A stretch of DNA of 64,000 bases from a bacterium (GTDB lineage Bacteria; SAR324; NAC60-12). Below are positions 1 to 64,000 of this stretch, piece after piece. Under the pieces are notes generated by a model. That model was not told the origin of the DNA. It was given only the letters and a program-made list of their open reading frames with translations, and searched no databases. The stretch is from assembly GCA_965233585.1 (NCBI GenBank), contig CBDDTI010000746.1, positions 96,001 through 160,000 of the forward strand. The letters are read 5' to 3'. The translations under genes were made by a program, and so were the position numbers. Numbering within the stretch: position 1 is the stretch's first letter; each line of letters starts with the position of its first letter.

Positions 1-1500
1 CAGCCGACCAAGTGAGCTTAATTTGTGTCTCTGACCCTGTTACTTGAGCCACTGCTAAATCTGCGGGGGTGTCTGGTTTTTCTGTCAAAGTGATGCTTTT
101 CTCAGTTGATGTGTCAGACTCGCCCCAGAGATTGACCGCAGAGATTTTGTAAAAATAAGTGAGTCCTTTAGTGGGAACTGTGTCCGTGTAAGAAGTGGTT
201 GTGCCAGTGTGTGCCAGCGAATAAGCCCCGCCTGAAGTTTTGCGATAGACTTTGTAACTGTTCGCTGTCGCAACAGCATTCCAAGTCAGCTGGCTTTTAG
301 TTTCTGAATTTTGAACTTGAGCCACTGCTAAACCTGTTGGTTTGGCAGGTTTTTCTATCAAAGCAACACTTTTCTCACTTGATTTGGAAGATTCTCCAGC
401 GACATTGACAGCAGAGATTTTATAGTAGTAAGTGCGTCCTTTGGTGGGCACTGTATCAGTGTAAGTTGTTGCAGAACCATCAGCAGTGGTGTGAACTGAC
501 GTGTTGACGTTGCCTGAAGTGTTGCTGCGATAGATTTTGTAACTGGTGGCTGATGTGGTGGCATTCCAAGTCAGCTGGCTTTTAGTCTCTGAATTTGCAA
601 CTTGAGCTACTGCTAATCCTGTTGGTGCAGCAGATTTTTCTACCAGCGTCACGTTTGTTTCACTGGATTTGGCAGATTCTCCCCCAATGTTCACAGCAGA
701 GATTTGGTAGTAGTAAGTGATTCCTTTAGTCGGAACTGTATCAGTGTAAGTTATTGTAGAACCATCAGCAGTGGTGTGAACTTGTGAGTAGCCTGTGCCT
801 GAAGCAGTGCTGCGATAGATTTTGTAACTGTTAGCTCCCGTGGTGGCATTCCAAGTCAATTTAGCTTCTGTCTCTGACCCTGCCACTTGAACCACTGCTA
901 AGCCTGTTGGTGCAGCAGATTTTTCTATCAACGCCACGCTTTTCTCAACTGATTTGGCAGATTCTCCAGCGACATTGACAGCAGAGATTTTGTAGTAGTA
1001 AGTGTTGCCTTTGGTGAGTCCTGTGTTAGTGTAAGTCGTTGTAGCACCATCATTGATTGTGTGAACTTGTGAGTAGCCTGTGCCTGAAGTGGTGCTGCGA
1101 TAGATTTTGTAACTGGTGGCTCCTGTGACGGCATTCCAAGTCAGCTTTGCCTGTGTCTCTGTTCCTTGAACTTGAACCACTGCCAAGCCTGTTGGTGCAG
1201 CAGTCGGTTTGGTTTGCAAGGTCAAAGAGACGCCTGTTAGATAAGTTTCTCCTGTCTCAGAGACAGCAGAGATGCGGTATTGATAAACTCCTGCTTGAGT
1301 CAATCCTGAATCTGTCCAGCTGGTCGTTGAAGCATCAGCAGTGGTGTGAATCAACTCCCAACTTCCATCTGGTTTTTGACGATAGATTTTGTAATGTTTG
1401 ATGACAGACACATCAACAGGCAGAGACCATGACAAGTTAGCAGTATCGCTAGAACTTTGAGTGGCTTTGGGATTCTGGACAAAACGTCTGGCACTGGCAG
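1..1500 (-). repeat. Tandem ~285-bp (95 aa) FN3-coding repeats, at least 5 units plus a partial
   Basis: GCATTCCAAGTCA recurs at 276, 561, 846 and 1131 (exact 285-bp period); the flanking units are spaced 273 and 291 bp. Confidence 0.9.
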
Positions 1501-3061
1501 TGAGTGAATCAGTTTGAGCAGAACAAGCAGAGCCTTGGCAGAACTCCAGACGGTAATTGTAAGTTTTGTTGGCATCAACAGAAGTGTCTGAATAAGGAGA
1601 GCTGGCATTGGTTGCAAGTGTTGCAAACGAATCACTTGAAGACAATTTGCGATAGATGTTGTAGCTCATGCCTTGCTTATGCTTCCATGAGATTTGCGGA
1701 GGAGAATTGCCAACAAAGGTGATGTCTTCCACCAGTCCGCTCAAAGCCGCAGAAACCTGACACTCATTGCCTGAAGCGACAAAAGACTCATCGTGTTTGT
1801 TCTGATACTTGACAGCACCACACTGGTTGGCAGTGGCTGGGGTGTAAACATATTGCCCTGATGAGTTCAAAGTCAGTTCACTGTCTGCCTTGACTCCTGC
1901 AATAGCAAGTGCAAATCCTTTGGCTGATGAAGGATTGTTTTGAATCCCTGCTTGAAAAGAGAGGGGAGTTTTTTGATCAAGTCCAAAGCTGGTAGGTGTC
2001 TGGTCATCTTTTTCTCTGACGCCTAGCGAGTATTTAACGGGGTTGCTGTTCCATGATTGCTTGGGAATGACAAGGTATTGACCATCTTGGGTTGGCGTCA
2101 AGTCAACAGGTTCACAAGTGCTGAAGTTGTCTTTGGAGACAAGCAACGTTCCTTTTTGGTTGGAACACGCATGGCTTGCATCATAAGGAGTTTGGGAGGC
2201 AACCAGCGGAGTTTGAGTTTTCAAAAGCAGAGGGCTGAGGGCGAAAGTCTTGCTATCGCTGTCTTGAAGTGTTTGGAGTTCTGCAATCAAGAAAGGGTCG
2301 CAGTTGACTTGAAACTCTTGCATCGGGAGTTGTTCGCTTTTCTCTGGGTCTGCAGTTTTGACTTTCAAACTCACTTTGAGCTTTTTGACTTTGTCAGCAT
2401 AGTCCATCAAGTCAAACTGCATGGCAGACTGACTCATTTCCCCAAGTTTCTTGCCTTCTCCATCATAGATTTCAAGGTCTGCGACATAACCCCTGCTGCC
2501 GACGTTTGCAGTCTGTTCGCCAGACATAGACAGCTGAAACGCACAACTTGACCCTGTGCTTCTTTGATGGGCAAGTTGTCCTGTGATAGGAAAATGCTTG
2601 CCTGCTGGTCTGATTTTGACCTTGACTTCTGTCACGCCTGATTCTCTAAACTGAAAACTCCCAGAAATCCCAGTTTGATGCACTCCGTAACGCACGGATT
2701 CTGTGGCAGTGACGTCTTCTTCTTCATAACCTCTGACTTGAACAATCCAGTCTCCGCTAGTGTCTTCAAAGTCTAATTTGGTGTAGTAATTCTCATCAAG
2801 CCTGAGAACGCTTTTTGCTTTTTCAAATTCTTCTTTGAGAGAAAGCCCTGCTTGGTAGTCTTCTGCTCTAAAAATCAAAGCATAGTTTGACCGAATGGTC
2901 GCTTTGTCCCACTTGGAAGAAGACGCACTTGAGTCTGCCCCAATGGACAACTGCACACTTTCTTTGCCCCCTTCTGAATTACAAGAAGACAGCACCATCA
3001 CGCTTAACAACACACCACCAACCAACTGAAAACCACTTTTGCATTTTTTAAAGAAACTCAT
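1..3061 (-). CDS. Large surface lipoprotein with Ig-like region and tandem fibronectin type III repeats (3' end beyond window, >1020 aa)
   Basis: Manual translation from ATG at 3061 (AGGAGG RBS at 3067-3072): MSFFKKCKSGFQLVGGVLLSVMVLSSC, a lipobox. The repeated FN3 motif LTWNA..SYKIYRS..YTDT..YYYKISAVN..GES has its Trp codons at 1427, 1136, 851, 566, 281 and 8, all in frame with the start. Not in the ORF track because the stop lies outside the window. Confidence 0.85.
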   Translation of the reverse strand, partial: MSFFKKCKSGFQLVGGVLLSVMVLSSCNSEGGKESVQLSIGADSSASSSKWDKATIRSNYALIFRAEDYQAGLSLKEEFEKAKSVLRLDENYYTKLDFEDTSGDWIVQVRGYEEEDVTATESVRYGVHQTGISGSFQFRESGVTEVKVKIRPAGKHFPITGQLAHQRSTGSSCAFQLSMSGEQTANVGSRGYVADLEIYDGEGKKLGEMSQSAMQFDLMDYADKVKKLKVSLKVKTADPEKSEQLPMQEFQVNCDPFLIAELQTLQDSDSKTFALSPLLLKTQTPLVASQTPYDASHACSNQKGTLLVSKDNFSTCEPVDLTPTQDGQYLVIPKQSWNSNPVKYSLGVREKDDQTPTSFGLDQKTPLSFQAGIQNNPSSAKGFALAIAGVKADSELTLNSSGQYVYTPATANQCGAVKYQNKHDESFVASGNECQVSAALSGLVEDITFVGNSPPQISWKHKQGMSYNIYRKLSSSDSFATLATNASSPYSDTSVDANKTYNYRLEFCQGSACSAQTDSLTASARRFVQNPKATQSSSDTANLSWSLPVDVSVIKHYKIYRQKPDGSWELIHTTADASTTSWTDSGLTQAGVYQYRISAVSETGETYLTGVSLTLQTKPTAAPTGLAVVQVQGTETQAKLTWNAVTGATSYKIYRSTTSGTGYSQVHTINDGATTTYTNTGLTKGNTYYYKISAVNVAGESAKSVEKSVALIEKSAAPTGLAVVQVAGSETEAKLTWNATTGANSYKIYRSTASGTGYSQVHTTADGSTITYTDTVPTKGITYYYQISAVNIGGESAKSSETNVTLVEKSAAPTGLAVAQVANSETKSQLTWNATTSATSYKIYRSNTSGNVNTSVHTTADGSATTYTDTVPTKGRTYYYKISAVNVAGESSKSSEKSVALIEKPAKPTGLAVAQVQNSETKSQLTWNAVATANSYKVYRKTSGGAYSLAHTGTTTSYTDTVPTKGLTYFYKISAVNLWGESDTSTEKSITLTEKPDTPADLAVAQVTGSETQIKLTWSA

Positions 3062-3199
3062 CAAAACCTCCTGAAACTTAAACACGAAAAAAGACAATTT
3101 ATGACTAAATGAAAACAAAGAAAATGATACATGAAACAAAAAATACATGCAAGGGGATTTTTGAAAAGAAAGCTGAGTGGTGAGAATTTTTTGAGCTTT

Positions 3200-4549
3200 T
3201 CAAAGACCGCTGACGGCTAATTTTTTGAGCTTAAAAGCGGGGGTACGTATAGAACTTCGGTCGTCCACTTCACAAGCAATCATGGTGATGTTTTTCAGCA
3301 TGTCTTGGAATGTTCCTGCAATGGTGATTTCACAGACTGCCTCTGCTAGTTTGCCATCGCGAATCCATAGACCTTCTGCTCCTTGAGAATAATCGCCTGT
3401 TGTAATGTTGATTCCTTGCCCTTTGAGTGAGGTGATGTAAAGTCCGTCAGAAATAGAGTCAATCAATTCAGATTCTGGGGTATTTCCTGCTTTCAAAATC
3501 AGGTTGGAATGCCCCCCTGCATGCCCTGTTGTTGTCATGCCCAGTTTGTTTGCCGAGTAGGTAGAAAGCATGTAATTTTTCAAGATTCCATTTTCAATAA
3601 GAGTCATCGGCTGTGCTTTGACGCCTTCGCTATCAAAATAACGACTTCCCATTTTTTGTGGCAAAAGAGGGTCATCATACAAACAGATTGATGAGTCTGC
3701 AATCGTTTCATTTAAACAGTCCAGCAAGAAGGATTGTTTTCTGTACAACGCCCCGCCCATCAAAGCACTAGCGATAGACTTCCAGAATGTGCGTGAGGTT
3801 TGTCTGTCAAAAATGACAGGGACTTCGCAAGTTTTAGGCTTGGTGGCATCTAATTTACGCAAAGTACGTTGAATGGCTTCTTGAGCAATGTCGTCATTGT
3901 GTTGGAGTTTGGAATAAAAGCAAGAGGAATCATACCAGCCGTCAGATTGCTTGCGTCCTTGATTTTCTCCGCTTGAATCAGGTGAGTCTATCCATAAAAA
4001 AACACCTTTGGCACATGATGTTCCTGATGTCAATTCTAAAAATCCGTTAGAATCACCATAAATGGAATAGCCTGCTGTATCACTAAAAAAGGCACGGTCG
4101 CATTGACAACGTGAGTCTTGTTTGAAGGCTAACTCTTCCAGTTCTTTAGCACAGCTGATTTTATCAGTAGCAGGGACATCAGCAAGTTGGGCATCTTCTA
4201 AATCTAGGTCGCCTTCGGCTTTGCCTTGTAATTCAGGGTTTGGCAGGGTGTAGTATTCATCTGCTTCCATGTATGGCAGGGATTCAAGAGTAGATTGCAG
4301 TAAGGTTTTCACAGAATCAAGAGACAAGTCATTGGAAGAAAAAGAAGACCGTTTGCCTGACTGACTGACTGTCATGCTTAATCCAGAACTTTGAGACTCT
4401 GAAAGGACTTCAATCTCCCCTTTACGAACTTCTACATTGAAGGAAGACCCTACGTTGAGATTGACTGATGCGATGTCTGCCCCTTGTGTCTGAGCAAATT
4501 TTAAAAGGTCTTCTACTAATTTTTGATGTTTTTGTTGTGTCGCGTTCAT
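3200..4549 (-). CDS. pmbA: TldD/PmbA family protein (PmbA/TldE-like)
   Basis: Motifs FDSEG, G.N..TGDYSQGAEG.WI.DG, EITIAG; 449 aa. Confidence 0.85.
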   Translation of the reverse strand: MNATQQKHQKLVEDLLKFAQTQGADIASVNLNVGSSFNVEVRKGEIEVLSESQSSGLSMTVSQSGKRSSFSSNDLSLDSVKTLLQSTLESLPYMEADEYYTLPNPELQGKAEGDLDLEDAQLADVPATDKISCAKELEELAFKQDSRCQCDRAFFSDTAGYSIYGDSNGFLELTSGTSCAKGVFLWIDSPDSSGENQGRKQSDGWYDSSCFYSKLQHNDDIAQEAIQRTLRKLDATKPKTCEVPVIFDRQTSRTFWKSIASALMGGALYRKQSFLLDCLNETIADSSICLYDDPLLPQKMGSRYFDSEGVKAQPMTLIENGILKNYMLSTYSANKLGMTTTGHAGGHSNLILKAGNTPESELIDSISDGLYITSLKGQGINITTGDYSQGAEGLWIRDGKLAEAVCEITIAGTFQDMLKNITMIACEVDDRSSIRTPAFKLKKLAVSGL

Positions 4550-4623
4550 AAGACAATCTGTAAAACAATGTGAATAGGATTAGATGCGTTGAAAAAATGT
4601 TTTGAGATTGAGGAGGTTAGAAA

Positions 4624-5274
4624 CTACTTTGTACAGTATTTTTTATTTGGTATCAATTTGTTTTGAAATCTTGCTTGTGTTAGAAATAGACTAAATTGTT
4701 TTGAGTTTTTCATTTTCCTTGTACCTACCTGCTTTCCTACTAGATTTTGCAAACTGACAACGGCACCAAAAGGGAGAAAGACATCAAAAAATTTTTGATA
4801 ATGTTGTCCCCAGTAAATCATTGCACAAGCCATTGGAGCCCCTTTGCCTTCACTACTTCCATTTTCAAGAAATTTGAGACGAGTATCGTACAAAAAACAA
4901 ATCGCTGTAGCTTGACCCCAAATGTACTCTTTCCAGTGGCTTGTATTAGCAGCCACGGGGATCAATGCTATCACTTCGGAAGCAAATGTTTGGTAGGCAT
5001 GATGACATTTACCGAGCCAATGTTTGATGGTTGTCTTGCGTTCTCTATCTGCTCCGTAAGGAGGATTGACATAGATGGTCGGATAATTCCATTCTTCTAC
5101 TAATCCATTGTGTATTGGCAAAATAAACTCTTTTTTTGCATGAACTACTGACCATTGATTTGAGCAAGGATCTAAATCTATGAATCCCCCAAAGACTTGT
5201 TTGACTGCTTCAACATATTGAGCTGGTGTACACCAATCTACACTTTGAGCATTCACTGTCCTGCCTGCCGTCAT
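4624..5274 (-). CDS. DNA N6-adenine methyltransferase, phage Dam-like family
   Basis: DWCTP, FIDLDPC (SAM binding) and IYVNPPY (catalytic motif IV); short, 216 aa. Confidence 0.85.
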   Translation of the reverse strand: MTAGRTVNAQSVDWCTPAQYVEAVKQVFGGFIDLDPCSNQWSVVHAKKEFILPIHNGLVEEWNYPTIYVNPPYGADRERKTTIKHWLGKCHHAYQTFASEVIALIPVAANTSHWKEYIWGQATAICFLYDTRLKFLENGSSEGKGAPMACAMIYWGQHYQKFFDVFLPFGAVVSLQNLVGKQVGTRKMKNSKQFSLFLTQARFQNKLIPNKKYCTK

Positions 5275-5280
5275 TTTTAA

Positions 5281-6408
5281 TTATTCTTTCCAGTTTTTTG
5301 ATGCAAGAATTTGGAGATGAGTTTTGAGGTCTTGTATTGTCAACCTTACTGGCGAAATAGTGTTGAACCAACTTTCTACTTCTTCTAAATTGTCCTGAAA
5401 ATATCTTTGAAGACTCTGATGAGCTTCCCAAGAAATCTGTACCTTTGTAAACCTATTTTTCCCCTTGTCGCCTGTGTAGCTTTGTATGAATGCTTTCTTA
5501 ACTGACTCATACCGTTCAACTGGATTAAGCAATAAATCATCAACAAATTTTCCAAGTCCTTGGTCTGTCAAAAATAGTAGCCAATCGTAGGACTGAGCGA
5601 GTATTTCAAGTTCCTTATTATGATTGTCAGAGGTAAACCAGTTACCATGATTACTCACAATGCCTATCGTAAGAATAAAGTGTCGCAATAGATCTTGATT
5701 GTTGGAGTCAATAATACTTTGACGAAACTCCTCGTAGGGCTTTAAATGCAAAACATCATTTTCAGTTGACAAAGCACCATAAATACTTCCATCAGTCATT
5801 CTAATTTTTTGCAGAGAAGAGATAGACTTTGCAACATAAGCTCCTTGCTTTGCTTTTTCAATGGTTTGGGGACCTTTCTTGATTCCTTCTTCTACGCCAA
5901 CTCTTTTACATTCAAACATAGCAAATGGTTGAGGCAACAGTTTTTGTATCAAAACATTCCAATTTCCCCCAAATTTGTTTTCAAGGTAAGCTAAGACTAG
6001 CTGACGTTCACCTTCATAAATCATGCAAGCGTTCCGTAGCAGTCTTGATTTAGAAAGCAACTGCATATTCTTGAGTTCGTGAGTTGTGCAAAGTGATTGA
6101 TTCAACTTTTTATGAATTTTCTTTGCAGTAAAAGGTAAATCTTTGTCAGACAAAGTGATACGACCTATTTTTTCTGTTGGGTGGAGGGTGAACTCAACAT
6201 TATGTTTAATGCTAGGGTTCGCATACTCCGGAAGGCGTCTTTCTATCACAGTGTGTTTTTCATAATTCCAAGATTTTAGTAAGTAAAAGTTGATGATTTC
6301 TACCAAAGTTCCCAAAGCTCGCCCCGCCGCTTTTTTAGAGTCTTTGGCATAACTGAACACATCATTGGCTAATACTTTTTGGAGTGTATCAATGGAGATA
6401 TAAGCCAT
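5281..6408 (-). CDS. Putative restriction endonuclease or PD-(D/E)xK-like nuclease (uncharacterised)
   Basis: Ends 6 bp upstream of the MTase, same strand. GRALGTLVE helix, HNVEF and MFECKRVG (E-x-K) motifs. ATG at 6408; alternative TTG at 6429. Confidence 0.5.
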   Translation of the reverse strand: MAYISIDTLQKVLANDVFSYAKDSKKAAGRALGTLVEIINFYLLKSWNYEKHTVIERRLPEYANPSIKHNVEFTLHPTEKIGRITLSDKDLPFTAKKIHKKLNQSLCTTHELKNMQLLSKSRLLRNACMIYEGERQLVLAYLENKFGGNWNVLIQKLLPQPFAMFECKRVGVEEGIKKGPQTIEKAKQGAYVAKSISSLQKIRMTDGSIYGALSTENDVLHLKPYEEFRQSIIDSNNQDLLRHFILTIGIVSNHGNWFTSDNHNKELEILAQSYDWLLFLTDQGLGKFVDDLLLNPVERYESVKKAFIQSYTGDKGKNRFTKVQISWEAHQSLQRYFQDNLEEVESWFNTISPVRLTIQDLKTHLQILASKNWKE

Positions 6409-6438
6409 GCTTTTAGATTGATGAGTCAAATGAAACTT

Positions 6439-7455
6439 TCAAGGAGTAGGAACAGAGGCAAGGATTTTTTGGAGAATTTGCTCTGATGTGATGCCTTCTG
6501 CCTCTGCAATATAGCTGGTGATGATACGATGCCTTAAAACAGAAGGAGCAATGTCTTTGACGTCTTGGGGGAGAACGAAGCCTCTTTTGTCAAGCAAGGC
6601 TTTGGCTTTGGCACACTTCATTAGGGCAATGCCCGCACGTGGCGAAGCACCAAAGTCCACCATTGGAGCAAGCTCGGCACAACCTGCATCAACAAGGTTT
6701 CTGGTGGCACGTGTGAGGTTAAGGATATATTGAATGAGCTTTGGGTCAATAAAAATGCGTTTAGCTAGGTCTTGGGCTTTGAGCAAAGTGTCATTGGTGA
6801 GCTGTGTTTGCGGAGTGTGATTTTCAAGAGTGCCTTGATCTACCTTTTGGAGCATTTCTAGTTCATCTTGGGCTTTGGGATAGCTCACAATAATTTTGAG
6901 CAAGAATCGGTCAACTTGTGCTTCTGGTAGCTGATAGGCGCCTTCTTGTTCAATGGGATTTTGTGTAGCAAGTGTCAAAAAAGGTTTTTCTAGCAAAAAA
7001 GTTTCTCCGCCAATCGTGACTTGCCTTTCTTGCATGGCTTCTAACAATGCCGCCTGTGCTTTGGCAGGTGCGCGATTGATTTCATCTGCCAGTAATAAAT
7101 TGCAAAAAACAGGACCTTTTTTGATGGTGAATTCGTATGTTGTTGGGTTCAAGATTTGTGAGCCTGTGATGTCAGAGGGGAGCAAATCTGGAGTAAACTG
7201 GATTCTGTGAAAAGAGGTATTTGATGCTTGAGCCAGTGCTTTGATGGCGGTTGTTTTTGCTAAACCGGGCAAGCCCTCCATCAAAATATGTCCATCAGCA
7301 AGCAATGCAACAAGTAGTGCATCAACCATCTCTTTTTGACCAATGATGGAGCGATGGATTTCTTGGTCAAGCTGTTGAAGCCAAATTGCTTGTGATTCAG
7401 CTTCTTTGGTGAGGCTTTCTATTTGTTGAGCAACTGTAAATTGACTTTCTTCCAT
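6439..7455 (-). CDS. moxR: MoxR family AAA+ ATPase
   Basis: EGLPGLAKT, RIQFTPDLLPSD, LADEINRAPAK, ATQNPIEQEG, GASPR; start reassigned to ATG 7455. Confidence 0.92.
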   Translation of the reverse strand: MEESQFTVAQQIESLTKEAESQAIWLQQLDQEIHRSIIGQKEMVDALLVALLADGHILMEGLPGLAKTTAIKALAQASNTSFHRIQFTPDLLPSDITGSQILNPTTYEFTIKKGPVFCNLLLADEINRAPAKAQAALLEAMQERQVTIGGETFLLEKPFLTLATQNPIEQEGAYQLPEAQVDRFLLKIIVSYPKAQDELEMLQKVDQGTLENHTPQTQLTNDTLLKAQDLAKRIFIDPKLIQYILNLTRATRNLVDAGCAELAPMVDFGASPRAGIALMKCAKAKALLDKRGFVLPQDVKDIAPSVLRHRIITSYIAEAEGITSEQILQKILASVPTP

Positions 7456-7531
7456 TGGCAAATGATTTGAGCAGATGTGATATAAGCTGTCCATTCTATA
7501 CAAAAATTCAAGTTTAGACAAACTATCTCTA

Positions 7532-7559
7532 TTGTATTTCTAAAGAATTGAAGTATAAT
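7532..7559 (+). promoter_or_regulatory. Possible sigma70 promoter for ahcY
   Basis: TTGTAT-N16-TATAAT in the divergent moxR/ahcY intergenic region. Confidence 0.35.
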
Positions 7560-7681
7560 TTATGGGTTTATCTTTTGCCAATCTGCTATGTCCATTTTGG
7601 GAGATTGACAGAGATTTTGTCGCAAGTTCTTTTTTTAGGGCTTGCATTCCATTAACCACAAATAAATTGAGTAAGGAGATC

Positions 7682-9010
7682 ATGAGTAAAGCATCTGTCA
7701 AACCGATTGCCAATCAAGATTATGAAGTCAAAGACATTAGCCTCGCAGAATGGGGACGCAAAGAGATTACTCTTGCTGAACAAGAAATGCCGGGTTTAAT
7801 GGAGTTAAGAAAAGAGTACCAAGAAAGCAAACCTTTAGCAGGAGCAAGGATTGCAGGTTGTTTGCACATGACCATTCAAACAGCCGTGTTGATTGAAACC
7901 TTGACAGCTCTTGGTGCAGACGTACGTTGGTCATCATGCAACATTTTTTCAACGCAAGACCATGCTGCTGCTGCGATTGCCGCCGCAGGAATCCCTGTTT
8001 TTGCTTGGAAAGGTGAAACAGACGAAGAATATTGGAGTTGCATTAAAAGAACACTGGATTTTGGAGGTGGTCAAGCACTCAATATGATTCTTGATGATGG
8101 GGGTGATTTGACCCAATATGTCCATGAAAAACGACCTGACTTGTTGCCCGGCATTCGTGGAGTGTCTGAAGAAACAACAACGGGCGTGCATCGTCTCTAC
8201 CAAATGGCAAAGTCTGGAGACTTGAAAATTCCTGCAATCAATGTGAATGATTCTGTCACCAAAAGCAAATTTGACAACTTGTATGGCTGTCGTGAGTCTA
8301 TGATTGACGGCTTACGTCGTGCAACAGACATCATGGTTGCTGGTAAAGTTGGGGTTGTTGCTGGCTATGGAGACGTTGGGAAAGGCTCTGCACAGGCATT
8401 GAGAACGTCAGGGGCAAGAGTATTAATCACAGAGATTGACCCGATTTGTGCGTTGCAAGCGGCAATGGAAGGTTTTGAGGTCGTAACAATGGACGAAGCT
8501 GCTCCTATTGGAGACATTTTTGTCACGGCAACAGGTTGTAAAGATGTCATCAATAAGCAACACATGAACGCAATGAAAGACCTTGCTATCGTTTGTAACG
8601 TTGGACATTTTGACGATGAAATTGCCATGGCAGATTTGGAAGCAGACGCATCGTTGGTCAAAGAGGCTATCAAACCCCAAGTAGATCAATACAAATGGTC
8701 AAATGGTAAACGTTTGATTGTTTTGGCAGAGGGACGTTTGGTGAATTTGGGTTGTGCCACAGGACACCCTAGCTTTGTGATGTCAGCAAGTTTTACAAAC
8801 CAAACTTTAGCACAAATTGAGCTTTGGAATACTCCTGAAAACTATGAAAATTGCGAGGTTTATTTGCTCCCTAAAGAGTTAGATGAAAAGGTAGCCAAAC
8901 TACACCTTGCCAAACTTGGAGTCAAACTAGAAACCTTGACCGAAGAGCAATCTGAATACCTTCAAATTCCCGTAGAAGGACCTTATAAACCAGAACTCTA
9001 CCGTTATTGA
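7682..9010 (+). CDS. ahcY: Adenosylhomocysteinase (SAH hydrolase)
   Basis: [47 protein letters not shown], terminal YRY; AAGGAG RBS before ATG 7682. Confidence 0.97.
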
Positions 9011-9014
9011 GTCA

Positions 9015-9929
9015 ATGCGATTTGTTTCTGTTGGGGGAAGTGCAAATCGTTTTTTATCGGGCGTGTGGGCTGTCTTGATTTTGGGCAGTTGCACGTCTGT
9101 GATTCCATACCATGAGGCACAGATTGAGCTGACAGACCAAAAAACAGCTCCTTATCCTCCAAAATCTGTTGAGCTTATCAAAAAGCAGGACTTCATTTTT
9201 TTTGAAGCCTTCCCGAACTCTCTCACTTCTAAGCAAGAAGAATTTCTTAAAATTCTTAAAGACCAAATTCTAAAACATGGACATTTACAACAATTACCTG
9301 AATCTCGCATTCAACATGCCAAGCAACAAGTGCTTTCATTGAAAGACGAACAAGCTGTTTTAAAATTTGGGCAACTTCTCAAAACAAGATATGTTGGGAT
9401 TTTTCAATTTACAGACCATCCTGAAACTGACCAAAAGCCAGCAGATGCCTTGATCCAAATTAAAATCTATCAAGTGTCTCCTGAACGTTTAATTTTACAA
9501 ACAGGGGTTTATTTGCAAAAAACGCAAGAAGACAGTTTAAAGGAAGGATTAAAGTTGCGGGTTCAAAAAGCTTTGCCCCAAAGGGGATTCATTCTTGAAA
9601 CCAAAGCGAATAGAACGTGGATTAAAATTTCGTTGGGTAAACAGGACAAAATACGCAACAATCGTCGTTTTAGAATTTATAGAAGAACATTTGATGAATC
9701 TACCAATGAAAAAACGGTCAAAAGTCAACTATCAAGCAAAAAAGAACGAAATGAAAGCCAACAAGCGGTTGTCAAAACAGCGATGACAACCGTCAAGCGT
9801 GAACGATTAAGCGAAGTTGGTCAAGCGGTTGTCAAAATCGTCAAACAAAGACATGCTTTTGCTGTTGTAGAGCAGTCTGATCGTCATAGGATTTTAAGTG
9901 GGGACGTGGTGGTAGCACAACCAGAATGA
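9015..9929 (+). CDS. Hypothetical lipoprotein (loosely CsgG/FlgT-like layout)
   Basis: 304-aa ORF 4 bp after ahcY; hydrophobic stretch with ILGSC lipobox. Confidence 0.55.
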   Translation: MRFVSVGGSANRFLSGVWAVLILGSCTSVIPYHEAQIELTDQKTAPYPPKSVELIKKQDFIFFEAFPNSLTSKQEEFLKILKDQILKHGHLQQLPESRIQHAKQQVLSLKDEQAVLKFGQLLKTRYVGIFQFTDHPETDQKPADALIQIKIYQVSPERLILQTGVYLQKTQEDSLKEGLKLRVQKALPQRGFILETKANRTWIKISLGKQDKIRNNRRFRIYRRTFDESTNEKTVKSQLSSKKERNESQQAVVKTAMTTVKRERLSEVGQAVVKIVKQRHAFAVVEQSDRHRILSGDVVVAQPE

Positions 9930-10474
9930 ATGTTGATGAACACAAAAAAATTTTAAGAAAATGGGTGAGACAAAAATTACAACCTGTCTCTGAAGAGGTT
10001 GTTTGTCAAACTTATTCAAATTGGGAGCTTTTTTTAAACGCAAAAGTCATTCATTGTTTCATGAATTTACCCCATGAGATGAGTTTAACCCCTTTGATTG
10101 AGCAGTGTCATGTGTTGGGGAAAACTGTTGTCATTCCAAAATTTTCCAGACAGACAACAGAGATAAAATTGGCTGTTTTAGGTAAAGAAGACCAAACGAC
10201 GATAGGAGCTTTTGGAGTGAGACAGCCTGCAACCCATGCAAAAGTCATTCATAAGCAAGAGGTTGATCTTTGGTTTGTTCCCGGTTTGGCATTCAGTCTG
10301 ACGGGGGCAAGGTTGGGTTACGGAAAAGGCTACTATGATCGTTTGTTGTTTGAGGTTGAGCAACCACTGGTAGGAGCTTGCCTTGAAAAGCAGATCATTG
10401 ACTATGTTCCAGCAGATCACTTTGATGTTTCAGTCCATCATCTCATCACTGAAAATTCTTTGATTCATATTTAA
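9926..10474 (+). CDS. 5-formyltetrahydrofolate cyclo-ligase
   Basis: DLWFVPGLAF...RLGYGKGYYDR and D..V motif; ATGA overlap with the upstream gene. Confidence 0.92.
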   Translation: MNVDEHKKILRKWVRQKLQPVSEEVVCQTYSNWELFLNAKVIHCFMNLPHEMSLTPLIEQCHVLGKTVVIPKFSRQTTEIKLAVLGKEDQTTIGAFGVRQPATHAKVIHKQEVDLWFVPGLAFSLTGARLGYGKGYYDRLLFEVEQPLVGACLEKQIIDYVPADHFDVSVHHLITENSLIHI

Positions 10475-10493
10475 CACGAACTTGCATACAAAA

Positions 10494-12620
10494 ATGGCAG
10501 GATCAGGAATCTTACCAAATCAATACCAAAAGTTATTAACGCATCCTGTCCAGCAAGATTTACCCATTGGTCACCTTATCAGTCGTGTGATTCAAACCAT
10601 ACCTCCTATCTTTAAACTTTTTAACATTAACCTTGAACGTTACAAAAAATCCCCTGTTTTAAATAAAGCATTAGAAGGTCGTCAACATGTTGAGCAAATT
10701 CAAATACTCCAAAATTTCTTTCCGTCTTTTCTCTTCGTATTCTGTTCTCAACTGAAATCACAAGCAGAGCTGTCTTCGTTTGCCAATGAACTCCAAATTT
10801 GTGGTCTTATCAACCTTTTAAGTCGTGTAGAGTTTTCTGATGTCTTTTTGAAGCAATTTTTGCAAAATCTTGGAGAAGATGTAGAAATTTATGACCAGCA
10901 ATCTCAGTCAAGCAAAGCAGTCTCTAATCCTAGTTTAATTCTCAACAGGGATTTGTTTCTGATTGGACGTTCTATCATGTGGAATGGTAGGACTTTGACA
11001 GAACAACTAGAAAGCCATTATTTAATGAGAGCGGTCACAGATTTTTTTATACGATACTATTTTGAGTTGTTGGTGCTTGCCCCTGACAATATCTCTCCCA
11101 CAATCTATGACATTTTTGAAAACTTTTTGACTGTCCTTCAGTTTCAAGAAAATTTGTATTTGAAGCGGCATCTCCAATTTAAGCAGAGCATCAATAAAAT
11201 TCCTATACTGGTGCGCAACGAATATACTTGTCCAAACCACTATCTTTTAAACAAAGGGGCATTTGACCAAATCTATTCTGTGATTCCCATGTTGCATAAA
11301 TTGAAAAGTGCAGACTTGGTAGCAACCAAGAGGGTCATTGATGCTCAACTTGTTGAATTGTGGAATTTGTCAACTGCGAAAACTTTGCTTTTTCTGCGTG
11401 CAGTGCGGTCGGTTTATCCTGTGCAAAGTGTGGAACAAGTGGTGTCATTCATTGGAGCAAAACAACCGCAAAAGTTAAAAGACCTTTTGCAATATATGGC
11501 AGAACCCGAACAGCTTCATTCTTGCGACTATTTGGTGCCTGCTGTCCAAAAATTTTCTCAAAAGTTTCTCCAATCTTTGAAAGCCTCCAGCCCTAAAGCA
11601 CGTCCTCCGTCTCCCAATCGTTCACCAAATGCTGCTGCTTTAAAACAGGCTTTTCTCAAGGCAATGAATCAGCTCAAACAACAATCACGACAGATTAACC
11701 AAGATGCTCGGAAGTCTTTGATTAATTTTGCAAGTGCCTTCCAAAAACATTCAAGCCCCAATCCTATGAATTTGCAGCAGTCTGAAGAAATCACTCATCT
11801 TGCACTCACAGGCATCAATCACTTGAACTACACCCACGAAGCAGACTTGACCAGTTACGCAGAAGCTATCAAAACTGCAACAGCTCATTTAGAACAATGC
11901 AACTTCCAGCAACGTATTGAACGTATGACTTGCGTGAGCAATATTCTGGCTCTTTCAGCAGAGTTAGACCTTTTAAGAAAACAAGCGGAGGAGGAGGCGA
12001 CAACTTACCAAGGTGCGATGGAGCAAATGGTGGCATTACCAAATGGTCAGGAAGGCAGTCAAATTCCCTTAAAAAAAGTGTTATCCTTACCTGTGAGCCA
12101 TCAAGATAAATTAAACTTGATACAAAAATTGATGGGGGAAAAACTCCCTCAACACACTTTAAACGTCATTCAGGAAGTCTATCAACGTTGCTCCAGAGAT
12201 GCCGTTAGGAATGTACAACTTTATAAAAATGGAAAGTTGGATATGCCAACCTTGAATGAACTCCTTTTGCCACAAAAGCGAGAAAACCAGATCGCTGAAA
12301 AGGAGTTAGTAGCCATTCCAGAAATACATAAACCGTTGATGGCAGTGATAGATTTTTTTGAGCTTCCGCTTGGTCCAAAAGAAGGACTTTCACCAGACAA
12401 GCCTTTTGAACAACACTTCTTTTACTTGGATTATTTGGTCAAAAGAAACGAACTTTCTGAAAAAGATCAAGATGAAATTGTTGCAGCTGCTGTTCATTTT
12501 TCTGTCATTGCCTATACAAAATATTATGACATCGCTCCTAGTGGGCGCTTTGATGAACTTACCTTATTAGCCGCTTATAATCTGTGGCAGTCCAATGGAT
12601 TAAAAAATTTGAGACAATAG
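10494..12620 (+). CDS. Hypothetical protein (~708 aa, helical, Pro-rich linker)
   Basis: Long uninterrupted ORF in operon context; no recognisable motif. Confidence 0.7.
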   Translation: MAGSGILPNQYQKLLTHPVQQDLPIGHLISRVIQTIPPIFKLFNINLERYKKSPVLNKALEGRQHVEQIQILQNFFPSFLFVFCSQLKSQAELSSFANELQICGLINLLSRVEFSDVFLKQFLQNLGEDVEIYDQQSQSSKAVSNPSLILNRDLFLIGRSIMWNGRTLTEQLESHYLMRAVTDFFIRYYFELLVLAPDNISPTIYDIFENFLTVLQFQENLYLKRHLQFKQSINKIPILVRNEYTCPNHYLLNKGAFDQIYSVIPMLHKLKSADLVATKRVIDAQLVELWNLSTAKTLLFLRAVRSVYPVQSVEQVVSFIGAKQPQKLKDLLQYMAEPEQLHSCDYLVPAVQKFSQKFLQSLKASSPKARPPSPNRSPNAAALKQAFLKAMNQLKQQSRQINQDARKSLINFASAFQKHSSPNPMNLQQSEEITHLALTGINHLNYTHEADLTSYAEAIKTATAHLEQCNFQQRIERMTCVSNILALSAELDLLRKQAEEEATTYQGAMEQMVALPNGQEGSQIPLKKVLSLPVSHQDKLNLIQKLMGEKLPQHTLNVIQEVYQRCSRDAVRNVQLYKNGKLDMPTLNELLLPQKRENQIAEKELVAIPEIHKPLMAVIDFFELPLGPKEGLSPDKPFEQHFFYLDYLVKRNELSEKDQDEIVAAAVHFSVIAYTKYYDIAPSGRFDELTLLAAYNLWQSNGLKNLRQ

Positions 12621-12669
12621 TCTTGTCTTTTGTGCTAAATTGAAGAGATAATAATGGAATTTTCAGAGA

Positions 12670-12990
12670 ATGACCTTGAATACTAAAAAAATGCTGGAAG
12701 GCATTGAGTTTCTAGCACCCTCACCTCAGCAATCTTTAGGAGAAGATCAGTTTGTTTACGTGTGTCAGCAGTATGTTGAAAATGTGGAGCAAAGACTTGC
12801 AGGGATGGAGCTTTCAGAAAAATATCGTACAAGGTCTAATGTTGCGATTTATAGCTTGAAGTTTGCCATCAATGAGATGAAAAAGCTGAACACAGAGCAG
12901 TCTCTTTCTTACAGCTTTGCAATTTTTAATGCTTTGGTTTCTCTCAATGAGGTCTTGCTCAGTGCGATTGAGAAGAAGGAGACGAACTAG
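12670..12990 (+). CDS. Hypothetical protein
   Basis: 106-aa ORF, co-oriented with upstream genes. Confidence 0.6.
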   Translation: MTLNTKKMLEGIEFLAPSPQQSLGEDQFVYVCQQYVENVEQRLAGMELSEKYRTRSNVAIYSLKFAINEMKKLNTEQSLSYSFAIFNALVSLNEVLLSAIEKKETN

Positions 12991-13196
12991 CGATGTTTTT
13001 TGACACGTTCATCAACCAATGGCTCAAACACTTTCCAGATCTCAGCTCCCAAGTCTGTTAGCTGAAACCCCCGACCTCGGCATTCGTAACATGCTGATTT
13101 TGCATTGATTTGAATAGAGGCATGCTGTTTGAAGCCATGCTTTTGACCCGTTCCCTGGCACACATGGCACGTTTGTTTAATGTCAGTAATCAACAT
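12987..13196 (-). CDS. Anti-TRAP (RtpA)-like / DnaJ-type zinc-finger small protein
   Basis: CHVCQGTG...CYECRGRG followed by LTDLG.EI..., the same layout as Bacillus anti-TRAP. Confidence 0.7.
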   Translation of the reverse strand: MLITDIKQTCHVCQGTGQKHGFKQHASIQINAKSACYECRGRGFQLTDLGAEIWKVFEPLVDERVKKHR

Positions 13197-13216
13197 TTTT
13201 TGAGAGTAGCAACATT

Positions 13217-13588
13217 ATGTTTGGTATAGGAATCCCTGAACTTATCATTATTGGAGTGATTGCATTGGTTTTCATTGGACCAAATGAACTGCCTAAGGTT
13301 TTGCGGACGTTGGGTAAAGGATTGGCAGACTTTAAACGTGCATCTAATCAATTCAAGCATGCCGCACAGAAAGAGTTAGACCAAATCACACAAGACCCTA
13401 CTTTTGATGAAGTGAAGGAAACATTGAATGAAACTGGGTCAGTTGCTACAAAATTCTCACACCTCAAAGATTGGAAAGACTCCCCCGAAGATACTTTCAA
13501 TACCCTAGCCGATTCACTAGAACCCCAAACACAAGAACAGACTGAAGCTCAAAAAGACTCACAAATGACAGAAAAACAGTCTGTTTAG
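13217..13588 (+). CDS. tatB: Sec-independent translocase subunit TatB (TatA/B family)
   Basis: MFGIGIPELIIIGVIALVFIGPNELPKVLRTLGK. Confidence 0.85.
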   Translation: MFGIGIPELIIIGVIALVFIGPNELPKVLRTLGKGLADFKRASNQFKHAAQKELDQITQDPTFDEVKETLNETGSVATKFSHLKDWKDSPEDTFNTLADSLEPQTQEQTEAQKDSQMTEKQSV

Positions 13589-14208
13589 ATGGGTTCGTCC
13601 AACAACGTTTTGACAGCATCAAGCATCACTTCAGGTTGGATGGGTTTATACAAGATTCGGTTTGCCCCAAACTCTGCAGCACTTTCTAAATAAGACACCC
13701 CCAAAGTCTGAGTTTCTGCCGAAATGGCTATGATTTTGGCATGAGGAAAGTCTTCTTTGATTTTTAAGACCACTGCTGTTCCTGCCTGTTGACCGTTTGG
13801 GAAGAGCATGTCTGTAATGACTAAATCGTGAGGTGCTTGATAAAATTTTGTGATCCCCTCATCTACAGTTCCAGCAACGTCCACATCGTAGCCTGCGTTT
13901 TCTAAATTTTGTTGCAATAAAAATCTGTAATCTACTTGATCTTCAATCACAAGGATTCGTTTTGGTTTCATGATTTTACCTTTTGAAAAATAGGAACGAA
14001 GAGCCATTTGCACAGACAAATAGCCTGTCAAAATGCCATCTTCATAGTTAAAAACAGCATCATCAAACAAAGCAGGGAAATCTTGAGGATTACGAATGTC
14101 TTCGTGTGTCACATTCGGCAAAATAGAATTGGCAACATTCAGTACTTTTTGTTGTTGCTTCTGAATCATACTTTGCAAAAGTTCCTCTATTTGTGCTGCT
14201 TGTATCAT
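13585..14208 (-). CDS. Response regulator receiver protein with an N-terminal ~80-aa unknown domain (or internal start at 13971)
   Basis: C-terminal REC domain: ILVIEDQ, DLVITD, AISA, YKP; N-terminal extension in frame. Confidence 0.75.
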   Translation of the reverse strand: MIQAAQIEELLQSMIQKQQQKVLNVANSILPNVTHEDIRNPQDFPALFDDAVFNYEDGILTGYLSVQMALRSYFSKGKIMKPKRILVIEDQVDYRFLLQQNLENAGYDVDVAGTVDEGITKFYQAPHDLVITDMLFPNGQQAGTAVVLKIKEDFPHAKIIAISAETQTLGVSYLESAAEFGANRILYKPIQPEVMLDAVKTLLDEPI

Positions 14209-14954
14209 TTTTTCTTATTCTCAAGTTGAACTTTCATCAATGCACGTAGTTTGAGAATCGTTTTAGAACGTATTTGAGAGACGCGAGATTCTGACACCCC
14301 AAGCACTGCACCAACTTCTTTCAAATTCATCTCCTCCATGTAATAAAGTGAAAGGATCAATTGTTCTTGCTCTGTGAGCTTTTTGATGGCATCTGACAAA
14401 ATAGCACGTGCTTGATTGAGTTCTGCCAGTTCAAAAGGGTCTTCACATTTGGGGTCAGCAATGACTTCAAGAATATCGGTAGTTTCTCCTTCGTCATTTG
14501 TTGAACCGCCTAAATCTTCAAAAGAAAGCAAAGTCAATGGTTTGGTTTTATCAACAAACTCCTGATACTCTTTGGTGGACATTTCCAACTCCCTAGCCAT
14601 CTCTGAATCTGTGGGGTCTCTTTGAAATTGGTTACACAACTTGGTAAATGCCTTTTCCAAACGATGCCCTGCACTCCTGACAGAACGTGGCGCCCAATCC
14701 ATTGAACGTAGTTCATCAAGAATCGCACCTTTGATACGAAACTCTGCATAAGTAGAGAGTTTCACATCGCGAGAAGCGTCAAACTTATCTAGTGCATCAA
14801 TCAGACCAATTGTGCCTGCTTGATACAATTCATCTTCTTCAATGTGAGAAGGTAACCTTGCACGCATGCGTCTGACAACACGTTTGATTAAGTAGGCATT
14901 TTCCAGAATCAAGGCTTCTCTTGTTTTTTGTTGTGTATAAGGATTCGGTTTCAT
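14205..14954 (-). CDS. fliA: RNA polymerase sigma-28 factor FliA/WhiG
   Basis: GLIDALDKFD, TYAEFRIKGAILDELRSMDW, LGVSESRVSQI; downstream of flhFG. Confidence 0.95.
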   Translation of the reverse strand: MKPNPYTQQKTREALILENAYLIKRVVRRMRARLPSHIEEDELYQAGTIGLIDALDKFDASRDVKLSTYAEFRIKGAILDELRSMDWAPRSVRSAGHRLEKAFTKLCNQFQRDPTDSEMARELEMSTKEYQEFVDKTKPLTLLSFEDLGGSTNDEGETTDILEVIADPKCEDPFELAELNQARAILSDAIKKLTEQEQLILSLYYMEEMNLKEVGAVLGVSESRVSQIRSKTILKLRALMKVQLENKKK

Positions 14955-14973
14955 TGGCTTGTTCCATGTAATG

Positions 14974-15846
14974 CTAGCGACGTCGTTTCCATAAGCTCAA
15001 CCTCTCCCAAAAAGAAAGTGGTTGTTGATTAATCATCTCGCTTGATTGCCAAAAAGTCGGTGTGTCAACATGACGTGCCAGAGTATGGAAACAAACGCTT
15101 GCGGCTGCTTTGGGAAACACTTCAAGCAGTGGACGTTGCTGTCTGACTGCTCTGGTGAAATGGGTATCTTTTAAGATAAATCCCAAATAGGTCAAATTGG
15201 CATTTAAAAAATCGTATGCCACTTTATTCAGTCTTTCAAAAACAAGTCCTCCTTCTTGTTGAGAGCTAACTTGATTTGCTAGAATGTTAAAATTTTTGAG
15301 GCTGTATTTTTCGGACAAAATCTTCATCAATGAGTAGGCATCAGTCATGGATGTTGGCTCTGGTGTGGCAACAATCAAGACTTTATCGGCAGAAGTGTTA
15401 AATCGTAACACACTGGAGGCAATGCCTGCACCAGTGTCAATTAAAAGATAGTCCATAGGCATTTGGATTTCTGAGAGTTTTTGTAAAAGCCTCTGTTGTT
15501 CGTGGGGTGGAAGCTCTGCCATTTCTCCAACACCCGAACTTGCTGGCAGAATAGACACTTGACAAGGTCCTTCTACCACAACATCGTCCATGGTTTTACT
15601 CCCAGCAAGCACATCATCAATGGTATAAGGTGGAGATAAATTAAGTAAAACATCAATGTTGGCAAGCCCAAAATCTGCATCTAAAATAAAAACTTTTCTA
15701 CCACGATTGGCTAAGGCACATGCAAGATTGATTGTCACATTTGTCTTGCCAACTCCTCCTTTACCGCTGGTGACACTAATGATTTTGGCACGGGAGACAG
15801 GCATCGTTGTATTCATTTGCCTCAATTTAGCCGCCTGATCGTTCAT
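14974..15846 (-). CDS. flhG: Flagellar number regulator FlhG/FleN (MinD-like ATPase)
   Basis: N-terminal DQA motif, SGKGGVGKT, DADFGLANID, PEPTSMTDAY. Confidence 0.93.
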   Translation of the reverse strand: MNDQAAKLRQMNTTMPVSRAKIISVTSGKGGVGKTNVTINLACALANRGRKVFILDADFGLANIDVLLNLSPPYTIDDVLAGSKTMDDVVVEGPCQVSILPASSGVGEMAELPPHEQQRLLQKLSEIQMPMDYLLIDTGAGIASSVLRFNTSADKVLIVATPEPTSMTDAYSLMKILSEKYSLKNFNILANQVSSQQEGGLVFERLNKVAYDFLNANLTYLGFILKDTHFTRAVRQQRPLLEVFPKAAASVCFHTLARHVDTPTFWQSSEMINQQPLSFWERLSLWKRRR

Positions 15847-15974
15847 AATTCAACTTAAATAGTGTCTATTTGTTTTTGAACGACCCGTCTTTCTATAACT
15901 TTCATGTTCAGATTTTCAAACAAGATGTTTTGCAAGATACTTTAAGCGATGAGCAGTAGTTAGCTTTGTCAACC

Positions 15975-17225
15975 TTATGCACTACCTGAAATGTTAAGTA
16001 ATAGATCAACAAGTCTCTCTTTTGAAGCAGGTTCAATGTCATCTGGAACTTGTTGACCTGTTGTTAAAAAAGCAACAGGTTTTTTAAAGCGAATGGCATG
16101 ATTGAAAATACAGCCACAAGTTGTGCTTTCATCAAGTTTTGTAAAAATCACGCCTTCAATAGGAATTTCACCAAAACGTCTTGTGATTTCGCTCATTTCA
16201 GCATCTTTGGTTGTGGTACTCAGTGTCAAATAATTTTCAAATCTGGGGTCGTCAATCATAGCATGAAGTTCAGTCATTTGTTCAAAGTCACGCTGTGAAC
16301 GTCCTCCTGTGTCAATCAAAATGACGTCAAGGTCAACAGACCTTGAGATGACTTGTTCCAGTTCCTGTTTGTTTGCCACAACATCAAAAGGAATTTGCAT
16401 AATTTTAGCGTAAGAACGTAGATGTTCTATGGCTCCCACTCTGTATGTGTCCAGTGTCACAAGACCAACACTTCGTCCATATTTCATTTTTTGTTCTGAT
16501 GCCATTTTGGCAAGTGTGGTCGTTTTGCCAACACCTGTTGGACCAATGAGTGCAATCACCCGCTGTTTGTGCCCTTCTTTCTCAATGCCGTTGGTGGTCT
16601 TGACAATTTTCATAGCCATTCTTGCAATAAAAATTTTGACATAAAGAAAGTTTTCCAGTTCTTCTGGTGGGATATTTTTTTGTGCTTCTGCAACCAGCCT
16701 TTTGGCAAACTTTTCTTCAAGACCTGCAAACACCATTTGTTGATACAATGCCAACAAATTTTCATGTAAATTGGAATCCCGCATTTGTGCATTTTCTGCA
16801 GCAAAAGAATGAATCAATCGCTTGACTTCGCTCAGCTCTTGTTGCAAATGTCCAATCGTTTTTTTCTCTACGGATGGCTTTTGTTGCATGGATTGAATCA
16901 TGCTTTTGAGTTCTTGAATTTCTTCTTGAATGGGTGCTAAGACTTGCTTGGTTTCTAGCGCAGTGACTTTCGCAGCGATTGGTGCAGGAATGGGGGACAC
17001 AGCAGGTTTGATAGGTTCAGGCATTGGTTTTTTTAGAGGAGGTGGAGCAGGTTTAGCATCTTTTGCGGCAGTGACTTCTAGCATCGTTTTGCCAAAAAGT
17101 CCAAATTTCCCTGACGATTCCTTCACTTGTCTTGTAGAGACAATCACAGCATCAGGACCCAAATCTTTTTTGATCTGCTGAAGGGCTTCTTGAATCGTAT
17201 TGACACGATAACGTTTTAAATTCAT
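15975..17225 (-). CDS. flhF: Flagellar SRP-type GTPase FlhF
   Basis: LGPDAVIVSTR, GPTGVGKTTTLAK, DTYR, TKLDE, GQQVPDD. Confidence 0.95.
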   Translation of the reverse strand: MNLKRYRVNTIQEALQQIKKDLGPDAVIVSTRQVKESSGKFGLFGKTMLEVTAAKDAKPAPPPLKKPMPEPIKPAVSPIPAPIAAKVTALETKQVLAPIQEEIQELKSMIQSMQQKPSVEKKTIGHLQQELSEVKRLIHSFAAENAQMRDSNLHENLLALYQQMVFAGLEEKFAKRLVAEAQKNIPPEELENFLYVKIFIARMAMKIVKTTNGIEKEGHKQRVIALIGPTGVGKTTTLAKMASEQKMKYGRSVGLVTLDTYRVGAIEHLRSYAKIMQIPFDVVANKQELEQVISRSVDLDVILIDTGGRSQRDFEQMTELHAMIDDPRFENYLTLSTTTKDAEMSEITRRFGEIPIEGVIFTKLDESTTCGCIFNHAIRFKKPVAFLTTGQQVPDDIEPASKERLVDLLLNISGSA

Positions 17226-17228
17226 CTC

Positions 17229-19307
17229 TTACTCCACAACTCCTAAACATTCAATCCTCACATCTTGCGAAATTTCGTTATGAGACAAGACTGCTAAATT
17301 TGGCAAAAATCTTTCAATCAAGTGTTTGATATGAGGTCTAATCAAAGGCGAACAAAGCAGAATAGGATTGTAATTATTCACAGCAAAAAGCTCCATCATT
17401 TCCTCAATTTTGTTAATCAATGCTTGTGAGATTTCAGGTGCTAATCCTAGATAAGTGCCATGTCCTGTGTCTTGAATAGAATGAGCGATCTGGTCTTCAA
17501 TTTCTTGGCTTAATGTAATCAAAGGTAGCTGACCGTCAGCCGTTTGATATTGTCTTGTGATAGGTCTTGCCATAGCTTGACGAACATATTCTGTCAGCAA
17601 ATCTGCATCTTTTGTCAAACCGCCATAGTCTGCAAGTGTTTCTAAAATGGTATGTAAATCTCTGATTGAAACACGTTCTCGCAAAAGATTTTGCAAAGTT
17701 TTTTGTACTACACCCAATGAAAGAAGGCTTGGTACAAGCTCTTCTACGACTTTGGGTTCTGTTTTAGCAAAGTTATCAAGCAAATTCTGCACCTCTTGTC
17801 TGCCTAAAAATTCGTGAGCGTGATTTTTCAAAATTTCTGTGACATGTGTTGCTAGCACCGTTGGAAGGTCAACGACCGTATAGCCTGCAAATTGTGCAGT
17901 TTCTTCTTGGTCAGAAGTAATCCACATAGCAGGCAAACCAAAAGCAGGCTCCACTGTGTCAATTCCGGGAATTTCTTCGTCAACCTCTCCTGTCTTCATA
18001 GCAAGATAATGACCAACCATCAATTCACTGCGTCCGACTTCAATGCCTTTAATCGTGATTGAGTATTCACCTGGGGCAAGTTCAAGGTTGTCTTTGATAT
18101 GCAAAGGCGGAACGATGAAGCCAAAGTCAAGAGCCATTTGACGCCTGATTGCCTTCACTCTTTTTAAAATTTCTCCGTCTTGTTCTGCATCAACAAGTGG
18201 AATCAAGCCGTATCCTAGCTCCAACCCAAAAACATCAATAGGGAGCAATCCTGTAATGTCTTCTGGGGCTTCATCTATCTCTTCAAGTTCTTTGCGTTGT
18301 TGCTCTTCGTGTTCTTGGGTTTCATGTTTTGCAACCATTTGTTTGACAAGGTATCCACCGCCACCAGTAAACAATGCCAGCATCAAGAAGGGCATCGTTG
18401 GCATACCCGGTACGATGGCAAAGGCAAACAAAACCAATGCTGCAACAAACAATGCTTGAGGATTACTGAAGACCTGTTTTTGTAGGTCAATAGAAAGTTT
18501 TTGGTCTGCTGATGCTTTAGTCACAGCAATACCTGCGGCAACTGAAATGATCAAAGATGGAATTTGTGAGACAAGACCATCGCCAATGGTCAACAGAGAA
18601 TAAGTATTGAAGGCATCGCCTGCACTCATCTGATATTGAGTCATGCCAACAATCAATCCGCCAATGATATTGATAGCACTGATAATCAAACCTGCAATGG
18701 CATCACCTCTTACAAATTTACTTGCTCCGTCCATCGCTCCGTAAAAATCGGATTCTCGTTGGACTAATGTGCGTCTTTCTTTTGCCGCCTGTTCATCAAT
18801 CAAACCTGCATTCAAGTCTGCATCAATCGCCATTTGTTTACCGGGCATGGCATCAAGGGTGAAACGTGCAGCGACTTCTGCAATCCTTCCAGCACCTTTG
18901 GTAATCACGACAAAATTAATCAGCACCAAAATCAAAAACAGAATAATCCCAACAATCTGGTTTCCTCCGATGACAAATTCCCCGAATGCTTTGATGACCT
19001 CACCTGCCGCATTGACGCCTTTGTTACCATTGAGCAAGATCAAACGGGTAGAGGCAACGTTTAAAGAAAGTCTAAAAAGAGTGGAGATGAGAAGGACAGT
19101 AGGAAATGATGAAAAATCAAGAGCTTTTTCAGTGAACAACGAAACAAATAGAATGAGGACACCAAGAGTGACACTAATGGCTAGTAAGAGATCAAGCAAA
19201 AATTCAGGCAACGGCATGACCATCACCATTAATATTGCCATCACACCACCAGCTAGTAGTAAATCAGTATTCCTTGCTAACTTTCCTGCACCGATTGCTT
19301 CTGCCAC
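17229..19307 (-). CDS. flhA: Flagellar export gate protein FlhA
   Basis: RIAEVAARFTLDAMPGKQMAIDADL, FYGAMDGASKFV, LTIGDGLV. Confidence 0.97.
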   Translation of the reverse strand: MAEAIGAGKLARNTDLLLAGGVMAILMVMVMPLPEFLLDLLLAISVTLGVLILFVSLFTEKALDFSSFPTVLLISTLFRLSLNVASTRLILLNGNKGVNAAGEVIKAFGEFVIGGNQIVGIILFLILVLINFVVITKGAGRIAEVAARFTLDAMPGKQMAIDADLNAGLIDEQAAKERRTLVQRESDFYGAMDGASKFVRGDAIAGLIISAINIIGGLIVGMTQYQMSAGDAFNTYSLLTIGDGLVSQIPSLIISVAAGIAVTKASADQKLSIDLQKQVFSNPQALFVAALVLFAFAIVPGMPTMPFLMLALFTGGGGYLVKQMVAKHETQEHEEQQRKELEEIDEAPEDITGLLPIDVFGLELGYGLIPLVDAEQDGEILKRVKAIRRQMALDFGFIVPPLHIKDNLELAPGEYSITIKGIEVGRSELMVGHYLAMKTGEVDEEIPGIDTVEPAFGLPAMWITSDQEETAQFAGYTVVDLPTVLATHVTEILKNHAHEFLGRQEVQNLLDNFAKTEPKVVEELVPSLLSLGVVQKTLQNLLRERVSIRDLHTILETLADYGGLTKDADLLTEYVRQAMARPITRQYQTADGQLPLITLSQEIEDQIAHSIQDTGHGTYLGLAPEISQALINKIEEMMELFAVNNYNPILLCSPLIRPHIKHLIERFLPNLAVLSHNEISQDVRIECLGVVE

Positions 19308-19420
19308 AGATTAATCTTTTAAAAAGTGTCTCATGTCTAAGTTCAGCCCAACAAGAATTTTTCAAACCCATTTTGTTATGATTCGTTTGAGCGATGTCTA
19401 TAAAATCGTGATTAAAACTA

Positions 19421-19436
19421 TACAAATTATACGCCA
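19421..19436 (-). promoter_or_regulatory. Possible sigma54 (-24/-12) promoter upstream of flhA
   Basis: Minus strand TGGCGTATAATTTGTA: GG-N10-GT, with a mismatch at the -12 C. Confidence 0.25.
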
Positions 19437-19504
19437 AATCCAAAAATTAGCTATGCTGACTCTTGTCAATCTTGATGATGGTTTTTCAATATAAAAAAAT
19501 TGAC

Positions 19505-20941
19505 TTATTCTCTGGAATCCCATTGTTGTTGAAATGTTTTTAGGAAAGGCAAGATTTTGCATTGGTGGCAACCTGATTCAAAGTTTTGGCAGTATTGATG
19601 ATGAAGATGTAAAAGTCCTTGTTGAGTGCATGAAGAATTAGATTTTGGCAAAGACGCAGGAGCCAGTCGTTTTGCCATAAATCTTGTGATATTGTTAGAT
19701 GGCTCATGGTTGAGAGTTGAAAAAATGGTTTCAAGCAAGGTTTCTAATTGCTTCCATTGATGATGCTTGGCATATGCCAGAAAAAAAGGAATGATTGCGT
19801 TGTTCCAGATGACGTTTTGCTGTGATTTTCCAAGCAGTTGGGACTTGTTTGCTGTGGCTTTTTCTGTATTGAAATGCGAGTTCCAAACCTCCCAATTTGG
19901 AGTTTTAAAAAGAGTATTGCAGTCTTTTTGAATGGTCTTGATGAGCCGTTTAGAATCTGTGATTTGACTCCATTTTAACAAAAATTTTAGCCAGCCTTTC
20001 AACAAGCCTGTTTCTCCCCATTGATGCAAATGATGAAAAACTCCAACCAACCGCCTTTGTGGTGAATTGTATGGTCGGGAAGCTCCTGTAAAGGGGAGGG
20101 CGATGTCAGGTTTTTTGGTCAGGGTCTTCCAAATTTGCAAGCATCGCATTTGTTCTCTCCTGACGGAAGCATCTTTTGCCAAATGCAAATCTTCAAGCAA
20201 ATGACATGCTCCAAACCAGCGAGCTAATATTTGCATGCGTCCTTCGCGAAACGAACTGGACAAGTCTTTTTGTATGTCAGCAAGCGGGAAACAGTGGGCT
20301 AATTGCTCAAAAGCAAGAGCATATTTGGTTTGTCCGCACGCTCGCAAAAGAAGGCGATAAAGGATTTCATCAGGAGGTTGTTCATGCCAAGTTTCAAGTA
20401 TCTTTTCAGCTTTTTGAAGCATACGCAACTTGCCAGCATGGTTGAGGCATGCGAGGAGCAAATCAGGAGACCATTTGGAAACTTCAACACCACAAAGTCC
20501 GGGAAGCTGGTCATAATTTTGAAGCCACAATTCGGGGTCATCTAAAAGCCATAAACTTTGCTCTTGCAGTCTGTCTTTCAGCTCCAGCTCTAAAAGAACG
20601 TTGCCGTCTTGCCTACAAGGGCGGTGTTGGTCTGCTTTCAAAACGACATGCAAAATCACGCTGTTATATTTCAAATCGTGTTGATGTTGGTGTGTATTCC
20701 ATAAGCTAGAGTGCAAATGAATTTCTACGTCTCCTTGCATCTCTTTGTCTCCGATCCATAGGCGGGCATTTGTAAAGTCTGCACCTGCCCCCTGATTCTT
20801 CCAACCTTGAAAAATGATCTTGAGAGGCACGCCTGTTGTTGTCATCAGATTGTCTTCAGAAAATGCTTTGACTGACCAAATCGCTTGTAGCCATGACTCA
20901 CGAGCCTTCTCTACTTCATGGGTTAAAAATTGATGTGTCAT
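19505..20941 (-). CDS. DUF2851 family protein
   Basis: G..N..AG.DF..A, GDVEIH..SS.W..H.H..D..YNSVILHVV, terminal QQGLLH...C....C..C. Confidence 0.85.
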   Translation of the reverse strand: MTHQFLTHEVEKARESWLQAIWSVKAFSEDNLMTTTGVPLKIIFQGWKNQGAGADFTNARLWIGDKEMQGDVEIHLHSSLWNTHQHQHDLKYNSVILHVVLKADQHRPCRQDGNVLLELELKDRLQEQSLWLLDDPELWLQNYDQLPGLCGVEVSKWSPDLLLACLNHAGKLRMLQKAEKILETWHEQPPDEILYRLLLRACGQTKYALAFEQLAHCFPLADIQKDLSSSFREGRMQILARWFGACHLLEDLHLAKDASVRREQMRCLQIWKTLTKKPDIALPFTGASRPYNSPQRRLVGVFHHLHQWGETGLLKGWLKFLLKWSQITDSKRLIKTIQKDCNTLFKTPNWEVWNSHFNTEKATANKSQLLGKSQQNVIWNNAIIPFFLAYAKHHQWKQLETLLETIFSTLNHEPSNNITRFMAKRLAPASLPKSNSSCTQQGLLHLHHQYCQNFESGCHQCKILPFLKTFQQQWDSRE

Positions 20942-21038
20942 TTTTCATGTGATTTTGAGTGCCAACTGTCTCTAGTACGTGTTAAGATAAACCTTGTTTG
21001 TATTTAATTTTCAATAATCTACCCAACAAAATCAAGCC

Positions 21039-22172
21039 ATGCGTCAATGTTTAGTCTGTTCTCATCTCAATTCATCTTTAACCGTTTATTGTTCGGATTG
21101 TGGCAATCAGCTACCAGCCAAGCATCTTGACCTTTTTGATGCAGTCAAATCCTTTGTTTTAAGCAGTATTTTAACAACGGGACTCTATGTTTTTGTGCTT
21201 CCTCAACCAAGTTTTTTGCCCTTTCAAGATGTGTTAGGAAGCATTGTTTCACAAATTATTGTGTTTTTTTCGCTTTGGGCTTTGTTTTTAGTGGGTTTTA
21301 GATGGTGGCAGTATCGCTTTCAGATAAAAAAACTCAAAGCATTCTACCATGTAGAAATCATTAAACTGTTTTCTGATGGTATTGACCCCTTGAATAGCTT
21401 TGAGAAACTTGAAAAAGTCACCAAATTTTTTCATGTAGGTCACAAAACGAATCTTGCCAACAGTGTCGTTTATCAAAAGTTGAGAAGGATTTTTAGCCAT
21501 CTTCGTAACATACCCAAAAAGGAGCAAATTCATCAAATTTTAGATTATCAATCCAATGTGAATTTTAATCGTGTGGAAAATAGCTATGTGTTGCTCAACA
21601 CACTGATTTGGGCGATTCCAATTCTCGGCTTTATCGGAACAGTTTTGGGAGTGGGTGATGCGATAGGAGAGTTTTCTATTTTCTTGCAAACGGTGGATTC
21701 TTCACAAATCAATACGCAAATCCGTTCTGCCCTTGGAGGTGTGACCAATGGGCTTTCAACGGCATTTCATACTACATTTTTAGGGTTGCTTTTTGCAATT
21801 CCCTTGATGATGTTCAGTTCCATGATTCGCCGTTCTGAAGAAGAATTGCTTTTGCAAGTAGAGGATTATTGTCTGGAACATGTGATTCCATATTTACAAG
21901 TCCATGAAACTTCTGCCAATTTTCAATCAGTTGATGAAGAATTGGCAAAGATTTGTCATTTTTCAACACGTTGGCAAGAAGAGTTAGAAAAATGTTTTGA
22001 GGGTGTGAAACATTATAGCGAGAGTCTGCAAAATCAAGTGAAGGGGCTACAACCTATTTTGAAAGAGTTCAGTGAGGAGGTTTGCCAGAACAAAGATTCT
22101 GACCATCTTCTACATGGTCTGCCTCCAGAAAACCATGCTACCCCTAACGTTGTAGAGAAAGAGGCAAATTAA
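21039..22172 (+). CDS. MotA/TolQ/ExbB proton-channel family protein with N-terminal zinc ribbon and C-terminal coiled coil
   Basis: CxxC..CxxCG N-terminus; WAIPILGFIGTVLG and GL.TAF.TT..GL. Confidence 0.8.
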   Translation: MRQCLVCSHLNSSLTVYCSDCGNQLPAKHLDLFDAVKSFVLSSILTTGLYVFVLPQPSFLPFQDVLGSIVSQIIVFFSLWALFLVGFRWWQYRFQIKKLKAFYHVEIIKLFSDGIDPLNSFEKLEKVTKFFHVGHKTNLANSVVYQKLRRIFSHLRNIPKKEQIHQILDYQSNVNFNRVENSYVLLNTLIWAIPILGFIGTVLGVGDAIGEFSIFLQTVDSSQINTQIRSALGGVTNGLSTAFHTTFLGLLFAIPLMMFSSMIRRSEEELLLQVEDYCLEHVIPYLQVHETSANFQSVDEELAKICHFSTRWQEELEKCFEGVKHYSESLQNQVKGLQPILKEFSEEVCQNKDSDHLLHGLPPENHATPNVVEKEAN

Positions 22173-22887
22173 ATTCAAGGGTGTCTAAGTATTCTTCACC
22201 CGTTTCTGATGTAATTCCCATCATCAAACGAATAGCAAGAGGCAAACAAGGTTCACTGCCAGCAGAAGGAGTAGGGGAACATTTTTGCTCTGCAGAATCC
22301 CATTCGTCTAGCCACACCTCTTGAATTTGACCCGTTTCTACATCAACAATATTTTGTGATAAAAATTGAAGTTGAAAAAGAGAAATGCGTTTGGAAAGTG
22401 TTTGAAATTTGCCTCCTTCTGTCATATCAGAGTCAATATAAAAATCTTCTCTTCGCTGAAAAATCCATTCGTTTTTTAATGGATCGCGAACAAGCCAGTA
22501 GCCTACTTCGTGCAATTCAGGGTCTTTCTTTAATTCTGTTGCTTCGTTAAAAAATCGGGTTTCTCCTGCTGTGTGAAAATGAATGGCACTGGCAGGCTGA
22601 CTTTCTGGACCGTCAAATCTCTTTGAGATGATGCCTGTCTGGTATTGTTCTTCTTTACTGTTGAGTATGACGAAGTTGGTCAGATATTGCACACGTTGTA
22701 AATCATCTAGCACAATTTGTCCCAATAATCTTAACTCTTGTCTGGCTTCCAGTATTTTCAAAACTCTTTCAGACCCATCAGAAAACTGGAAAACTGCACG
22801 GTAAATCAACATAGAAATAAACGACAACAATGCAATGGAAGCAAGCAACTCTAGTAGTGTGAAGCCTGATTTACTTGGGACGGACAT
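22144..22887 (-). CDS. gspJ: Type II secretion minor pseudopilin GspJ-like
   Basis: GFTLLELL prepilin motif; C-terminal W.DEWD...LP.AIR; order G-H-I-J. Confidence 0.75.
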   Translation of the reverse strand: MSVPSKSGFTLLELLASIALLSFISMLIYRAVFQFSDGSERVLKILEARQELRLLGQIVLDDLQRVQYLTNFVILNSKEEQYQTGIISKRFDGPESQPASAIHFHTAGETRFFNEATELKKDPELHEVGYWLVRDPLKNEWIFQRREDFYIDSDMTEGGKFQTLSKRISLFQLQFLSQNIVDVETGQIQEVWLDEWDSAEQKCSPTPSAGSEPCLPLAIRLMMGITSETGEEYLDTLEFNLPLSLQR

Positions 22888-23245
22888 AAATTTGTGCCTC
22901 GTATGCTTGTTGCCTTGCCCCTTCTTGCCATTCTATACGAAGCAAGACCTTTCGGATAATGACACCCGGAAATGGAGCAACGTCTTGAATCCGTCTTGTC
23001 CAAGAGCTTCCAAAAAGGTCATGATCTGGCTGAAATTTACCTTGTGCCACCGATACAGGGACAGACTCTGCTCGCTCCCAACGCATCAGTTCATTATGGG
23101 TGTATTGCATGGCTAGCCAAAGTCTTTTAGATGAAGACACTGCTTGAATTGAACCTGAAAAGAGCTGATAGGTTGCAATGAGGGTAAAAGTGAGAATGGT
23201 TAAAGCCGCCAACGTTTCTAAAAGCGTAAATGCTCTAATTTTCAT
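22871..23245 (-). CDS. gspI: Type II secretion minor pseudopilin GspI-like
   Basis: AFTLLETLAAL prepilin motif; start reassigned to ATG 23245. Confidence 0.72.
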   Translation of the reverse strand: MKIRAFTLLETLAALTILTFTLIATYQLFSGSIQAVSSSKRLWLAMQYTHNELMRWERAESVPVSVAQGKFQPDHDLFGSSWTRRIQDVAPFPGVIIRKVLLRIEWQEGARQQAYEAQIYVRPK

Positions 23246-23759
23246 GGGTGATGTCTCTGATTGCAACTTTGCCTAAAATTCCTTCGGAGTAGATATTCCA
23301 AAGGGTTTCATCTTCCTCAAACATCAATACAAATGGGGACACAAATCCAGAATTGTCAATTTTAACCACCATCTCTTTGGCGTCTTTTTCAGTTGTAAAT
23401 TGTAACAATGCTTTAGCTCGTATGGCTTCTTGCTGATTGAGAAAGGTGTTACGAAGGACAAAAGACTCAGGAAAAGAATAGGGACGAAGGATATTTGGGG
23501 AGTTTACCTGCTCTTTGTCTCCTTCTTTGGGCAAAACAAATACCGTGTAGTTTTGTTCTTTAGGACTGAAGATGATTTGATAATGCTGTCTGCCCAAAAT
23601 GGCTTCATTTCGTAGTAAATTGATGACTTGCGAAATGCGGCGAGATTGAGTCTGTGCTTGGTCTTCCAGAGTTTGAAAAATTCTTGGCGTTGCCACTGTC
23701 CCAATCGCGACAAGTAAAACAACGACAACAAGAATTTCTATGAGTGTAATGCCCCGCAC
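23235..23759 (-). CDS. gspH: Type II secretion minor pseudopilin GspH-like
   Basis: GITLIEILVVV prepilin motif; follows gspG. Confidence 0.72.
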   Translation of the reverse strand: MRGITLIEILVVVVLLVAIGTVATPRIFQTLEDQAQTQSRRISQVINLLRNEAILGRQHYQIIFSPKEQNYTVFVLPKEGDKEQVNSPNILRPYSFPESFVLRNTFLNQQEAIRAKALLQFTTEKDAKEMVVKIDNSGFVSPFVLMFEEDETLWNIYSEGILGKVAIRDITHEN

Positions 23760-23808
23760 ATGAAAGGAGATGATGGAAGGTGTTTAGAATAAACTTTGAA
23801 TATCAGAT

Positions 23809-24264
23809 TTACAGGTCTTTAGAGTTAATATCTGTTGCTGTTTCAGCCCCACCTTCTTCCCCGTCAGAACCATAAGAGATGATTTCATATTGTTTGCCAC
23901 CACTACGATAGATGAAGTCATTGTCCCAGCCATCCTTGGGTAACTGCCCATTGATATAAGGACCACTCCAGCTGTTTGGAATTTTTCCAACTTCAGGCTT
24001 TGTGATTAAAGCATCTAGTCCTTGTTCTGTTTGAGGATAGGATTGATTACTTAACCTATACAAATCAAGGGCTGTTTGCAACCCGCGTATATTGGTGATG
24101 GTTGTGTCCACTCTGGCTTGGTCTAGCTGTCCAAAAACTGTCACCCCTACCAACCCAGCAACAAGACCAATGATGATGATCACCACCATAATTTCAATAA
24201 GACTAAAAGCGTTTCTTATTTTGAATTTTTGAGAGTGTCCGCTTTGAGAACGTTTGATAAGCAT
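23809..24264 (-). CDS. gspG: Type II secretion major pseudopilin GspG
   Basis: FSLIEIMVV, ALDLYRL...YP.TEQGL.AL, W.GPY, D.W, SYG.DG..GG...DI. Confidence 0.92.
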   Translation of the reverse strand: MLIKRSQSGHSQKFKIRNAFSLIEIMVVIIIIGLVAGLVGVTVFGQLDQARVDTTITNIRGLQTALDLYRLSNQSYPQTEQGLDALITKPEVGKIPNSWSGPYINGQLPKDGWDNDFIYRSGGKQYEIISYGSDGEEGGAETATDINSKDL

Positions 24265-24332
24265 TTTTTCCTTTTTTGAATAAAAACAGATAGAAACAAA
24301 GAGAAAGATTATACCTCAATTTTTGAATGAAA

Positions 24333-25055
24333 TCAATTTGACAGGCTTTTTTTTATTTTTTGCGAGTAAACATTTTGTGCCAGTTGATAGGTTTGAGGCG
24401 TGCCAATGTCAATATGAATGTCAGTGTTGTGCCAAGCATGGATTTTTCCGAGAAAATTGGGAATGACCTCTGTGCTGAAATCAATGATTGGTTTGTTCAA
24501 AGATTGCAAAAACTCTATGACTTCATGTTCAAAAATATAAACCGCTCCATTAGCAAGATTGCTAGGTGGATTTGCAATTTTTTCATGAAATTGCTGGACT
24601 ATATTTTGATGATCTAACTCAACAATTCCACATGTTTCAGGAGTGGGTGTAGCAAAGGTCATCATAGTTAAAACAGTATGTTGAGGGCGGTTTTGGTGTG
24701 CTTGAAGGAAGTTTTGAAAGTGGCATAAACAAAAATTATCGGCATGAATGAGTAATCCTGCTTGTCCTGCAAAAAAATTTTGATTGGTTAACAGTGTGCC
24801 TCCTGTGCCTAACAGGTTTTTCTCGTGAACTAGCTGGACGTATTTTTGAAATGGACTTTGTTGAATATGCCTTTCAACTTGCTCCGAAAAATAATGCGTA
24901 TTGATGAGAATGTCTTGAACACCAGCAGTGATGAGTTGCTGCAACCAAAAATCAAGAAGTCGTTGATTGCCAATAGGAACAAGACATTTAGGGATTTTTT
25001 CAGTGAGGGGACGCAATCGTTTTCCAAGACCAGCTGCAAGTAAAAGAGCCTTCAT
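24333..25055 (-). CDS. Sugar-1-phosphate nucleotidyltransferase (HddC/GMPP-like)
   Basis: LLAAGLGKRLRPLT..IPKCL, LLGTGG, DIGTP. Confidence 0.88.
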   Translation of the reverse strand: MKALLLAAGLGKRLRPLTEKIPKCLVPIGNQRLLDFWLQQLITAGVQDILINTHYFSEQVERHIQQSPFQKYVQLVHEKNLLGTGGTLLTNQNFFAGQAGLLIHADNFCLCHFQNFLQAHQNRPQHTVLTMMTFATPTPETCGIVELDHQNIVQQFHEKIANPPSNLANGAVYIFEHEVIEFLQSLNKPIIDFSTEVIPNFLGKIHAWHNTDIHIDIGTPQTYQLAQNVYSQKIKKSLSN

Positions 25056-25058
25056 CTG

Positions 25059-26474
25059 TCACGCCAGTTGTGCCAAAACCTCTGATTTTTTCAGCGGGAC
25101 ATTTCCTAATCTGCTCACTTGACATGCTGCAGCAATCGCCGCTAAATAAGCGGCTTCCCAAATCGTTCCACCAGCGGCAAGGCTTAAACTTGCAAGAGCA
25201 AGCAAGCAATCTCCTGCACCTGCACAATCCTTTGCAGCTGGATTGAGTGCAGGCATGTCATCAGTTGTTTCTTCCGTCTGAACCAACATGCCCTCGTGTC
25301 CCATTGTGATGAAAATGTGTTGAGCTTTCGTTTTTTGTCTTAATTTTTCAGCCATGACAACCAGACCATCAGTTTGGTTATGCAGAGCAAGACGTGCTTC
25401 TCTTTCTGTTGGAGTGAGCAAAGTGGTATTAGAAAAGCGGGAAACATCACCAATTTGTGACGAAGATTGACTGTCAGCCGTCATCATAATCTTGTTTTGA
25501 AGGCAATAACCAGTGATGCGACTGACAAGAGTTTGAGGCAAAGTTCCATAATTGAAATCAGAAAAAATGACTAAATCTAGTTGTTTAGCAATGTCAATGA
25601 ATTTGTCAAATATCTGGTCTTGAAGCTCTTGACTAATGGCATGTTGTTTTAGTCGGTTGACACGCAACAATGTCTTTTGGTCAGTACGATAGCGAGTCTT
25701 TAAAGTGGTCGGTCTTGAAATATCGGGCAAAAGGTTTGGGGAGACTTGATACTCAACAAGTTGCTGATTCGCAAACTCTGATATTTCATTGGTAGCACCT
25801 GATACAGAAAAAAAGTGAACTTCATTCGCTCCTAGCGATTTCACATGCGCTGCCAAAATTCCAGCACCACCTAAAAAACGTTTAGTATCAGTTGGAGAAA
25901 CAACAATGGTGGGGTCTTCTTGGGACATGCCTAGTGCATCACAAGTGATATAGTCGTCAATGATTAAATCTCCCAAAACACACACGTTGATTTTTCCAAA
26001 AGATTCAATCTGCTGTTTTAAAGTGGTTGTTTTAATGTCCCTACGATTGAGGAAAGAACGGGGTTGAATCAAGTTTGTGAAGGTAGAAAGAGCAATTTCT
26101 TCACGAATTAAGCTGAATGAAGAAAAAACAGATTCACCAGAGCTGAAAAGTAGTTTCCCTCCATATGCCCGAAGTATTTCTAATTCAGGATTATATCGGT
26201 CTTCATACTCTTTCCCCTTGACTACAATATCAGGACGTTTCTGTTCAATAATCTGTTCAGGAGGGATTTCAATCAGGAAGGCATCGTGGACAATACTTAA
26301 ATTTTGAATTGCAACAAGTCTTTCCTTTTCAGCAATGTAAGCACTTTCATTCGCCAATTTATCGCTATATACACCGATTGCTAAATGCTCCCCACAGTCT
26401 GCTGCAAATTTCAGTAAACGGATATGTCCGGGGTGCAGAATATTAAAAGTTCCTGAGACAAAAACTGTTGTCAT
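25059..26474 (-). CDS. Bifunctional HldE/RfaE-like protein: N-terminal cytidylyltransferase-fold domain plus C-terminal PfkB sugar kinase
   Basis: GTFNILHPGHIRLL, VKGKEY; VLGDLIID, SDFNYG, D.AGAGD. Confidence 0.85.
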   Translation of the reverse strand: MTTVFVSGTFNILHPGHIRLLKFAADCGEHLAIGVYSDKLANESAYIAEKERLVAIQNLSIVHDAFLIEIPPEQIIEQKRPDIVVKGKEYEDRYNPELEILRAYGGKLLFSSGESVFSSFSLIREEIALSTFTNLIQPRSFLNRRDIKTTTLKQQIESFGKINVCVLGDLIIDDYITCDALGMSQEDPTIVVSPTDTKRFLGGAGILAAHVKSLGANEVHFFSVSGATNEISEFANQQLVEYQVSPNLLPDISRPTTLKTRYRTDQKTLLRVNRLKQHAISQELQDQIFDKFIDIAKQLDLVIFSDFNYGTLPQTLVSRITGYCLQNKIMMTADSQSSSQIGDVSRFSNTTLLTPTEREARLALHNQTDGLVVMAEKLRQKTKAQHIFITMGHEGMLVQTEETTDDMPALNPAAKDCAGAGDCLLALASLSLAAGGTIWEAAYLAAIAAACQVSRLGNVPLKKSEVLAQLA

Positions 26475-26880
26475 ACCCTGTAAAAATATTGTACTAACTT
26501 ACTTCCCAGAATACAATTTAGAGAGTTCATCTAAATAAGGAGAATCTTCCCAGCAATTTTCTAGGTAGAAGGAAGATATTTTGGCATTATGATCAAATTC
26601 AGCTCCTGATGCCATTTCATCATTCGACGTTCTACTTGATGTGCCTATTAAGGGCTTGTTAGTTAACCTTAATAATTCCAGGGCTTTTTGCTGTAAGGAA
26701 GATAACTTCTGGCAATTTACGTCTTCCATAAATTCTATAACTGCATTTTTTATTTCTAAAGGTGTATTCTCTATGACAATAATATTTTCTATGCCGTCCC
26801 AGCCATAATTAACCCAATCTTTCTTGAAGGATGTTAAAACCTCTTTAAAAGGAATAATTTTATTTCTTTTTTTACAAAAC

Positions 26881-27640
26881 GGCATTGTTAAGTAATAAGT
26901 GATAGCTGATTATTCCGTTTTGCCATGAACAAAAGAACAGAATATTGTAATGCTTTAAGAGACTTGCTGTAACATTTGGTTTTCCTTCTCATTCTTGCCA
27001 AGAAATGTCTCAAGAGAGAATTATACCCTTCTATCGTGTATGTTTCTGCCTTGGAACATGTATGAATTTCTTTGGGAATGACTTGTTTGTAAGCCTTGCA
27101 GTGATCAGTCATCACCTGAAGAGGTTTTGTTTCCTTGACCTTGTCCCATAAATGCCTACAGGCTTTTGAGTCTCTGTTTCCAAGCACATAATTGATAAAT
27201 TGCTTCCCACATCTATCAACAGCAATCCAGAGCCAGCAGTAGTTTTTTTTGACTGGATGTAGGTGTGCATTTCATCAATTTCCATAATTTCAATGTCTGT
27301 GTCCTTTCTTAATGCCTTGAGCTGTTCGCCAAAACTACAGACCCAATTATAAACTGAAACATGAGAACAATTCAGCAAACGACCGATTGACCTGAAACCA
27401 AGACCCTCCAAATACAACTCTAATGCTCTTCTTTTGATCTGTGGTGAGATTTGACCACGATAGGACTTGGTATATTGATAGTTGCAGGCATTGCAACGCC
27501 TCCTCGGTTTACCATATAAAAAACCATTCTTAACCATCTTCTCACTTTCACATCTAGGACACGACTTCATTGCTACACCATGACTATCAATTCAATTAAA
27601 TGAACTTAATATCGCATATCACTTATAGTTTAACAATACC
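26881..27640 (-). mobile_element. IS1-family insertion sequence, complete, 760 bp
   Basis: Terminal inverted repeats GGCATTGTTAAGTAATAAGTGATA / GGTATTGTTAAACTATAAGTGATA (20/24); flanking duplication TACAAAAC / TACAAAAG; insA and insB ORFs. Confidence 0.93.
26888..27570 (-). CDS. IS1 transposase InsAB via -1 programmed frameshift
   Basis: InsA zinc ribbon (CPRC..CNAC) and HTH, EIDEMHTY; slippery A8-C at 27243-27250 leads into KKNYCWLWIAVDR..TD..Y..IEGYN..RHFLAR..RKTKCYSKS. Confidence 0.9.
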
Positions 27641-28638
27641 TACAAAAGAAATGTTTATAGCAACACATATTTTTTGTAGCAAGATACAAATTGGTGCAAT
27701 TGGATCTGAAAACAGGTTTATCTAATGCGTTAGCTAATTCTGAAAGACCTGAATCTCCTCCTATAAATGCACGACATTGATGAATTAAAAAAAGATCACC
27801 AATATTTGAATAATAAGGTGTTTTAATATAATCAATGACTCTTTCCATTTTTGGTAAAGCAGTCATTGAAGGATCACCCATACGAATCACATATCCTCCT
27901 CGCTCTGTAATATAACGTATTGCGGGTACATAGTTAGATATGGTCGAACTTCTTGTGTTTACTTGTTCATTATGATAACCCGATTCTCGAACATGTAAAC
28001 AAATCCACCAATCTTCTTCATTAATCCCCAAAGATTGTAACAATTCTTGTCCTTTTTTTAACTGGCTCTGATTTAAATTAACTGCTAAAGGTACATTAAA
28101 CCTCTTATCATGTCTAAAATTTAAACCACGAATACACTCAAGAAATCTCCCTTGTTGATAACCTATCTTTCTATCCAAGTTTAAGCCCTTTGTAATATTT
28201 AACTTCCTTAAAGGATAAATCAGTCTGTTATAGAAAAGTACTAAATCAAGAAGAAGAAAGTAAACGAGCTTATATTTCCAACTACTTTGATCTTGCTTAC
28301 AATCAAAATGACAGAAGTAAATTTCTTTATTGGCAATCTTTAACGATGTTGGAATACATACAAGAGTTTTTTTCTGTTTGTTTTGCTAAAACAGCAGCTA
28401 CTTTAATATCAATACTCAAAAAACCCATACAAGCTCCCCATGGAAGAATAACAATATATCTATCAGGAGGAAATATTTTATCAACAATCTTTTGAAGTAT
28501 TTTAATTAAAATTTGATTCATTTTTAGTCTAAATAAATTTAAGCAGTCTGTTTTAGTTAATCTAATGTACTGGGAAAAGTTATTAAAATATAATAGAAAA
28601 TCTAATACTACTATTGCTTACAAAAGTATTGTATCTGT

Positions 28639-29895
28639 TTATTTCCCAGAATATAATTTAGAAAGTTCATCTAAATAAGGAGAATCTTCCCAACAATTTT
28701 CCAGGTAAAAGGAAGATATCTTAGCAAGATGATCACATTTAGCTCCTGAGGCTAAAGCGTCATTCCCATAATTTGAACTATCTTGACCAATCAAAGGCTT
28801 GTTTGTCAATCTGATCAGATCAAGAGCTTCTTGCTGTAATGGAGATAATTTTTGACAATCTAAATCTTCCATAAATTCCATAACTGTGTTTCTTATTTCT
28901 AAAGGCGTATTCTCTATCACAATAAAATTTTCTATGTATTTCCAACCATAAGTAACCCAATCTTTTTTGAAGGACATTAAGATTTCTTTAAAAGGGATAA
29001 TCTTTTTTCTCTTTTTACAAAAGATATGCTTATAACAACATATATTTCCCATGGTTGTAAATAAATCGAAGTTATTTATCCTACAAACTGCTTTACCTAA
29101 TAATAAAGCTAGTTCCGCAAGACCTGAATCTCCTCCTATAAATGCACGACATTGATGAATTAAAAAAAGATCACCAATATCTGAATAATAAGGTGTTTTA
29201 ATATAATCAATGACTCTTTCCATTTTTGGTAAAGCAGTCATTGAAGGATCACCCATACGAATCACATATCCTCCTCGCTCTGTAATATAACGTATTACAC
29301 TTATATAATTAGAGATGCTTGCATCTCTGTAAGTTCTACCTTGATCTTTGTAATAACCTGACTCACGAACGTGTAAACAAACCCACCATTCATTCTCATT
29401 TATTCCCAAAAATTGTAGCAGTTTTTGTCCTCTTTTTAATTGAGATTTATTTATATGAACAGCCAATGGTTTATAAAATCTTATATCAAATTTTAAACTC
29501 AACCCAGAAATACATTTATAAAAATTTCCTTGTTGATAGCCTATTTTTTCATCTAAATTTAACCCTTGTGTAACGTTTAATTTTCTCAAAGGATAAATAA
29601 CTCTGTTATAAAAAAGAACTAAATCAACAAGAATAAAATAAATAAGTTTATATTTCCAACTACTTTGATCTTGATTACAATCAAAATGACAGAAATAAAG
29701 CTCTTTATTAACAGTATTTGGTGTCGGAATACATATTAAAGTTTTTCCTGTTTCCTTCGCTAAAACAGCAGCTACTTTGACATCAATAGAAAGATACCCC
29801 ATACAAGCCCCCCATGGAACAATAACAATATACCTATCAGAAGGAAACATCTTATCTACAATTTTTTGAAGTATTTTAATTAAAATTTGATTCAT
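28639..29895 (-). CDS. Putative glycosyltransferase, TIGR04372-like (intact copy)
   Basis: WWVCLHVRESGY, RGGYVIRMGDP, VIDY, CRAFIGGDSG, ENTP.EI. Confidence 0.8.
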   Translation of the reverse strand: MNQILIKILQKIVDKMFPSDRYIVIVPWGACMGYLSIDVKVAAVLAKETGKTLICIPTPNTVNKELYFCHFDCNQDQSSWKYKLIYFILVDLVLFYNRVIYPLRKLNVTQGLNLDEKIGYQQGNFYKCISGLSLKFDIRFYKPLAVHINKSQLKRGQKLLQFLGINENEWWVCLHVRESGYYKDQGRTYRDASISNYISVIRYITERGGYVIRMGDPSMTALPKMERVIDYIKTPYYSDIGDLFLIHQCRAFIGGDSGLAELALLLGKAVCRINNFDLFTTMGNICCYKHIFCKKRKKIIPFKEILMSFKKDWVTYGWKYIENFIVIENTPLEIRNTVMEFMEDLDCQKLSPLQQEALDLIRLTNKPLIGQDSSNYGNDALASGAKCDHLAKISSFYLENCWEDSPYLDELSKLYSGK

Positions 29896-30009
29896 TTTTA
29901 ATCTAAATAAATTGAGAGTTTTAAATAAAGAATGTTGTAAACCATTATCTACGGTTTGTTTTTTGCTTGGTATTCACTTCTTTTTTGAGGAGACCTTGCG
30001 ACAGACTTC

Positions 30010-30125
30010 CCAGACCCGGTGCAATAATATTTCGCTTCTCAGACGCAGGTCTCTTTCCTCTGCTTAGTGCTTCGCGTAAACTGATAACCGTATCCTTTAC
30101 ACTTATGACTCTGTTTTCCCCAAGT
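30010..30125 (-). mobile_element. Degenerate IS1-family insA remnant
   Basis: Minus-strand translation GKQSHKCKGYGYQFTRS then, across frames, RPASEK..YCTG, resembling the InsA N-terminus; locally GC-richer than the flanks. Confidence 0.5.
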
Positions 30126-30169
30126 GCTTACTATTTTATTAGTTATTAAGTATTTTATTTGTTTCTTTA

Positions 30170-30290
30170 CAGAAAATAGATGTCTGACTATTTCGTATCT
30201 GAGAGCCAAAACAAAATATTTGTCACAAGGGAATAATTTATCTACAATTCTTTGAATGAATAGAGTCAGAAAAATCTTTGAGAAGTCATT
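30170..30290 (-). pseudogene. 5' remnant of a third TIGR04372-like glycosyltransferase copy
   Basis: QRIVDKLFPCDKYFVL versus QKIVDKMFPSDRYIVI in the intact copy. Confidence 0.55.
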
Positions 30291-30297
30291 ACAATAA

Positions 30298-31329
30298 TTA
30301 AAATTTGATAATAGGTCTAAAAACACGATGATTTTCAAGATCATCTAAAGCTTGATTGATTTGATCTAAAGTATAGTATTGTGATATGAATCTTTGAAAT
30401 ATTGAAGATTTTTTCTCATAGAATTTTGCTAATTTAGGAATGTCATGATCAGGGAAGCAACCTCCACCATTAGTTCCTACTATCTTTTTTCCACATATCA
30501 GTTCAAAGGGATCAAGAGAAATTTGATCACCATATTGAGGATGAGATGCAAAAATACAAGTACCATGTTTTTTGTTGAGAATCGCAAAGGCTTGCTCAAT
30601 AGTTTTTGTAAATCCTGCAGACTCTATGGCATAATCTACGCCCAATCCACTGGTTAAATCTACAACTTCTGAAACAGGGTCATTACTGTTTGCAAAAACA
30701 ACATCAGCTCCTAAGTTTTTAGCAAAGTTTAGTTTTTCTTGAGAAACATCAATGACAATTCTTTGTCGACAAGGAAAAACTAGAGAAGTGATGAAAGCAC
30801 TCATACCAATTCCACCAAGCCCCCAAAAAGCTAAAATAGAATTTTCTTTGATTTCAAGTTCATTCAAAATGATTCCTGCTCCCGTTGGGATAGCACAACC
30901 AAAAAGAGCCGCTATGTCTAAAGGTAAGCCATTAGGCAAAAGCGTGCAACGATTTTCTGAAACCACAGCATAATTATTGAAGGTTGTCACCGCACCAGCA
31001 TTAACTTTTCCTAGTTTTTTATGATAGTAACTGATACCTCCTTCATCTAATCCACTTCCTTTAATCCAACCTAATATCACTTGGTCATCAATTTTTACTT
31101 TTTTTACTTTTTGTCCAATATCAATGACGGTTCCGCTGCCTTCATGTCCTAACAAATGAGGAAGATATTTGTTTTTTCCTCTTTTACCTCTAACTTCCAT
31201 CAACTGACTTTGACATACTCCTGCATACTCTAGTTTGACTAACAGTTGACCATCTTTTAGTTTGGGAATTTCAATATTTTCTAAGAGAACAAGTGATTGG
31301 TTGAACTGTTGTAGAATGGCGGCTTGCAT
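30298..31329 (-). CDS. Zinc-binding alcohol dehydrogenase (MDR family)
   Basis: GVC.S, LGHEG.G, GCAIPTG.G, GLGGIG. Confidence 0.88.
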   Translation of the reverse strand: MQAAILQQFNQSLVLLENIEIPKLKDGQLLVKLEYAGVCQSQLMEVRGKRGKNKYLPHLLGHEGSGTVIDIGQKVKKVKIDDQVILGWIKGSGLDEGGISYYHKKLGKVNAGAVTTFNNYAVVSENRCTLLPNGLPLDIAALFGCAIPTGAGIILNELEIKENSILAFWGLGGIGMSAFITSLVFPCRQRIVIDVSQEKLNFAKNLGADVVFANSNDPVSEVVDLTSGLGVDYAIESAGFTKTIEQAFAILNKKHGTCIFASHPQYGDQISLDPFELICGKKIVGTNGGGCFPDHDIPKLAKFYEKKSSIFQRFISQYYTLDQINQALDDLENHRVFRPIIKF

Positions 31330-31358
31330 AAAAATTTATATTCGTCTAAAAATATTGA

Positions 31359-32531
31359 TTATTTGTCAGTTAATGAATTTGCTTTAATAAAACTCACATA
31401 TTGTGTTCCTCTTCCAAATGCCGATTTGAAATGTTGTAAACCCGCTACATTAGCAGCAGTTACATTATCACTTTCAAGAATATGTATCAAGTCGTTTAAT
31501 GATTCAATTACAGCTTTCTGAGGGTTTTTAACTAAAATTTTTTTTATAGAACGTATTATTTCTAGTGCCTCTTCATTTAGATTTTCTTCATAAGATTCTC
31601 TTGCCTTATTAGAAATTTCATAAAAATAATTACAAAACCTTCTTAGGCGATCTAAATCATGCTTAGGCAAAGGATGACAATCAAAAACTTTATAATGAAT
31701 CAAGTTGTGCCATACATTGTAAAAATTTTCTATTTTTTTGTTATTGTAATCTTGTGTATTTAACGGTACTTCTTTAAACCAAGTATCATCTAAAATCAAT
31801 CTTGGGCATATATGATAAAAACTGTAGCTGTCTTGCAAAAATTTTATAGCATCAACAACAGAAAAAGTATATAGTCTAGCAGCCAAAAGATTATCTGCAC
31901 ACCAATTTTCTTTAGAACGAGATAATCCTTTTAACGTTTCTAAATGTGAACCAAAAGCATCAACCCCAAGTTTTATTTTATCATCAAAAGATTTCACTAC
32001 ATTTCTTTGGCATAATACACTAAATAAAAAATGCCTACATGCTTCAAAGAAAAAAGAAATCTCATCACAACAGTTGATAACTAAAACACCATTTTTTTTC
32101 AAATGAAGGTCTAACAACTTTAAGATATCAAAACTGTTTTCAATGCAAATCAGTAGATTTTCGCAAATAACAATATCAAATTTTTCAGATTCATCAAGCT
32201 GCTCAATATAAATATTTTGAATATCTATATTATTCATATTGACATTAAAATGATTAAAAGTTTTTCTACAATCTTCAAAAGCTATTTTATTTGGTTCAAT
32301 AAGTTTATAAAAAAAGGGTTTTATATTTGCAATATAAAGTGAATCATAACCAGGACCTGGACCTACTTCAAGAAGTGAACTTTTTTTGAAAATCTCAGAA
32401 GGTAAACCTAGAGATTCATAAAGTTTTTTTCTAATGTAAAGTTTTTTTGAAAGTTCTGATTGAGTTGAAAATCCTTGATATGAAGGAGATATATTGTATT
32501 TTTTATAATGTTTTGTTAAAGCATTCTCCAT
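31359..32531 (-). CDS. Class I SAM-dependent methyltransferase
   Basis: LLEVGPGPG, FDIVICE, LKKNGVLV. Confidence 0.75.
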   Translation of the reverse strand: MENALTKHYKKYNISPSYQGFSTQSELSKKLYIRKKLYESLGLPSEIFKKSSLLEVGPGPGYDSLYIANIKPFFYKLIEPNKIAFEDCRKTFNHFNVNMNNIDIQNIYIEQLDESEKFDIVICENLLICIENSFDILKLLDLHLKKNGVLVINCCDEISFFFEACRHFLFSVLCQRNVVKSFDDKIKLGVDAFGSHLETLKGLSRSKENWCADNLLAARLYTFSVVDAIKFLQDSYSFYHICPRLILDDTWFKEVPLNTQDYNNKKIENFYNVWHNLIHYKVFDCHPLPKHDLDRLRRFCNYFYEISNKARESYEENLNEEALEIIRSIKKILVKNPQKAVIESLNDLIHILESDNVTAANVAGLQHFKSAFGRGTQYVSFIKANSLTDK

Positions 32532-32556
32532 ATTTTATCCTTATTATTAGAAATGA

Positions 32557-33630
32557 TTAGAAATTTAAATTTTTAATGATCTCAATGACTTGTTCAATAT
32601 CTGTTAACTCCTGACTTGGTCCCGCAGGAAATATTAAAGCCTCTTGATCAAAAATATCTGCATTTTTAAAACTACGAGAAATATTAATATGTTTTGCTTT
32701 ATCGATACTCCCCATATCTCTACAACACATGACACCATTTTCATTTAAAATTCTAATGATTTTTTCCCTTTTGGGGGACAAAAAGATTGGTCTCATAGGT
32801 GTTTCTATTTCTGTATTCATTTCTAAGATTTTTAGGTAGGGGATGTTAGCTAAACCTTGTTCGTAAAGTTGATAGATTTCTCTTTGTCTTTGAACTAACT
32901 TTTCTATCTTTTCTATTTGATTTAAACCTATACTTGCATAAATATCAGAATATTTGAAGTTGTAAGACAAGCATAGAGGTTCAAATTCTTTTCTGACATC
33001 AAAGACTCCTTGATTTCTTATTCTAAGAAGCTTTTCATAATCCTTATCGTTATGGCAAACGACAAAGCCACCAGATACAGTACTAAAAACTTTAGTAATT
33101 CCTAGAGAAAAACAACCAAATCTTGAAAGAGTTCCCGCATAACTATCATTTTGTTTAGATAAAATAGATTGTGCAGCATCTTCAACAATATCTATTTGAT
33201 GTTTTCTAGCTATGTTCTGGATAGCTTCCATATTCACCATTTTTCCATTGAGGTGAACTGGTACTATAGCTTTAGTTTTACTAGTAATAAGTGTTTCAAT
33301 CTGATCTATGTTCATCAGCTGAGTTTCCTTATCGACATCTACACAGACAATTTTAACTCCTAAAATCATACCAGCATTGGCTGTTGCAATATAGGTTCTT
33401 GCTGGAATAATGATTTCATCGTATGGCTTAACTCCTATTGCCATAAAAGACATTGTCAAAGCAGCTGTACCACTTGAACAACAAACTACATAAGGAACTT
33501 TTAACTTTTTGGCTAGTTTTTGTTCCAGTTCTTGCGTCAACACTCCTTGAGTTACAGTTTTGTTATTGATTGCTTGAGTGAGGCAATTGATATCTGTCTG
33601 ATCATATTTGATGTTCCATAAATTTATCAT
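32557..33630 (-). CDS. DegT/DnrJ/EryC1/StrS sugar aminotransferase
   Basis: SSGTAAL, AIVPVHLNG, VEDAAQ, FSLGITK. Confidence 0.9.
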   Translation of the reverse strand: MINLWNIKYDQTDINCLTQAINNKTVTQGVLTQELEQKLAKKLKVPYVVCCSSGTAALTMSFMAIGVKPYDEIIIPARTYIATANAGMILGVKIVCVDVDKETQLMNIDQIETLITSKTKAIVPVHLNGKMVNMEAIQNIARKHQIDIVEDAAQSILSKQNDSYAGTLSRFGCFSLGITKVFSTVSGGFVVCHNDKDYEKLLRIRNQGVFDVRKEFEPLCLSYNFKYSDIYASIGLNQIEKIEKLVQRQREIYQLYEQGLANIPYLKILEMNTEIETPMRPIFLSPKREKIIRILNENGVMCCRDMGSIDKAKHINISRSFKNADIFDQEALIFPAGPSQELTDIEQVIEIIKNLNF

Positions 33631-33638
33631 TTTATTTT

Positions 33639-34364
33639 TTAATTTATAGAGATTGAACCATTATTTTTTAATAAACTTTCACTTCCAATCAAAGAAATAC
33701 CTCCATCCATAACTATTTCTTGACCTGTAATATAAGAACAATCATCAGATAGTAAAAAATTTAAAGCATTATAAATATCATCAGAATTAGCAATTCTTTT
33801 TAGTGGGCATAATTCTTTATATATTTTTAAATTTTTTTCTTGATTATAGTATTTAGCATTACTTGACTTAATACAAGAAGATGGAGAAAGCATATTGACT
33901 CTAATATTTTTTTCACCCAGATGTACTGCATAATATCTTACTAAAGATTTTAAGGCACTTTTAGCAACAGAATACGAAATAGGTTGTTCATAAATAAAAT
34001 ACTGAGTGACAATAGAACCAATGATTACTATAGAAGCATTACGATTCAAAAATTCTCTAATATTTTCCATGATTAAAAAAGTTGCCTTTACACTTATCTG
34101 GAACTCTCCTTCAAAAGATTTTTTAGTATCTCCTCTATATCGCTGAAAGAAAACAACATAATCTATTTGTTTTTCAGTAATCTTCTTCAAGATATCTTCA
34201 GTAGAAGATTCATTTGCTAAATTAACTTGATAATATGAAATATTATGATTATTTTCTACAAATTCATTACCTATAACTGAAATTTTTACATTATTATGCA
34301 GTTTTTTAACATAAACAGCTCCTAAACCTGTTGTTCCACCTACTATTAAATAGTGTTTTTGCAT
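33639..34364 (-). CDS. SDR family oxidoreductase
   Basis: GGTTGLG, YSVAK, IRVN, YITGQ.I.MDGG. Confidence 0.88.
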   Translation of the reverse strand: MQKHYLIVGGTTGLGAVYVKKLHNNVKISVIGNEFVENNHNISYYQVNLANESSTEDILKKITEKQIDYVVFFQRYRGDTKKSFEGEFQISVKATFLIMENIREFLNRNASIVIIGSIVTQYFIYEQPISYSVAKSALKSLVRYYAVHLGEKNIRVNMLSPSSCIKSSNAKYYNQEKNLKIYKELCPLKRIANSDDIYNALNFLLSDDCSYITGQEIVMDGGISLIGSESLLKNNGSISIN

Positions 34365-34388
34365 TTCAAATTGTTAAGTACTAAAAAA

Positions 34389-35068
34389 TTATTTCGGATG
34401 TATTAAACTCAAATTTTTTGCTGTAACAAAAGCATAATCTCCAGTATATTGGACATGTTGTAAAACTTTTTCCCATTCTTTTTTTGAAAAAATAGTCGCA
34501 CCCAATAAAGTCCACATTTTAAATAAATCAAACTCTTCTTGAGTTTCATAAGAAGCTAAAGTGATAAAACTTTTTCCTTTTCCAACTCTCTGAATCTCTT
34601 TTAAACAAGAAATACCATCAGCTAGATTGAGAGGATAAACAACGCCAATAGCTACAATAAAATCAAATTGTGCATTGCCAAACGAAAGTTTTTCATAACG
34701 TCCTGTTTGATATTTTTTTGGATAGAAAGCATCGCATGTTCAATAGCATAGCTAGAGATTTCATAACGTGAAAGTTTTAAATCAGGAAAAAGAGTTTTCA
34801 AATCATGCAACAAGAAACCTTTTTCACAACCAATTTGTAAAATAGAAGCATTTTTTGGAAGTGAATAGCCTTTCATGATTCTTTCAGCAAAGACTTTCCA
34901 GCGGCCATCATATCGGTATCCACCATACCCATCATTACGTTCACCATCGTAATACCTTTGATCACGATAAGAAGCAATGATTCTATTTTCAATGGTTCGA
35001 GTCTTAGGACTAACCAGTCTATGATTTTTAGGAGGTGGATAATCTTGTAATAAATTGTATTCTCCCAT
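34389..35068 (-). pseudogene. Class I SAM methyltransferase, frameshifted (paralog of 36054-36713)
   Basis: ORF 34652-35068 (GYGGYRYDGRW, IGCEKGFLL) continues after a frameshift near the A7 run at 34713-34719 as GRYEKLSF..FDFIVAIG..CLKEIQRV..YTGDY, to a stop at 34389. Confidence 0.85.
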
Positions 35069-35083
35069 TCTTTATTTTTAATA

Positions 35084-35257
35084 CTATATTAACATTAAAA
35101 AAATATTGATATTTAGAAGTAAAAAATTATCTTCAATATTATTGTTAGGATTAAACTTGATAAGATTACAGTGATTTTTCAATAAAGGTATTAAATCAGT
35201 TGCTACAGTACCTTTGTAACCACTTATTAAGACTTTTTTATTTTTGATGAAACTCAT
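35084..35257 (-). pseudogene. Truncated NAD-dependent epimerase (5' fragment, paralog of 38846-39673)
   Basis: MSFIKNKKVLISGYKGTVATDLIPLLKNHCNLIKF versus MSFIEGKKVLWNGFRGSVGSDLSFLLKDHCNLINF. Confidence 0.8.
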
Positions 35258-35274
35258 ATTTAGATTACAGCTAT

Positions 35275-36031
35275 TCAATTTGTGTAAGTTACTCCTTCCC
35301 CGTTATCTACAGGCAACATGCAACCGGCAAAAATATGAGAATTTTCAGAAATGAGTAATTGAATCAAAGGCATCAGTTGTGATGTGTTCATCACAGGTAC
35401 CGAATTTGGCAAATGTTCTTGAAACCATTTTTCATAGATATCTGGTTTGTTCTCTTTCAAACGATCCATGGCACTATTATGACCGAGAAAAGCACTAGGC
35501 ATAATTCCTGAAATTGTGACTCCGCGTGTACTCATTTCTCTACCTAGATATCTGACATAAGCAGCTAATGCTGCTTTCACAGTATTGTATCCAACTGAAG
35601 CCACTGCATAAGATGATGCGGTAGAACCAATATGCACTACATTTCCTTTTCGTTTTTCAATCATCAGAGGTATTAACGATTGGTTTAAAGCAATTCCTCC
35701 AGTTAAATTGACAGCGAGCAGTTGGTTGATTTCTTCAATAGTTAAAAGTGGTCTCCTCAAACCTAATCCGCCACCAGCACAATGAATAACATTATCAACA
35801 AATGGTGTAAATTTAAATAATTCTTTTTTAGCTATTGTAATACTTTTTTTGTCCAATAGATCTAGTTTGAGAACGAAATGATTGTATGGATTTTGAAAAG
35901 AAGAACGTATTTCTTCTAATTCTTCCAGAGATCGTGCTGCTAAAATTATGTGATACCCTTGTTGTTCAAAAAAAAATAGCACACTGCTTTCCTAAACCTC
36001 TGGAAGATCCTGTGATGAGCAGGGTTTTCAT
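35275..36031 (-). pseudogene. SDR oxidoreductase with a frameshift in a T9 tract (possibly phase-variable)
   Basis: ATG 36031 gives MKTLLITGSSRGLGKQCAIFF*; removing one T from the 9-nt run (35968-35976) joins it to EQQGYH...YNTVK. Confidence 0.85.
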
Positions 36032-36053
36032 TTATCAATATATCAAATAGATT

Positions 36054-36713
36054 CTAAGGAATAAACCAATAATAATCTCCAGTATAACTGGCTTCTTGAA
36101 AAAAAGTTTTCCACTCTTCGGTGTGCATGTAAGTCAGGCCTGTCAAATTCCATGCATTCATTCTTTTCTTTTCTTCGTTATTCCTATAAGCATCATTGAT
36201 GGTAAAAGCATCTTTTTTACTGACTCTCATCATTTCTTTCAGGGCTTTTTTACAAGCATCTTTTTCTAAATTATGAATCGTATTGATAGCAATCACCAAA
36301 TCAAAACTATTATCTTCAAAAGGCAAATCATCGGCACTAGCCACTTGGACAAAGTCTTTGATTTCTGCTTTAGCATTAGCAATAGCATACTCTGATATGT
36401 CAATCCCTCTGATTTCAAAAGTAGGATTATATTGTTTGAAATCATAAAGCATGAATCCTTTAGCACAACCTACATCTAAAATTGTTGCTCCATCTTGCAG
36501 ATCATAAAATTCTACAAAATCAGGCACTACTGGTTTCCAAAATCGTTCGCTATAATAATGCCCTCCATACCCTACTTTTCTGTCTCCATCAAAAAATTCT
36601 TGACCAAATTGTCTAGCAATTTTTCGATCTTCTTCTGTTTTTTCTTCAAGCCTTTGAGCTAGATCTCTTTTGGCTCTAGGATAGTTTTTCAATAAATTAA
36701 TCTCTTGTTGCAT
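36054..36713 (-). CDS. Class I SAM-dependent methyltransferase
   Basis: ILDVGCAKGF, GIDISEYA, LPFEDNSFDLV. Confidence 0.9.
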   Translation of the reverse strand: MQQEINLLKNYPRAKRDLAQRLEEKTEEDRKIARQFGQEFFDGDRKVGYGGHYYSERFWKPVVPDFVEFYDLQDGATILDVGCAKGFMLYDFKQYNPTFEIRGIDISEYAIANAKAEIKDFVQVASADDLPFEDNSFDLVIAINTIHNLEKDACKKALKEMMRVSKKDAFTINDAYRNNEEKKRMNAWNLTGLTYMHTEEWKTFFQEASYTGDYYWFIP

Positions 36714-36737
36714 GATTTTTTCTAAAAATTTGTGTTA

Positions 36738-37790
36738 TCAAAAGGGACCTTGAAACCAATCACCGGGAATATCATGGTGTTGATCTGATTTTAACAGAAT
36801 TTTTTCATCTAATTTCCAATTCAGCATCTCAAATACAGTATGAACAATATCATTAGCGTTTTTGTAATAATGCTTGCTCAAATAATAACTTGTAGGGCTA
36901 GGCATATTAGGAACAGCTAAAACACGAGGAGCAACCTTTAAATCTTGAAAACAGTGTTGACTCACTTTGGCTACAACCTCACTTGCAATACAAAAACTTT
37001 CATGCGATAAATCTACAGCTAACAATCTACCTGTTTTTTGAACAGAAGTTTTGATAGTTTCAAAATCCAAGGGTGATACACTTTTTAAATCAATCACTTC
37101 AGCATGGATTCCTACTTGTTCTAAAATTTGACTTGCTTTAAGAGATTCTAAAGCCATTAAAGAATAAGCCACAATAGTTATATCTTTGCCTTGCTTAACA
37201 ATTCTAGCTTGGTCTAAAGGAAGTTCAAAGTATTTGTCTCGTACTTCATCTTTGATGTTGTGTAACCAGCGATGCTCTAAAAATAAAATAGGATTAGGAT
37301 CAAAAATACTTGCCAGTAAAAATCCTTTTGCATCTGATGGAGTAGTAGGCATTATGACTTTTAACCCCGGTACATGAGCAAACAAACTTTGCAAAGATTG
37401 AGAATGCGTTGGTCCTTGTCCCCAACCTCTTCCAATAATCAAACGAATGGTAATAGGAACATGTGAAGCACCACCAAACATATAATGCCATTTTGCTGCA
37501 TTATTGACAAGTTGATCAAAGGCTAACAAAAAAAAATCTAACCTTTGATGGACAAACACACTTCTAACTCCATTCAAACTCGCACCTATGGCTATTCCCG
37601 TCATAGCATTTTCACTGCAAGGTGTGTCGAAAACTCTTGCTTTTCCAAAAGTTTCTTGTAGCCCAGTAGTAGTTCCAAAAATAGCTTTAGGATCAGGGAC
37701 TCCTAAACCATACACCAGCATATCACTATCTTTTTGCATAGCAATATGCAGTGCTTCATTGATAGCTTCAGCGAAGGTAATTGTTCTCAC
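36738..37790 (-). CDS. TPP-dependent E1 beta-like / transketolase C-terminal subunit (sugar-cluster type)
   Basis: RVFDTPCSEN, GQGPTHSQ, DPNPILFLEHR, SVQKTGRL. Confidence 0.88.
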   Translation of the reverse strand: MRTITFAEAINEALHIAMQKDSDMLVYGLGVPDPKAIFGTTTGLQETFGKARVFDTPCSENAMTGIAIGASLNGVRSVFVHQRLDFFLLAFDQLVNNAAKWHYMFGGASHVPITIRLIIGRGWGQGPTHSQSLQSLFAHVPGLKVIMPTTPSDAKGFLLASIFDPNPILFLEHRWLHNIKDEVRDKYFELPLDQARIVKQGKDITIVAYSLMALESLKASQILEQVGIHAEVIDLKSVSPLDFETIKTSVQKTGRLLAVDLSHESFCIASEVVAKVSQHCFQDLKVAPRVLAVPNMPSPTSYYLSKHYYKNANDIVHTVFEMLNWKLDEKILLKSDQHHDIPGDWFQGPF

Positions 37791-38770
37791 AACGCTTCTT
37801 GGAATAAGTGAGTGTAAATTTCACTTGGGGTTGGAAAAGGAGAAGACTGAGCAAAAGTAAAGGCATCATGGATTTCTTCTTGAATGTTATTTTCCATTTC
37901 CATCAAATCCTCTTGGCTCATGATTTGTATTTCTAAAAGTTTGTTTTGAAAATAACTGACAGGATCATGTTGGATCCAATCTTCAAATTCTTCTTGAGTT
38001 CGGTATCCTATGTCATTGTCAAAATTCGTTCCGCAGTGTTCTCTATGCCTGTAAGTATGAAATTCTAAAAAATAAGGTTGTTTCTCCTTTTTAATAAATT
38101 CCACTGCTTTTTTGCTTTGTTTCATGACTTCTAAAACATCATTACCATTGGCTTCTTCGGAAGTAATTCCAATCGCCTGAACCATTTCATGAATTTTTCT
38201 GTTCTTAGGTTGTCTCACAGCTAAAGGAGAATACACAGAATATAAATTATTTTCACAAATGAAAAGTACAGGTAAGTTTTGAAGAGCAGCAAAGTTAGCA
38301 CTTTCATAAAAAACTCCTTCTTCAGTGGCCCCCTCACCAAAAAAAACAGTTGAAACTCTATCCTCTTGTTTGGTTTGAATGGATAATCCCAATCCAACCC
38401 CAACTGGTATCGTGCCAGCCACAATAGCTGTACTTCCCATAAATCCAACTTTCGTATCTATCAAGTGCATAGAACCTCCCTTGCCTTGACAACAGCCTGT
38501 CACTTTGCCATAAATTTCAGCAATCATTGCTTTTAAACTTCCTCCCTTTGCTAAATAGTGAGCATGTGCCCTATGTCCAGACACTGCAAAATCATAGTCA
38601 CTTAAACTAGCACATACTCCAACAGCAACAGCTTCTTGACCTATTGACAAATGGGTAGGACAACGCATTTCTTGATTAGGATATTCTTTTACTATTTCTT
38701 CCTCCACTGCTCGTATCCGTTTGAGATCAAACAATAGAGTTTTTAAAGATTCTTGAGATGCTTGAAACAT
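37787..38770 (-). CDS. TPP-dependent E1 alpha-like subunit (sugar-cluster type)
   Basis: HLSIGQEA, HRAHAHYLAKG, GKGGSMH, FFGEGA...ENN. Confidence 0.9.
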   Translation of the reverse strand: MFQASQESLKTLLFDLKRIRAVEEEIVKEYPNQEMRCPTHLSIGQEAVAVGVCASLSDYDFAVSGHRAHAHYLAKGGSLKAMIAEIYGKVTGCCQGKGGSMHLIDTKVGFMGSTAIVAGTIPVGVGLGLSIQTKQEDRVSTVFFGEGATEEGVFYESANFAALQNLPVLFICENNLYSVYSPLAVRQPKNRKIHEMVQAIGITSEEANGNDVLEVMKQSKKAVEFIKKEKQPYFLEFHTYRHREHCGTNFDNDIGYRTQEEFEDWIQHDPVSYFQNKLLEIQIMSQEDLMEMENNIQEEIHDAFTFAQSSPFPTPSEIYTHLFQEAL

Positions 38771-38845
38771 AGTATCAATTAAAATTTTTATAGAATTACA
38801 ACTGAACGATGATATATCTTTTAAAAAGTTTTATTATGAATTGTA

Positions 38846-39673
38846 TTATTTCATCATAGTTGAATGCTTTGGAGAATTAGAAAAGAGTAAATCTGTCCAA
38901 TAATCTATAGATTTTTTAGCATCTAATGCTAGATCATAGTCTTTCATTAATTTATCTACACTAATACTAAAATGATTCAGATTTTCAGAAGATTGTATAA
39001 TTTGCGATTTAGATTGTAGTTTTTCTTTCAAATAGACGACTAAATCTAACAAAGTATATTCAACCGAACTAGCAAAGTTTAAAATGTCAAATTTTTTATT
39101 AAAATCATTGTTTAAAAGAAATTTAAAAATATCATATGGATTTACTAATAAATTAAATTTTTTCAAACTATTAGTTAAGATTACGTCTTGATTCGTAATA
39201 AGTTTATCCAATAATCTGAAAAATAAGTGAGGGTGGATATTTTTTTTAGAAGTAAGTATTGCCGGAAAACGCAGACATAAAACATTCATATCAACACTTT
39301 CTAACATCTTTTCACCCACTAGTTTTGTCAACCCGTATAAGTCAGGTGTGGATAAAGTATGTTTTTCATCAATATTTTCTTGGTTCGCACTACCATAAAC
39401 CGAATTACTTGAGAAAAACACAAAGTTTTTGATTTGATTTCTATCACAAAACCTAATAACGTCCTGTAAGAAGATAATGTTAGATTGTATTACCTTTTCA
39501 TAACTATGAACAGGACTTGCACCTGCTAAATGCAAAAAAATATCTGCTTCAATATTCTTGGCAGGGTCAAAATTGATAAGATTACAATGATCTTTTAACA
39601 AAAAACTTAGATCAGAACCTACAGATCCTCTAAATCCATTCCACAAAACTTTTTTACCTTCAATAAAACTCAT
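38846..39673 (-). CDS. NAD-dependent epimerase/dehydratase
   Basis: HLAG, FFSSNSVYG, YGLTK, LRFP. Confidence 0.82.
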   Translation of the reverse strand: MSFIEGKKVLWNGFRGSVGSDLSFLLKDHCNLINFDPAKNIEADIFLHLAGASPVHSYEKVIQSNIIFLQDVIRFCDRNQIKNFVFFSSNSVYGSANQENIDEKHTLSTPDLYGLTKLVGEKMLESVDMNVLCLRFPAILTSKKNIHPHLFFRLLDKLITNQDVILTNSLKKFNLLVNPYDIFKFLLNNDFNKKFDILNFASSVEYTLLDLVVYLKEKLQSKSQIIQSSENLNHFSISVDKLMKDYDLALDAKKSIDYWTDLLFSNSPKHSTMMK

Positions 39674-39709
39674 AGCATTTTTATGAATCTAACATATTTG
39701 ATAGTTTTT

Positions 39710-40828
39710 TCAGAACGTGTTCTCTGTGGAATGAAAGAATTGTCCAATGGACTGACAAACAAACTCTATTTGTCCGTCTTTTAAAAAAGGATAAATAGGA
39801 AGACTCACAATTTCTTTAATAATCTTTTCAGTGATTGGAAAATCACTTTGTTGATAACTTAATCTTTTAGCAATCGGTTGGAGATGCAAAGGAACAGGAT
39901 AATGAATTTTGGTTTCTATGCCCTGCTCCAAAAGGAACCTCATCAACTCATCTCTCTGATTTGCATGGACTTGAATGACAAAATTATGATAAACACTTCT
40001 CAAATTTTTATTAGGAGGAAGACACTTAACAACGTCGTGTAAATTCTCATAATAAAATTTTGCAATTTCCTGATAACGTTTATTCCATTTTGCCAGACGC
40101 TTCAGTTTTACCAAACCAAAAGCCGCTTGTAAATTATCTAATCTGGAATTGACGCCCCAAACAATCGCTTCATCTCTGTTTTTCAATCCATAATTGCGTA
40201 AAAGTCTCAGCTGACTTGCAATATTTTCATCATGGGTAGTAATGATGCCTCCATCTCCCATCAAGTTAAGATTTTTTAGTGGGTGTAAGCTAAAACAACC
40301 CGCATCAGACAATCCCCCAGTTTTTTTAGCATAGTATGTGGCGCCAATGGATTGAGCTGCATCTTCAATCACGTGGAGACAATGCTTTTTAGCAATAGAA
40401 TTGATTTCATTCATTTTAGCAGGTCTTCCATTCAAATGGACAGGAATGATTGCTCTAGTTTTTGATGTGATGGCTGGCTCAATGAGGTTGGGGTCAATAT
40501 TAAAATCTTCAGCAACATCAACTAAAACAGGCTTTGCTCCAGCACTGATGACAGACGTCATAGTAGCTAGAAAAGAGTGAGCAGGAATAATCACTTCATC
40601 ATCTCTCTCTACTCCTAAAACCTTCAAACAAAGCGTGATTGCATCACCACCATTTGCGACACCAACAGCAAACTTTGTTTCACAAAAATCAGCAACTGCT
40701 TGCTCAAAACGCTCCAATTCCTCTCCTAAAATATAAGAACCTTTAGAGCAAACTTGATCAAAAGTTTCTATCAATTCCTCTCTAATTTCTTGATATTCTA
40801 AAGACAAATCAATAAAAGGAACTCTCAA
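39710..40828 (-). CDS. DegT/DnrJ/EryC1/StrS sugar aminotransferase
   Basis: PVHLNG, IEDAAQ, FSLHPLKNL..GDGG, NSRLD, HYP.PLH; GTG start. Confidence 0.92.
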   Translation of the reverse strand: MRVPFIDLSLEYQEIREELIETFDQVCSKGSYILGEELERFEQAVADFCETKFAVGVANGGDAITLCLKVLGVERDDEVIIPAHSFLATMTSVISAGAKPVLVDVAEDFNIDPNLIEPAITSKTRAIIPVHLNGRPAKMNEINSIAKKHCLHVIEDAAQSIGATYYAKKTGGLSDAGCFSLHPLKNLNLMGDGGIITTHDENIASQLRLLRNYGLKNRDEAIVWGVNSRLDNLQAAFGLVKLKRLAKWNKRYQEIAKFYYENLHDVVKCLPPNKNLRSVYHNFVIQVHANQRDELMRFLLEQGIETKIHYPVPLHLQPIAKRLSYQQSDFPITEKIIKEIVSLPIYPFLKDGQIEFVCQSIGQFFHSTENTF

Positions 40829-40829
40829 T

Positions 40830-41975
40830 TTAACCTTTATAAAAAGTTTTAATCAATTCAATCACTTGGTCTTGCTGTGCTTGAGTGATAAATTCATGAA
40901 CAGGCAGAGAAAGGCAGTGATTTGCAGTGTATTCGCTGACAGGAAAGTCTCCTTTTTGATGATTCAAAAAAGAAGAGGCAGGTTGAAGGTGCATAGGGAC
41001 TGGATAATGCACTTTAGCATCAACTCCATTTTGGATTAAGTAGTCTTTTAATTCATCTCGCCTTTCACAAGTGAACATGTACAGATGATACACATGTTTT
41101 TTATGAACTTCTCGTTTAGGAATTTTGATCTGTTCTATATTTTCTAACTCCTGGTCAAAATAATGAGCATGTTGGATTCGTTTTGCTGTGATATTTTCAA
41201 TGTGATGATCCAATAAATGTTGTCCCACTACTGCTTGAATAGTGTCTAATCTTGAGTTGTAAGCAAATTCTTGACAAACATTTCTTGAGACCAGCCCGTG
41301 GTTGCGAATCAATCTTAATTGTTCAACGATTTTTTTGTCGTTAGAAACGATGAGTCCCCCATCTCCCCAAACATTCAAATTCTTTAACGGATGCATGCTA
41401 AAACAAGAGGTGGTGCCAAAATCACCTATTTTCTGGCTCTGATATTCTGATAAAATAGCGTGGCAAGCATCATAAACAATCGGGACGCAATGTTTTTTAG
41501 CAAGATTTTCTAGGCAGATACAATCACAGGGGTTTCCTGACCAATGCACAGGCACTATCGCCTTAGTCTTTGGAGTCATTGCACTCTCAAGCTGAGAAAC
41601 ATCTATGTTGAAATCATCTTTAATATCTACAAAAACAGGCTTTGCTCCAGCAGTCACAATCGCTCCTACAGTTGCATAAAAAGTAAAAGAAGTTGTGATG
41701 ACTTCATCACCTTCTTTGACACCAAGAGCCTTTAAGCTTAGGAAAAGTGCATCTGTCCCAGAGCCAACTCCAATGGCATATTTTGCGCCAACTGCTTCTG
41801 CAAAATTTTCTTCAAACTGATCTACAGCTTTTCCCAAAGTAAAATCGTTTTCAAGTACAACTTGCTCTATCTTTTTGAAGATTTCTTGATAATCGCTAAA
41901 TTGTTCTTTCAGATAGTTATGTTTGATAGTCAATTCGCTATCTTTTAGATATTGTTCTGGATAAAAGTTTTTCAT
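40830..41975 (-). CDS. DegT/DnrJ/EryC1/StrS sugar aminotransferase
   Basis: GSGTDAL, PVHWSG, DACH, FSMHPLKNL..GDGG, NSRLD. Confidence 0.92.
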   Translation of the reverse strand: MKNFYPEQYLKDSELTIKHNYLKEQFSDYQEIFKKIEQVVLENDFTLGKAVDQFEENFAEAVGAKYAIGVGSGTDALFLSLKALGVKEGDEVITTSFTFYATVGAIVTAGAKPVFVDIKDDFNIDVSQLESAMTPKTKAIVPVHWSGNPCDCICLENLAKKHCVPIVYDACHAILSEYQSQKIGDFGTTSCFSMHPLKNLNVWGDGGLIVSNDKKIVEQLRLIRNHGLVSRNVCQEFAYNSRLDTIQAVVGQHLLDHHIENITAKRIQHAHYFDQELENIEQIKIPKREVHKKHVYHLYMFTCERRDELKDYLIQNGVDAKVHYPVPMHLQPASSFLNHQKGDFPVSEYTANHCLSLPVHEFITQAQQDQVIELIKTFYKG

Positions 41976-41996
41976 GCGATTCCTTCAATAATAAAT

Positions 41997-42128
41997 CTAA
42001 ACAGGTTTGGTATTTAAGTCTTCTTTAGAATCTATTTCTACCCAACCTCCTTCTATGTAAATTGGAGTAGCATCTAATAAATTATCTATGATCAATTGAA
42101 GAAAACTTGTCATATGCATCTCATTCAT
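41997..42128 (-). pseudogene. C-terminal remnant of a LicC-like / phosphocholine or sugar cytidylyltransferase
   Basis: MHMTSFLQLIID...IEGGWVEIDSKEDL matches the W.EID...DL end of this nucleotidyltransferase family; the N-terminal part is absent. Confidence 0.65.
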
Positions 42129-42171
42129 CGAGTAATGTCGTAATTTTTTTGTAAATCAGAGAAGTTAAACC

Positions 42172-43113
42172 TTAGCTAATCTGCAAATTTTGCATCACTT
42201 TTATATTGTAAAATTTATTTTCATCTTTTAAGACTCCCTTATGATACAAATTAGCAATCTCATCAATTGCATCATCTACACAAAAGGAAGGTTGAAAACC
42301 TGTATTCAGGAGCTTATCAGAATTAAGCCTGTAAGAACGATGGTCTTGAGTATCTATCATTTCTATTTTGGCATCCACCTTTTGAATGATCTTTTCAGCA
42401 ATATTCAATATGGAAATGTTCTCAAAACCTGCATTATAGATGCCTTGTAGTTCTTGACCTTGCTTGATACAGTGCAAATAAACTTCTATCATGTCCTTGA
42501 TGTGTATGTTAGGTCTGATATTCTTCTCTCCAAAAACTTTAATCACGCCATTTTTCAAAGCGTGCATAGACAGCATATTGACTGCTGTATCTAACCGCAT
42601 TCTAGGAGAATACCCACAAACTGTTGCAGGTCTAATAATTTGGACAAGTATGTCTTTAGTATAGCTCAATAAAACTCGTTCACTAACCATTTTGGTTTTA
42701 TTGTAATCACTGATAGGGACTAAATCTAGGTCTTCAGTGACTTGCTCTTCTTCTTTGATGCCATAAACACTGCCACTACTTGCATAAATGAATTGCTTAA
42801 CATCATTTTTGATCGCTTTTTCTACTAAAAACTTTGTTGCTAAAACATTGGTTTCCCAAGAAAGTTTGGGATTTAAATCACTACATGGGTCATTTGCGAT
42901 ATTTGCCAGATGAATCAAAACATCAACATTCTGCATATTGATTGCTTGAACATCTCTAATATCACCCTTAATGACTTCTAAGTTTTGGTGTTCTTGTAAA
43001 AACTCTCCAAACCAAAATGTGTCTATGACACGCAGCTGGTGTGATTCTTTAAGTAACCTTTCTACCAAAGGAACTCCAACATATCCACCGCCACCTAATA
43101 TTAAGATATTCAT
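42172..43113 (-). CDS. NAD-dependent epimerase/dehydratase (extended SDR)
   Basis: GGGGYVG, HLANIANDP, ASSGSVYG, YNKTK, RPATVCG.SPRMRLD. Confidence 0.9.
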   Translation of the reverse strand: MNILILGGGGYVGVPLVERLLKESHQLRVIDTFWFGEFLQEHQNLEVIKGDIRDVQAINMQNVDVLIHLANIANDPCSDLNPKLSWETNVLATKFLVEKAIKNDVKQFIYASSGSVYGIKEEEQVTEDLDLVPISDYNKTKMVSERVLLSYTKDILVQIIRPATVCGYSPRMRLDTAVNMLSMHALKNGVIKVFGEKNIRPNIHIKDMIEVYLHCIKQGQELQGIYNAGFENISILNIAEKIIQKVDAKIEMIDTQDHRSYRLNSDKLLNTGFQPSFCVDDAIDEIANLYHKGVLKDENKFYNIKVMQNLQIS

Positions 43114-43115
43114 GT

Positions 43116-44105
43116 TTATTCTTTATGTATATAGTTTAGATTTTGTTTCAAAAGTGTTTCCAAATTATTTTTGACCCAACAGATACAATCATCTAACCCT
43201 TGTTCAAGACTCGTATTGAAGTCTGTACAAAATTCATTGGTAAATTGGGAAGAATCTAGCAAGTACGCTTTATCTTTACCTTTTCGTTCTTCTCCAAAAT
43301 TGACATACTTGTCAAAAGAAATATTTAGTAAATCTGCAATCTTCACCACTAAATCTTTAATACTAATTTGCTCTTGGGTAGAAAGATGATAAAGACTTCC
43401 AATCTTGGATTGTTTCATAATGAGGTAAGTTGCTTGAGCCACATCCTGAATATGAATAAAACTTCTAATTGATGTTCCTCCACCATGCAATGTCAAATTT
43501 TGATTGGTTAAAAAGTACAAGATTGTTTTTGGAATGATGCGATAAAGTTGTTGACAAGCACCATAAACATTAGCCGCTCTTGTCCACACCACGGGGAAGC
43601 CGTAGGTATTCAGCAGCACTTTTAGGTGCATGTCTATACTTGCTTTAGAAACAGCATAAGGTGTGCTTGGTTGATAATGCGTATTTTCTTGCACTAGACC
43701 TTCCGTATTGCCATAGATTTCAGGAGTAGAAATTTGCACATACTTTTGAATAGAAGTCTCATCCTTTAAATGTTCTAAAAGTTCAACATGAGACAAAAAA
43801 TTGGCATGATACCAATGGCTTGGATTCTCAAAACTTTCAGCAACCATACACAGAGCAATAAAATTGACAATGTAGTCAGGCTTAAAAGTTTTGATAAAAT
43901 CTACAATTCCTTGTGTTTGATGGTTTAAGTTGTATTGATAAAAAGTGAAGTTTTTGTAATTAGAGTGGTTTTTGTAGGGAAGAAAGACTTCGTTAATTTC
44001 ATCAGATCTGCTGATGCCCACCACCTCATCACCTTGACTCAAACAATGGTTGATGAAGTGAGAACCTGAAAACGAATTACTGCCTAAAACGAGAACTTTA
44101 CTCAT
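43116..44105 (-). CDS. dTDP-glucose 4,6-dehydratase-like epimerase/dehydratase
   Basis: GSNSFSG, STPEIYG, PSTPYAVSK, RAANVYG, R.GKD..Y; start at ATG 44105. Confidence 0.85.
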   Translation of the reverse strand: MSKVLVLGSNSFSGSHFINHCLSQGDEVVGISRSDEINEVFLPYKNHSNYKNFTFYQYNLNHQTQGIVDFIKTFKPDYIVNFIALCMVAESFENPSHWYHANFLSHVELLEHLKDETSIQKYVQISTPEIYGNTEGLVQENTHYQPSTPYAVSKASIDMHLKVLLNTYGFPVVWTRAANVYGACQQLYRIIPKTILYFLTNQNLTLHGGGTSIRSFIHIQDVAQATYLIMKQSKIGSLYHLSTQEQISIKDLVVKIADLLNISFDKYVNFGEERKGKDKAYLLDSSQFTNEFCTDFNTSLEQGLDDCICWVKNNLETLLKQNLNYIHKE

Positions 44106-44376
44106 TTGACCACGTCTAAAAGCTAGAACAAAGCCCAACATTGTCCTGTAATGTAACCCAAATGTCAAAATGATTGTTCGTTCAAAATTTTGGTAGTGCT
44201 ACTTCTTGCTTTTTGGAACAATCAATGGTTTAATAGTGCGAATTTTGGTGTCTAATCGGAGTCAAAGAAAATTTGCACGTACGTTGTGTTTTTGATTTTT
44301 CGGGAAATTTTTTGAGATTTTTTACGAAAGAAGATTTAAACTGCCCCTAACTTGTCATGTTGTGAATGTTGATTGA

Positions 44377-45216
44377 ATGAAGACGGAATTGCTCAAAGCA
44401 GAAATTGACTCCGATTCTTTTCAGAGTTTTAAGAAGCAAAACCGCTTTCAAGTGTCTTTACCGGAGGTTGCTTTTACCAATCAGGGTGTGTTGTTGCTCA
44501 ACAGAGATGACACAACTTTAAAGCTACTAGCCTTATATGGAGGTCAAGATTGTTTTCTTCAGGTTGCTCAACAGCGTGAATGCTTTGGCTTGCGTTCAAA
44601 AAACTTTGAGCAGTCCTTTGCTCTACATTTGATTTTTGAAAAATCTATTTCCCTTGTCTCCTTGCTTGGAAAGTCCGGGACAGGAAAAACTTTGCTTGCA
44701 TTAGCTGCTGGATTGCATGGTGTCTTGATAGACCAAACTTATAGCAGTATCGTCATCGCAAGACCAACAGTTCCTGTGGGAAAAGACATTGGCTACTTGC
44801 CCGGTGATCTTGAAGAAAAATTAAGTCCTTGGATGTCTCCTATTTTTGATAACTTGGAAGTTTTGTTTGAAAGAACCAATGCACAAAAGCATGAGTTGGT
44901 AGAACAAGGAATCATTAGTTTCACTTCCATCACTCACTTACGAGGACGGAATTTGGCAAACAAATACGTCTTGATAGATGAAGCACAAAACCTTGACACC
45001 CACGAGATCAAGGCAATTCTGACACGTGCAGGTGAGGGAACAAAGGTGGTGTTGACTGGAGACCCTGAACAAGTTGACCATAAGCAGCTTAACCAATATT
45101 CAAACGGGTTAGTCCAAATGACTCAGGCTTTTCTACCGTACCAGATTTTTGGTACAATCTATTTGAACCATTGTGAGCGGTCTGCTTTAGCCGACCTTGC
45201 CTCACAGATTTTATAA
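44377..45216 (+). CDS. PhoH family ATPase (PhoH2/YlaK-like, no N-terminal PIN domain)
   Basis: GKSGTGKT, GYLPG, LRGR, IDEAQN, TRAGEGTKVVLTGD..Q.D, ERS.LA. Confidence 0.88.
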   Translation: MKTELLKAEIDSDSFQSFKKQNRFQVSLPEVAFTNQGVLLLNRDDTTLKLLALYGGQDCFLQVAQQRECFGLRSKNFEQSFALHLIFEKSISLVSLLGKSGTGKTLLALAAGLHGVLIDQTYSSIVIARPTVPVGKDIGYLPGDLEEKLSPWMSPIFDNLEVLFERTNAQKHELVEQGIISFTSITHLRGRNLANKYVLIDEAQNLDTHEIKAILTRAGEGTKVVLTGDPEQVDHKQLNQYSNGLVQMTQAFLPYQIFGTIYLNHCERSALADLASQIL

Positions 45217-45226
45217 AAGAGAAAGT

Positions 45227-45988
45227 ATGTTAGAATCAACTGTCGATGTAGGAGACGAAGCCTCTATACAAAATGAAAATTCTTTTGTCATTAAAGGAGT
45301 CCAAAAACACATAGAGCTACAAATTACGCCAGGTGTTGATTTCATGAAGTTAAGGAATGACCTTGAAAGGTATTTTGAAGATGAGAACAACCAAAAACTG
45401 TATCAAGGACAAGTTTTAGTCCTGCAGCTTGGTGATTATGGAATGGAATGGCATCAATTTGAACACTTGAAGCATTATTTAAAAACTTGGTCTGATGTAG
45501 AGCTAGTCATTCATCCTGATTGGAGTAAAAATTTTTTTAAAGACTACTTTGAACAACCATCTTATCTTGATTTTGTAGAAAAAACTTTTGACTCCAGCAG
45601 TGAAGTTAGTCCCAACTTAGACATAGAAAATGCCGTGGTTATCAAAAATACCTTGCGTGCTGGAAGTTGTGTGAAGCATGATGAAACTGTGATTGTGCTT
45701 GGTGATATTCACAGTAGCGCCAGCGTTTATAGCCAAAAGAATGTAGTAGTGTTAGGTCGGATTAAAGGGAAGACTTGTGCAGGTATGAATGGAGACAGAA
45801 AGTCTTTTATTTTTGGACTCCAAATGTTAGACTCTCACCTTGTCATTGCAGGAACAGAAGAAGATTTAAAGGGAAACAGTCAGAAAAAACCTGCAATCGC
45901 ATACCTCAAACAAGAAAAAACAGAACAAAAGGAAGCAAAGATTCAAATTGATCCTTGTGAAACATTTCATTCATTTATTCCAAAATAG
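45227..45988 (+). CDS. minC: Septum site-determining protein MinC
   Basis: TLRAG..V, VIVLGD, G.I.G...AG..GD; precedes minD and minE. Confidence 0.85.
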   Translation: MLESTVDVGDEASIQNENSFVIKGVQKHIELQITPGVDFMKLRNDLERYFEDENNQKLYQGQVLVLQLGDYGMEWHQFEHLKHYLKTWSDVELVIHPDWSKNFFKDYFEQPSYLDFVEKTFDSSSEVSPNLDIENAVVIKNTLRAGSCVKHDETVIVLGDIHSSASVYSQKNVVVLGRIKGKTCAGMNGDRKSFIFGLQMLDSHLVIAGTEEDLKGNSQKKPAIAYLKQEKTEQKEAKIQIDPCETFHSFIPK

Positions 45989-45990
45989 CT

Positions 45991-46785
45991 ATGAGTCAAA
46001 TTTTTGTTGTGACTTCGGGAAAAGGAGGCGTTGGGAAGACAACAACGACTTGTAATCTAGCTGTTGCTGTTTGCAAGAATAAACCATCAGCTCAAGTCAT
46101 AGTAGTTGATGGAGACATTGGGTTACGCAACTTGGACGTCGTCATGGGATTGGAAAATCGCATTGTCCATGACATTATTGACCTCATCAATGAGAATTGT
46201 GAAATTGAACAGGCGTTAATTACACACAAGAAAGTGGCAAATCTCTCATTGATTGCTGCTTCTCAACATCACGAAAAAGAGGACATCTCATTGGAACAAA
46301 TGAAAAACCTGTGTAGCAAGCTCAAAAAACATGCTGATTATGTTTTTATTGACTGCCCTGCAGGCATTGAGCAAGGCTTTAAAAATTGTGTTGGTGCAGC
46401 CGATGAAGCGATTGTCATCTGTAATCCTGAAATGTCTGCTATTCGTGATGCTGACCGTGTCATTGGTTTGTTGAACTCTGAACAAATTTCTTCCAAACTG
46501 ATTGTCAATCGGTTGATTCCTGAATTGGTTAAAGATGAAAAAACTCTCTCTTACCAGGACATTCAAGACGGGTTAGCCATTCCTTTACTGGGGGTCATTC
46601 CTGAAGACCAAAATGTTTTACTTGCTTCCAATGAGGGTAAGTCGTTGTTTGATTTTAAAGATTCGCAAGCGGCATTGGCATATCAAAGAATTGCAAGACG
46701 ATTGAGTGGTGAAGAAGTCGTCGTCCCACGTTTTCGTTCGGATACTACCCTTTTTAGAAACCTAAAAAAATGGTTTAAAGGATGA
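45991..46785 (+). CDS. minD: Septum site-determining ATPase MinD
   Basis: SGKGGVGKTT, DIGLRNLDVVMGLENR, DCPAGIEQG, RDADR. Confidence 0.95.
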   Translation: MSQIFVVTSGKGGVGKTTTTCNLAVAVCKNKPSAQVIVVDGDIGLRNLDVVMGLENRIVHDIIDLINENCEIEQALITHKKVANLSLIAASQHHEKEDISLEQMKNLCSKLKKHADYVFIDCPAGIEQGFKNCVGAADEAIVICNPEMSAIRDADRVIGLLNSEQISSKLIVNRLIPELVKDEKTLSYQDIQDGLAIPLLGVIPEDQNVLLASNEGKSLFDFKDSQAALAYQRIARRLSGEEVVVPRFRSDTTLFRNLKKWFKG

Positions 46786-47036
46786 TTTTTGGGAAAAAAC
46801 AAAAAAAACCAAGTAGTGCAGAAATTGCGAAGAGCAGACTAAGTTTGGTCCTGGAGGAAGATAGAATCAATTTGCGACAAGAACAAAAAGAAGAAATGCA
46901 ACGAAGGCTTTACGATGTCGTTCAGGAGTTTCTGCCTAACATAGACCTACATATTGACATTACCTATGGTCAAGATAGTCCCGAAGTCAAAGTTGTAGCA
47001 AACCGATCCAAAAGAAAGTCTGGTCTAGCTACTTAA
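46782..47036 (+). CDS. minE: Cell division topological specificity factor MinE
   Basis: SAEIAKSRL.LVL..DR. Confidence 0.85.
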   Translation: MIFGKKQKKPSSAEIAKSRLSLVLEEDRINLRQEQKEEMQRRLYDVVQEFLPNIDLHIDITYGQDSPEVKVVANRSKRKSGLAT

Positions 47037-47102
47037 TTGAAAATCTGTTATACAACAATTATCATCACATAGTCCTATACTACTTTTTCGTTTTTCTGAA
47101 TT

Positions 47103-49100
47103 ATGCCAGATATAGGTTACCTTGTTCTTGTCCTTGCGCTCGTCTCTTGTGTTTACTCCATTTTAGCCACTCCATTAGCCATTTATTGGAATAACTGGAA
47201 CTTGGTGCAGTCTTCACAATATGCGGCTTTTGCAAACTTCTTTCTTTTGGCTGTTGCAGCAGCAACGATGGAATATAATCTCATCACAAGCAATTTTGAG
47301 GTTGCGTATGTTTGGAGGCATTCCAGCGCAGATATGCCACTTTTCTATAAAATCACAGCTTTGTGGGGTGGTTTGGAAGGGTCGTTGTTGTTTTGGGCAA
47401 CCTTGCAAAGCCTCTTTACAATGATTGTGGCGTATGTCTATCGCTATTCTCACCGTGAGGTCATTCCCTACGTGCTAGTGACTTTGCACTTCATTCTTGC
47501 CTTTTTCCTAACATTACTTGTCGGGTGGTCTAATCCTTTTGCAACTCAATTTCCCCAAGAATTGGGCAGAGGTCTCAACCCCTTGCTTCAAAATATTGCA
47601 ATGACCATGCACCCTCCTACTTTGTACTTAGGATACATTGGCTTTAGTGTCCCTTTTGCTTTTGCAATAGGTGGTCTGTTGAAGGGAAAGGTTGACAATG
47701 CGTGGGTGATGACGACAAGACGTTGGACGTTGTTTGCATGGTATTTTTTAAGTATGGGCTTGATGATTGGCGGAGAGTGGGCTTATGAAGAATTGGGCTG
47801 GGGAGGATACTGGGGCTGGGACCCTGTGGAAAACTCGGCTTTGATGCCATGGCTCACAGGAACAGCATTTTTGCATTCCATCATGGTTCAAGAAAAACGC
47901 AACATGCTGAAAATTTGGAATGTTGTCCTGATTATTGCCACATTCTCCCTAAGCATTCTCGGGACTTTCTTGACTCGTTCAGGTGTTGTCAATTCGGTGC
48001 ATTCCTTTTCTGAATCAGACATAGGTCCTGCCTTTGTCGGATTCTTGCTTTTTGTATTGATGACAGGACTTACCCTAATCTTTTGGAGAATTAGACAACT
48101 GGAGTCAAACTACCAAATTGAATCCATTTTTTGCAGAGAAAATATCTTTTTAGCACAAAATATTTTATTCATTGGGATTGCATTCACAGTGCTACTTGGC
48201 ACCATTTTTCCCATTCTTGCAGAAGCTGTAAGAGGCACAAAACTTTCTATTCAAGCCCCTTTTTTCACAGCAGTCACAGCCCCGATGGGTTACATTCTTT
48301 TTTTTCTCATTGGGATTGGAACACTGATCGCGTGGAGACGTGCAAGTTGGTCAAGCCTCAAAAGAAATTTTGCAATGCCTGCCATCGTTGGTTGTTTGGG
48401 AACAGCGGCGACGGCAATATTTATTCCTTTTCGTTTTTTTGAACCATTCCTGATTATTTGGATTGCCTTCTTCCTAACAACAACCATCGTCCGTGAGCTT
48501 ATTGTCGTTGTGAGGTCAAAAGCTAGACAACTTAAGTCAGATTGGCTCACGGCATTGGTGACAGTGGTGAGCAACAATTCAAGACGATATGGCGGTTTGA
48601 TTATTCATTTAGGAGTAGTAACTATGTTTTTGGGCTTTGCAGGACGTTTTTTTGATTTTGAAAAAGACATTGCTCTGCAAGTCAATCGTACCGAAGTGGT
48701 TGGGGACTATCAACTCAGGTTTAAGGGAATGGAGGAGTTTCCCGTCCGCAATGCTTTGCACCGTGCCGCTGTGATTGAAGTCTATCAAGAGGGTCAGTTG
48801 GTTGATGTAATGAAACCTGCCAAAAGCTTTTATCCTACGCAACCTGACCCGCTATCAGAGGTCGCAATACGCAGGTCTTTTTTCCATGACCTCTATCTAG
48901 TGCTTGCTAATGAATCGGAAGGTGGACAAGTTGCCGTGATTAGGGTTCACATCAATCCAATGGTGATGTGGGCGTGGATGACTTTGCCTTTGTTTACACT
49001 TGGATTTCTTGTTTCAATGGCATACTATCCAAAATCTCTGGTCTTTGATCGTCAAATAAGTTACATTCAACATCAGAAAACAATTAGAACAGGAGTCTAA
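47103..49100 (+). CDS. ccmF: Cytochrome c heme lyase CcmF
   Basis: WGGLEGSLLFW, GLNPLLQ, HPP, WAYEELGWGGYWGWDPVEN, SVHSF. Confidence 0.96.
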   Translation: MPDIGYLVLVLALVSCVYSILATPLAIYWNNWNLVQSSQYAAFANFFLLAVAAATMEYNLITSNFEVAYVWRHSSADMPLFYKITALWGGLEGSLLFWATLQSLFTMIVAYVYRYSHREVIPYVLVTLHFILAFFLTLLVGWSNPFATQFPQELGRGLNPLLQNIAMTMHPPTLYLGYIGFSVPFAFAIGGLLKGKVDNAWVMTTRRWTLFAWYFLSMGLMIGGEWAYEELGWGGYWGWDPVENSALMPWLTGTAFLHSIMVQEKRNMLKIWNVVLIIATFSLSILGTFLTRSGVVNSVHSFSESDIGPAFVGFLLFVLMTGLTLIFWRIRQLESNYQIESIFCRENIFLAQNILFIGIAFTVLLGTIFPILAEAVRGTKLSIQAPFFTAVTAPMGYILFFLIGIGTLIAWRRASWSSLKRNFAMPAIVGCLGTAATAIFIPFRFFEPFLIIWIAFFLTTTIVRELIVVVRSKARQLKSDWLTALVTVVSNNSRRYGGLIIHLGVVTMFLGFAGRFFDFEKDIALQVNRTEVVGDYQLRFKGMEEFPVRNALHRAAVIEVYQEGQLVDVMKPAKSFYPTQPDPLSEVAIRRSFFHDLYLVLANESEGGQVAVIRVHINPMVMWAWMTLPLFTLGFLVSMAYYPKSLVFDRQISYIQHQKTIRTGV

Positions 49101-49101
49101 C

Positions 49102-49641
49102 ATGTTTTTAAAGTCGTGGAAGTTTTGGAGCTTTGCATTTGTGATAGGGTCTTTTTCTGCATTGCTTGCCTTTGGACTGACAAAAGACCCTAAAAAAGTT
49201 CCCTCTCCTCTGCTAAATCAACCCGCACCAAGTTTTTCACTCAAAAGCCTATTTGATGATACAAAACAAAAATCTTTATCCAGCTTTCAGGGCAAGCCGC
49301 TGGTCATCAATTTTTGGGCGTCATGGTGTACAGAATGTCGCATTGAAGCAGGAACTCTCAAAGACTTTTACCAAAAATCAGAGTTGCAAGAAAAACGAGC
49401 AACATTGATTGGCATCGCAATTCAAGATACAGAAGACCGAGCAAAAGGTTTTGCCATCCAGTTTCAAAAAGAATACTTTCTGGCGTTGGACAATTCAGGA
49501 GATATTGCAATGGATTATGGTGTTTATGGCGTTCCCGAAACGTTTTTTATTGATGCTCAAGGCATTGTTCGTTACAAGCATATCGGGGTTGTCACTCCTG
49601 AACTCATGGAAGACACACTGAATTTGTTAGAAAGTTTCTGA
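49102..49641 (+). CDS. ccmG: Thiol-disulfide oxidoreductase CcmG/DsbE
   Basis: NFWASWCTEC, YGVYGVPETF. Confidence 0.88.
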   Translation: MFLKSWKFWSFAFVIGSFSALLAFGLTKDPKKVPSPLLNQPAPSFSLKSLFDDTKQKSLSSFQGKPLVINFWASWCTECRIEAGTLKDFYQKSELQEKRATLIGIAIQDTEDRAKGFAIQFQKEYFLALDNSGDIAMDYGVYGVPETFFIDAQGIVRYKHIGVVTPELMEDTLNLLESF

Positions 49642-50108
49642 TGAGATTTGTCCTAATTTCCATCTTCTACCTGTTCTCTTTTGTTGCTTTTGCTCAGTCA
49701 TTAAACGAAGCTGCGCAAGAAAGTCGGATTCGTGATTTGTACACACAATTCCGTTGCCCAACCTGTCAAGGTCTTTCTGTCAAGGATTCTCAAGCAGGAT
49801 TTTCCCGAGAGATTCGTGAAAAAATTCAGCAGATGGTCAGGTCTGGTCAAACTGACGAACAGATTAAAGCATTCTTTGTCAAACGTTACGGTGACTGGAT
49901 TTTGCGGGCGCCTCCAAAAGAAGGATTTAATCTTGTGTTATGGATTGCCCCTTTTGCCTTGTTGCTGATTGCAGGTGTGTTCACTGCCAAAATGGTTTTA
50001 CGTTCCACAGAAAAACTCAAAGTCTCACAAAAAATGGACGATGAACCCCTCAGCGAACAGGAATTGCAGATTGTAGAAAGAGACCTTCAACGATTCAAAA
50101 AAAGTTGA
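49641..50108 (+). CDS. ccmH: Cytochrome c biogenesis protein CcmH
   Basis: RCPTCQG.S, RYG..IL..PP, LW..P. Confidence 0.9.
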   Translation: MRFVLISIFYLFSFVAFAQSLNEAAQESRIRDLYTQFRCPTCQGLSVKDSQAGFSREIREKIQQMVRSGQTDEQIKAFFVKRYGDWILRAPPKEGFNLVLWIAPFALLLIAGVFTAKMVLRSTEKLKVSQKMDDEPLSEQELQIVERDLQRFKKS

Positions 50109-50869
50109 CTTTCTTCTCCATCATTACTCCCTCCTTTCAATCTGGGACGCTTCTCCCCAAAACTTGCGAAAGTTTGTACAGCCAAGATTTCACATCGTAT
50201 GAGCATCTCATCGTAGATGGAGGTTCAACTGATGGTACAGTGGAGTGGTTGCAACAAAACCTACCTGAACATTCTCGTTACCTTTCAGAACCAGACCAAG
50301 GCATCTATGATGCGATCAATAAGGGGATTCAGATGGCTAGTGGACAACTCGTTAATATTTTGAATGCAGGAGACTTGCTTGAACCCAATGCTTTAAGTTT
50401 CATGGCTCAAGAATATCAAAAAATTCCTTTTGAGATGGCTGTCGGAAAGTATTACTGGATTTATCCAAAGCAAGATATTTTAGTCACACCAAACCTTGTC
50501 AAACTGGCTCAAGGATACCCCATTTGCCATCAAGCTGTTTTTTATTCTCGCCAACTTCATGAAACATTAGGGTTATACGATTTAAGATACCCCAAAGCGG
50601 CAGATTATAAATTCATCAGACAACAAAAATGGATTCACGAGCTTGATTTTGCGGTTTGTCGTTATGACCTGTCAGGTGTCTCTGCCAAACATTTTCTGGA
50701 ATATGCAAAAGAAGTCTTAGAAATTGACAGAGAACTTGGAGTTCCCATTTGGAGACGTGAGATGACTTATTGGAACAAGTGGTGGCGTTTTCAAATCCGA
50801 AATCTTCTAAAAAGCCTTCGGATTGATTTTTTTCTTCTGATTTATAGAAAAATCATACATTCAAGCTAA
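50105..50869 (+). CDS. Glycosyltransferase family 2 (WcaE-like)
   Basis: SIITPS, VDGGSTDGT, SEPDQGIYDAINKG, CHQA, ADY. Confidence 0.9.
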   Translation: MTFFSIITPSFQSGTLLPKTCESLYSQDFTSYEHLIVDGGSTDGTVEWLQQNLPEHSRYLSEPDQGIYDAINKGIQMASGQLVNILNAGDLLEPNALSFMAQEYQKIPFEMAVGKYYWIYPKQDILVTPNLVKLAQGYPICHQAVFYSRQLHETLGLYDLRYPKAADYKFIRQQKWIHELDFAVCRYDLSGVSAKHFLEYAKEVLEIDRELGVPIWRREMTYWNKWWRFQIRNLLKSLRIDFFLLIYRKIIHSS

Positions 50870-50896
50870 AGTTTAGGGAGGGGAAGCCGATACGTT

Positions 50897-50916
50897 AGTT
50901 AAACCAATGTTTAACT
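50897..50916. promoter_or_regulatory. Perfect inverted repeat, possible operator or hairpin
   Basis: AGTTAAAC-caat-GTTTAACT just upstream of a small basic ORF. Confidence 0.35.
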
Positions 50917-50935
50917 TGTCATGTCAAAGGCTCCC

Positions 50936-51082
50936 ATGAAAAAGAAATCCAACAAAATCATCACCATCCCTAACTCTCGCAAAAAACGTTTTCACAGACT
51001 GACACCTGAAGAGGTGTTAATTCGCAAAGAAGAAAGTTGCAGAACTCGCCTGAGACGCAAAAGAAGACGTTCAAGAAAATAA
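50936..51082 (+). CDS. Small, very basic hypothetical protein (48 aa)
   Basis: MKKKSNKIITIPNSRKKRFHRLTPEEVLIRKEESCRTRLRRKRRRSRK*; fills the intergenic gap and stops 8 bp from the convergent gene; in-frame alternative ATG at 50921. Confidence 0.45.
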   Translation: MKKKSNKIITIPNSRKKRFHRLTPEEVLIRKEESCRTRLRRKRRRSRK

Positions 51083-51090
51083 GAAATTTT

Positions 51091-51645
51091 CTACTTCCAC
51101 TTGATGTTGCAACCCAGACTAGGCTTTTGATGAGCTGGAATGTCTTTGCCTTCAAGGAGGCAATCCATTGCTTGTTTTAAGTCTTGACCTGTAACCGCAA
51201 CCCCGCTGTTTGGACGAGAATCATCAAATTGTCCACGATAGACGCATTCCAACTTCTGGTCAAATAGATAAAAGTCAGGAGTGCATGCTGCCTGATACGC
51301 CTTTGCAACTTCCTGTGTTTCATCAAAAAGATAAGGAAATTGAAAGCCAAATTGTTCTGCAAATTCTTTCATTTTTTCAGGAGAATCGTCAGGGTAATTT
51401 GCAACATCATTAGCACTGATTGCAGCAAAGGCAACCCCTTTTTTCATGTACTCGTGAGCCACTTGAACCAAAACTTCTCTAATTGCAATCACAAAAGGAC
51501 AGTGGTTACAGATGAACATCACGACGATAGGTCGCACCTGACTGATTTGCTCAAGTTTCATTTGTTGACCTGAAACAACGTCAGGCAGTGAAAAATCAGG
51601 AGCAACTGCCCCTAGTGGAATCATGTTTGAGGGTGTTCTAGCCAT
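51091..51645 (-). CDS. Thioredoxin-fold AhpC/TSA (PRX-like) protein
   Basis: FICNHCPFV, YPDDSPE, A.CTPDF, YRGQFDDSRP, GCNIKWK. Confidence 0.9.
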   Translation of the reverse strand: MARTPSNMIPLGAVAPDFSLPDVVSGQQMKLEQISQVRPIVVMFICNHCPFVIAIREVLVQVAHEYMKKGVAFAAISANDVANYPDDSPEKMKEFAEQFGFQFPYLFDETQEVAKAYQAACTPDFYLFDQKLECVYRGQFDDSRPNSGVAVTGQDLKQAMDCLLEGKDIPAHQKPSLGCNIKWK

Positions 51646-52066
51646 ATTTAATTTTTCCTATTGGTCATTGTTAAAAAACGAAACACGGGGCCAATTTTAA
51701 AATGAAAATTAACACCTTGTCATCAAAAATTTACTGCATTTTAGCATGTTTGGCAATGCTGTTTTTGACCTTTTGAATCAATAATCCTGTCAGAGTCCTG
51801 TCTTTTTATTTTTCCTAAATTTTACATTTTTTAACAATTCTCAAAGTTTTAAGTCACTCATTAGCGCAATGATTGGTGGCTGTCACAGTCTTTGGTCTTC
51901 CATAGTTCATAATCTAATTATCTTGAGTATTTGGAGAAATAACGACTAAAAACCAGCTTTGACTCACTTGACAGCAGTATCTTTGTGACATCAATGATGA
52001 AGGTTTATTTAGATTTTTTGTGTTCTTCATGCAAAAGTTTCTGATTAAAAATACAGGATAAACATC

Positions 52067-52094
52067 TTGACATAAAAATAATTCAGTCTATAAT
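52067..52094 (+). promoter_or_regulatory. Consensus sigma70 promoter for the ABC importer operon
   Basis: TTGACA-N16-TATAAT, ~105 bp upstream of ATG 52199. Confidence 0.65.
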
Positions 52095-52198
52095 CTTTTG
52101 GCTAGTGCTATTTAATTTTCAGTTATCAAGCTAAATAAAAAAAGAAGATAGCACTTATTTTTTCTGTTGCTATTGCATGAAAAATATACGAGCTGAAA

Positions 52199-53251
52199 AT
52201 GACACATCCTATAGGAAGTTTACTTAGATACAGATCGCATCTTTTGTCTGTTATGTTTTTTGCTATTATGCTTACGATTGCTGTTTTTTCTTCTGGTTTG
52301 GGCCCTGTTTCCATTGATGCCTTGACTGTTTCAAAGGTAGCAACCCATCATATCATCGGCATACCATCAGAACCATCATGGCCTCTTTACATAGACTCTA
52401 TTGTTTGGTTGGCGCGGTTGCCCAGAATTTTCATGGCAATGGCAGCAGGGGCAATATTAGCAGTTTCTGGGGCGGTTCTGCAAGCCATCATTCGCAACCC
52501 ACTTGCAGAGCCGTATGTGTTGGGAGTGAATGCGGGTGCGTCAACAGGTGCGGCATTGGTCATCACAGGTTTGAGTTTTGCTGCAGGTAGTATTGTTCAT
52601 CTTTCTATTGCGGCATTTCTCGGAGCGTTATTCGCCATGGTGTTAGTCTTATTGATTACGGGCTTTCGGGACGTGACTTCGTTCCGTTTGATCATGTCAG
52701 GGCTAGCTGTTGGCTATGGACTGAGTTCTATTACCAGCTTTCTAATATTTGCATCAGATTCTCCAGAGATGTCCCGTTCAGTAATGTTTTGGCTGATGGG
52801 ATCCATGGCTGCCATTAAATGGCAAACAGCTATTTTAACGACAGTGATCTCCATCATATTTTTGTTAATGATTATGGTGTTTTCGGGTTATTTAGATGCC
52901 ATGGCTGCAGGTGATGAGACGTCTCTAGCAGTTGGCATATCACCCAGCCAAACACGTATTTCCCTAATGGTTATCATATCCATGGGGGTTGGAGTGGTCA
53001 TAGCGGGTGCTGGTAGTATTGGGTTTGTAGGGTTGATCATTCCCCATTTTGCCAGATCCGTATTAGGCTCAAGCCACCGTTTTATGTTGCCATCATGTGC
53101 ATTTATGGGCGGAGCATTTCTGTTAATTGCAGATATGGGAGCAAGACTCCTATTTGCACCTCAAGAAATGGCGATAGGTGTGGTCACCGGTGTTATCGGC
53201 TTTCCGTTCCTAGTGTACATTTTATACTCTAGCAATTCTTGTTCAAAATAA
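52199..53251 (+). CDS. FecCD/BtuC-family ABC permease
   Basis: RLPR, RNPLAEPY.LG, FW..GS, IGFVGL..PH. Confidence 0.92.
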   Translation: MTHPIGSLLRYRSHLLSVMFFAIMLTIAVFSSGLGPVSIDALTVSKVATHHIIGIPSEPSWPLYIDSIVWLARLPRIFMAMAAGAILAVSGAVLQAIIRNPLAEPYVLGVNAGASTGAALVITGLSFAAGSIVHLSIAAFLGALFAMVLVLLITGFRDVTSFRLIMSGLAVGYGLSSITSFLIFASDSPEMSRSVMFWLMGSMAAIKWQTAILTTVISIIFLLMIMVFSGYLDAMAAGDETSLAVGISPSQTRISLMVIISMGVGVVIAGAGSIGFVGLIIPHFARSVLGSSHRFMLPSCAFMGGAFLLIADMGARLLFAPQEMAIGVVTGVIGFPFLVYILYSSNSCSK

Positions 53252-53297
53252 GACTTGCTACTATTCATTATATTAATATCTTAATTCAAGGATAATT

Positions 53298-54272
53298 ATG
53301 ACTCATATTCTCAAAAAAACATATTTAGCAGCATCTGGTTTGTCTCTGATGCTTGCCAGTCAGACCACCATCCTAGCAGACGGTCACTTCCCAGTTACAG
53401 TTGAAAACTGCGGTGTACAAGTCACCATTGCCAAACAACCCAAGCGGGTATTCTTGGTAAACAATGACAGTATTTCTCTAGTTGATGAGGTAAATAGCTT
53501 AGACACCATCATTGCTAGAACTGCTACACCCGTTAAAGGCGCATACACAGATCAAGTCATGGAAATGATGGCAGATGTTCCTTTAGTGTCTAAGAAGAAA
53601 AATGACACTGGAGGTTCTATTATCACGTTGGAATCTGTGTTATCTTATCAACCTGATTTAGTGCTATCTCCTGATAGTTCTGTTGACCGTGATGCACTAG
53701 CTCAAAGTGGCATTCCCCTATATTCTCCCCCTGCCTTCTGCAAAGATAAAAGCAAACGTCCATCAGGTGATGCTAGCTACCAACTGGTCTATTCTGAACT
53801 GAAAAACTATGGCAAAATGTTTGGTCAAAGAGACTTGGCTAGTCAAAAAATTGCTAAACTAAAAGCCATTGCATCAAATCCCGGTGGATTAGGTAAATTT
53901 GGGGGTACTGGTGCAGCATTCTATGTTGGTGGTAATGGCACTCTATACCCCTACGGTGCTGGAAGTATGGTCACCCCCATTTTTAATGCCGTTGGTATTA
54001 AAAATGTTTACGAAGGTGAGAAACAACGTGTGTTTGAGGTTAGCATGGAGGACATTCTAGGTAAAAACCCTGATACTGTCGTCCTGTTGTTAGCATCAGG
54101 TACTGCAGAAGACCTAGTGAACAAGTTCTATTCTATCAGCGGTACTGAATCCCTAAACGCAGTGAAAAATGAGAAGGTTGTCGTTTTACCATTTGCGTTC
54201 ACTGATCCGCCCACACCTCATTCTGTATATGGTGCAAAAGAATTAGCAAAACGCCTATCAGAATTGAGGTGA
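53298..54272 (+). CDS. ABC substrate-binding protein (iron-siderophore/cobalamin class)
   Basis: Signal peptide, FPVTVENCG, P.RV, E.VL...PDLV, AVKN.KV. Confidence 0.85.
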   Translation: MTHILKKTYLAASGLSLMLASQTTILADGHFPVTVENCGVQVTIAKQPKRVFLVNNDSISLVDEVNSLDTIIARTATPVKGAYTDQVMEMMADVPLVSKKKNDTGGSIITLESVLSYQPDLVLSPDSSVDRDALAQSGIPLYSPPAFCKDKSKRPSGDASYQLVYSELKNYGKMFGQRDLASQKIAKLKAIASNPGGLGKFGGTGAAFYVGGNGTLYPYGAGSMVTPIFNAVGIKNVYEGEKQRVFEVSMEDILGKNPDTVVLLLASGTAEDLVNKFYSISGTESLNAVKNEKVVVLPFAFTDPPTPHSVYGAKELAKRLSELR

Positions 54273-55025
54273 ATGATCAAAGCTAACAATTTATGTTTTT
54301 CCCGACAGGGAAAGTCCATATTAAATTCTGTTAGTCTGACTTTGGAACAGAGCGAAACCCTTGGTGTCATCGGTCCCAACGGTTGCGGAAAAACCACTTT
54401 ACTTCGCCTTTTATTTGGGGCGGAGCAAGTGGATCGTGGCTCCATTACTCTAAATGGTCACCCTCTAAAAGGAATGAATCGCAAACACATTGCCCGAAAC
54501 ATCGCTTACATGCCGCAGGAACGTCCTGTTGATTTTGGACAAACGGTGATGGATTTAGTTATGCTAGGGAGGTTGTGCCACCATGGTTTGTTATCTGTTC
54601 GGAATGAGGATGATACGAACCATGCCAAACAAGCTTTAGAAAAGGTTGGTCTCACTCATTTACAAGACCGTAAAATATCCAATTTGTCAGGGGGTGAAAT
54701 TCAACGCGTTCTGATTGCTCGAACTTTGTGTCAAGGAGCCGATGTTATCTTCTTAGATGAACCTACCAATCATTTAGACATCAGCTATCAAATAGAAATT
54801 CTTGATTTGATTACCCGCTTAAACTGTTCATCAATACTGGTATTACACGATATAAATTTGGCATCACGTTACTGCGATCGTATCATGCTGTTAAATAATG
54901 GTTGCATTCATGCTATTGGAACGCCGCAACAGGTTTTAACAGAACAAAATCTATCCCACGTCTATCAAATCCAAATGACCTGTATGCAGGATACAAGAGA
55001 CCGATTGCATGTCGTGGTGAATTAA
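54273..55025 (+). CDS. ABC ATP-binding protein (FecE/BtuD-like)
   Basis: GPNGCGKTT, LSGGE.QR, LDEPTNHLD, LHDINLA. Confidence 0.93.
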   Translation: MIKANNLCFSRQGKSILNSVSLTLEQSETLGVIGPNGCGKTTLLRLLFGAEQVDRGSITLNGHPLKGMNRKHIARNIAYMPQERPVDFGQTVMDLVMLGRLCHHGLLSVRNEDDTNHAKQALEKVGLTHLQDRKISNLSGGEIQRVLIARTLCQGADVIFLDEPTNHLDISYQIEILDLITRLNCSSILVLHDINLASRYCDRIMLLNNGCIHAIGTPQQVLTEQNLSHVYQIQMTCMQDTRDRLHVVVN

Positions 55026-55075
55026 ATCTCTTATGACACTCCAAATTTATTTGTACAAATTTTAAAGAACAACCC

Positions 55076-55849
55076 ATGAATACATCGGACATTACACCTC
55101 AATCCCTATTGGAAAGGTGGCACAAACAGCAAACAGGATTTATTAAATACCGTACCCTAAAAATAGAAATGATGGCAACGGTGGTGAGTCATGTGGGTGG
55201 TGAAGCTCCTAAAGTCTTAGATCTGGCCTGTGGACCCGGTGCATTGACTGACTTCATACTTAAACAAAACCCCAACGCTGAGATTATTGCCGTTGACAAA
55301 GACCCTCTCTTGTTAGCGATTGCCAGCGATGTTTACAGAAATGACAACAGGGTTACTGTGCTTGAGGTAGATTTAGACCACCGCAACTGGGTAGATACGG
55401 TCACATCCTTTTGTAATCGCCCCTTTGATGCGGTTGTTAGTGCTACTGCACTGCACTGGCTAGAACCACATATTTTAACCAATGTTTATATTGACCTGTA
55501 TCATCTAGTGCGTGATGGAGGTATTGTGATGAATTCGGACAGCCTATACCACCATCAAAGCTATAAACCCATGATGCGAGCCTTATCAGATAAACTGGAG
55601 AGAGAACACGAAGAAAATAGTTTTGGCATCATCGCTGACAGTTGGGATCATTGGTTTGCACTGGCGGAATCATACCCTGATTATGCTGATGCGGTAGAAC
55701 ACCGTAAACAGGTATGGCCCCAAGAAAAAAGACAGTTCCCCAATGCAACACTAGGCTTTCATCTGGAAGCCTTACGCAGTGCTGGCTTTCGTGAAGTGGA
55801 TACGATATGGCAATACTTCAATGATACCACCGTGTATGCCTTCCGTTAA
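55076..55849 (+). CDS. Class I SAM-dependent methyltransferase
   Basis: VLDLACGPG, VD.DP.LL, FDAVVSATALHWL, L..AGF. Confidence 0.88.
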   Translation: MNTSDITPQSLLERWHKQQTGFIKYRTLKIEMMATVVSHVGGEAPKVLDLACGPGALTDFILKQNPNAEIIAVDKDPLLLAIASDVYRNDNRVTVLEVDLDHRNWVDTVTSFCNRPFDAVVSATALHWLEPHILTNVYIDLYHLVRDGGIVMNSDSLYHHQSYKPMMRALSDKLEREHEENSFGIIADSWDHWFALAESYPDYADAVEHRKQVWPQEKRQFPNATLGFHLEALRSAGFREVDTIWQYFNDTTVYAFR

Positions 55850-55911
55850 TACAAGAACCTCATTAAATACTTGAACTTTAGTGCATATCAAGACAAAAAC
55901 CCATTTATCCG

Positions 55912-56478
55912 ATGGCTTACCAACTGAAACAAACCCCAGTACTGACCTTCATTTCGTCTAATGAAGGCAAAAGACAAGAGCTTCAACAGTCCCTTCCCTA
56001 TCCTGTCAGACTCCAGCAGATTGACCTTGAAGAAATTCAAACTGCTGATTTGGAAACTTTAGTTTTGCATAAACTGAAACAGGCAAAGCAGGTTGTGACA
56101 GATGGTATTTTGGTTGAAGACACCTCCTTAATTTTTACAGCATGGGGGAAGCTACCGGGTCCATTCATCAAATTTTTTTTGCAAGAAATTCATTTGGCAG
56201 AATTTCATAAAATGTTACAAGTGCAGGATCATTTTGAGGCAAAAGCGATTTCTATCATAGGTTTGTTTCATCAAGGGAAGACACTGATTTTTAGAGGAGA
56301 AATAGACGGGCAAATCGTTCTACCTCGTGGGGAAAATGGTTTTGGGTGGGATTCTATTTTTCAGCCGCAAGGAACTTTCAAGACATTCGCAGAAATGGAA
56401 GATGAGGAAAAGCAGGACTATTCCATGCGTCAAATTGCCCTTGACAAATTAACTTGCTATCTTAACCACCTGTCTTAA
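55912..56478 (+). CDS. Non-canonical purine NTP pyrophosphatase (Ham1/ITPase)
   Basis: SN.GK, EIQ, VEDTSL, LPGPFIK, FGWD.IF, TFAEM, SMR. Confidence 0.9.
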   Translation: MAYQLKQTPVLTFISSNEGKRQELQQSLPYPVRLQQIDLEEIQTADLETLVLHKLKQAKQVVTDGILVEDTSLIFTAWGKLPGPFIKFFLQEIHLAEFHKMLQVQDHFEAKAISIIGLFHQGKTLIFRGEIDGQIVLPRGENGFGWDSIFQPQGTFKTFAEMEDEEKQDYSMRQIALDKLTCYLNHLS

Positions 56479-57408
56479 CTCCTTAGGCAATGCAAACACG
56501 ACATTTTCATCAATCATTTTAATTTCTTGAGTAGTAGCATTGCTTGAAAGACTTTCCAATTTTTTCAGAATCTCTTTGACAAGTTCTTCTGGTGCTGATG
56601 CCCCCGCAGTGACTCCAATCATTTTTGAGTCTTTGATGTCTTCGGGGTCAATTTCAGAAGCTGATTCAATACGTTTCGCACGAACTCCTGTTTGTTCTGC
56701 CACTTCAACAAGTCTCAAAGTATTTGAGCTGTTAGATGCCCCAACAACAAAAACAAAGTCTGTCTGTTTTGCCAGCATTTTGACAGCATTTTGACGATTT
56801 TGAGTGGCGTAACAGACATCAGATTTTGCAGGTCCCTGAATGTTGGGAAAGCGTGTTTTGAGAGCATGGACGATTTCTGCAGTATCATCAATGGAAAGCG
56901 TGGTTTGCGTTATATACGCAAGTTTAGTATCAGAAGAAAACTGCAATGCTTCTACATCTTTTTTGTTTTCTACAATGACAATGTTCTCAGGCGATTGACC
57001 AACTGTGCCTTGCACTTCAACATGATTGCGATGCCCTATCAGAACGATACGATACCCTTCTCGTGCGTATCGCTTGGCTTCAAGATGAACTTTAGTGACA
57101 AGCGGGCATGTGGCATCAATACTCTTCAAGCCAAGTCTTGTCGCTTCTTCTCTGACTTGAGGTGAAATGCCATGAGCTGAAAAGATGACATAAGCACCTT
57201 TGGGGATTTCTTCTAAATGCTCAACAAAAATAGCGCCTTGATGTTCTAGTTTTTGGACAACATGAGGATTATGAACAATTTGATGCCTCACATAAATCGG
57301 AGGTCCGTAGAACTCCAATGCTTTTTCTACGATTGTCACTGCACGATGCACTCCTGCACAAAACCCTCTGGGGCTTGCTAACATCAGGTTGAAATTGAAA
57401 TCTTCCAT
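56449..57408 (-). CDS. ispH: 4-hydroxy-3-methylbut-2-enyl diphosphate reductase
   Basis: PRGFCAGV, IVHN, SAHG, DATCPLV.KVH, QTTLS, CYATQNRQ, SSN, TAGASAPE. Confidence 0.97.
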   Translation of the reverse strand: MEDFNFNLMLASPRGFCAGVHRAVTIVEKALEFYGPPIYVRHQIVHNPHVVQKLEHQGAIFVEHLEEIPKGAYVIFSAHGISPQVREEATRLGLKSIDATCPLVTKVHLEAKRYAREGYRIVLIGHRNHVEVQGTVGQSPENIVIVENKKDVEALQFSSDTKLAYITQTTLSIDDTAEIVHALKTRFPNIQGPAKSDVCYATQNRQNAVKMLAKQTDFVFVVGASNSSNTLRLVEVAEQTGVRAKRIESASEIDPEDIKDSKMIGVTAGASAPEELVKEILKKLESLSSNATTQEIKMIDENVVFALPKELRQVVKIAS

Positions 57409-57412
57409 ATAT

Positions 57413-58354
57413 CTAATCCAACTCTTGTAAAAACTTTCTTTCTGAACTCAATAGCAATGTTACTTGGTCATTGAGGGTGGTACGATAAGCATCATGGGTT
57501 CTTAAAAACCTAAAAAAATCGGGGTCTTTGCCATAAGCCTTAGCGTAAATTTCAAGGGCAATCGCATCTGCGGCACCTCTGACTTCTTCTGCAATCCTTG
57601 TGGATTCAGACAAGATGTCTATTCTCTCTCTTTCCGCTTGGGAACGAATTTTTAGTGCTTCTTCATCTCCTTCAGAACGGTATCGTTTTGCATCTCGCCT
57701 GCGTTCTGCGATCATACGACCGTAAACGGCTTGACTGTTAGAAGAGGGTAAATCTGCACGCTTGACACGAACATCGGTAATATCAATGCCCAAATTTTTC
57801 ACATTCTCCCGAGAAGAACTCGTAATTTCTTCAATGATAGCTTGCCTCAAGATAGAATCATCAGAACGATTTTTCAACTCACTAAATGATGACTCGCCTG
57901 AAACAATCTCGCTCAAAGTATGTTTCCCAAGCACTCGCCTCACTTGTGAATAAATCACATCGTCTAATCGGGATTGCGCTGCTGAAATACTTCCACCTCT
58001 CATGGCTCTATAAAACACGAGAGGATCCACAATTTTCCACTTGGCATAATTGTCAACAGACATCTCTTTTTTGTCTTTGGTAATGACAGAACCAGGCTCT
58101 GCATCGTAAGTCAGCAACCTGTTATCCACAAGAAAAATTTTAGTAATCAGTGGAATTTTAAAATAAAGTCCGGGTTCTTTGTAAATCTGAACAGGGTCTC
58201 CCAGACGAATTTTGACAGCAAACTGCGTTTGGTCAACAATAAATGCTGACAAGTAAATTCCAACCACAACTAAAAACCCAAGGGCTAGAAAAACACGAGG
58301 ATCAAGACGTTTCAACCCACCTACAGTGCCATTAGATGACTGACTTTTTTCCAT
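57413..58354 (-). CDS. hflC: Protease modulator HflC (SPFH domain)
   Basis: PGLYFKIP, T.DKK...VD, DVRVKR.DLP, RM.AER, Y.KDP.FF.F.R; GGAGG RBS before ATG 58354. Confidence 0.9.
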   Translation of the reverse strand: MEKSQSSNGTVGGLKRLDPRVFLALGFLVVVGIYLSAFIVDQTQFAVKIRLGDPVQIYKEPGLYFKIPLITKIFLVDNRLLTYDAEPGSVITKDKKEMSVDNYAKWKIVDPLVFYRAMRGGSISAAQSRLDDVIYSQVRRVLGKHTLSEIVSGESSFSELKNRSDDSILRQAIIEEITSSSRENVKNLGIDITDVRVKRADLPSSNSQAVYGRMIAERRRDAKRYRSEGDEEALKIRSQAERERIDILSESTRIAEEVRGAADAIALEIYAKAYGKDPDFFRFLRTHDAYRTTLNDQVTLLLSSERKFLQELD

Positions 58355-58486
58355 AAACCTCCAAATAAAAATTTTCAAAAAATTAAAAAAGACCATTCTA
58401 TCAGGTTTTTAAAAAGAAATATACTTGTCTTTGTTTTGGATAACTTTCATAATTCCTTTGCCATAACCTTTTTATAAAAATCACAA

Positions 58487-60007
58487 ATGCGTTCATTTAT
58501 TACCCGCGTGAGCGTCTGCCTCATCGCATTTTTTGTCGTTGGGTTCATTGTTGGAAGCATCATGAGTCATCATTTCTCACAAGGAGGAGCGACTTCTTGG
58601 AGTTGGCAAACGGTTTCAGTGGGCTTGTTGATTATGTCACTCGTGAGCTGGGTGGTCGTTTACTTCTTTTGTGAATGGCTACTTGCTCCTTTGTTTTATT
58701 GGTTTCGCCGTGTTTCCACATTACCGATTGACAAAGTTGTTGGCTCTCCTTCCGATGTGAAAAAAACAACAGAATGGTATTTTTTAAGAGACCATTTCAC
58801 TTACATGAAACGAACCATTGACTCACAACATCGCGAACTGCAACAAAAAACTCTTGAAAGCCAAGAGGCACATCAGCTGAAAATAGACTTCATCAAAAAT
58901 ATGTCTCACCACCTAAGAACTCCCCTCAACAGCATGATTGGTGCTTCTCGTCTTTTGTATGAAGGAGAATCTACCCAAGAACTTCAAAAAATCGCTTTTT
59001 GCAATGCTCAAGACATTTCGGGGTTAGTTGAAAGTTTAATGACTTTAGCAGAGATAGATTCTGCCATGTTAAGATACTCTCCCCAGTGGACAAATTTCAA
59101 AGAACTCATTGACCAAGCACTCACAGAAGTCGTGCAAACAACTGGTCTCTCACATCAAGAATTACCTCTTCACTTATCTCCAAATCTTCCTCAAAGAACC
59201 TTTTATGACCCCGATTTATTGGTGCGTATGGTGAAGGTTTTAACTAGGACGTGCTTGCGTTCTTTTCCCAAAGGAGTCCAAATGATTCAGGCATGGTCTG
59301 ATGAAAATTCTTTTGCTTTTACTTTGAAAACAGAAGAGTTTGAACAAGACAACTTAGACCGACTGTTAGACCGATTCCCCAAAATCAGCTCTCAATATGT
59401 ACAACAATATCCGCTGTTGTCTGTCAACTTGTCTTTAGTGAAAGAGTTGGCAGAATTTTGCGGGGGGAATTTGCTGGCTTCCTCTATTGATCACAAAGGA
59501 TTGTGTTTAGAGTTGAGACTCCCTTTGAATCATACGACTGCAGATTCACAACAAGAAAAACAGTGGGATTTGTTTGAAGAATCTGAAGAAGACCTGAAGC
59601 AAGTAGAAATAGAACCCAAACAACTTGAGCCACACCACAAAATTCTGATTGCAGAAGACAACCGAGAAAACCAATTTGTCTTTGCACAATATCTAACACA
59701 CAGACCAGACCAAAGCTACGAGGTCATTTTTGCATCAGACGGAGTGCAGGCATTGCAAAAAGTGAGGTCAGAAAAGCCAGACCTTGTGATGCTAGACATG
59801 ATGATGCCAAACATGGGAGGCATTGAAACTGCTAAAAAAATCAGAGCAGATGCCAAATTCAAAGACATTCCTTTGATTGCTGTAACATCTATGGCATCAG
59901 GGGAAGATAGAGAGCAAATAGAGGGTTACGTTGATGCTTATTTAAGCAAACCTGTCATGGTAGAGGATTTATACAAAACTTTGGACTGTTATCTAAAAGC
60001 GAATTAA
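58487..60007 (+). CDS. Membrane hybrid sensor protein: HisKA, degenerate HATPase, receiver
   Basis: Two TM segments; MSHHLRTPLN H-box; no N/G1/G2 boxes; REC with AEDN, LDMMMP, VTS, KP. Confidence 0.82.
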   Translation: MRSFITRVSVCLIAFFVVGFIVGSIMSHHFSQGGATSWSWQTVSVGLLIMSLVSWVVVYFFCEWLLAPLFYWFRRVSTLPIDKVVGSPSDVKKTTEWYFLRDHFTYMKRTIDSQHRELQQKTLESQEAHQLKIDFIKNMSHHLRTPLNSMIGASRLLYEGESTQELQKIAFCNAQDISGLVESLMTLAEIDSAMLRYSPQWTNFKELIDQALTEVVQTTGLSHQELPLHLSPNLPQRTFYDPDLLVRMVKVLTRTCLRSFPKGVQMIQAWSDENSFAFTLKTEEFEQDNLDRLLDRFPKISSQYVQQYPLLSVNLSLVKELAEFCGGNLLASSIDHKGLCLELRLPLNHTTADSQQEKQWDLFEESEEDLKQVEIEPKQLEPHHKILIAEDNRENQFVFAQYLTHRPDQSYEVIFASDGVQALQKVRSEKPDLVMLDMMMPNMGGIETAKKIRADAKFKDIPLIAVTSMASGEDREQIEGYVDAYLSKPVMVEDLYKTLDCYLKAN

Positions 60008-60124
60008 CTTTGATGAGCGATAGGTTTTACATGAGTCACTACGATTGTTCACCAACTAGATTTAGCAAAGTTTTGAAAAAAAGCTCACCATACACAACGT
60101 GGAATTGCATTCGCTATTGATTTT

Positions 60125-61066
60125 ATGTCAGTTTCAAAAGACATTGCAAATTTGGAGAAGTACCAAGAGGTCATCTATCAAAAAATGATAGATGTCATTG
60201 CAAATCAAAAAAAGATCAAACATCTAATTGATAAGCATAAATTAGAAATAGAACAATGGAATAAAAAAATCATCTTGGCACAGCAATTAGGAGATGAATC
60301 ACTTGTAAATAGCGCATTTATCCAAAAGAATAAACTGCAAAATCATATTTTAGAATTAAATCAACAATTAGAACTTGACCAACAAGAACAAAAAAAATTA
60401 CGTGGTAAATATGACCAATTAAAATCTCAAATCAATTTATTGAAAATCAAAAAACGTCATCATGCCTCTCAACAAAAAATAGAACAAGAACAATCTCCAA
60501 AGCAAACAAATTTTTCAAAAAGTGGGCATCAGAATAATAGAAAGTCAGACAAGATTTTTAATGCAAAAAAGTGGAGACAAAAAGCCAGTCAAGTTAAATT
60601 TAGATATTTAGCTAGTATCGTATTGATTATTTTGACTTTATATGCAATTTTTTCTAATAAAAATGAAGGAGGAAGAATAGTAGGAATTGTAAATAGAGTG
60701 ATAGACGGAGACACCATCATTGTAAAAAATATGAGAGTTCGCCTATTAAATGTTGATACAGAAGAAAGTGTCCACCCTACTAGAAGAAATACAGAGTTTG
60801 GAAGGATCACATCAGCTCATGTCCGTCAAGAGCTAACAGGAAAAGAAGTACAGCTAGAATGTCATGGACAAGATGTTTACGGCAGGAGTTTATGTTATGT
60901 TTTTATAAAAAGCTGGTTGGGTCAAAAACTTTACAATGTTGAGTTAGTTCAAGACGGTTGGAGCAAATACTATACAAAATATGGTATATCCCAAAACTAT
61001 CACAGTGAATTTACTAGGGCAGAAAAACAGGCTAAAAACAACGAGATTGGCGTGTGGGAAAAATAA
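60125..61066 (+). CDS. Fusion of PspA/IM30-like coiled-coil hairpin, TM helix and thermonuclease (SNase)
   Basis: Residues ~1-110 carry the PspA pattern IANQK...W.KK..LA...GDE.L...A...K; TM YLASIVLIILTLYAIF; SNase motifs VIDGDT, VRLLNVDT.E, DVYGR, LV.DG, AE..AK....GVW. Confidence 0.8.
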   Translation: MSVSKDIANLEKYQEVIYQKMIDVIANQKKIKHLIDKHKLEIEQWNKKIILAQQLGDESLVNSAFIQKNKLQNHILELNQQLELDQQEQKKLRGKYDQLKSQINLLKIKKRHHASQQKIEQEQSPKQTNFSKSGHQNNRKSDKIFNAKKWRQKASQVKFRYLASIVLIILTLYAIFSNKNEGGRIVGIVNRVIDGDTIIVKNMRVRLLNVDTEESVHPTRRNTEFGRITSAHVRQELTGKEVQLECHGQDVYGRSLCYVFIKSWLGQKLYNVELVQDGWSKYYTKYGISQNYHSEFTRAEKQAKNNEIGVWEK

Positions 61067-61234
61067 AAAATACTTATTTCTTGAAACAATAGATTGTTGT
61101 AACCTACTCTACCGATAAACATAAAAAGATTTGGTGATAGCTAAAATTATATTTTTATAAACTTTCCATAGCTAACCTATCACTCAAATCATCATTTGAG
61201 CTTTTTTAATCAACCTTTTTCTATAATAAACTTT

Positions 61235-61705
61235 ATGTTACAAACAGGAGACCAAGCACCACTTGACATAGTAGTCAGCAATCAAGAAGGCAAAACTGCA
61301 TCACTTCAAGACTGGCTTGGAAAATACACAGTCATTTATTTCTATCCTAAAGATGACACGCCCGGTTGCACCAAAGAGGCATGCGGAATCCGTGATGATT
61401 GGGGTCAGTTTGAAGCGATGGGAGTTTCCGTTTTTGGGGTCAGCCCAGACGGAGCAGAATCGCATCAGAAGTTTATCAACAAATTTCAGCTTCCTTTTCC
61501 GCTGTTATGTGACCCTGAACATCAACTTGCAGAAGCCTTTGGAGCGTGGGGAGAAAAAAAGAATTTTGGCAAAACGTATCATGGCACTTTGCGTTACACC
61601 TTCATTCTTGATGCACAAGGTGTGGTTGTCAAAGTCTATCCCAAAGTCAAACCTGAAGAACACGCCCAAGAGTTGCTGCAAGATTTGAAAACTCTTATTT
61701 CCTAA
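61235..61705 (+). CDS. bcp: Thioredoxin-dependent peroxiredoxin Bcp/PrxQ
   Basis: YFYPKDDTPGCTKEAC, GVSPD, SH.KF; ATG at 61235. Confidence 0.93.
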   Translation: MLQTGDQAPLDIVVSNQEGKTASLQDWLGKYTVIYFYPKDDTPGCTKEACGIRDDWGQFEAMGVSVFGVSPDGAESHQKFINKFQLPFPLLCDPEHQLAEAFGAWGEKKNFGKTYHGTLRYTFILDAQGVVVKVYPKVKPEEHAQELLQDLKTLIS

Positions 61706-61777
61706 ATTCTTAAAATTCCAAGACATTTTTTAGAATTTTGGCAGAAATTGCATCTGCAAGATGTGATTCCCATCACG

Positions 61778-61954
61778 TCAGTCTGATTGAGGCAATGAAG
61801 TTCCTGCTTGGTTGCTAGCTTGAAAACAGGCTTCTACAAGAGCCATTGTTTGAATGGCATCTTCTGTGGAGGTGAAAAGTATCGTATCTTCTCCTTGACT
61901 ACATCGTTGGAGATTACTCATTATGCCAATAAAAGCGTCAATGAACCATGCACC
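61778..61954 (-). pseudogene. C-terminal remnant of a Gfo/Idh/MocA oxidoreductase
   Basis: GAWFIDAFIGIMSNLQR..QGED...STEDAIQTMALVEACF*; no start or N-terminus. Confidence 0.6.
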
Positions 61955-62134
61955 TTATGGATAGATTGAGGTTGCATTTCAATACTGTATCCTGCTTCTT
62001 TGGATGGAATGTAAACTCCTCCTTTGACCTGACAAGGATTGATAAAATGTTCGTGCAGACGGTCTGCAAATTCCAAAACACTGTTCTAGCGATGCAGAGA
62101 TTTGCACATAGTCAACCATTGATAGATGTTGCAC
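61954..62134 (-). pseudogene. Remnant of L-fuconate dehydratase (enolase superfamily), frameshifted
   Basis: VQHLSMVDYVQIS.SLE / VLEFADRLHEHFINPC.V..G.Y.P...GYSIEM. Confidence 0.65.
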
Positions 62135-62217
62135 ACCCAGAGGAAAATAAGAAATTAGGAGAAGCGGGGTTGTAGGTCAAGCCTGCAATAACTGGAAGGT
62201 AAAGAGTACTAAATTGG

Positions 62218-62502
62218 CTAAAGCAAAATTTCCCATTCAGAAGGTAAAAGGTAATGTTTGCTGCTGTTGCATTCTTTACAAGCAGGGACAACATTGGATT
62301 TGACGCTTTTGCCACCCCTTGAAATGGGGACAACATGATCCATCGTCAATGTTTTTGCTGCAAATTGTTGCTTGCAATAATGGCAGATGTTGTATGCCCT
62401 GCGGTTCTTCCACCATTGAGAGTTTCTTAAATCTCTTGCTTTACGTTTTTCTCTGGCAATGTGTTCTGGGTCTGCTACCTCAAAAAAAACAGAGTTTGTC
62501 AT
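62218..62502 (-). CDS. Small HNH endonuclease
   Basis: CHYC, TMDHVVP.SRGG, N.VPAC..CN; ATG at 62502 overlaps the leuD stop (TGATG). Confidence 0.88.
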   Translation of the reverse strand: MTNSVFFEVADPEHIAREKRKARDLRNSQWWKNRRAYNICHYCKQQFAAKTLTMDHVVPISRGGKSVKSNVVPACKECNSSKHYLLPSEWEILL

Positions 62503-63125
62503 CAGTGATTCAAGTCGTTCCAAGGTGTTTGGTGGATGCTGTTTTTTTCAAATTGTTCAATTTGTTCCAAAAATTGCAAAGTCCAACCAATCTCATCTAA
62601 TCCTTTCAACAATTTTTCTTTGGCAAATGAATCTACGTCAAAGCTAAAAAGGTTACCTTCAGGCGTCAATACGGTTTGCTCTCTCAAATCTACTTCTGCT
62701 TGAGCATGCTCTTTTGATTCAATTTCTGTGAATAGTTGTTGAATGTCAGCACTGCTTAATTTGATTGGTAAAATGCCATTTTTAAAGCAATTATTGTAAA
62801 AAATGTCAGCAAAACTTGGTGCTAAGAGGCAACGGAATCCGTAATCATGCAAAGCCCAAGGTGCATGTTCGCGGCTTGAACCACAGCCAAAGTTGTCTCG
62901 TGTGACAAGGATTTTTGCCCCTTGGTAACGTGGCTCATTTAGCTCAAACTCGGGGTTTGGAACTTCCCCTTCATCGTCAAGAAACCGCCAATCATGGAAA
63001 AGATGCTTGCCAAAACCTGTGCGTTCAATCTTTTTTAAGAATTGCTTGGGAATGATGGCATCAGTGTCCACATCAACACGGTTCAGCAATGCCGCAGTGG
63101 CTTTGAGGTGAATCAATGGAGTCAT
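62502..63125 (-). CDS. leuD: 3-isopropylmalate dehydratase small subunit
   Basis: DVDTD.IIPKQFL, NFGCGSSREHAPWAL, SFADIF.NN..KNG. Confidence 0.96.
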   Translation of the reverse strand: MTPLIHLKATAALLNRVDVDTDAIIPKQFLKKIERTGFGKHLFHDWRFLDDEGEVPNPEFELNEPRYQGAKILVTRDNFGCGSSREHAPWALHDYGFRCLLAPSFADIFYNNCFKNGILPIKLSSADIQQLFTEIESKEHAQAEVDLREQTVLTPEGNLFSFDVDSFAKEKLLKGLDEIGWTLQFLEQIEQFEKNSIHQTPWNDLNH

Positions 63126-63237
63126 TTTTTAAAAGATATTTTTTTGGATTTAAAGATGACGGAAGTCTGCATGCACACTTGACGCAACTGTTGACACGTC
63201 TCACTCCCTATTTATTGAAATGCAGCATTATCACCTT

Positions 63238-63720
63238 GGCATTGTTAATTTAATATAGTTAATTGATGATTGAGCTTTAAGAACAAGAGTTTGAGAGAAA
63301 GTATCATCATGTCTTGAGATTTAGAATAGCATTTAGTTTTTCTTTTGAATCTAGCAAGGTAGTGTCTGATTCTATTGTTATATCCTTCTATTGTATAGGT
63401 TTGTTTTTTGTCTTGAATATGTAGATGAAGAGGTGGGAACTCACAGTAGCTTTTCCAATGGTCAGTATAAAAAGTCTCAACATGCCTAGTCTTCAGAGCA
63501 TCCCAGATCTTCAGACCTGTTTGAGTAAACCTGTCTCCACAGATACAAGTGATAAATCGCTTTGCAAATCTATCAACAGCAACCCATATCCAGCTGTAGT
63601 TTTTTTTGACCCCACAATAAGTATGAAGCTCATCCAATTCTACCACCTTGAAACCTGACCCTGATGCTTCTGGCACTAAATCTCCAGCAGCTTGAGCATA
63701 CTGCTTAATCCAGGTTGGAA
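63238..63720 (-). mobile_element. IS1-family remnant, 5'-truncated
   Basis: Terminal repeat GGCATTGTTAA at 63238, same as 26881; ELDELHTY..KKNY.W.W.AVDR, TD.W..Y, IEGYN.R.RHYLAR..RKTKCYSKS; zinc ribbon, HTH and second inverted repeat are missing. Confidence 0.88.
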
Positions 63721-63820
63721 TTGAAATGAGAGAAGAAATTGATGAATATTTTGCAAAATTCAAATGATTTATTTAGATAAGGATTGTAAGACTGTGAACA
63801 TTTAAAGCAAAAAATTCAAT

Positions 63821-64000
63821 TTAAAGTAAAGACGCAAAGTCTTGAGGGAAGTTGTCAGAAAAGTCTGTGATTTGTCCTTCTTTCAAAACAAGCAGTCTAT
63901 CAATGAAATTTTGTTCTTTTGAAAAATGGTGAGTGACCATCAAAACAGAGCCTCCTTGCTGGTGAAACTCTATCAGGTAATCTTGCAATTCCTGAATGGA
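63821..64000 (-). CDS. C-terminal end of an ABC ATP-binding protein (CcmA-like), 5' part outside window
   Basis: ...EFHQQGGSVLMVTHH....DRLLVLKEGQI* containing the H-loop. Confidence 0.7.
   Translation of the reverse strand, partial: SIQELQDYLIEFHQQGGSVLMVTHHFSKEQNFIDRLLVLKEGQITDFSDNFPQDFASLL

Follow-up and report, generated by a model that had tools for sequence, protein, structure and literature searches.

A PspA/Vipp1-type hairpin joined through a transmembrane helix to a staphylococcal-type nuclease in a SAR324 bacterium

A single gene in a 64,000-nucleotide stretch of a SAR324 genome (GTDB lineage Bacteria; SAR324; NAC60-12; assembly GCA_965233585.1, contig CBDDTI010000746.1, positions 96,001 to 160,000), hereafter the window, encodes a PspA/Vipp1-type helical hairpin, one transmembrane (TM) helix and a staphylococcal-type nuclease (SNase) domain. 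Our main reading, to which we give a probability of roughly 0.4, is that the product is a single-pass nuclease with its N-terminus inside and its C-terminus outside, in which the hairpin serves as a cytoplasmic docking module. The architecture and topology are held with high confidence. We consider the protein a rare new domain combination with a plausible mechanism.

Gene organisation and composition

The fusion gene occupies positions 60125..61066 on the forward strand, stop codon included, and was delineated from the ORF list, Pfam matches to both domains and an orthologue, P0002. It opens with ATG and its frame is intact over 313 amino acids. Sixteen codons upstream of the ATG lies an in-frame TGA, with no ATG, GTG or TTG in between, and the orthologue starts at the same place. 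The description in the earlier note of an AT-rich gene standing alone agrees with a GC content of 0.313 and a GC3 of 0.252, compared with GC3 values of 0.387 and 0.371 in the two flanking genes, and with the 117-base and 129-base gaps that separate the gene from its neighbours. GC3 is equally low in the two halves of the gene (0.245 and 0.259), and the fusion gene therefore forms one compositional unit.

A promoter and terminator scan of positions 59900-61300 returned four promoter-like sites, compared with 5.8 expected, and no terminators. The gene is flanked by a 13-nt inverted repeat (60014-60026 and 61174-61186); by our estimate, chance alone would produce about one such pair in 1.6 kb. 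No tRNA genes were found in the 64-kb window, which also encodes FlhA/FlhF/FliA, a T2SS pseudopilin, CcmF/H, TatA and MinCD.

The N-terminal PspA/Vipp1 hairpin

Residues 3-122 are a genuine PspA/Vipp1 (bacterial ESCRT-III) H1-H2/3 hairpin and not a generic coiled coil. Helix H1 (residues 3-55; 60131..60289, forward strand) is helical in the AF2 model and aligns to Vipp1 H1. It is followed by a turn at G56-D57 (60290..60295, forward strand), present in both AF2 models and placed within the conserved W..K..LA..LGDE.L motif aligned to Vipp1 (KWQRNAQLALQKGDENLA), and by helix H2/H3 (residues 58-122; 60296..60490, forward strand), for which the AF2 helix over the same residues, Pfam and Foldseek provide the evidence.

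Taken alone, residues 1-115 match Pfam PspA_IM30 (PF04012) at E 7.7e-9 with 35.9 bits (gathering cut-off 33.9), residues 7-111 falling on profile positions 32-136 of 220, and other Pfam families reach E 0.02 or worse on the N-terminal part. The full-length fusion scores 31.9 bits against the same profile, just under the cut-off, and P0002 scores 27.3 bits. PF04012 is assigned to both proteins in the precomputed Pfam annotation of the library, and P0002 lies in the same register (residues 5-119 on profile positions 29-143). The NCBIfam PspA model TIGR02977 is matched at E 2.4e-7; the isolated N-terminus scores 30.7 bits and the whole protein 26.6 bits, both short of the cut-off of 242.95 bits for phage shock protein A orthology.

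The earlier note had aligned this region to PspA/Vipp1 by eye and without gaps, and had named a merely generic coiled-coil score as the outcome that would speak against its reading. HMMER aligns positions 10-111 of a profile made from the two orthologues to Vipp1 residues 35-136, likewise without a gap, and the signals from Pfam, the PDB profile search, Foldseek and shuffling are all specific to PspA. Each of the 13 phmmer matches to PDB sequences at E<=10 is PspA/Vipp1/IM30. Vipp1/PspA proteins take the best 12 places among the PDB matches of the two-sequence profile (E 4.2e-8 to 7.8e-5), and an unrelated protein first appears at E 0.07; Vipp1-type proteins reach E 4e-8 and E. coli PspA E 0.17. 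Against 5.8 billion sequences, the PspA-family protein P0161 scored 44 bits (E 8.5e-6). The H1-H3 part of P0161 scores 43.1 bits against the two-sequence profile, a value reached by 0 of 2000 shuffles (the best of 1000 full shuffles gave 7.0 bits, and the best of 1000 that preserve the heptad register 11.2 bits).

AF2 models the N-terminal part as a hairpin, and over residues 11-100 the block means of pLDDT are 97-98. The first 16 Foldseek matches listed for this model in the PDB (ranks 1-17, with no rank 15) are all Vipp1/PspA, TMq to Vipp1/PspA being 0.51-0.72, and generic coiled coils appear from E 0.08 onward; E. coli PspA(1-144) (PDB 4whe) matches with an rmsd of 1.8 over 112 columns. Foldseek against viral structures gave no matches at E<=0.001, generic helical proteins only. 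In the ESM Atlas, residues 1-155 and 1-185 had best clusters at 0.90 and 0.81, respectively, with PspA_IM30 on 35% of members, which we note as a lead only.

Absent PspA elements, linker and transmembrane helix

Two elements of PspA, the amphipathic helix H0 and the H4-H5 arm, had been reported missing from the fusion, and they are: the PspA_IM30 match covers profile positions 32-158 of 220 only, and there is no coding room upstream. Residue 1 falls at about profile position 26 and opposite residue 27 of P0161, past the H0 of that protein, and no H0 can be encoded further upstream because of the in-frame TGA 16 codons before the ATG and the lack of a start codon between them. At the other end, the match stops at profile position 158, short of the H4/H5 arm.

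The place of H4/H5 is taken by a flexible, poorly conserved linker (residues 123-147; 60491..60565, forward strand), recognised from pLDDT and orthologue comparison. Residues 124-148 have pLDDT <50 and are predicted to be disordered, and 5 of 25 linker residues are identical in the two orthologues. A basic juxtamembrane stretch, KKWRQKASQVK (residues 148-158; 60566..60598, forward strand), follows and is conserved between the orthologues, with six of eight residues identical at 148-155. The linker had been called basic, which holds for the fusion (14 K/R versus 3 D/E) but much less so for P0002 (10 versus 7), and only the juxtamembrane KKW.QK.S is conserved. The single TM helix (residues 159-177; 60599..60655, forward strand) is the one hydrophobic segment of the protein, as originally read, and comes after 158 residues; the 19-residue Kyte-Doolittle window stands at 1.96 over 159-177 and at 2.68 over residues 156-174 of P0002, and in the fusion the segment forms part of an AF2 helix spanning 143-179.

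Membrane topology

The product is probably a single-pass inner-membrane protein with a cytoplasmic hairpin and a nuclease facing the periplasm or cell surface, as indicated by the charge bias around the TM helix and by the signal peptides or anchors of related proteins. The 15 residues on the N-terminal side of the helix contain five K/R and no D/E, compared with three and one on the C-terminal side, and the first hydrophobic segment, a signal peptide or anchor, lies within the first 45 residues in 124 of 160 related nuclease proteins. Cys246 and Cys257 (60860..60895, forward strand) are a co-occurring pair on neighbouring strands and a candidate disulfide. Across 167 aligned SNase domains, both cysteine columns are occupied in 22, the first only in 2, the second only in 11 and neither in 132, a pattern that suggests an oxidising compartment; in the low-confidence AF2 model of this region the pair sits on strands 241-249 and 255-263. 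The charge bias, the exported relatives and the cysteine pair thus agree in making the positive-inside topology put forward in the earlier note probable.

The nuclease domain

The C-terminal part (residues 185-313; 60677..61063, forward strand) is a nuclease of the staphylococcal type in which no Ca-binding or catalytic residue is missing. Residues 204-312 cover positions 1-106 of 107 in Pfam SNase (PF00565) at E 1e-18 and 68.2 bits (cut-off 21), and S. aureus nuclease chains match at E 6.6e-12. The core residues DGDT (194-197), R206, D211-T212 and E214 (60704..60766, forward strand) align to DGDT, R and D-T-P-E of S. aureus nuclease, and Y252-G253-R254 (60878..60886, forward strand), which contains the second catalytic arginine, aligns to its YGR, in keeping with the intact thermonuclease previously described. 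Following the S. aureus numbering, we take the Asp/Asp/Thr residues to be Ca-binding and the Arg/Glu/Arg residues to be catalytic. Across 12 of 12 close relatives these columns do not vary; among the 167 aligned domains, the DGDT, R206, D211, T212 and E214 columns carry the majority residue in 128-161 and R254 is found in 162.

Scores against the NucI and EcnA models (84.4 and 47.6 bits) do not reach the respective equivalog cut-offs of 250 and 180 bits, and no relevant EcnA literature was found. The nuclease half of the full-length AF2 model is poor, with pLDDT <50 in several stretches between residues 211 and 313, and the disulfide and the domain geometry are consequently read from the alignment. 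By analogy with S. aureus Nuc2, the enzyme would cleave DNA and RNA non-specifically with Ca2+, which could possibly be used for scavenging, for clearing extracellular or periplasmic DNA or for limiting incoming DNA.

Relatives and distribution

The architecture was found in two sequences only, the fusion and P0002, which are 58% identical over their full and equal length and share the junction, the start and the juxtamembrane motif. On the nuclease side, the closest relatives are plain SNases with a signal peptide or a TM anchor: among the best 150 of 8,517 SNase library matches, 148 are nuclease-only with no PspA match (149 were scanned with Pfam and one, P0005, was assessed from precomputed Pfam). 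The possibility raised in the earlier note, that homologues are plain TM-SNases with no hairpin, thus describes nearly all of these matches but not P0002, which keeps the hairpin. Because only two sequences carry the fusion, its conservation says little.

Wider searches did not extend this pair. Scanning genomes with the two-orthologue alignment produced 580 pattern matches and 0 relatives, a word-index search with residues 1-135 returned no match beyond the fusion protein itself, and no place covering at least 80% of the query was found in 50,697 phage and 72,556 plasmid records. TM-plus-SNase proteins, annotated as 'thermonuclease family proteins', occur in 1823 plasmid records, none with the hairpin. 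A genome scan with the neighbouring IspH gave 13 loci (Nitrospira and other MAGs), with a best identity of 55% and no synteny. The architecture also appears to be undescribed, as had been supposed, no PspA-nuclease fusion being present in the literature searched, which included main-text material of a 2024 PspA survey; specifically, titles and abstract openings contain no fusion of PspA with SNase or thermonuclease. One paper considered as a report of such a fusion (PMC8708921) was rejected, 'Pspank' having been mistaken for 'pspa' in the matched text, and another, on SARS-CoV-2 and SND1, was set aside as apparently unrelated.

Possible roles of the hairpin

The most likely job of the hairpin would be that of a cytoplasmic docking or clustering module. 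This role is suggested because the hairpin keeps the part that receives the H5 of neighbouring subunits in PspA/Vipp1 filaments and that binds anionic membranes when isolated, and has lost the polymerising arm. Presumably unable to polymerise by itself, it would keep the nuclease where the membrane carries the cell's own PspA-type assemblies or is stressed and anionic. The docking role as such is tentative and on the doubtful side, and the proposal is a weak one given that there are two sequences, that the hairpin is less conserved than the nuclease, that the full-length protein scores below the Pfam PspA cut-off, that the known partner of the E. coli hairpin fragment is PspF and not the polymer, and that a scan of 62 other ORFs in the window turned up no further PspA. 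A more specific version, in which the H5 arms of PspA-type stress polymers would capture the hairpin and gather the periplasmic nuclease opposite a lesion, so that phage, plasmid or transforming DNA crossing or leaking there would be cut, is unlikely.

It is quite possible that the protein is instead an ordinary anchored nutrient or extracellular-DNA nuclease, in which the hairpin has been reused as a stable coiled coil (a dimeriser, spacer or topology plug) with no Psp link. The predominance of plain anchored SNases among its nearest relatives and the frequency of TM-plus-SNase proteins on plasmids would both be expected of such an enzyme, and so would the faster change of the hairpin, in which 60 of 122 residues (49%) are identical to P0002, compared with 100 of 129 (78%) in the SNase part. 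H0 and H4/H5, which are needed for PspA function, are lost, and on its own the hairpin of IM30 shows a tendency to dimerise (PMC6374351). A mere spacer, however, would be expected to lose the signature at the hairpin tip. Residues 40-60 are the most conserved block of the hairpin, with the same residue in both orthologues at 14 of 21 positions, and the relationship to Vipp1 is still recognised at E 4e-8. Since SNase is active as a monomer, dimerisation would have no obvious catalytic use.

An improbable alternative is the dedicated anti-phage or anti-plasmid nuclease favoured in the earlier note, its hairpin docking on Psp assemblies at lesions or DNA-entry sites. The architecture would fit such a device; the gene is compositionally foreign (GC3 0.252 versus 0.37-0.39), which suggests horizontal acquisition; and residues 188-313 match positions 49-178 of 279 in C3a212 SNc+LTD, the nuclease of a candidate system in PADLOC-DB 2.0, at E 1.6e-21. 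That match is nevertheless to the nuclease part only, the LTD domain of C3a212 being absent from the fusion and the hairpin matching no PADLOC-DB 2.0 model. The surroundings are likewise those of an ordinary gene, as had been noted: the neighbouring window ORFs encode IspH, HflC, a hybrid histidine kinase, Bcp and LeuD, all housekeeping in character. A defence-island neighbourhood, which had been proposed as a check, was not seen around the gene, where a gene for a 101-aa HNH protein and an IS1 remnant, 1.2-2.2 kb downstream of the fusion gene, are all that might point that way. The absence of the architecture from the phage and plasmid records and its restriction to two sequences are unlike a successful defence module. 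Phage DNA is normally delivered through a closed conduit, to which a periplasmic nuclease would have poor access.

Less probable again is a regulatory decoy or sensor, in which the tethered hairpin would bind a PspF-like regulator or the adjacent hybrid kinase and the nuclease would be a passenger or a sensor of extracellular DNA. In E. coli, PspA(1-144) serves as the regulatory domain that binds PspF (PMC6003685), and PspA genes are known to occur in the company of two-component systems (PMC11237479). The gene immediately upstream of the fusion, separated from it by 117 bases and in the same orientation, encodes the hybrid kinase, which has two N-terminal hydrophobic segments. Set against this, the hairpin is far nearer to Vipp1-type proteins than to E. 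coli PspA, no sigma-54 activator was found among the 62 other window ORFs scanned, and the complete catalytic set favours a working enzyme over a sensor.

The opposite topology, that of a cytoplasmic, Ca-gated suicide nuclease which would be idle at low Ca2+ and fired on membrane breach, is very improbable: although SNase needs Ca2+ and membrane breach is a concern of PspA biology, translocation of a long charged N-terminal domain with no signal peptide is unlikely, and here that domain is highly charged and 158 residues long, the charge bias favours N-in, the relatives are exported and the cysteine pair suggests an oxidising compartment. Ca dependence is also known from Nuc2 (PMC3994088). An artefact or decaying gene, whether a truncated pspA joined by chance to a TM-SNase gene or a chimera of the assembly, might be thought of in view of the atypical composition and the existence of only two sequences, but is hardly credible given the intact 313-codon frame, the intact catalytic residues, the uniform GC3 of a single compositional unit and an independent orthologue of equal length in which the junction, the start and the juxtamembrane motif are all preserved.

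Significance

The fusion amounts to a natural experiment in which PspA has been reduced to its hairpin, the defining portion of the ESCRT-III fold and the acceptor of H5 in filaments, and tied across the membrane to an enzyme. Should the docking reading hold and the hairpin still talk to Psp assemblies, this would be the first case of ESCRT-III-like polymers addressing a cargo enzyme across a bacterial membrane, and would also provide a handle on what the isolated hairpin recognises. Capture by H5, if true, would make the protein a membrane-stress-addressed nuclease, a kind of effector undescribed for any Psp/ESCRT-III system. If there is no Psp link, the fusion would illustrate the ease with which the hairpin is put to other use as a simple cytoplasmic module. 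Rarity limits the general importance of the fusion.

Comparison with known systems

With PspA/Vipp1 (IM30; PF04012), the fusion shares the H1-H2/3 hairpin, gapless over ~100 residues and with a predicted fold at TMq of up to 0.72, as well as the turn motif W...LA...GDE.LA. It differs in having neither H0 nor H4/H5, in being tethered to the membrane by a C-terminal TM helix instead of H0, and in having its hairpin joined to a predicted extracytoplasmic enzyme. In PspA/Vipp1 filaments, H5 attaches to the hairpin of subunit j+3, H0 being the element that contacts the membrane (PMC7619361), and the C-terminal part is needed for PspA/IM30 oligomerisation (PMC6003685; PMC6374351); rings or rods formed by the fusion hairpin alone are not expected. 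Roughly the same part of the fold is represented by E. coli PspA(1-144) (PDB 4whe), which is soluble and monomeric and whose known partner is PspF rather than the polymer (PMC6003685), and by the isolated IM30 hairpin, a monomer or dimer that binds anionic membranes and is strongly fusogenic (PMC6374351). Both are laboratory truncations that include H0, whereas the fusion contains a natural H0-less hairpin that resembles E. coli PspA only weakly in sequence (E 0.17).

The fusion, S. aureus Nuc/Nuc2 and the plasmid 'thermonuclease family proteins' have the SNase fold and the full set of catalytic and Ca-binding residues in common. Nuc2 of S. aureus, a nuclease of the type II signal-anchored kind that depends on Ca, has its C-terminus on the outside (PMC3994088). 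As in Nuc2-like proteins, a membrane anchor precedes a C-terminal nuclease that is predicted to face outward, but their anchor lies at the extreme N-terminus and that of the fusion (159-177) lies behind 158 predicted cytoplasmic residues.

More than 98% of ~2,500 PspA homologues were single-domain in the survey of Ravi et al. 2024, the rare fusions being of PspA_IM30 with NlpC/P60, with PspAA or as tandem PspA (PMC11237479). The words 'nuclease' and 'SNase' do not occur in the main text or in one supplementary file of that paper, the full list of which is held in its web app. The present protein adds a further instance in which the usually single-domain PspA module is coupled to a hydrolase; here, by comparison, the partner is a nuclease across the membrane and the hairpin alone has been kept.

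Composition of the fusion gene

The fusion gene is an intact ORF in the ORF listing of the window (60125..61066, forward strand; ATG start, 313 codons), lying 117 bases downstream of a hybrid histidine kinase/response regulator gene (58487..60007, +) and 129 bases upstream of a Bcp-type thiol peroxidase gene (61196..61705, +). An in-frame TGA is located 16 codons 5' of the ATG with no alternative start codon in between, so an N-terminal extension of the protein is impossible. GC3 is low both in the hairpin half (0.245) and in the remainder (0.259; whole gene 0.252) compared with the two flanking genes (0.387 and 0.371), HflC (0.341) and IspH (0.319), and the gene therefore looks like a single compositional unit of foreign origin. 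A 13-nt inverted repeat (60014-60026 and 61174-61186, 12 of 13 positions complementary) is present in both intergenic gaps, bracketing the gene; chance alone should, on our estimate, produce about one pair of this kind in 1.6 kb of sequence, so it may be without meaning.

A PspA/Vipp1 hairpin at the N-terminus

The Pfam PspA_IM30 profile matched residues 7-133 at positions 32-158 of 220, with 31.9 bits for the whole protein, slightly below the 33.9-bit cut-off, and 35.9 bits (E 7.7e-9) for residues 1-115 in isolation, for which the next Pfam families had E-values of only 0.02 or worse. The NCBIfam PspA model also matched (E 2.4e-7), far under its equivalog cut-off. All 13 phmmer matches of residues 1-133 to PDB sequences at E<=10 were PspA, Vipp1 or IM30. 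Adding the N-terminus of P0002, the sole full-architecture orthologue, strengthened this signal: the 12 best PDB sequence matches of the two-sequence profile were Vipp1/PspA (E 4.2e-8 to 7.8e-5), whereas the earliest unrelated protein had an E-value of 0.07 and E. coli PspA one of 0.17. The alignment of profile positions 10-111 with Vipp1 residues 35-136 was gapless, as the earlier note had proposed, and P0002 by itself matched PspA_IM30 in the same register (residues 5-119 at positions 29-143).

For the N-terminus modelled separately, AlphaFold2 predicted two long helices (3-55 and 58-122) connected at G56-D57, with block pLDDT means of 97-98 over residues 11-100. The first 16 Foldseek matches listed against the PDB were all Vipp1/PspA (E 5.2e-4 to 2.4e-2, TMq 0.51-0.72), E. 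coli PspA(1-144) was among the matches (rmsd 1.8), and generic coiled-coil hairpins, PI3K p85 for example, appeared only from E 0.08; a viral structure library gave no match at E<=0.001. A word-index search with the two-sequence profile retained one protein among 470 candidates, the PspA-family (PF04012) protein P0161 (257 aa; 44 bits, E 8.5e-6 on a 5.8-billion-sequence scale), with 26% identity over 147 columns. To control for composition and heptad periodicity, P0161 residues 26-160 were also scored in shuffled and reversed form: the profile gave 43.1 bits for the native sequence, versus -1.9 bits for the reversed one and maxima of 7.0 and 11.2 bits for 1000 full and 1000 register-preserving shuffles, respectively. 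The N-terminal domain is a genuine PspA/Vipp1 hairpin; the generic coiled coil against which it was to be checked does not account for a signal that is PspA-specific in Pfam, PDB profile searches, Foldseek and shuffles.

Residue 1 falls at approximately PspA_IM30 position 26 and pairs with P0161 residue 27, directly after the amphipathic membrane-binding helix H0, which P0161 still has. At the other end the match stops at position 158 of 220, and residues 124-148 are predicted to be disordered and share just 20% identity with their counterparts in P0002. The protein therefore lacks both H0, for membrane binding, and H4/H5, for polymerisation, and the earlier statement that these parts are missing agrees with profile coverage limited to 32-158. 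The ESCRT-III/PspA superfamily is reported to be defined by the H1 and H2/3 hairpin, with H5 binding subunit j+3 at its hairpin and H0 binding the membrane (PMC7619361). E. coli PspA(1-144) is described as soluble, monomeric and PspF-binding, oligomerisation requiring the C-terminal part (PMC6003685), and the IM30 hairpin alone as a monomer or dimer with affinity for anionic membranes and strong fusogenic activity, rings requiring helices 5/6 (PMC6374351). The domain is thus PspA-derived yet not a PspA.

Nuclease domain and membrane topology

Pfam SNase matched residues 204-312 with 68.2 bits (cut-off 21), and S. aureus nuclease chains aligned to the C-terminus (E 6.6e-12) at DGDT, R-L-L, D-T-x-E and Y-G-R. 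The catalytic and Ca positions do not vary when 11 close relatives are aligned, and the residues found here are also those of the majority among 167 SNase domains (128 to 162, depending on the position), confirming the intact nuclease read initially from its motifs. Equivalog cut-offs were missed for NucI (84 versus 250 bits) and EcnA (48 versus 180 bits), and the nuclease half of the full-length AlphaFold2 model is unreliable. Two of the closest nuclease relatives, P0003 and P0004 (318 aa, 52-54% identity), carry a signal peptide, a Cys/His-rich N-terminal stretch and a second DGDT-containing stretch before the matched SNase domain; the P0003 cluster has 106 member sequences.

A single hydrophobic segment spans residues 159-177 (156-174 in P0002), preceded by a conserved KKW.QK.S stretch (6 of 8 residues identical over 148-155). 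The 15 residues on its N-side contain five K/R and no D/E, those on the C-side three and one; in P0002 the counts, which depend on window placement, are 4/2 and 2/2. In a set of 160 similar proteins, all but the two fusions related via the nuclease domain alone, the first hydrophobic segment falls inside residues 1-45 in 124, is missing in 31 at the threshold used, and comes later in five, namely the two fusions and three proteins at positions 60-62. Cys246 and Cys257 lie on neighbouring predicted strands in the low-confidence half of the model, and in the 167 domains both occur in 22, the first only in two, the second only in 11 and neither in 132. Export of a long charged N-terminal domain is generally difficult. 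Taken together, charge bias, anchored relatives, cysteine co-occurrence and the difficulty of such export make an N-in/C-out topology likely; of the arrangement envisaged earlier, the single TM helix stands as observed, while the cytoplasmic hairpin and periplasmic nuclease are likely.

Rarity of the architecture

Among 12 proteins found by a word-index search, only P0002 (313 aa, 57-58% identity) covered the full length. When 1.84 billion representatives were searched exhaustively, 8,517 matched at E<=0.001, and among the best 150 only P0002 matched the N-terminus. A Pfam scan of 149 of these plus P0003 (P0005, with a precomputed Pfam annotation of SNase only, was left out) found SNase in 150/150 and PspA_IM30 in 1/150, again P0002. 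Both fusions are one-member clusters, and with a family of two members conservation arguments are thin. The nuclease part matched 1,823 plasmid records (1,257 conjugative) and 18 phage records by tblastn, none covering 80% of the fusion protein. Full-text literature searches for PspA combined with an SNase fusion or with thermonuclease returned nothing relevant, in line with the initial view that the architecture had no known description. In a systematic PspA-architecture survey, neither the main text nor one supplementary file contains 'nuclease', 'SNase' or 'thermonuclease' (PMC11237479).

Gene neighbourhood

Housekeeping, flagellar, secretion, cytochrome-c maturation and sugar-modification genes make up the window, and no second PspA_IM30 protein was found among the 62 ORFs scanned in it (55 + 7). 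IspH and LeuD are encoded in the immediate neighbourhood. An HflC equivalog (57413-58396, -; 229 bits, cut-off 134), without an adjacent hflK, is divergent from the hybrid kinase gene, which directly precedes the fusion gene in the same orientation. Hydrophobic segments at residues 8-26 and 43-61 of the kinase, only ~16 residues apart, look like the layout of an intramembrane sensor; the kinase matches HATPase_c weakly, under the cut-off (E 0.0035). Recurrent PspA neighbours reportedly include Band-7 proteins, thioredoxin-fold proteins and two-component systems (PMC11237479), and the likeness of the present gene surroundings to that list may be coincidence.

Next to leuD, a stand-alone 101-aa HNH protein gene (62218-62523, -) overlaps the leuD stop by 22 bases at its start. 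Its motif resembles Cas9d/IscB-type HNH domains (E 1.2e-11) and the PADLOC models PDC-M01B and PtuB (best E 2.6e-8), only ~50-75 residues of HNH being matched overall. An IS1-family transposase ORF (63245-63763, -; NCBIfam model positions 71-199 of 199 only), either a remnant or a frameshifted gene's second frame, is immediately upstream of leuD at the expected place of leuC. Farther away, the members of a run of sugar-modification genes (28639-39673, -), among them DegT-type aminotransferases, short-chain dehydrogenases, methyltransferases, E1 dehydrogenase and transketolase-like subunits and an epimerase, have a much lower GC3 (0.12-0.25) than the rest of the window (~0.31-0.42), and look like a surface-glycan cluster gained horizontally. 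A phage-type Dam N6-adenine methyltransferase gene (4624-5274, -; PF05869, E 1.3e-14) is flanked by a PmbA/TldD peptidase gene and a 382-aa ORF without Pfam match.

Proposed function

We tentatively propose, with a probability of roughly 40%, a Ca-dependent non-specific nuclease with a type II membrane anchor that would work outside the cytoplasm, the cytoplasmic PspA-derived hairpin serving as a docking or clustering module. Such a hairpin would retain the H5-receiving, membrane-active core, with everything for self-polymerisation gone. The main rival, that the hairpin is nothing but a recycled coiled coil, is a real possibility. An anti-phage nuclease, as the earlier note had suggested, is unlikely, being weakened by the housekeeping context, a hairpin matching no PADLOC defence model, the probable periplasmic location of the nuclease and the rarity of the fusion. 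A regulatory decoy role for the hairpin, which shares its fold with PspF-binding PspA(1-144), is more doubtful still. Very improbable are both a suicide nuclease with inverted topology, against which the charge bias stands, and an artefactual fusion, the ORF being intact and its architecture recurring in P0002.

The fusion protein has the hairpin in common with PspA and Vipp1, and differs from them in having neither H0 nor H4/H5. More than 98% of ~2,500 PspA homologues are reported to be single-domain, the others being tandem repeats or fusions to NlpC/P60 or PspAA (PMC11237479); in contrast to these catalogued fusions, the partner here is SNase.
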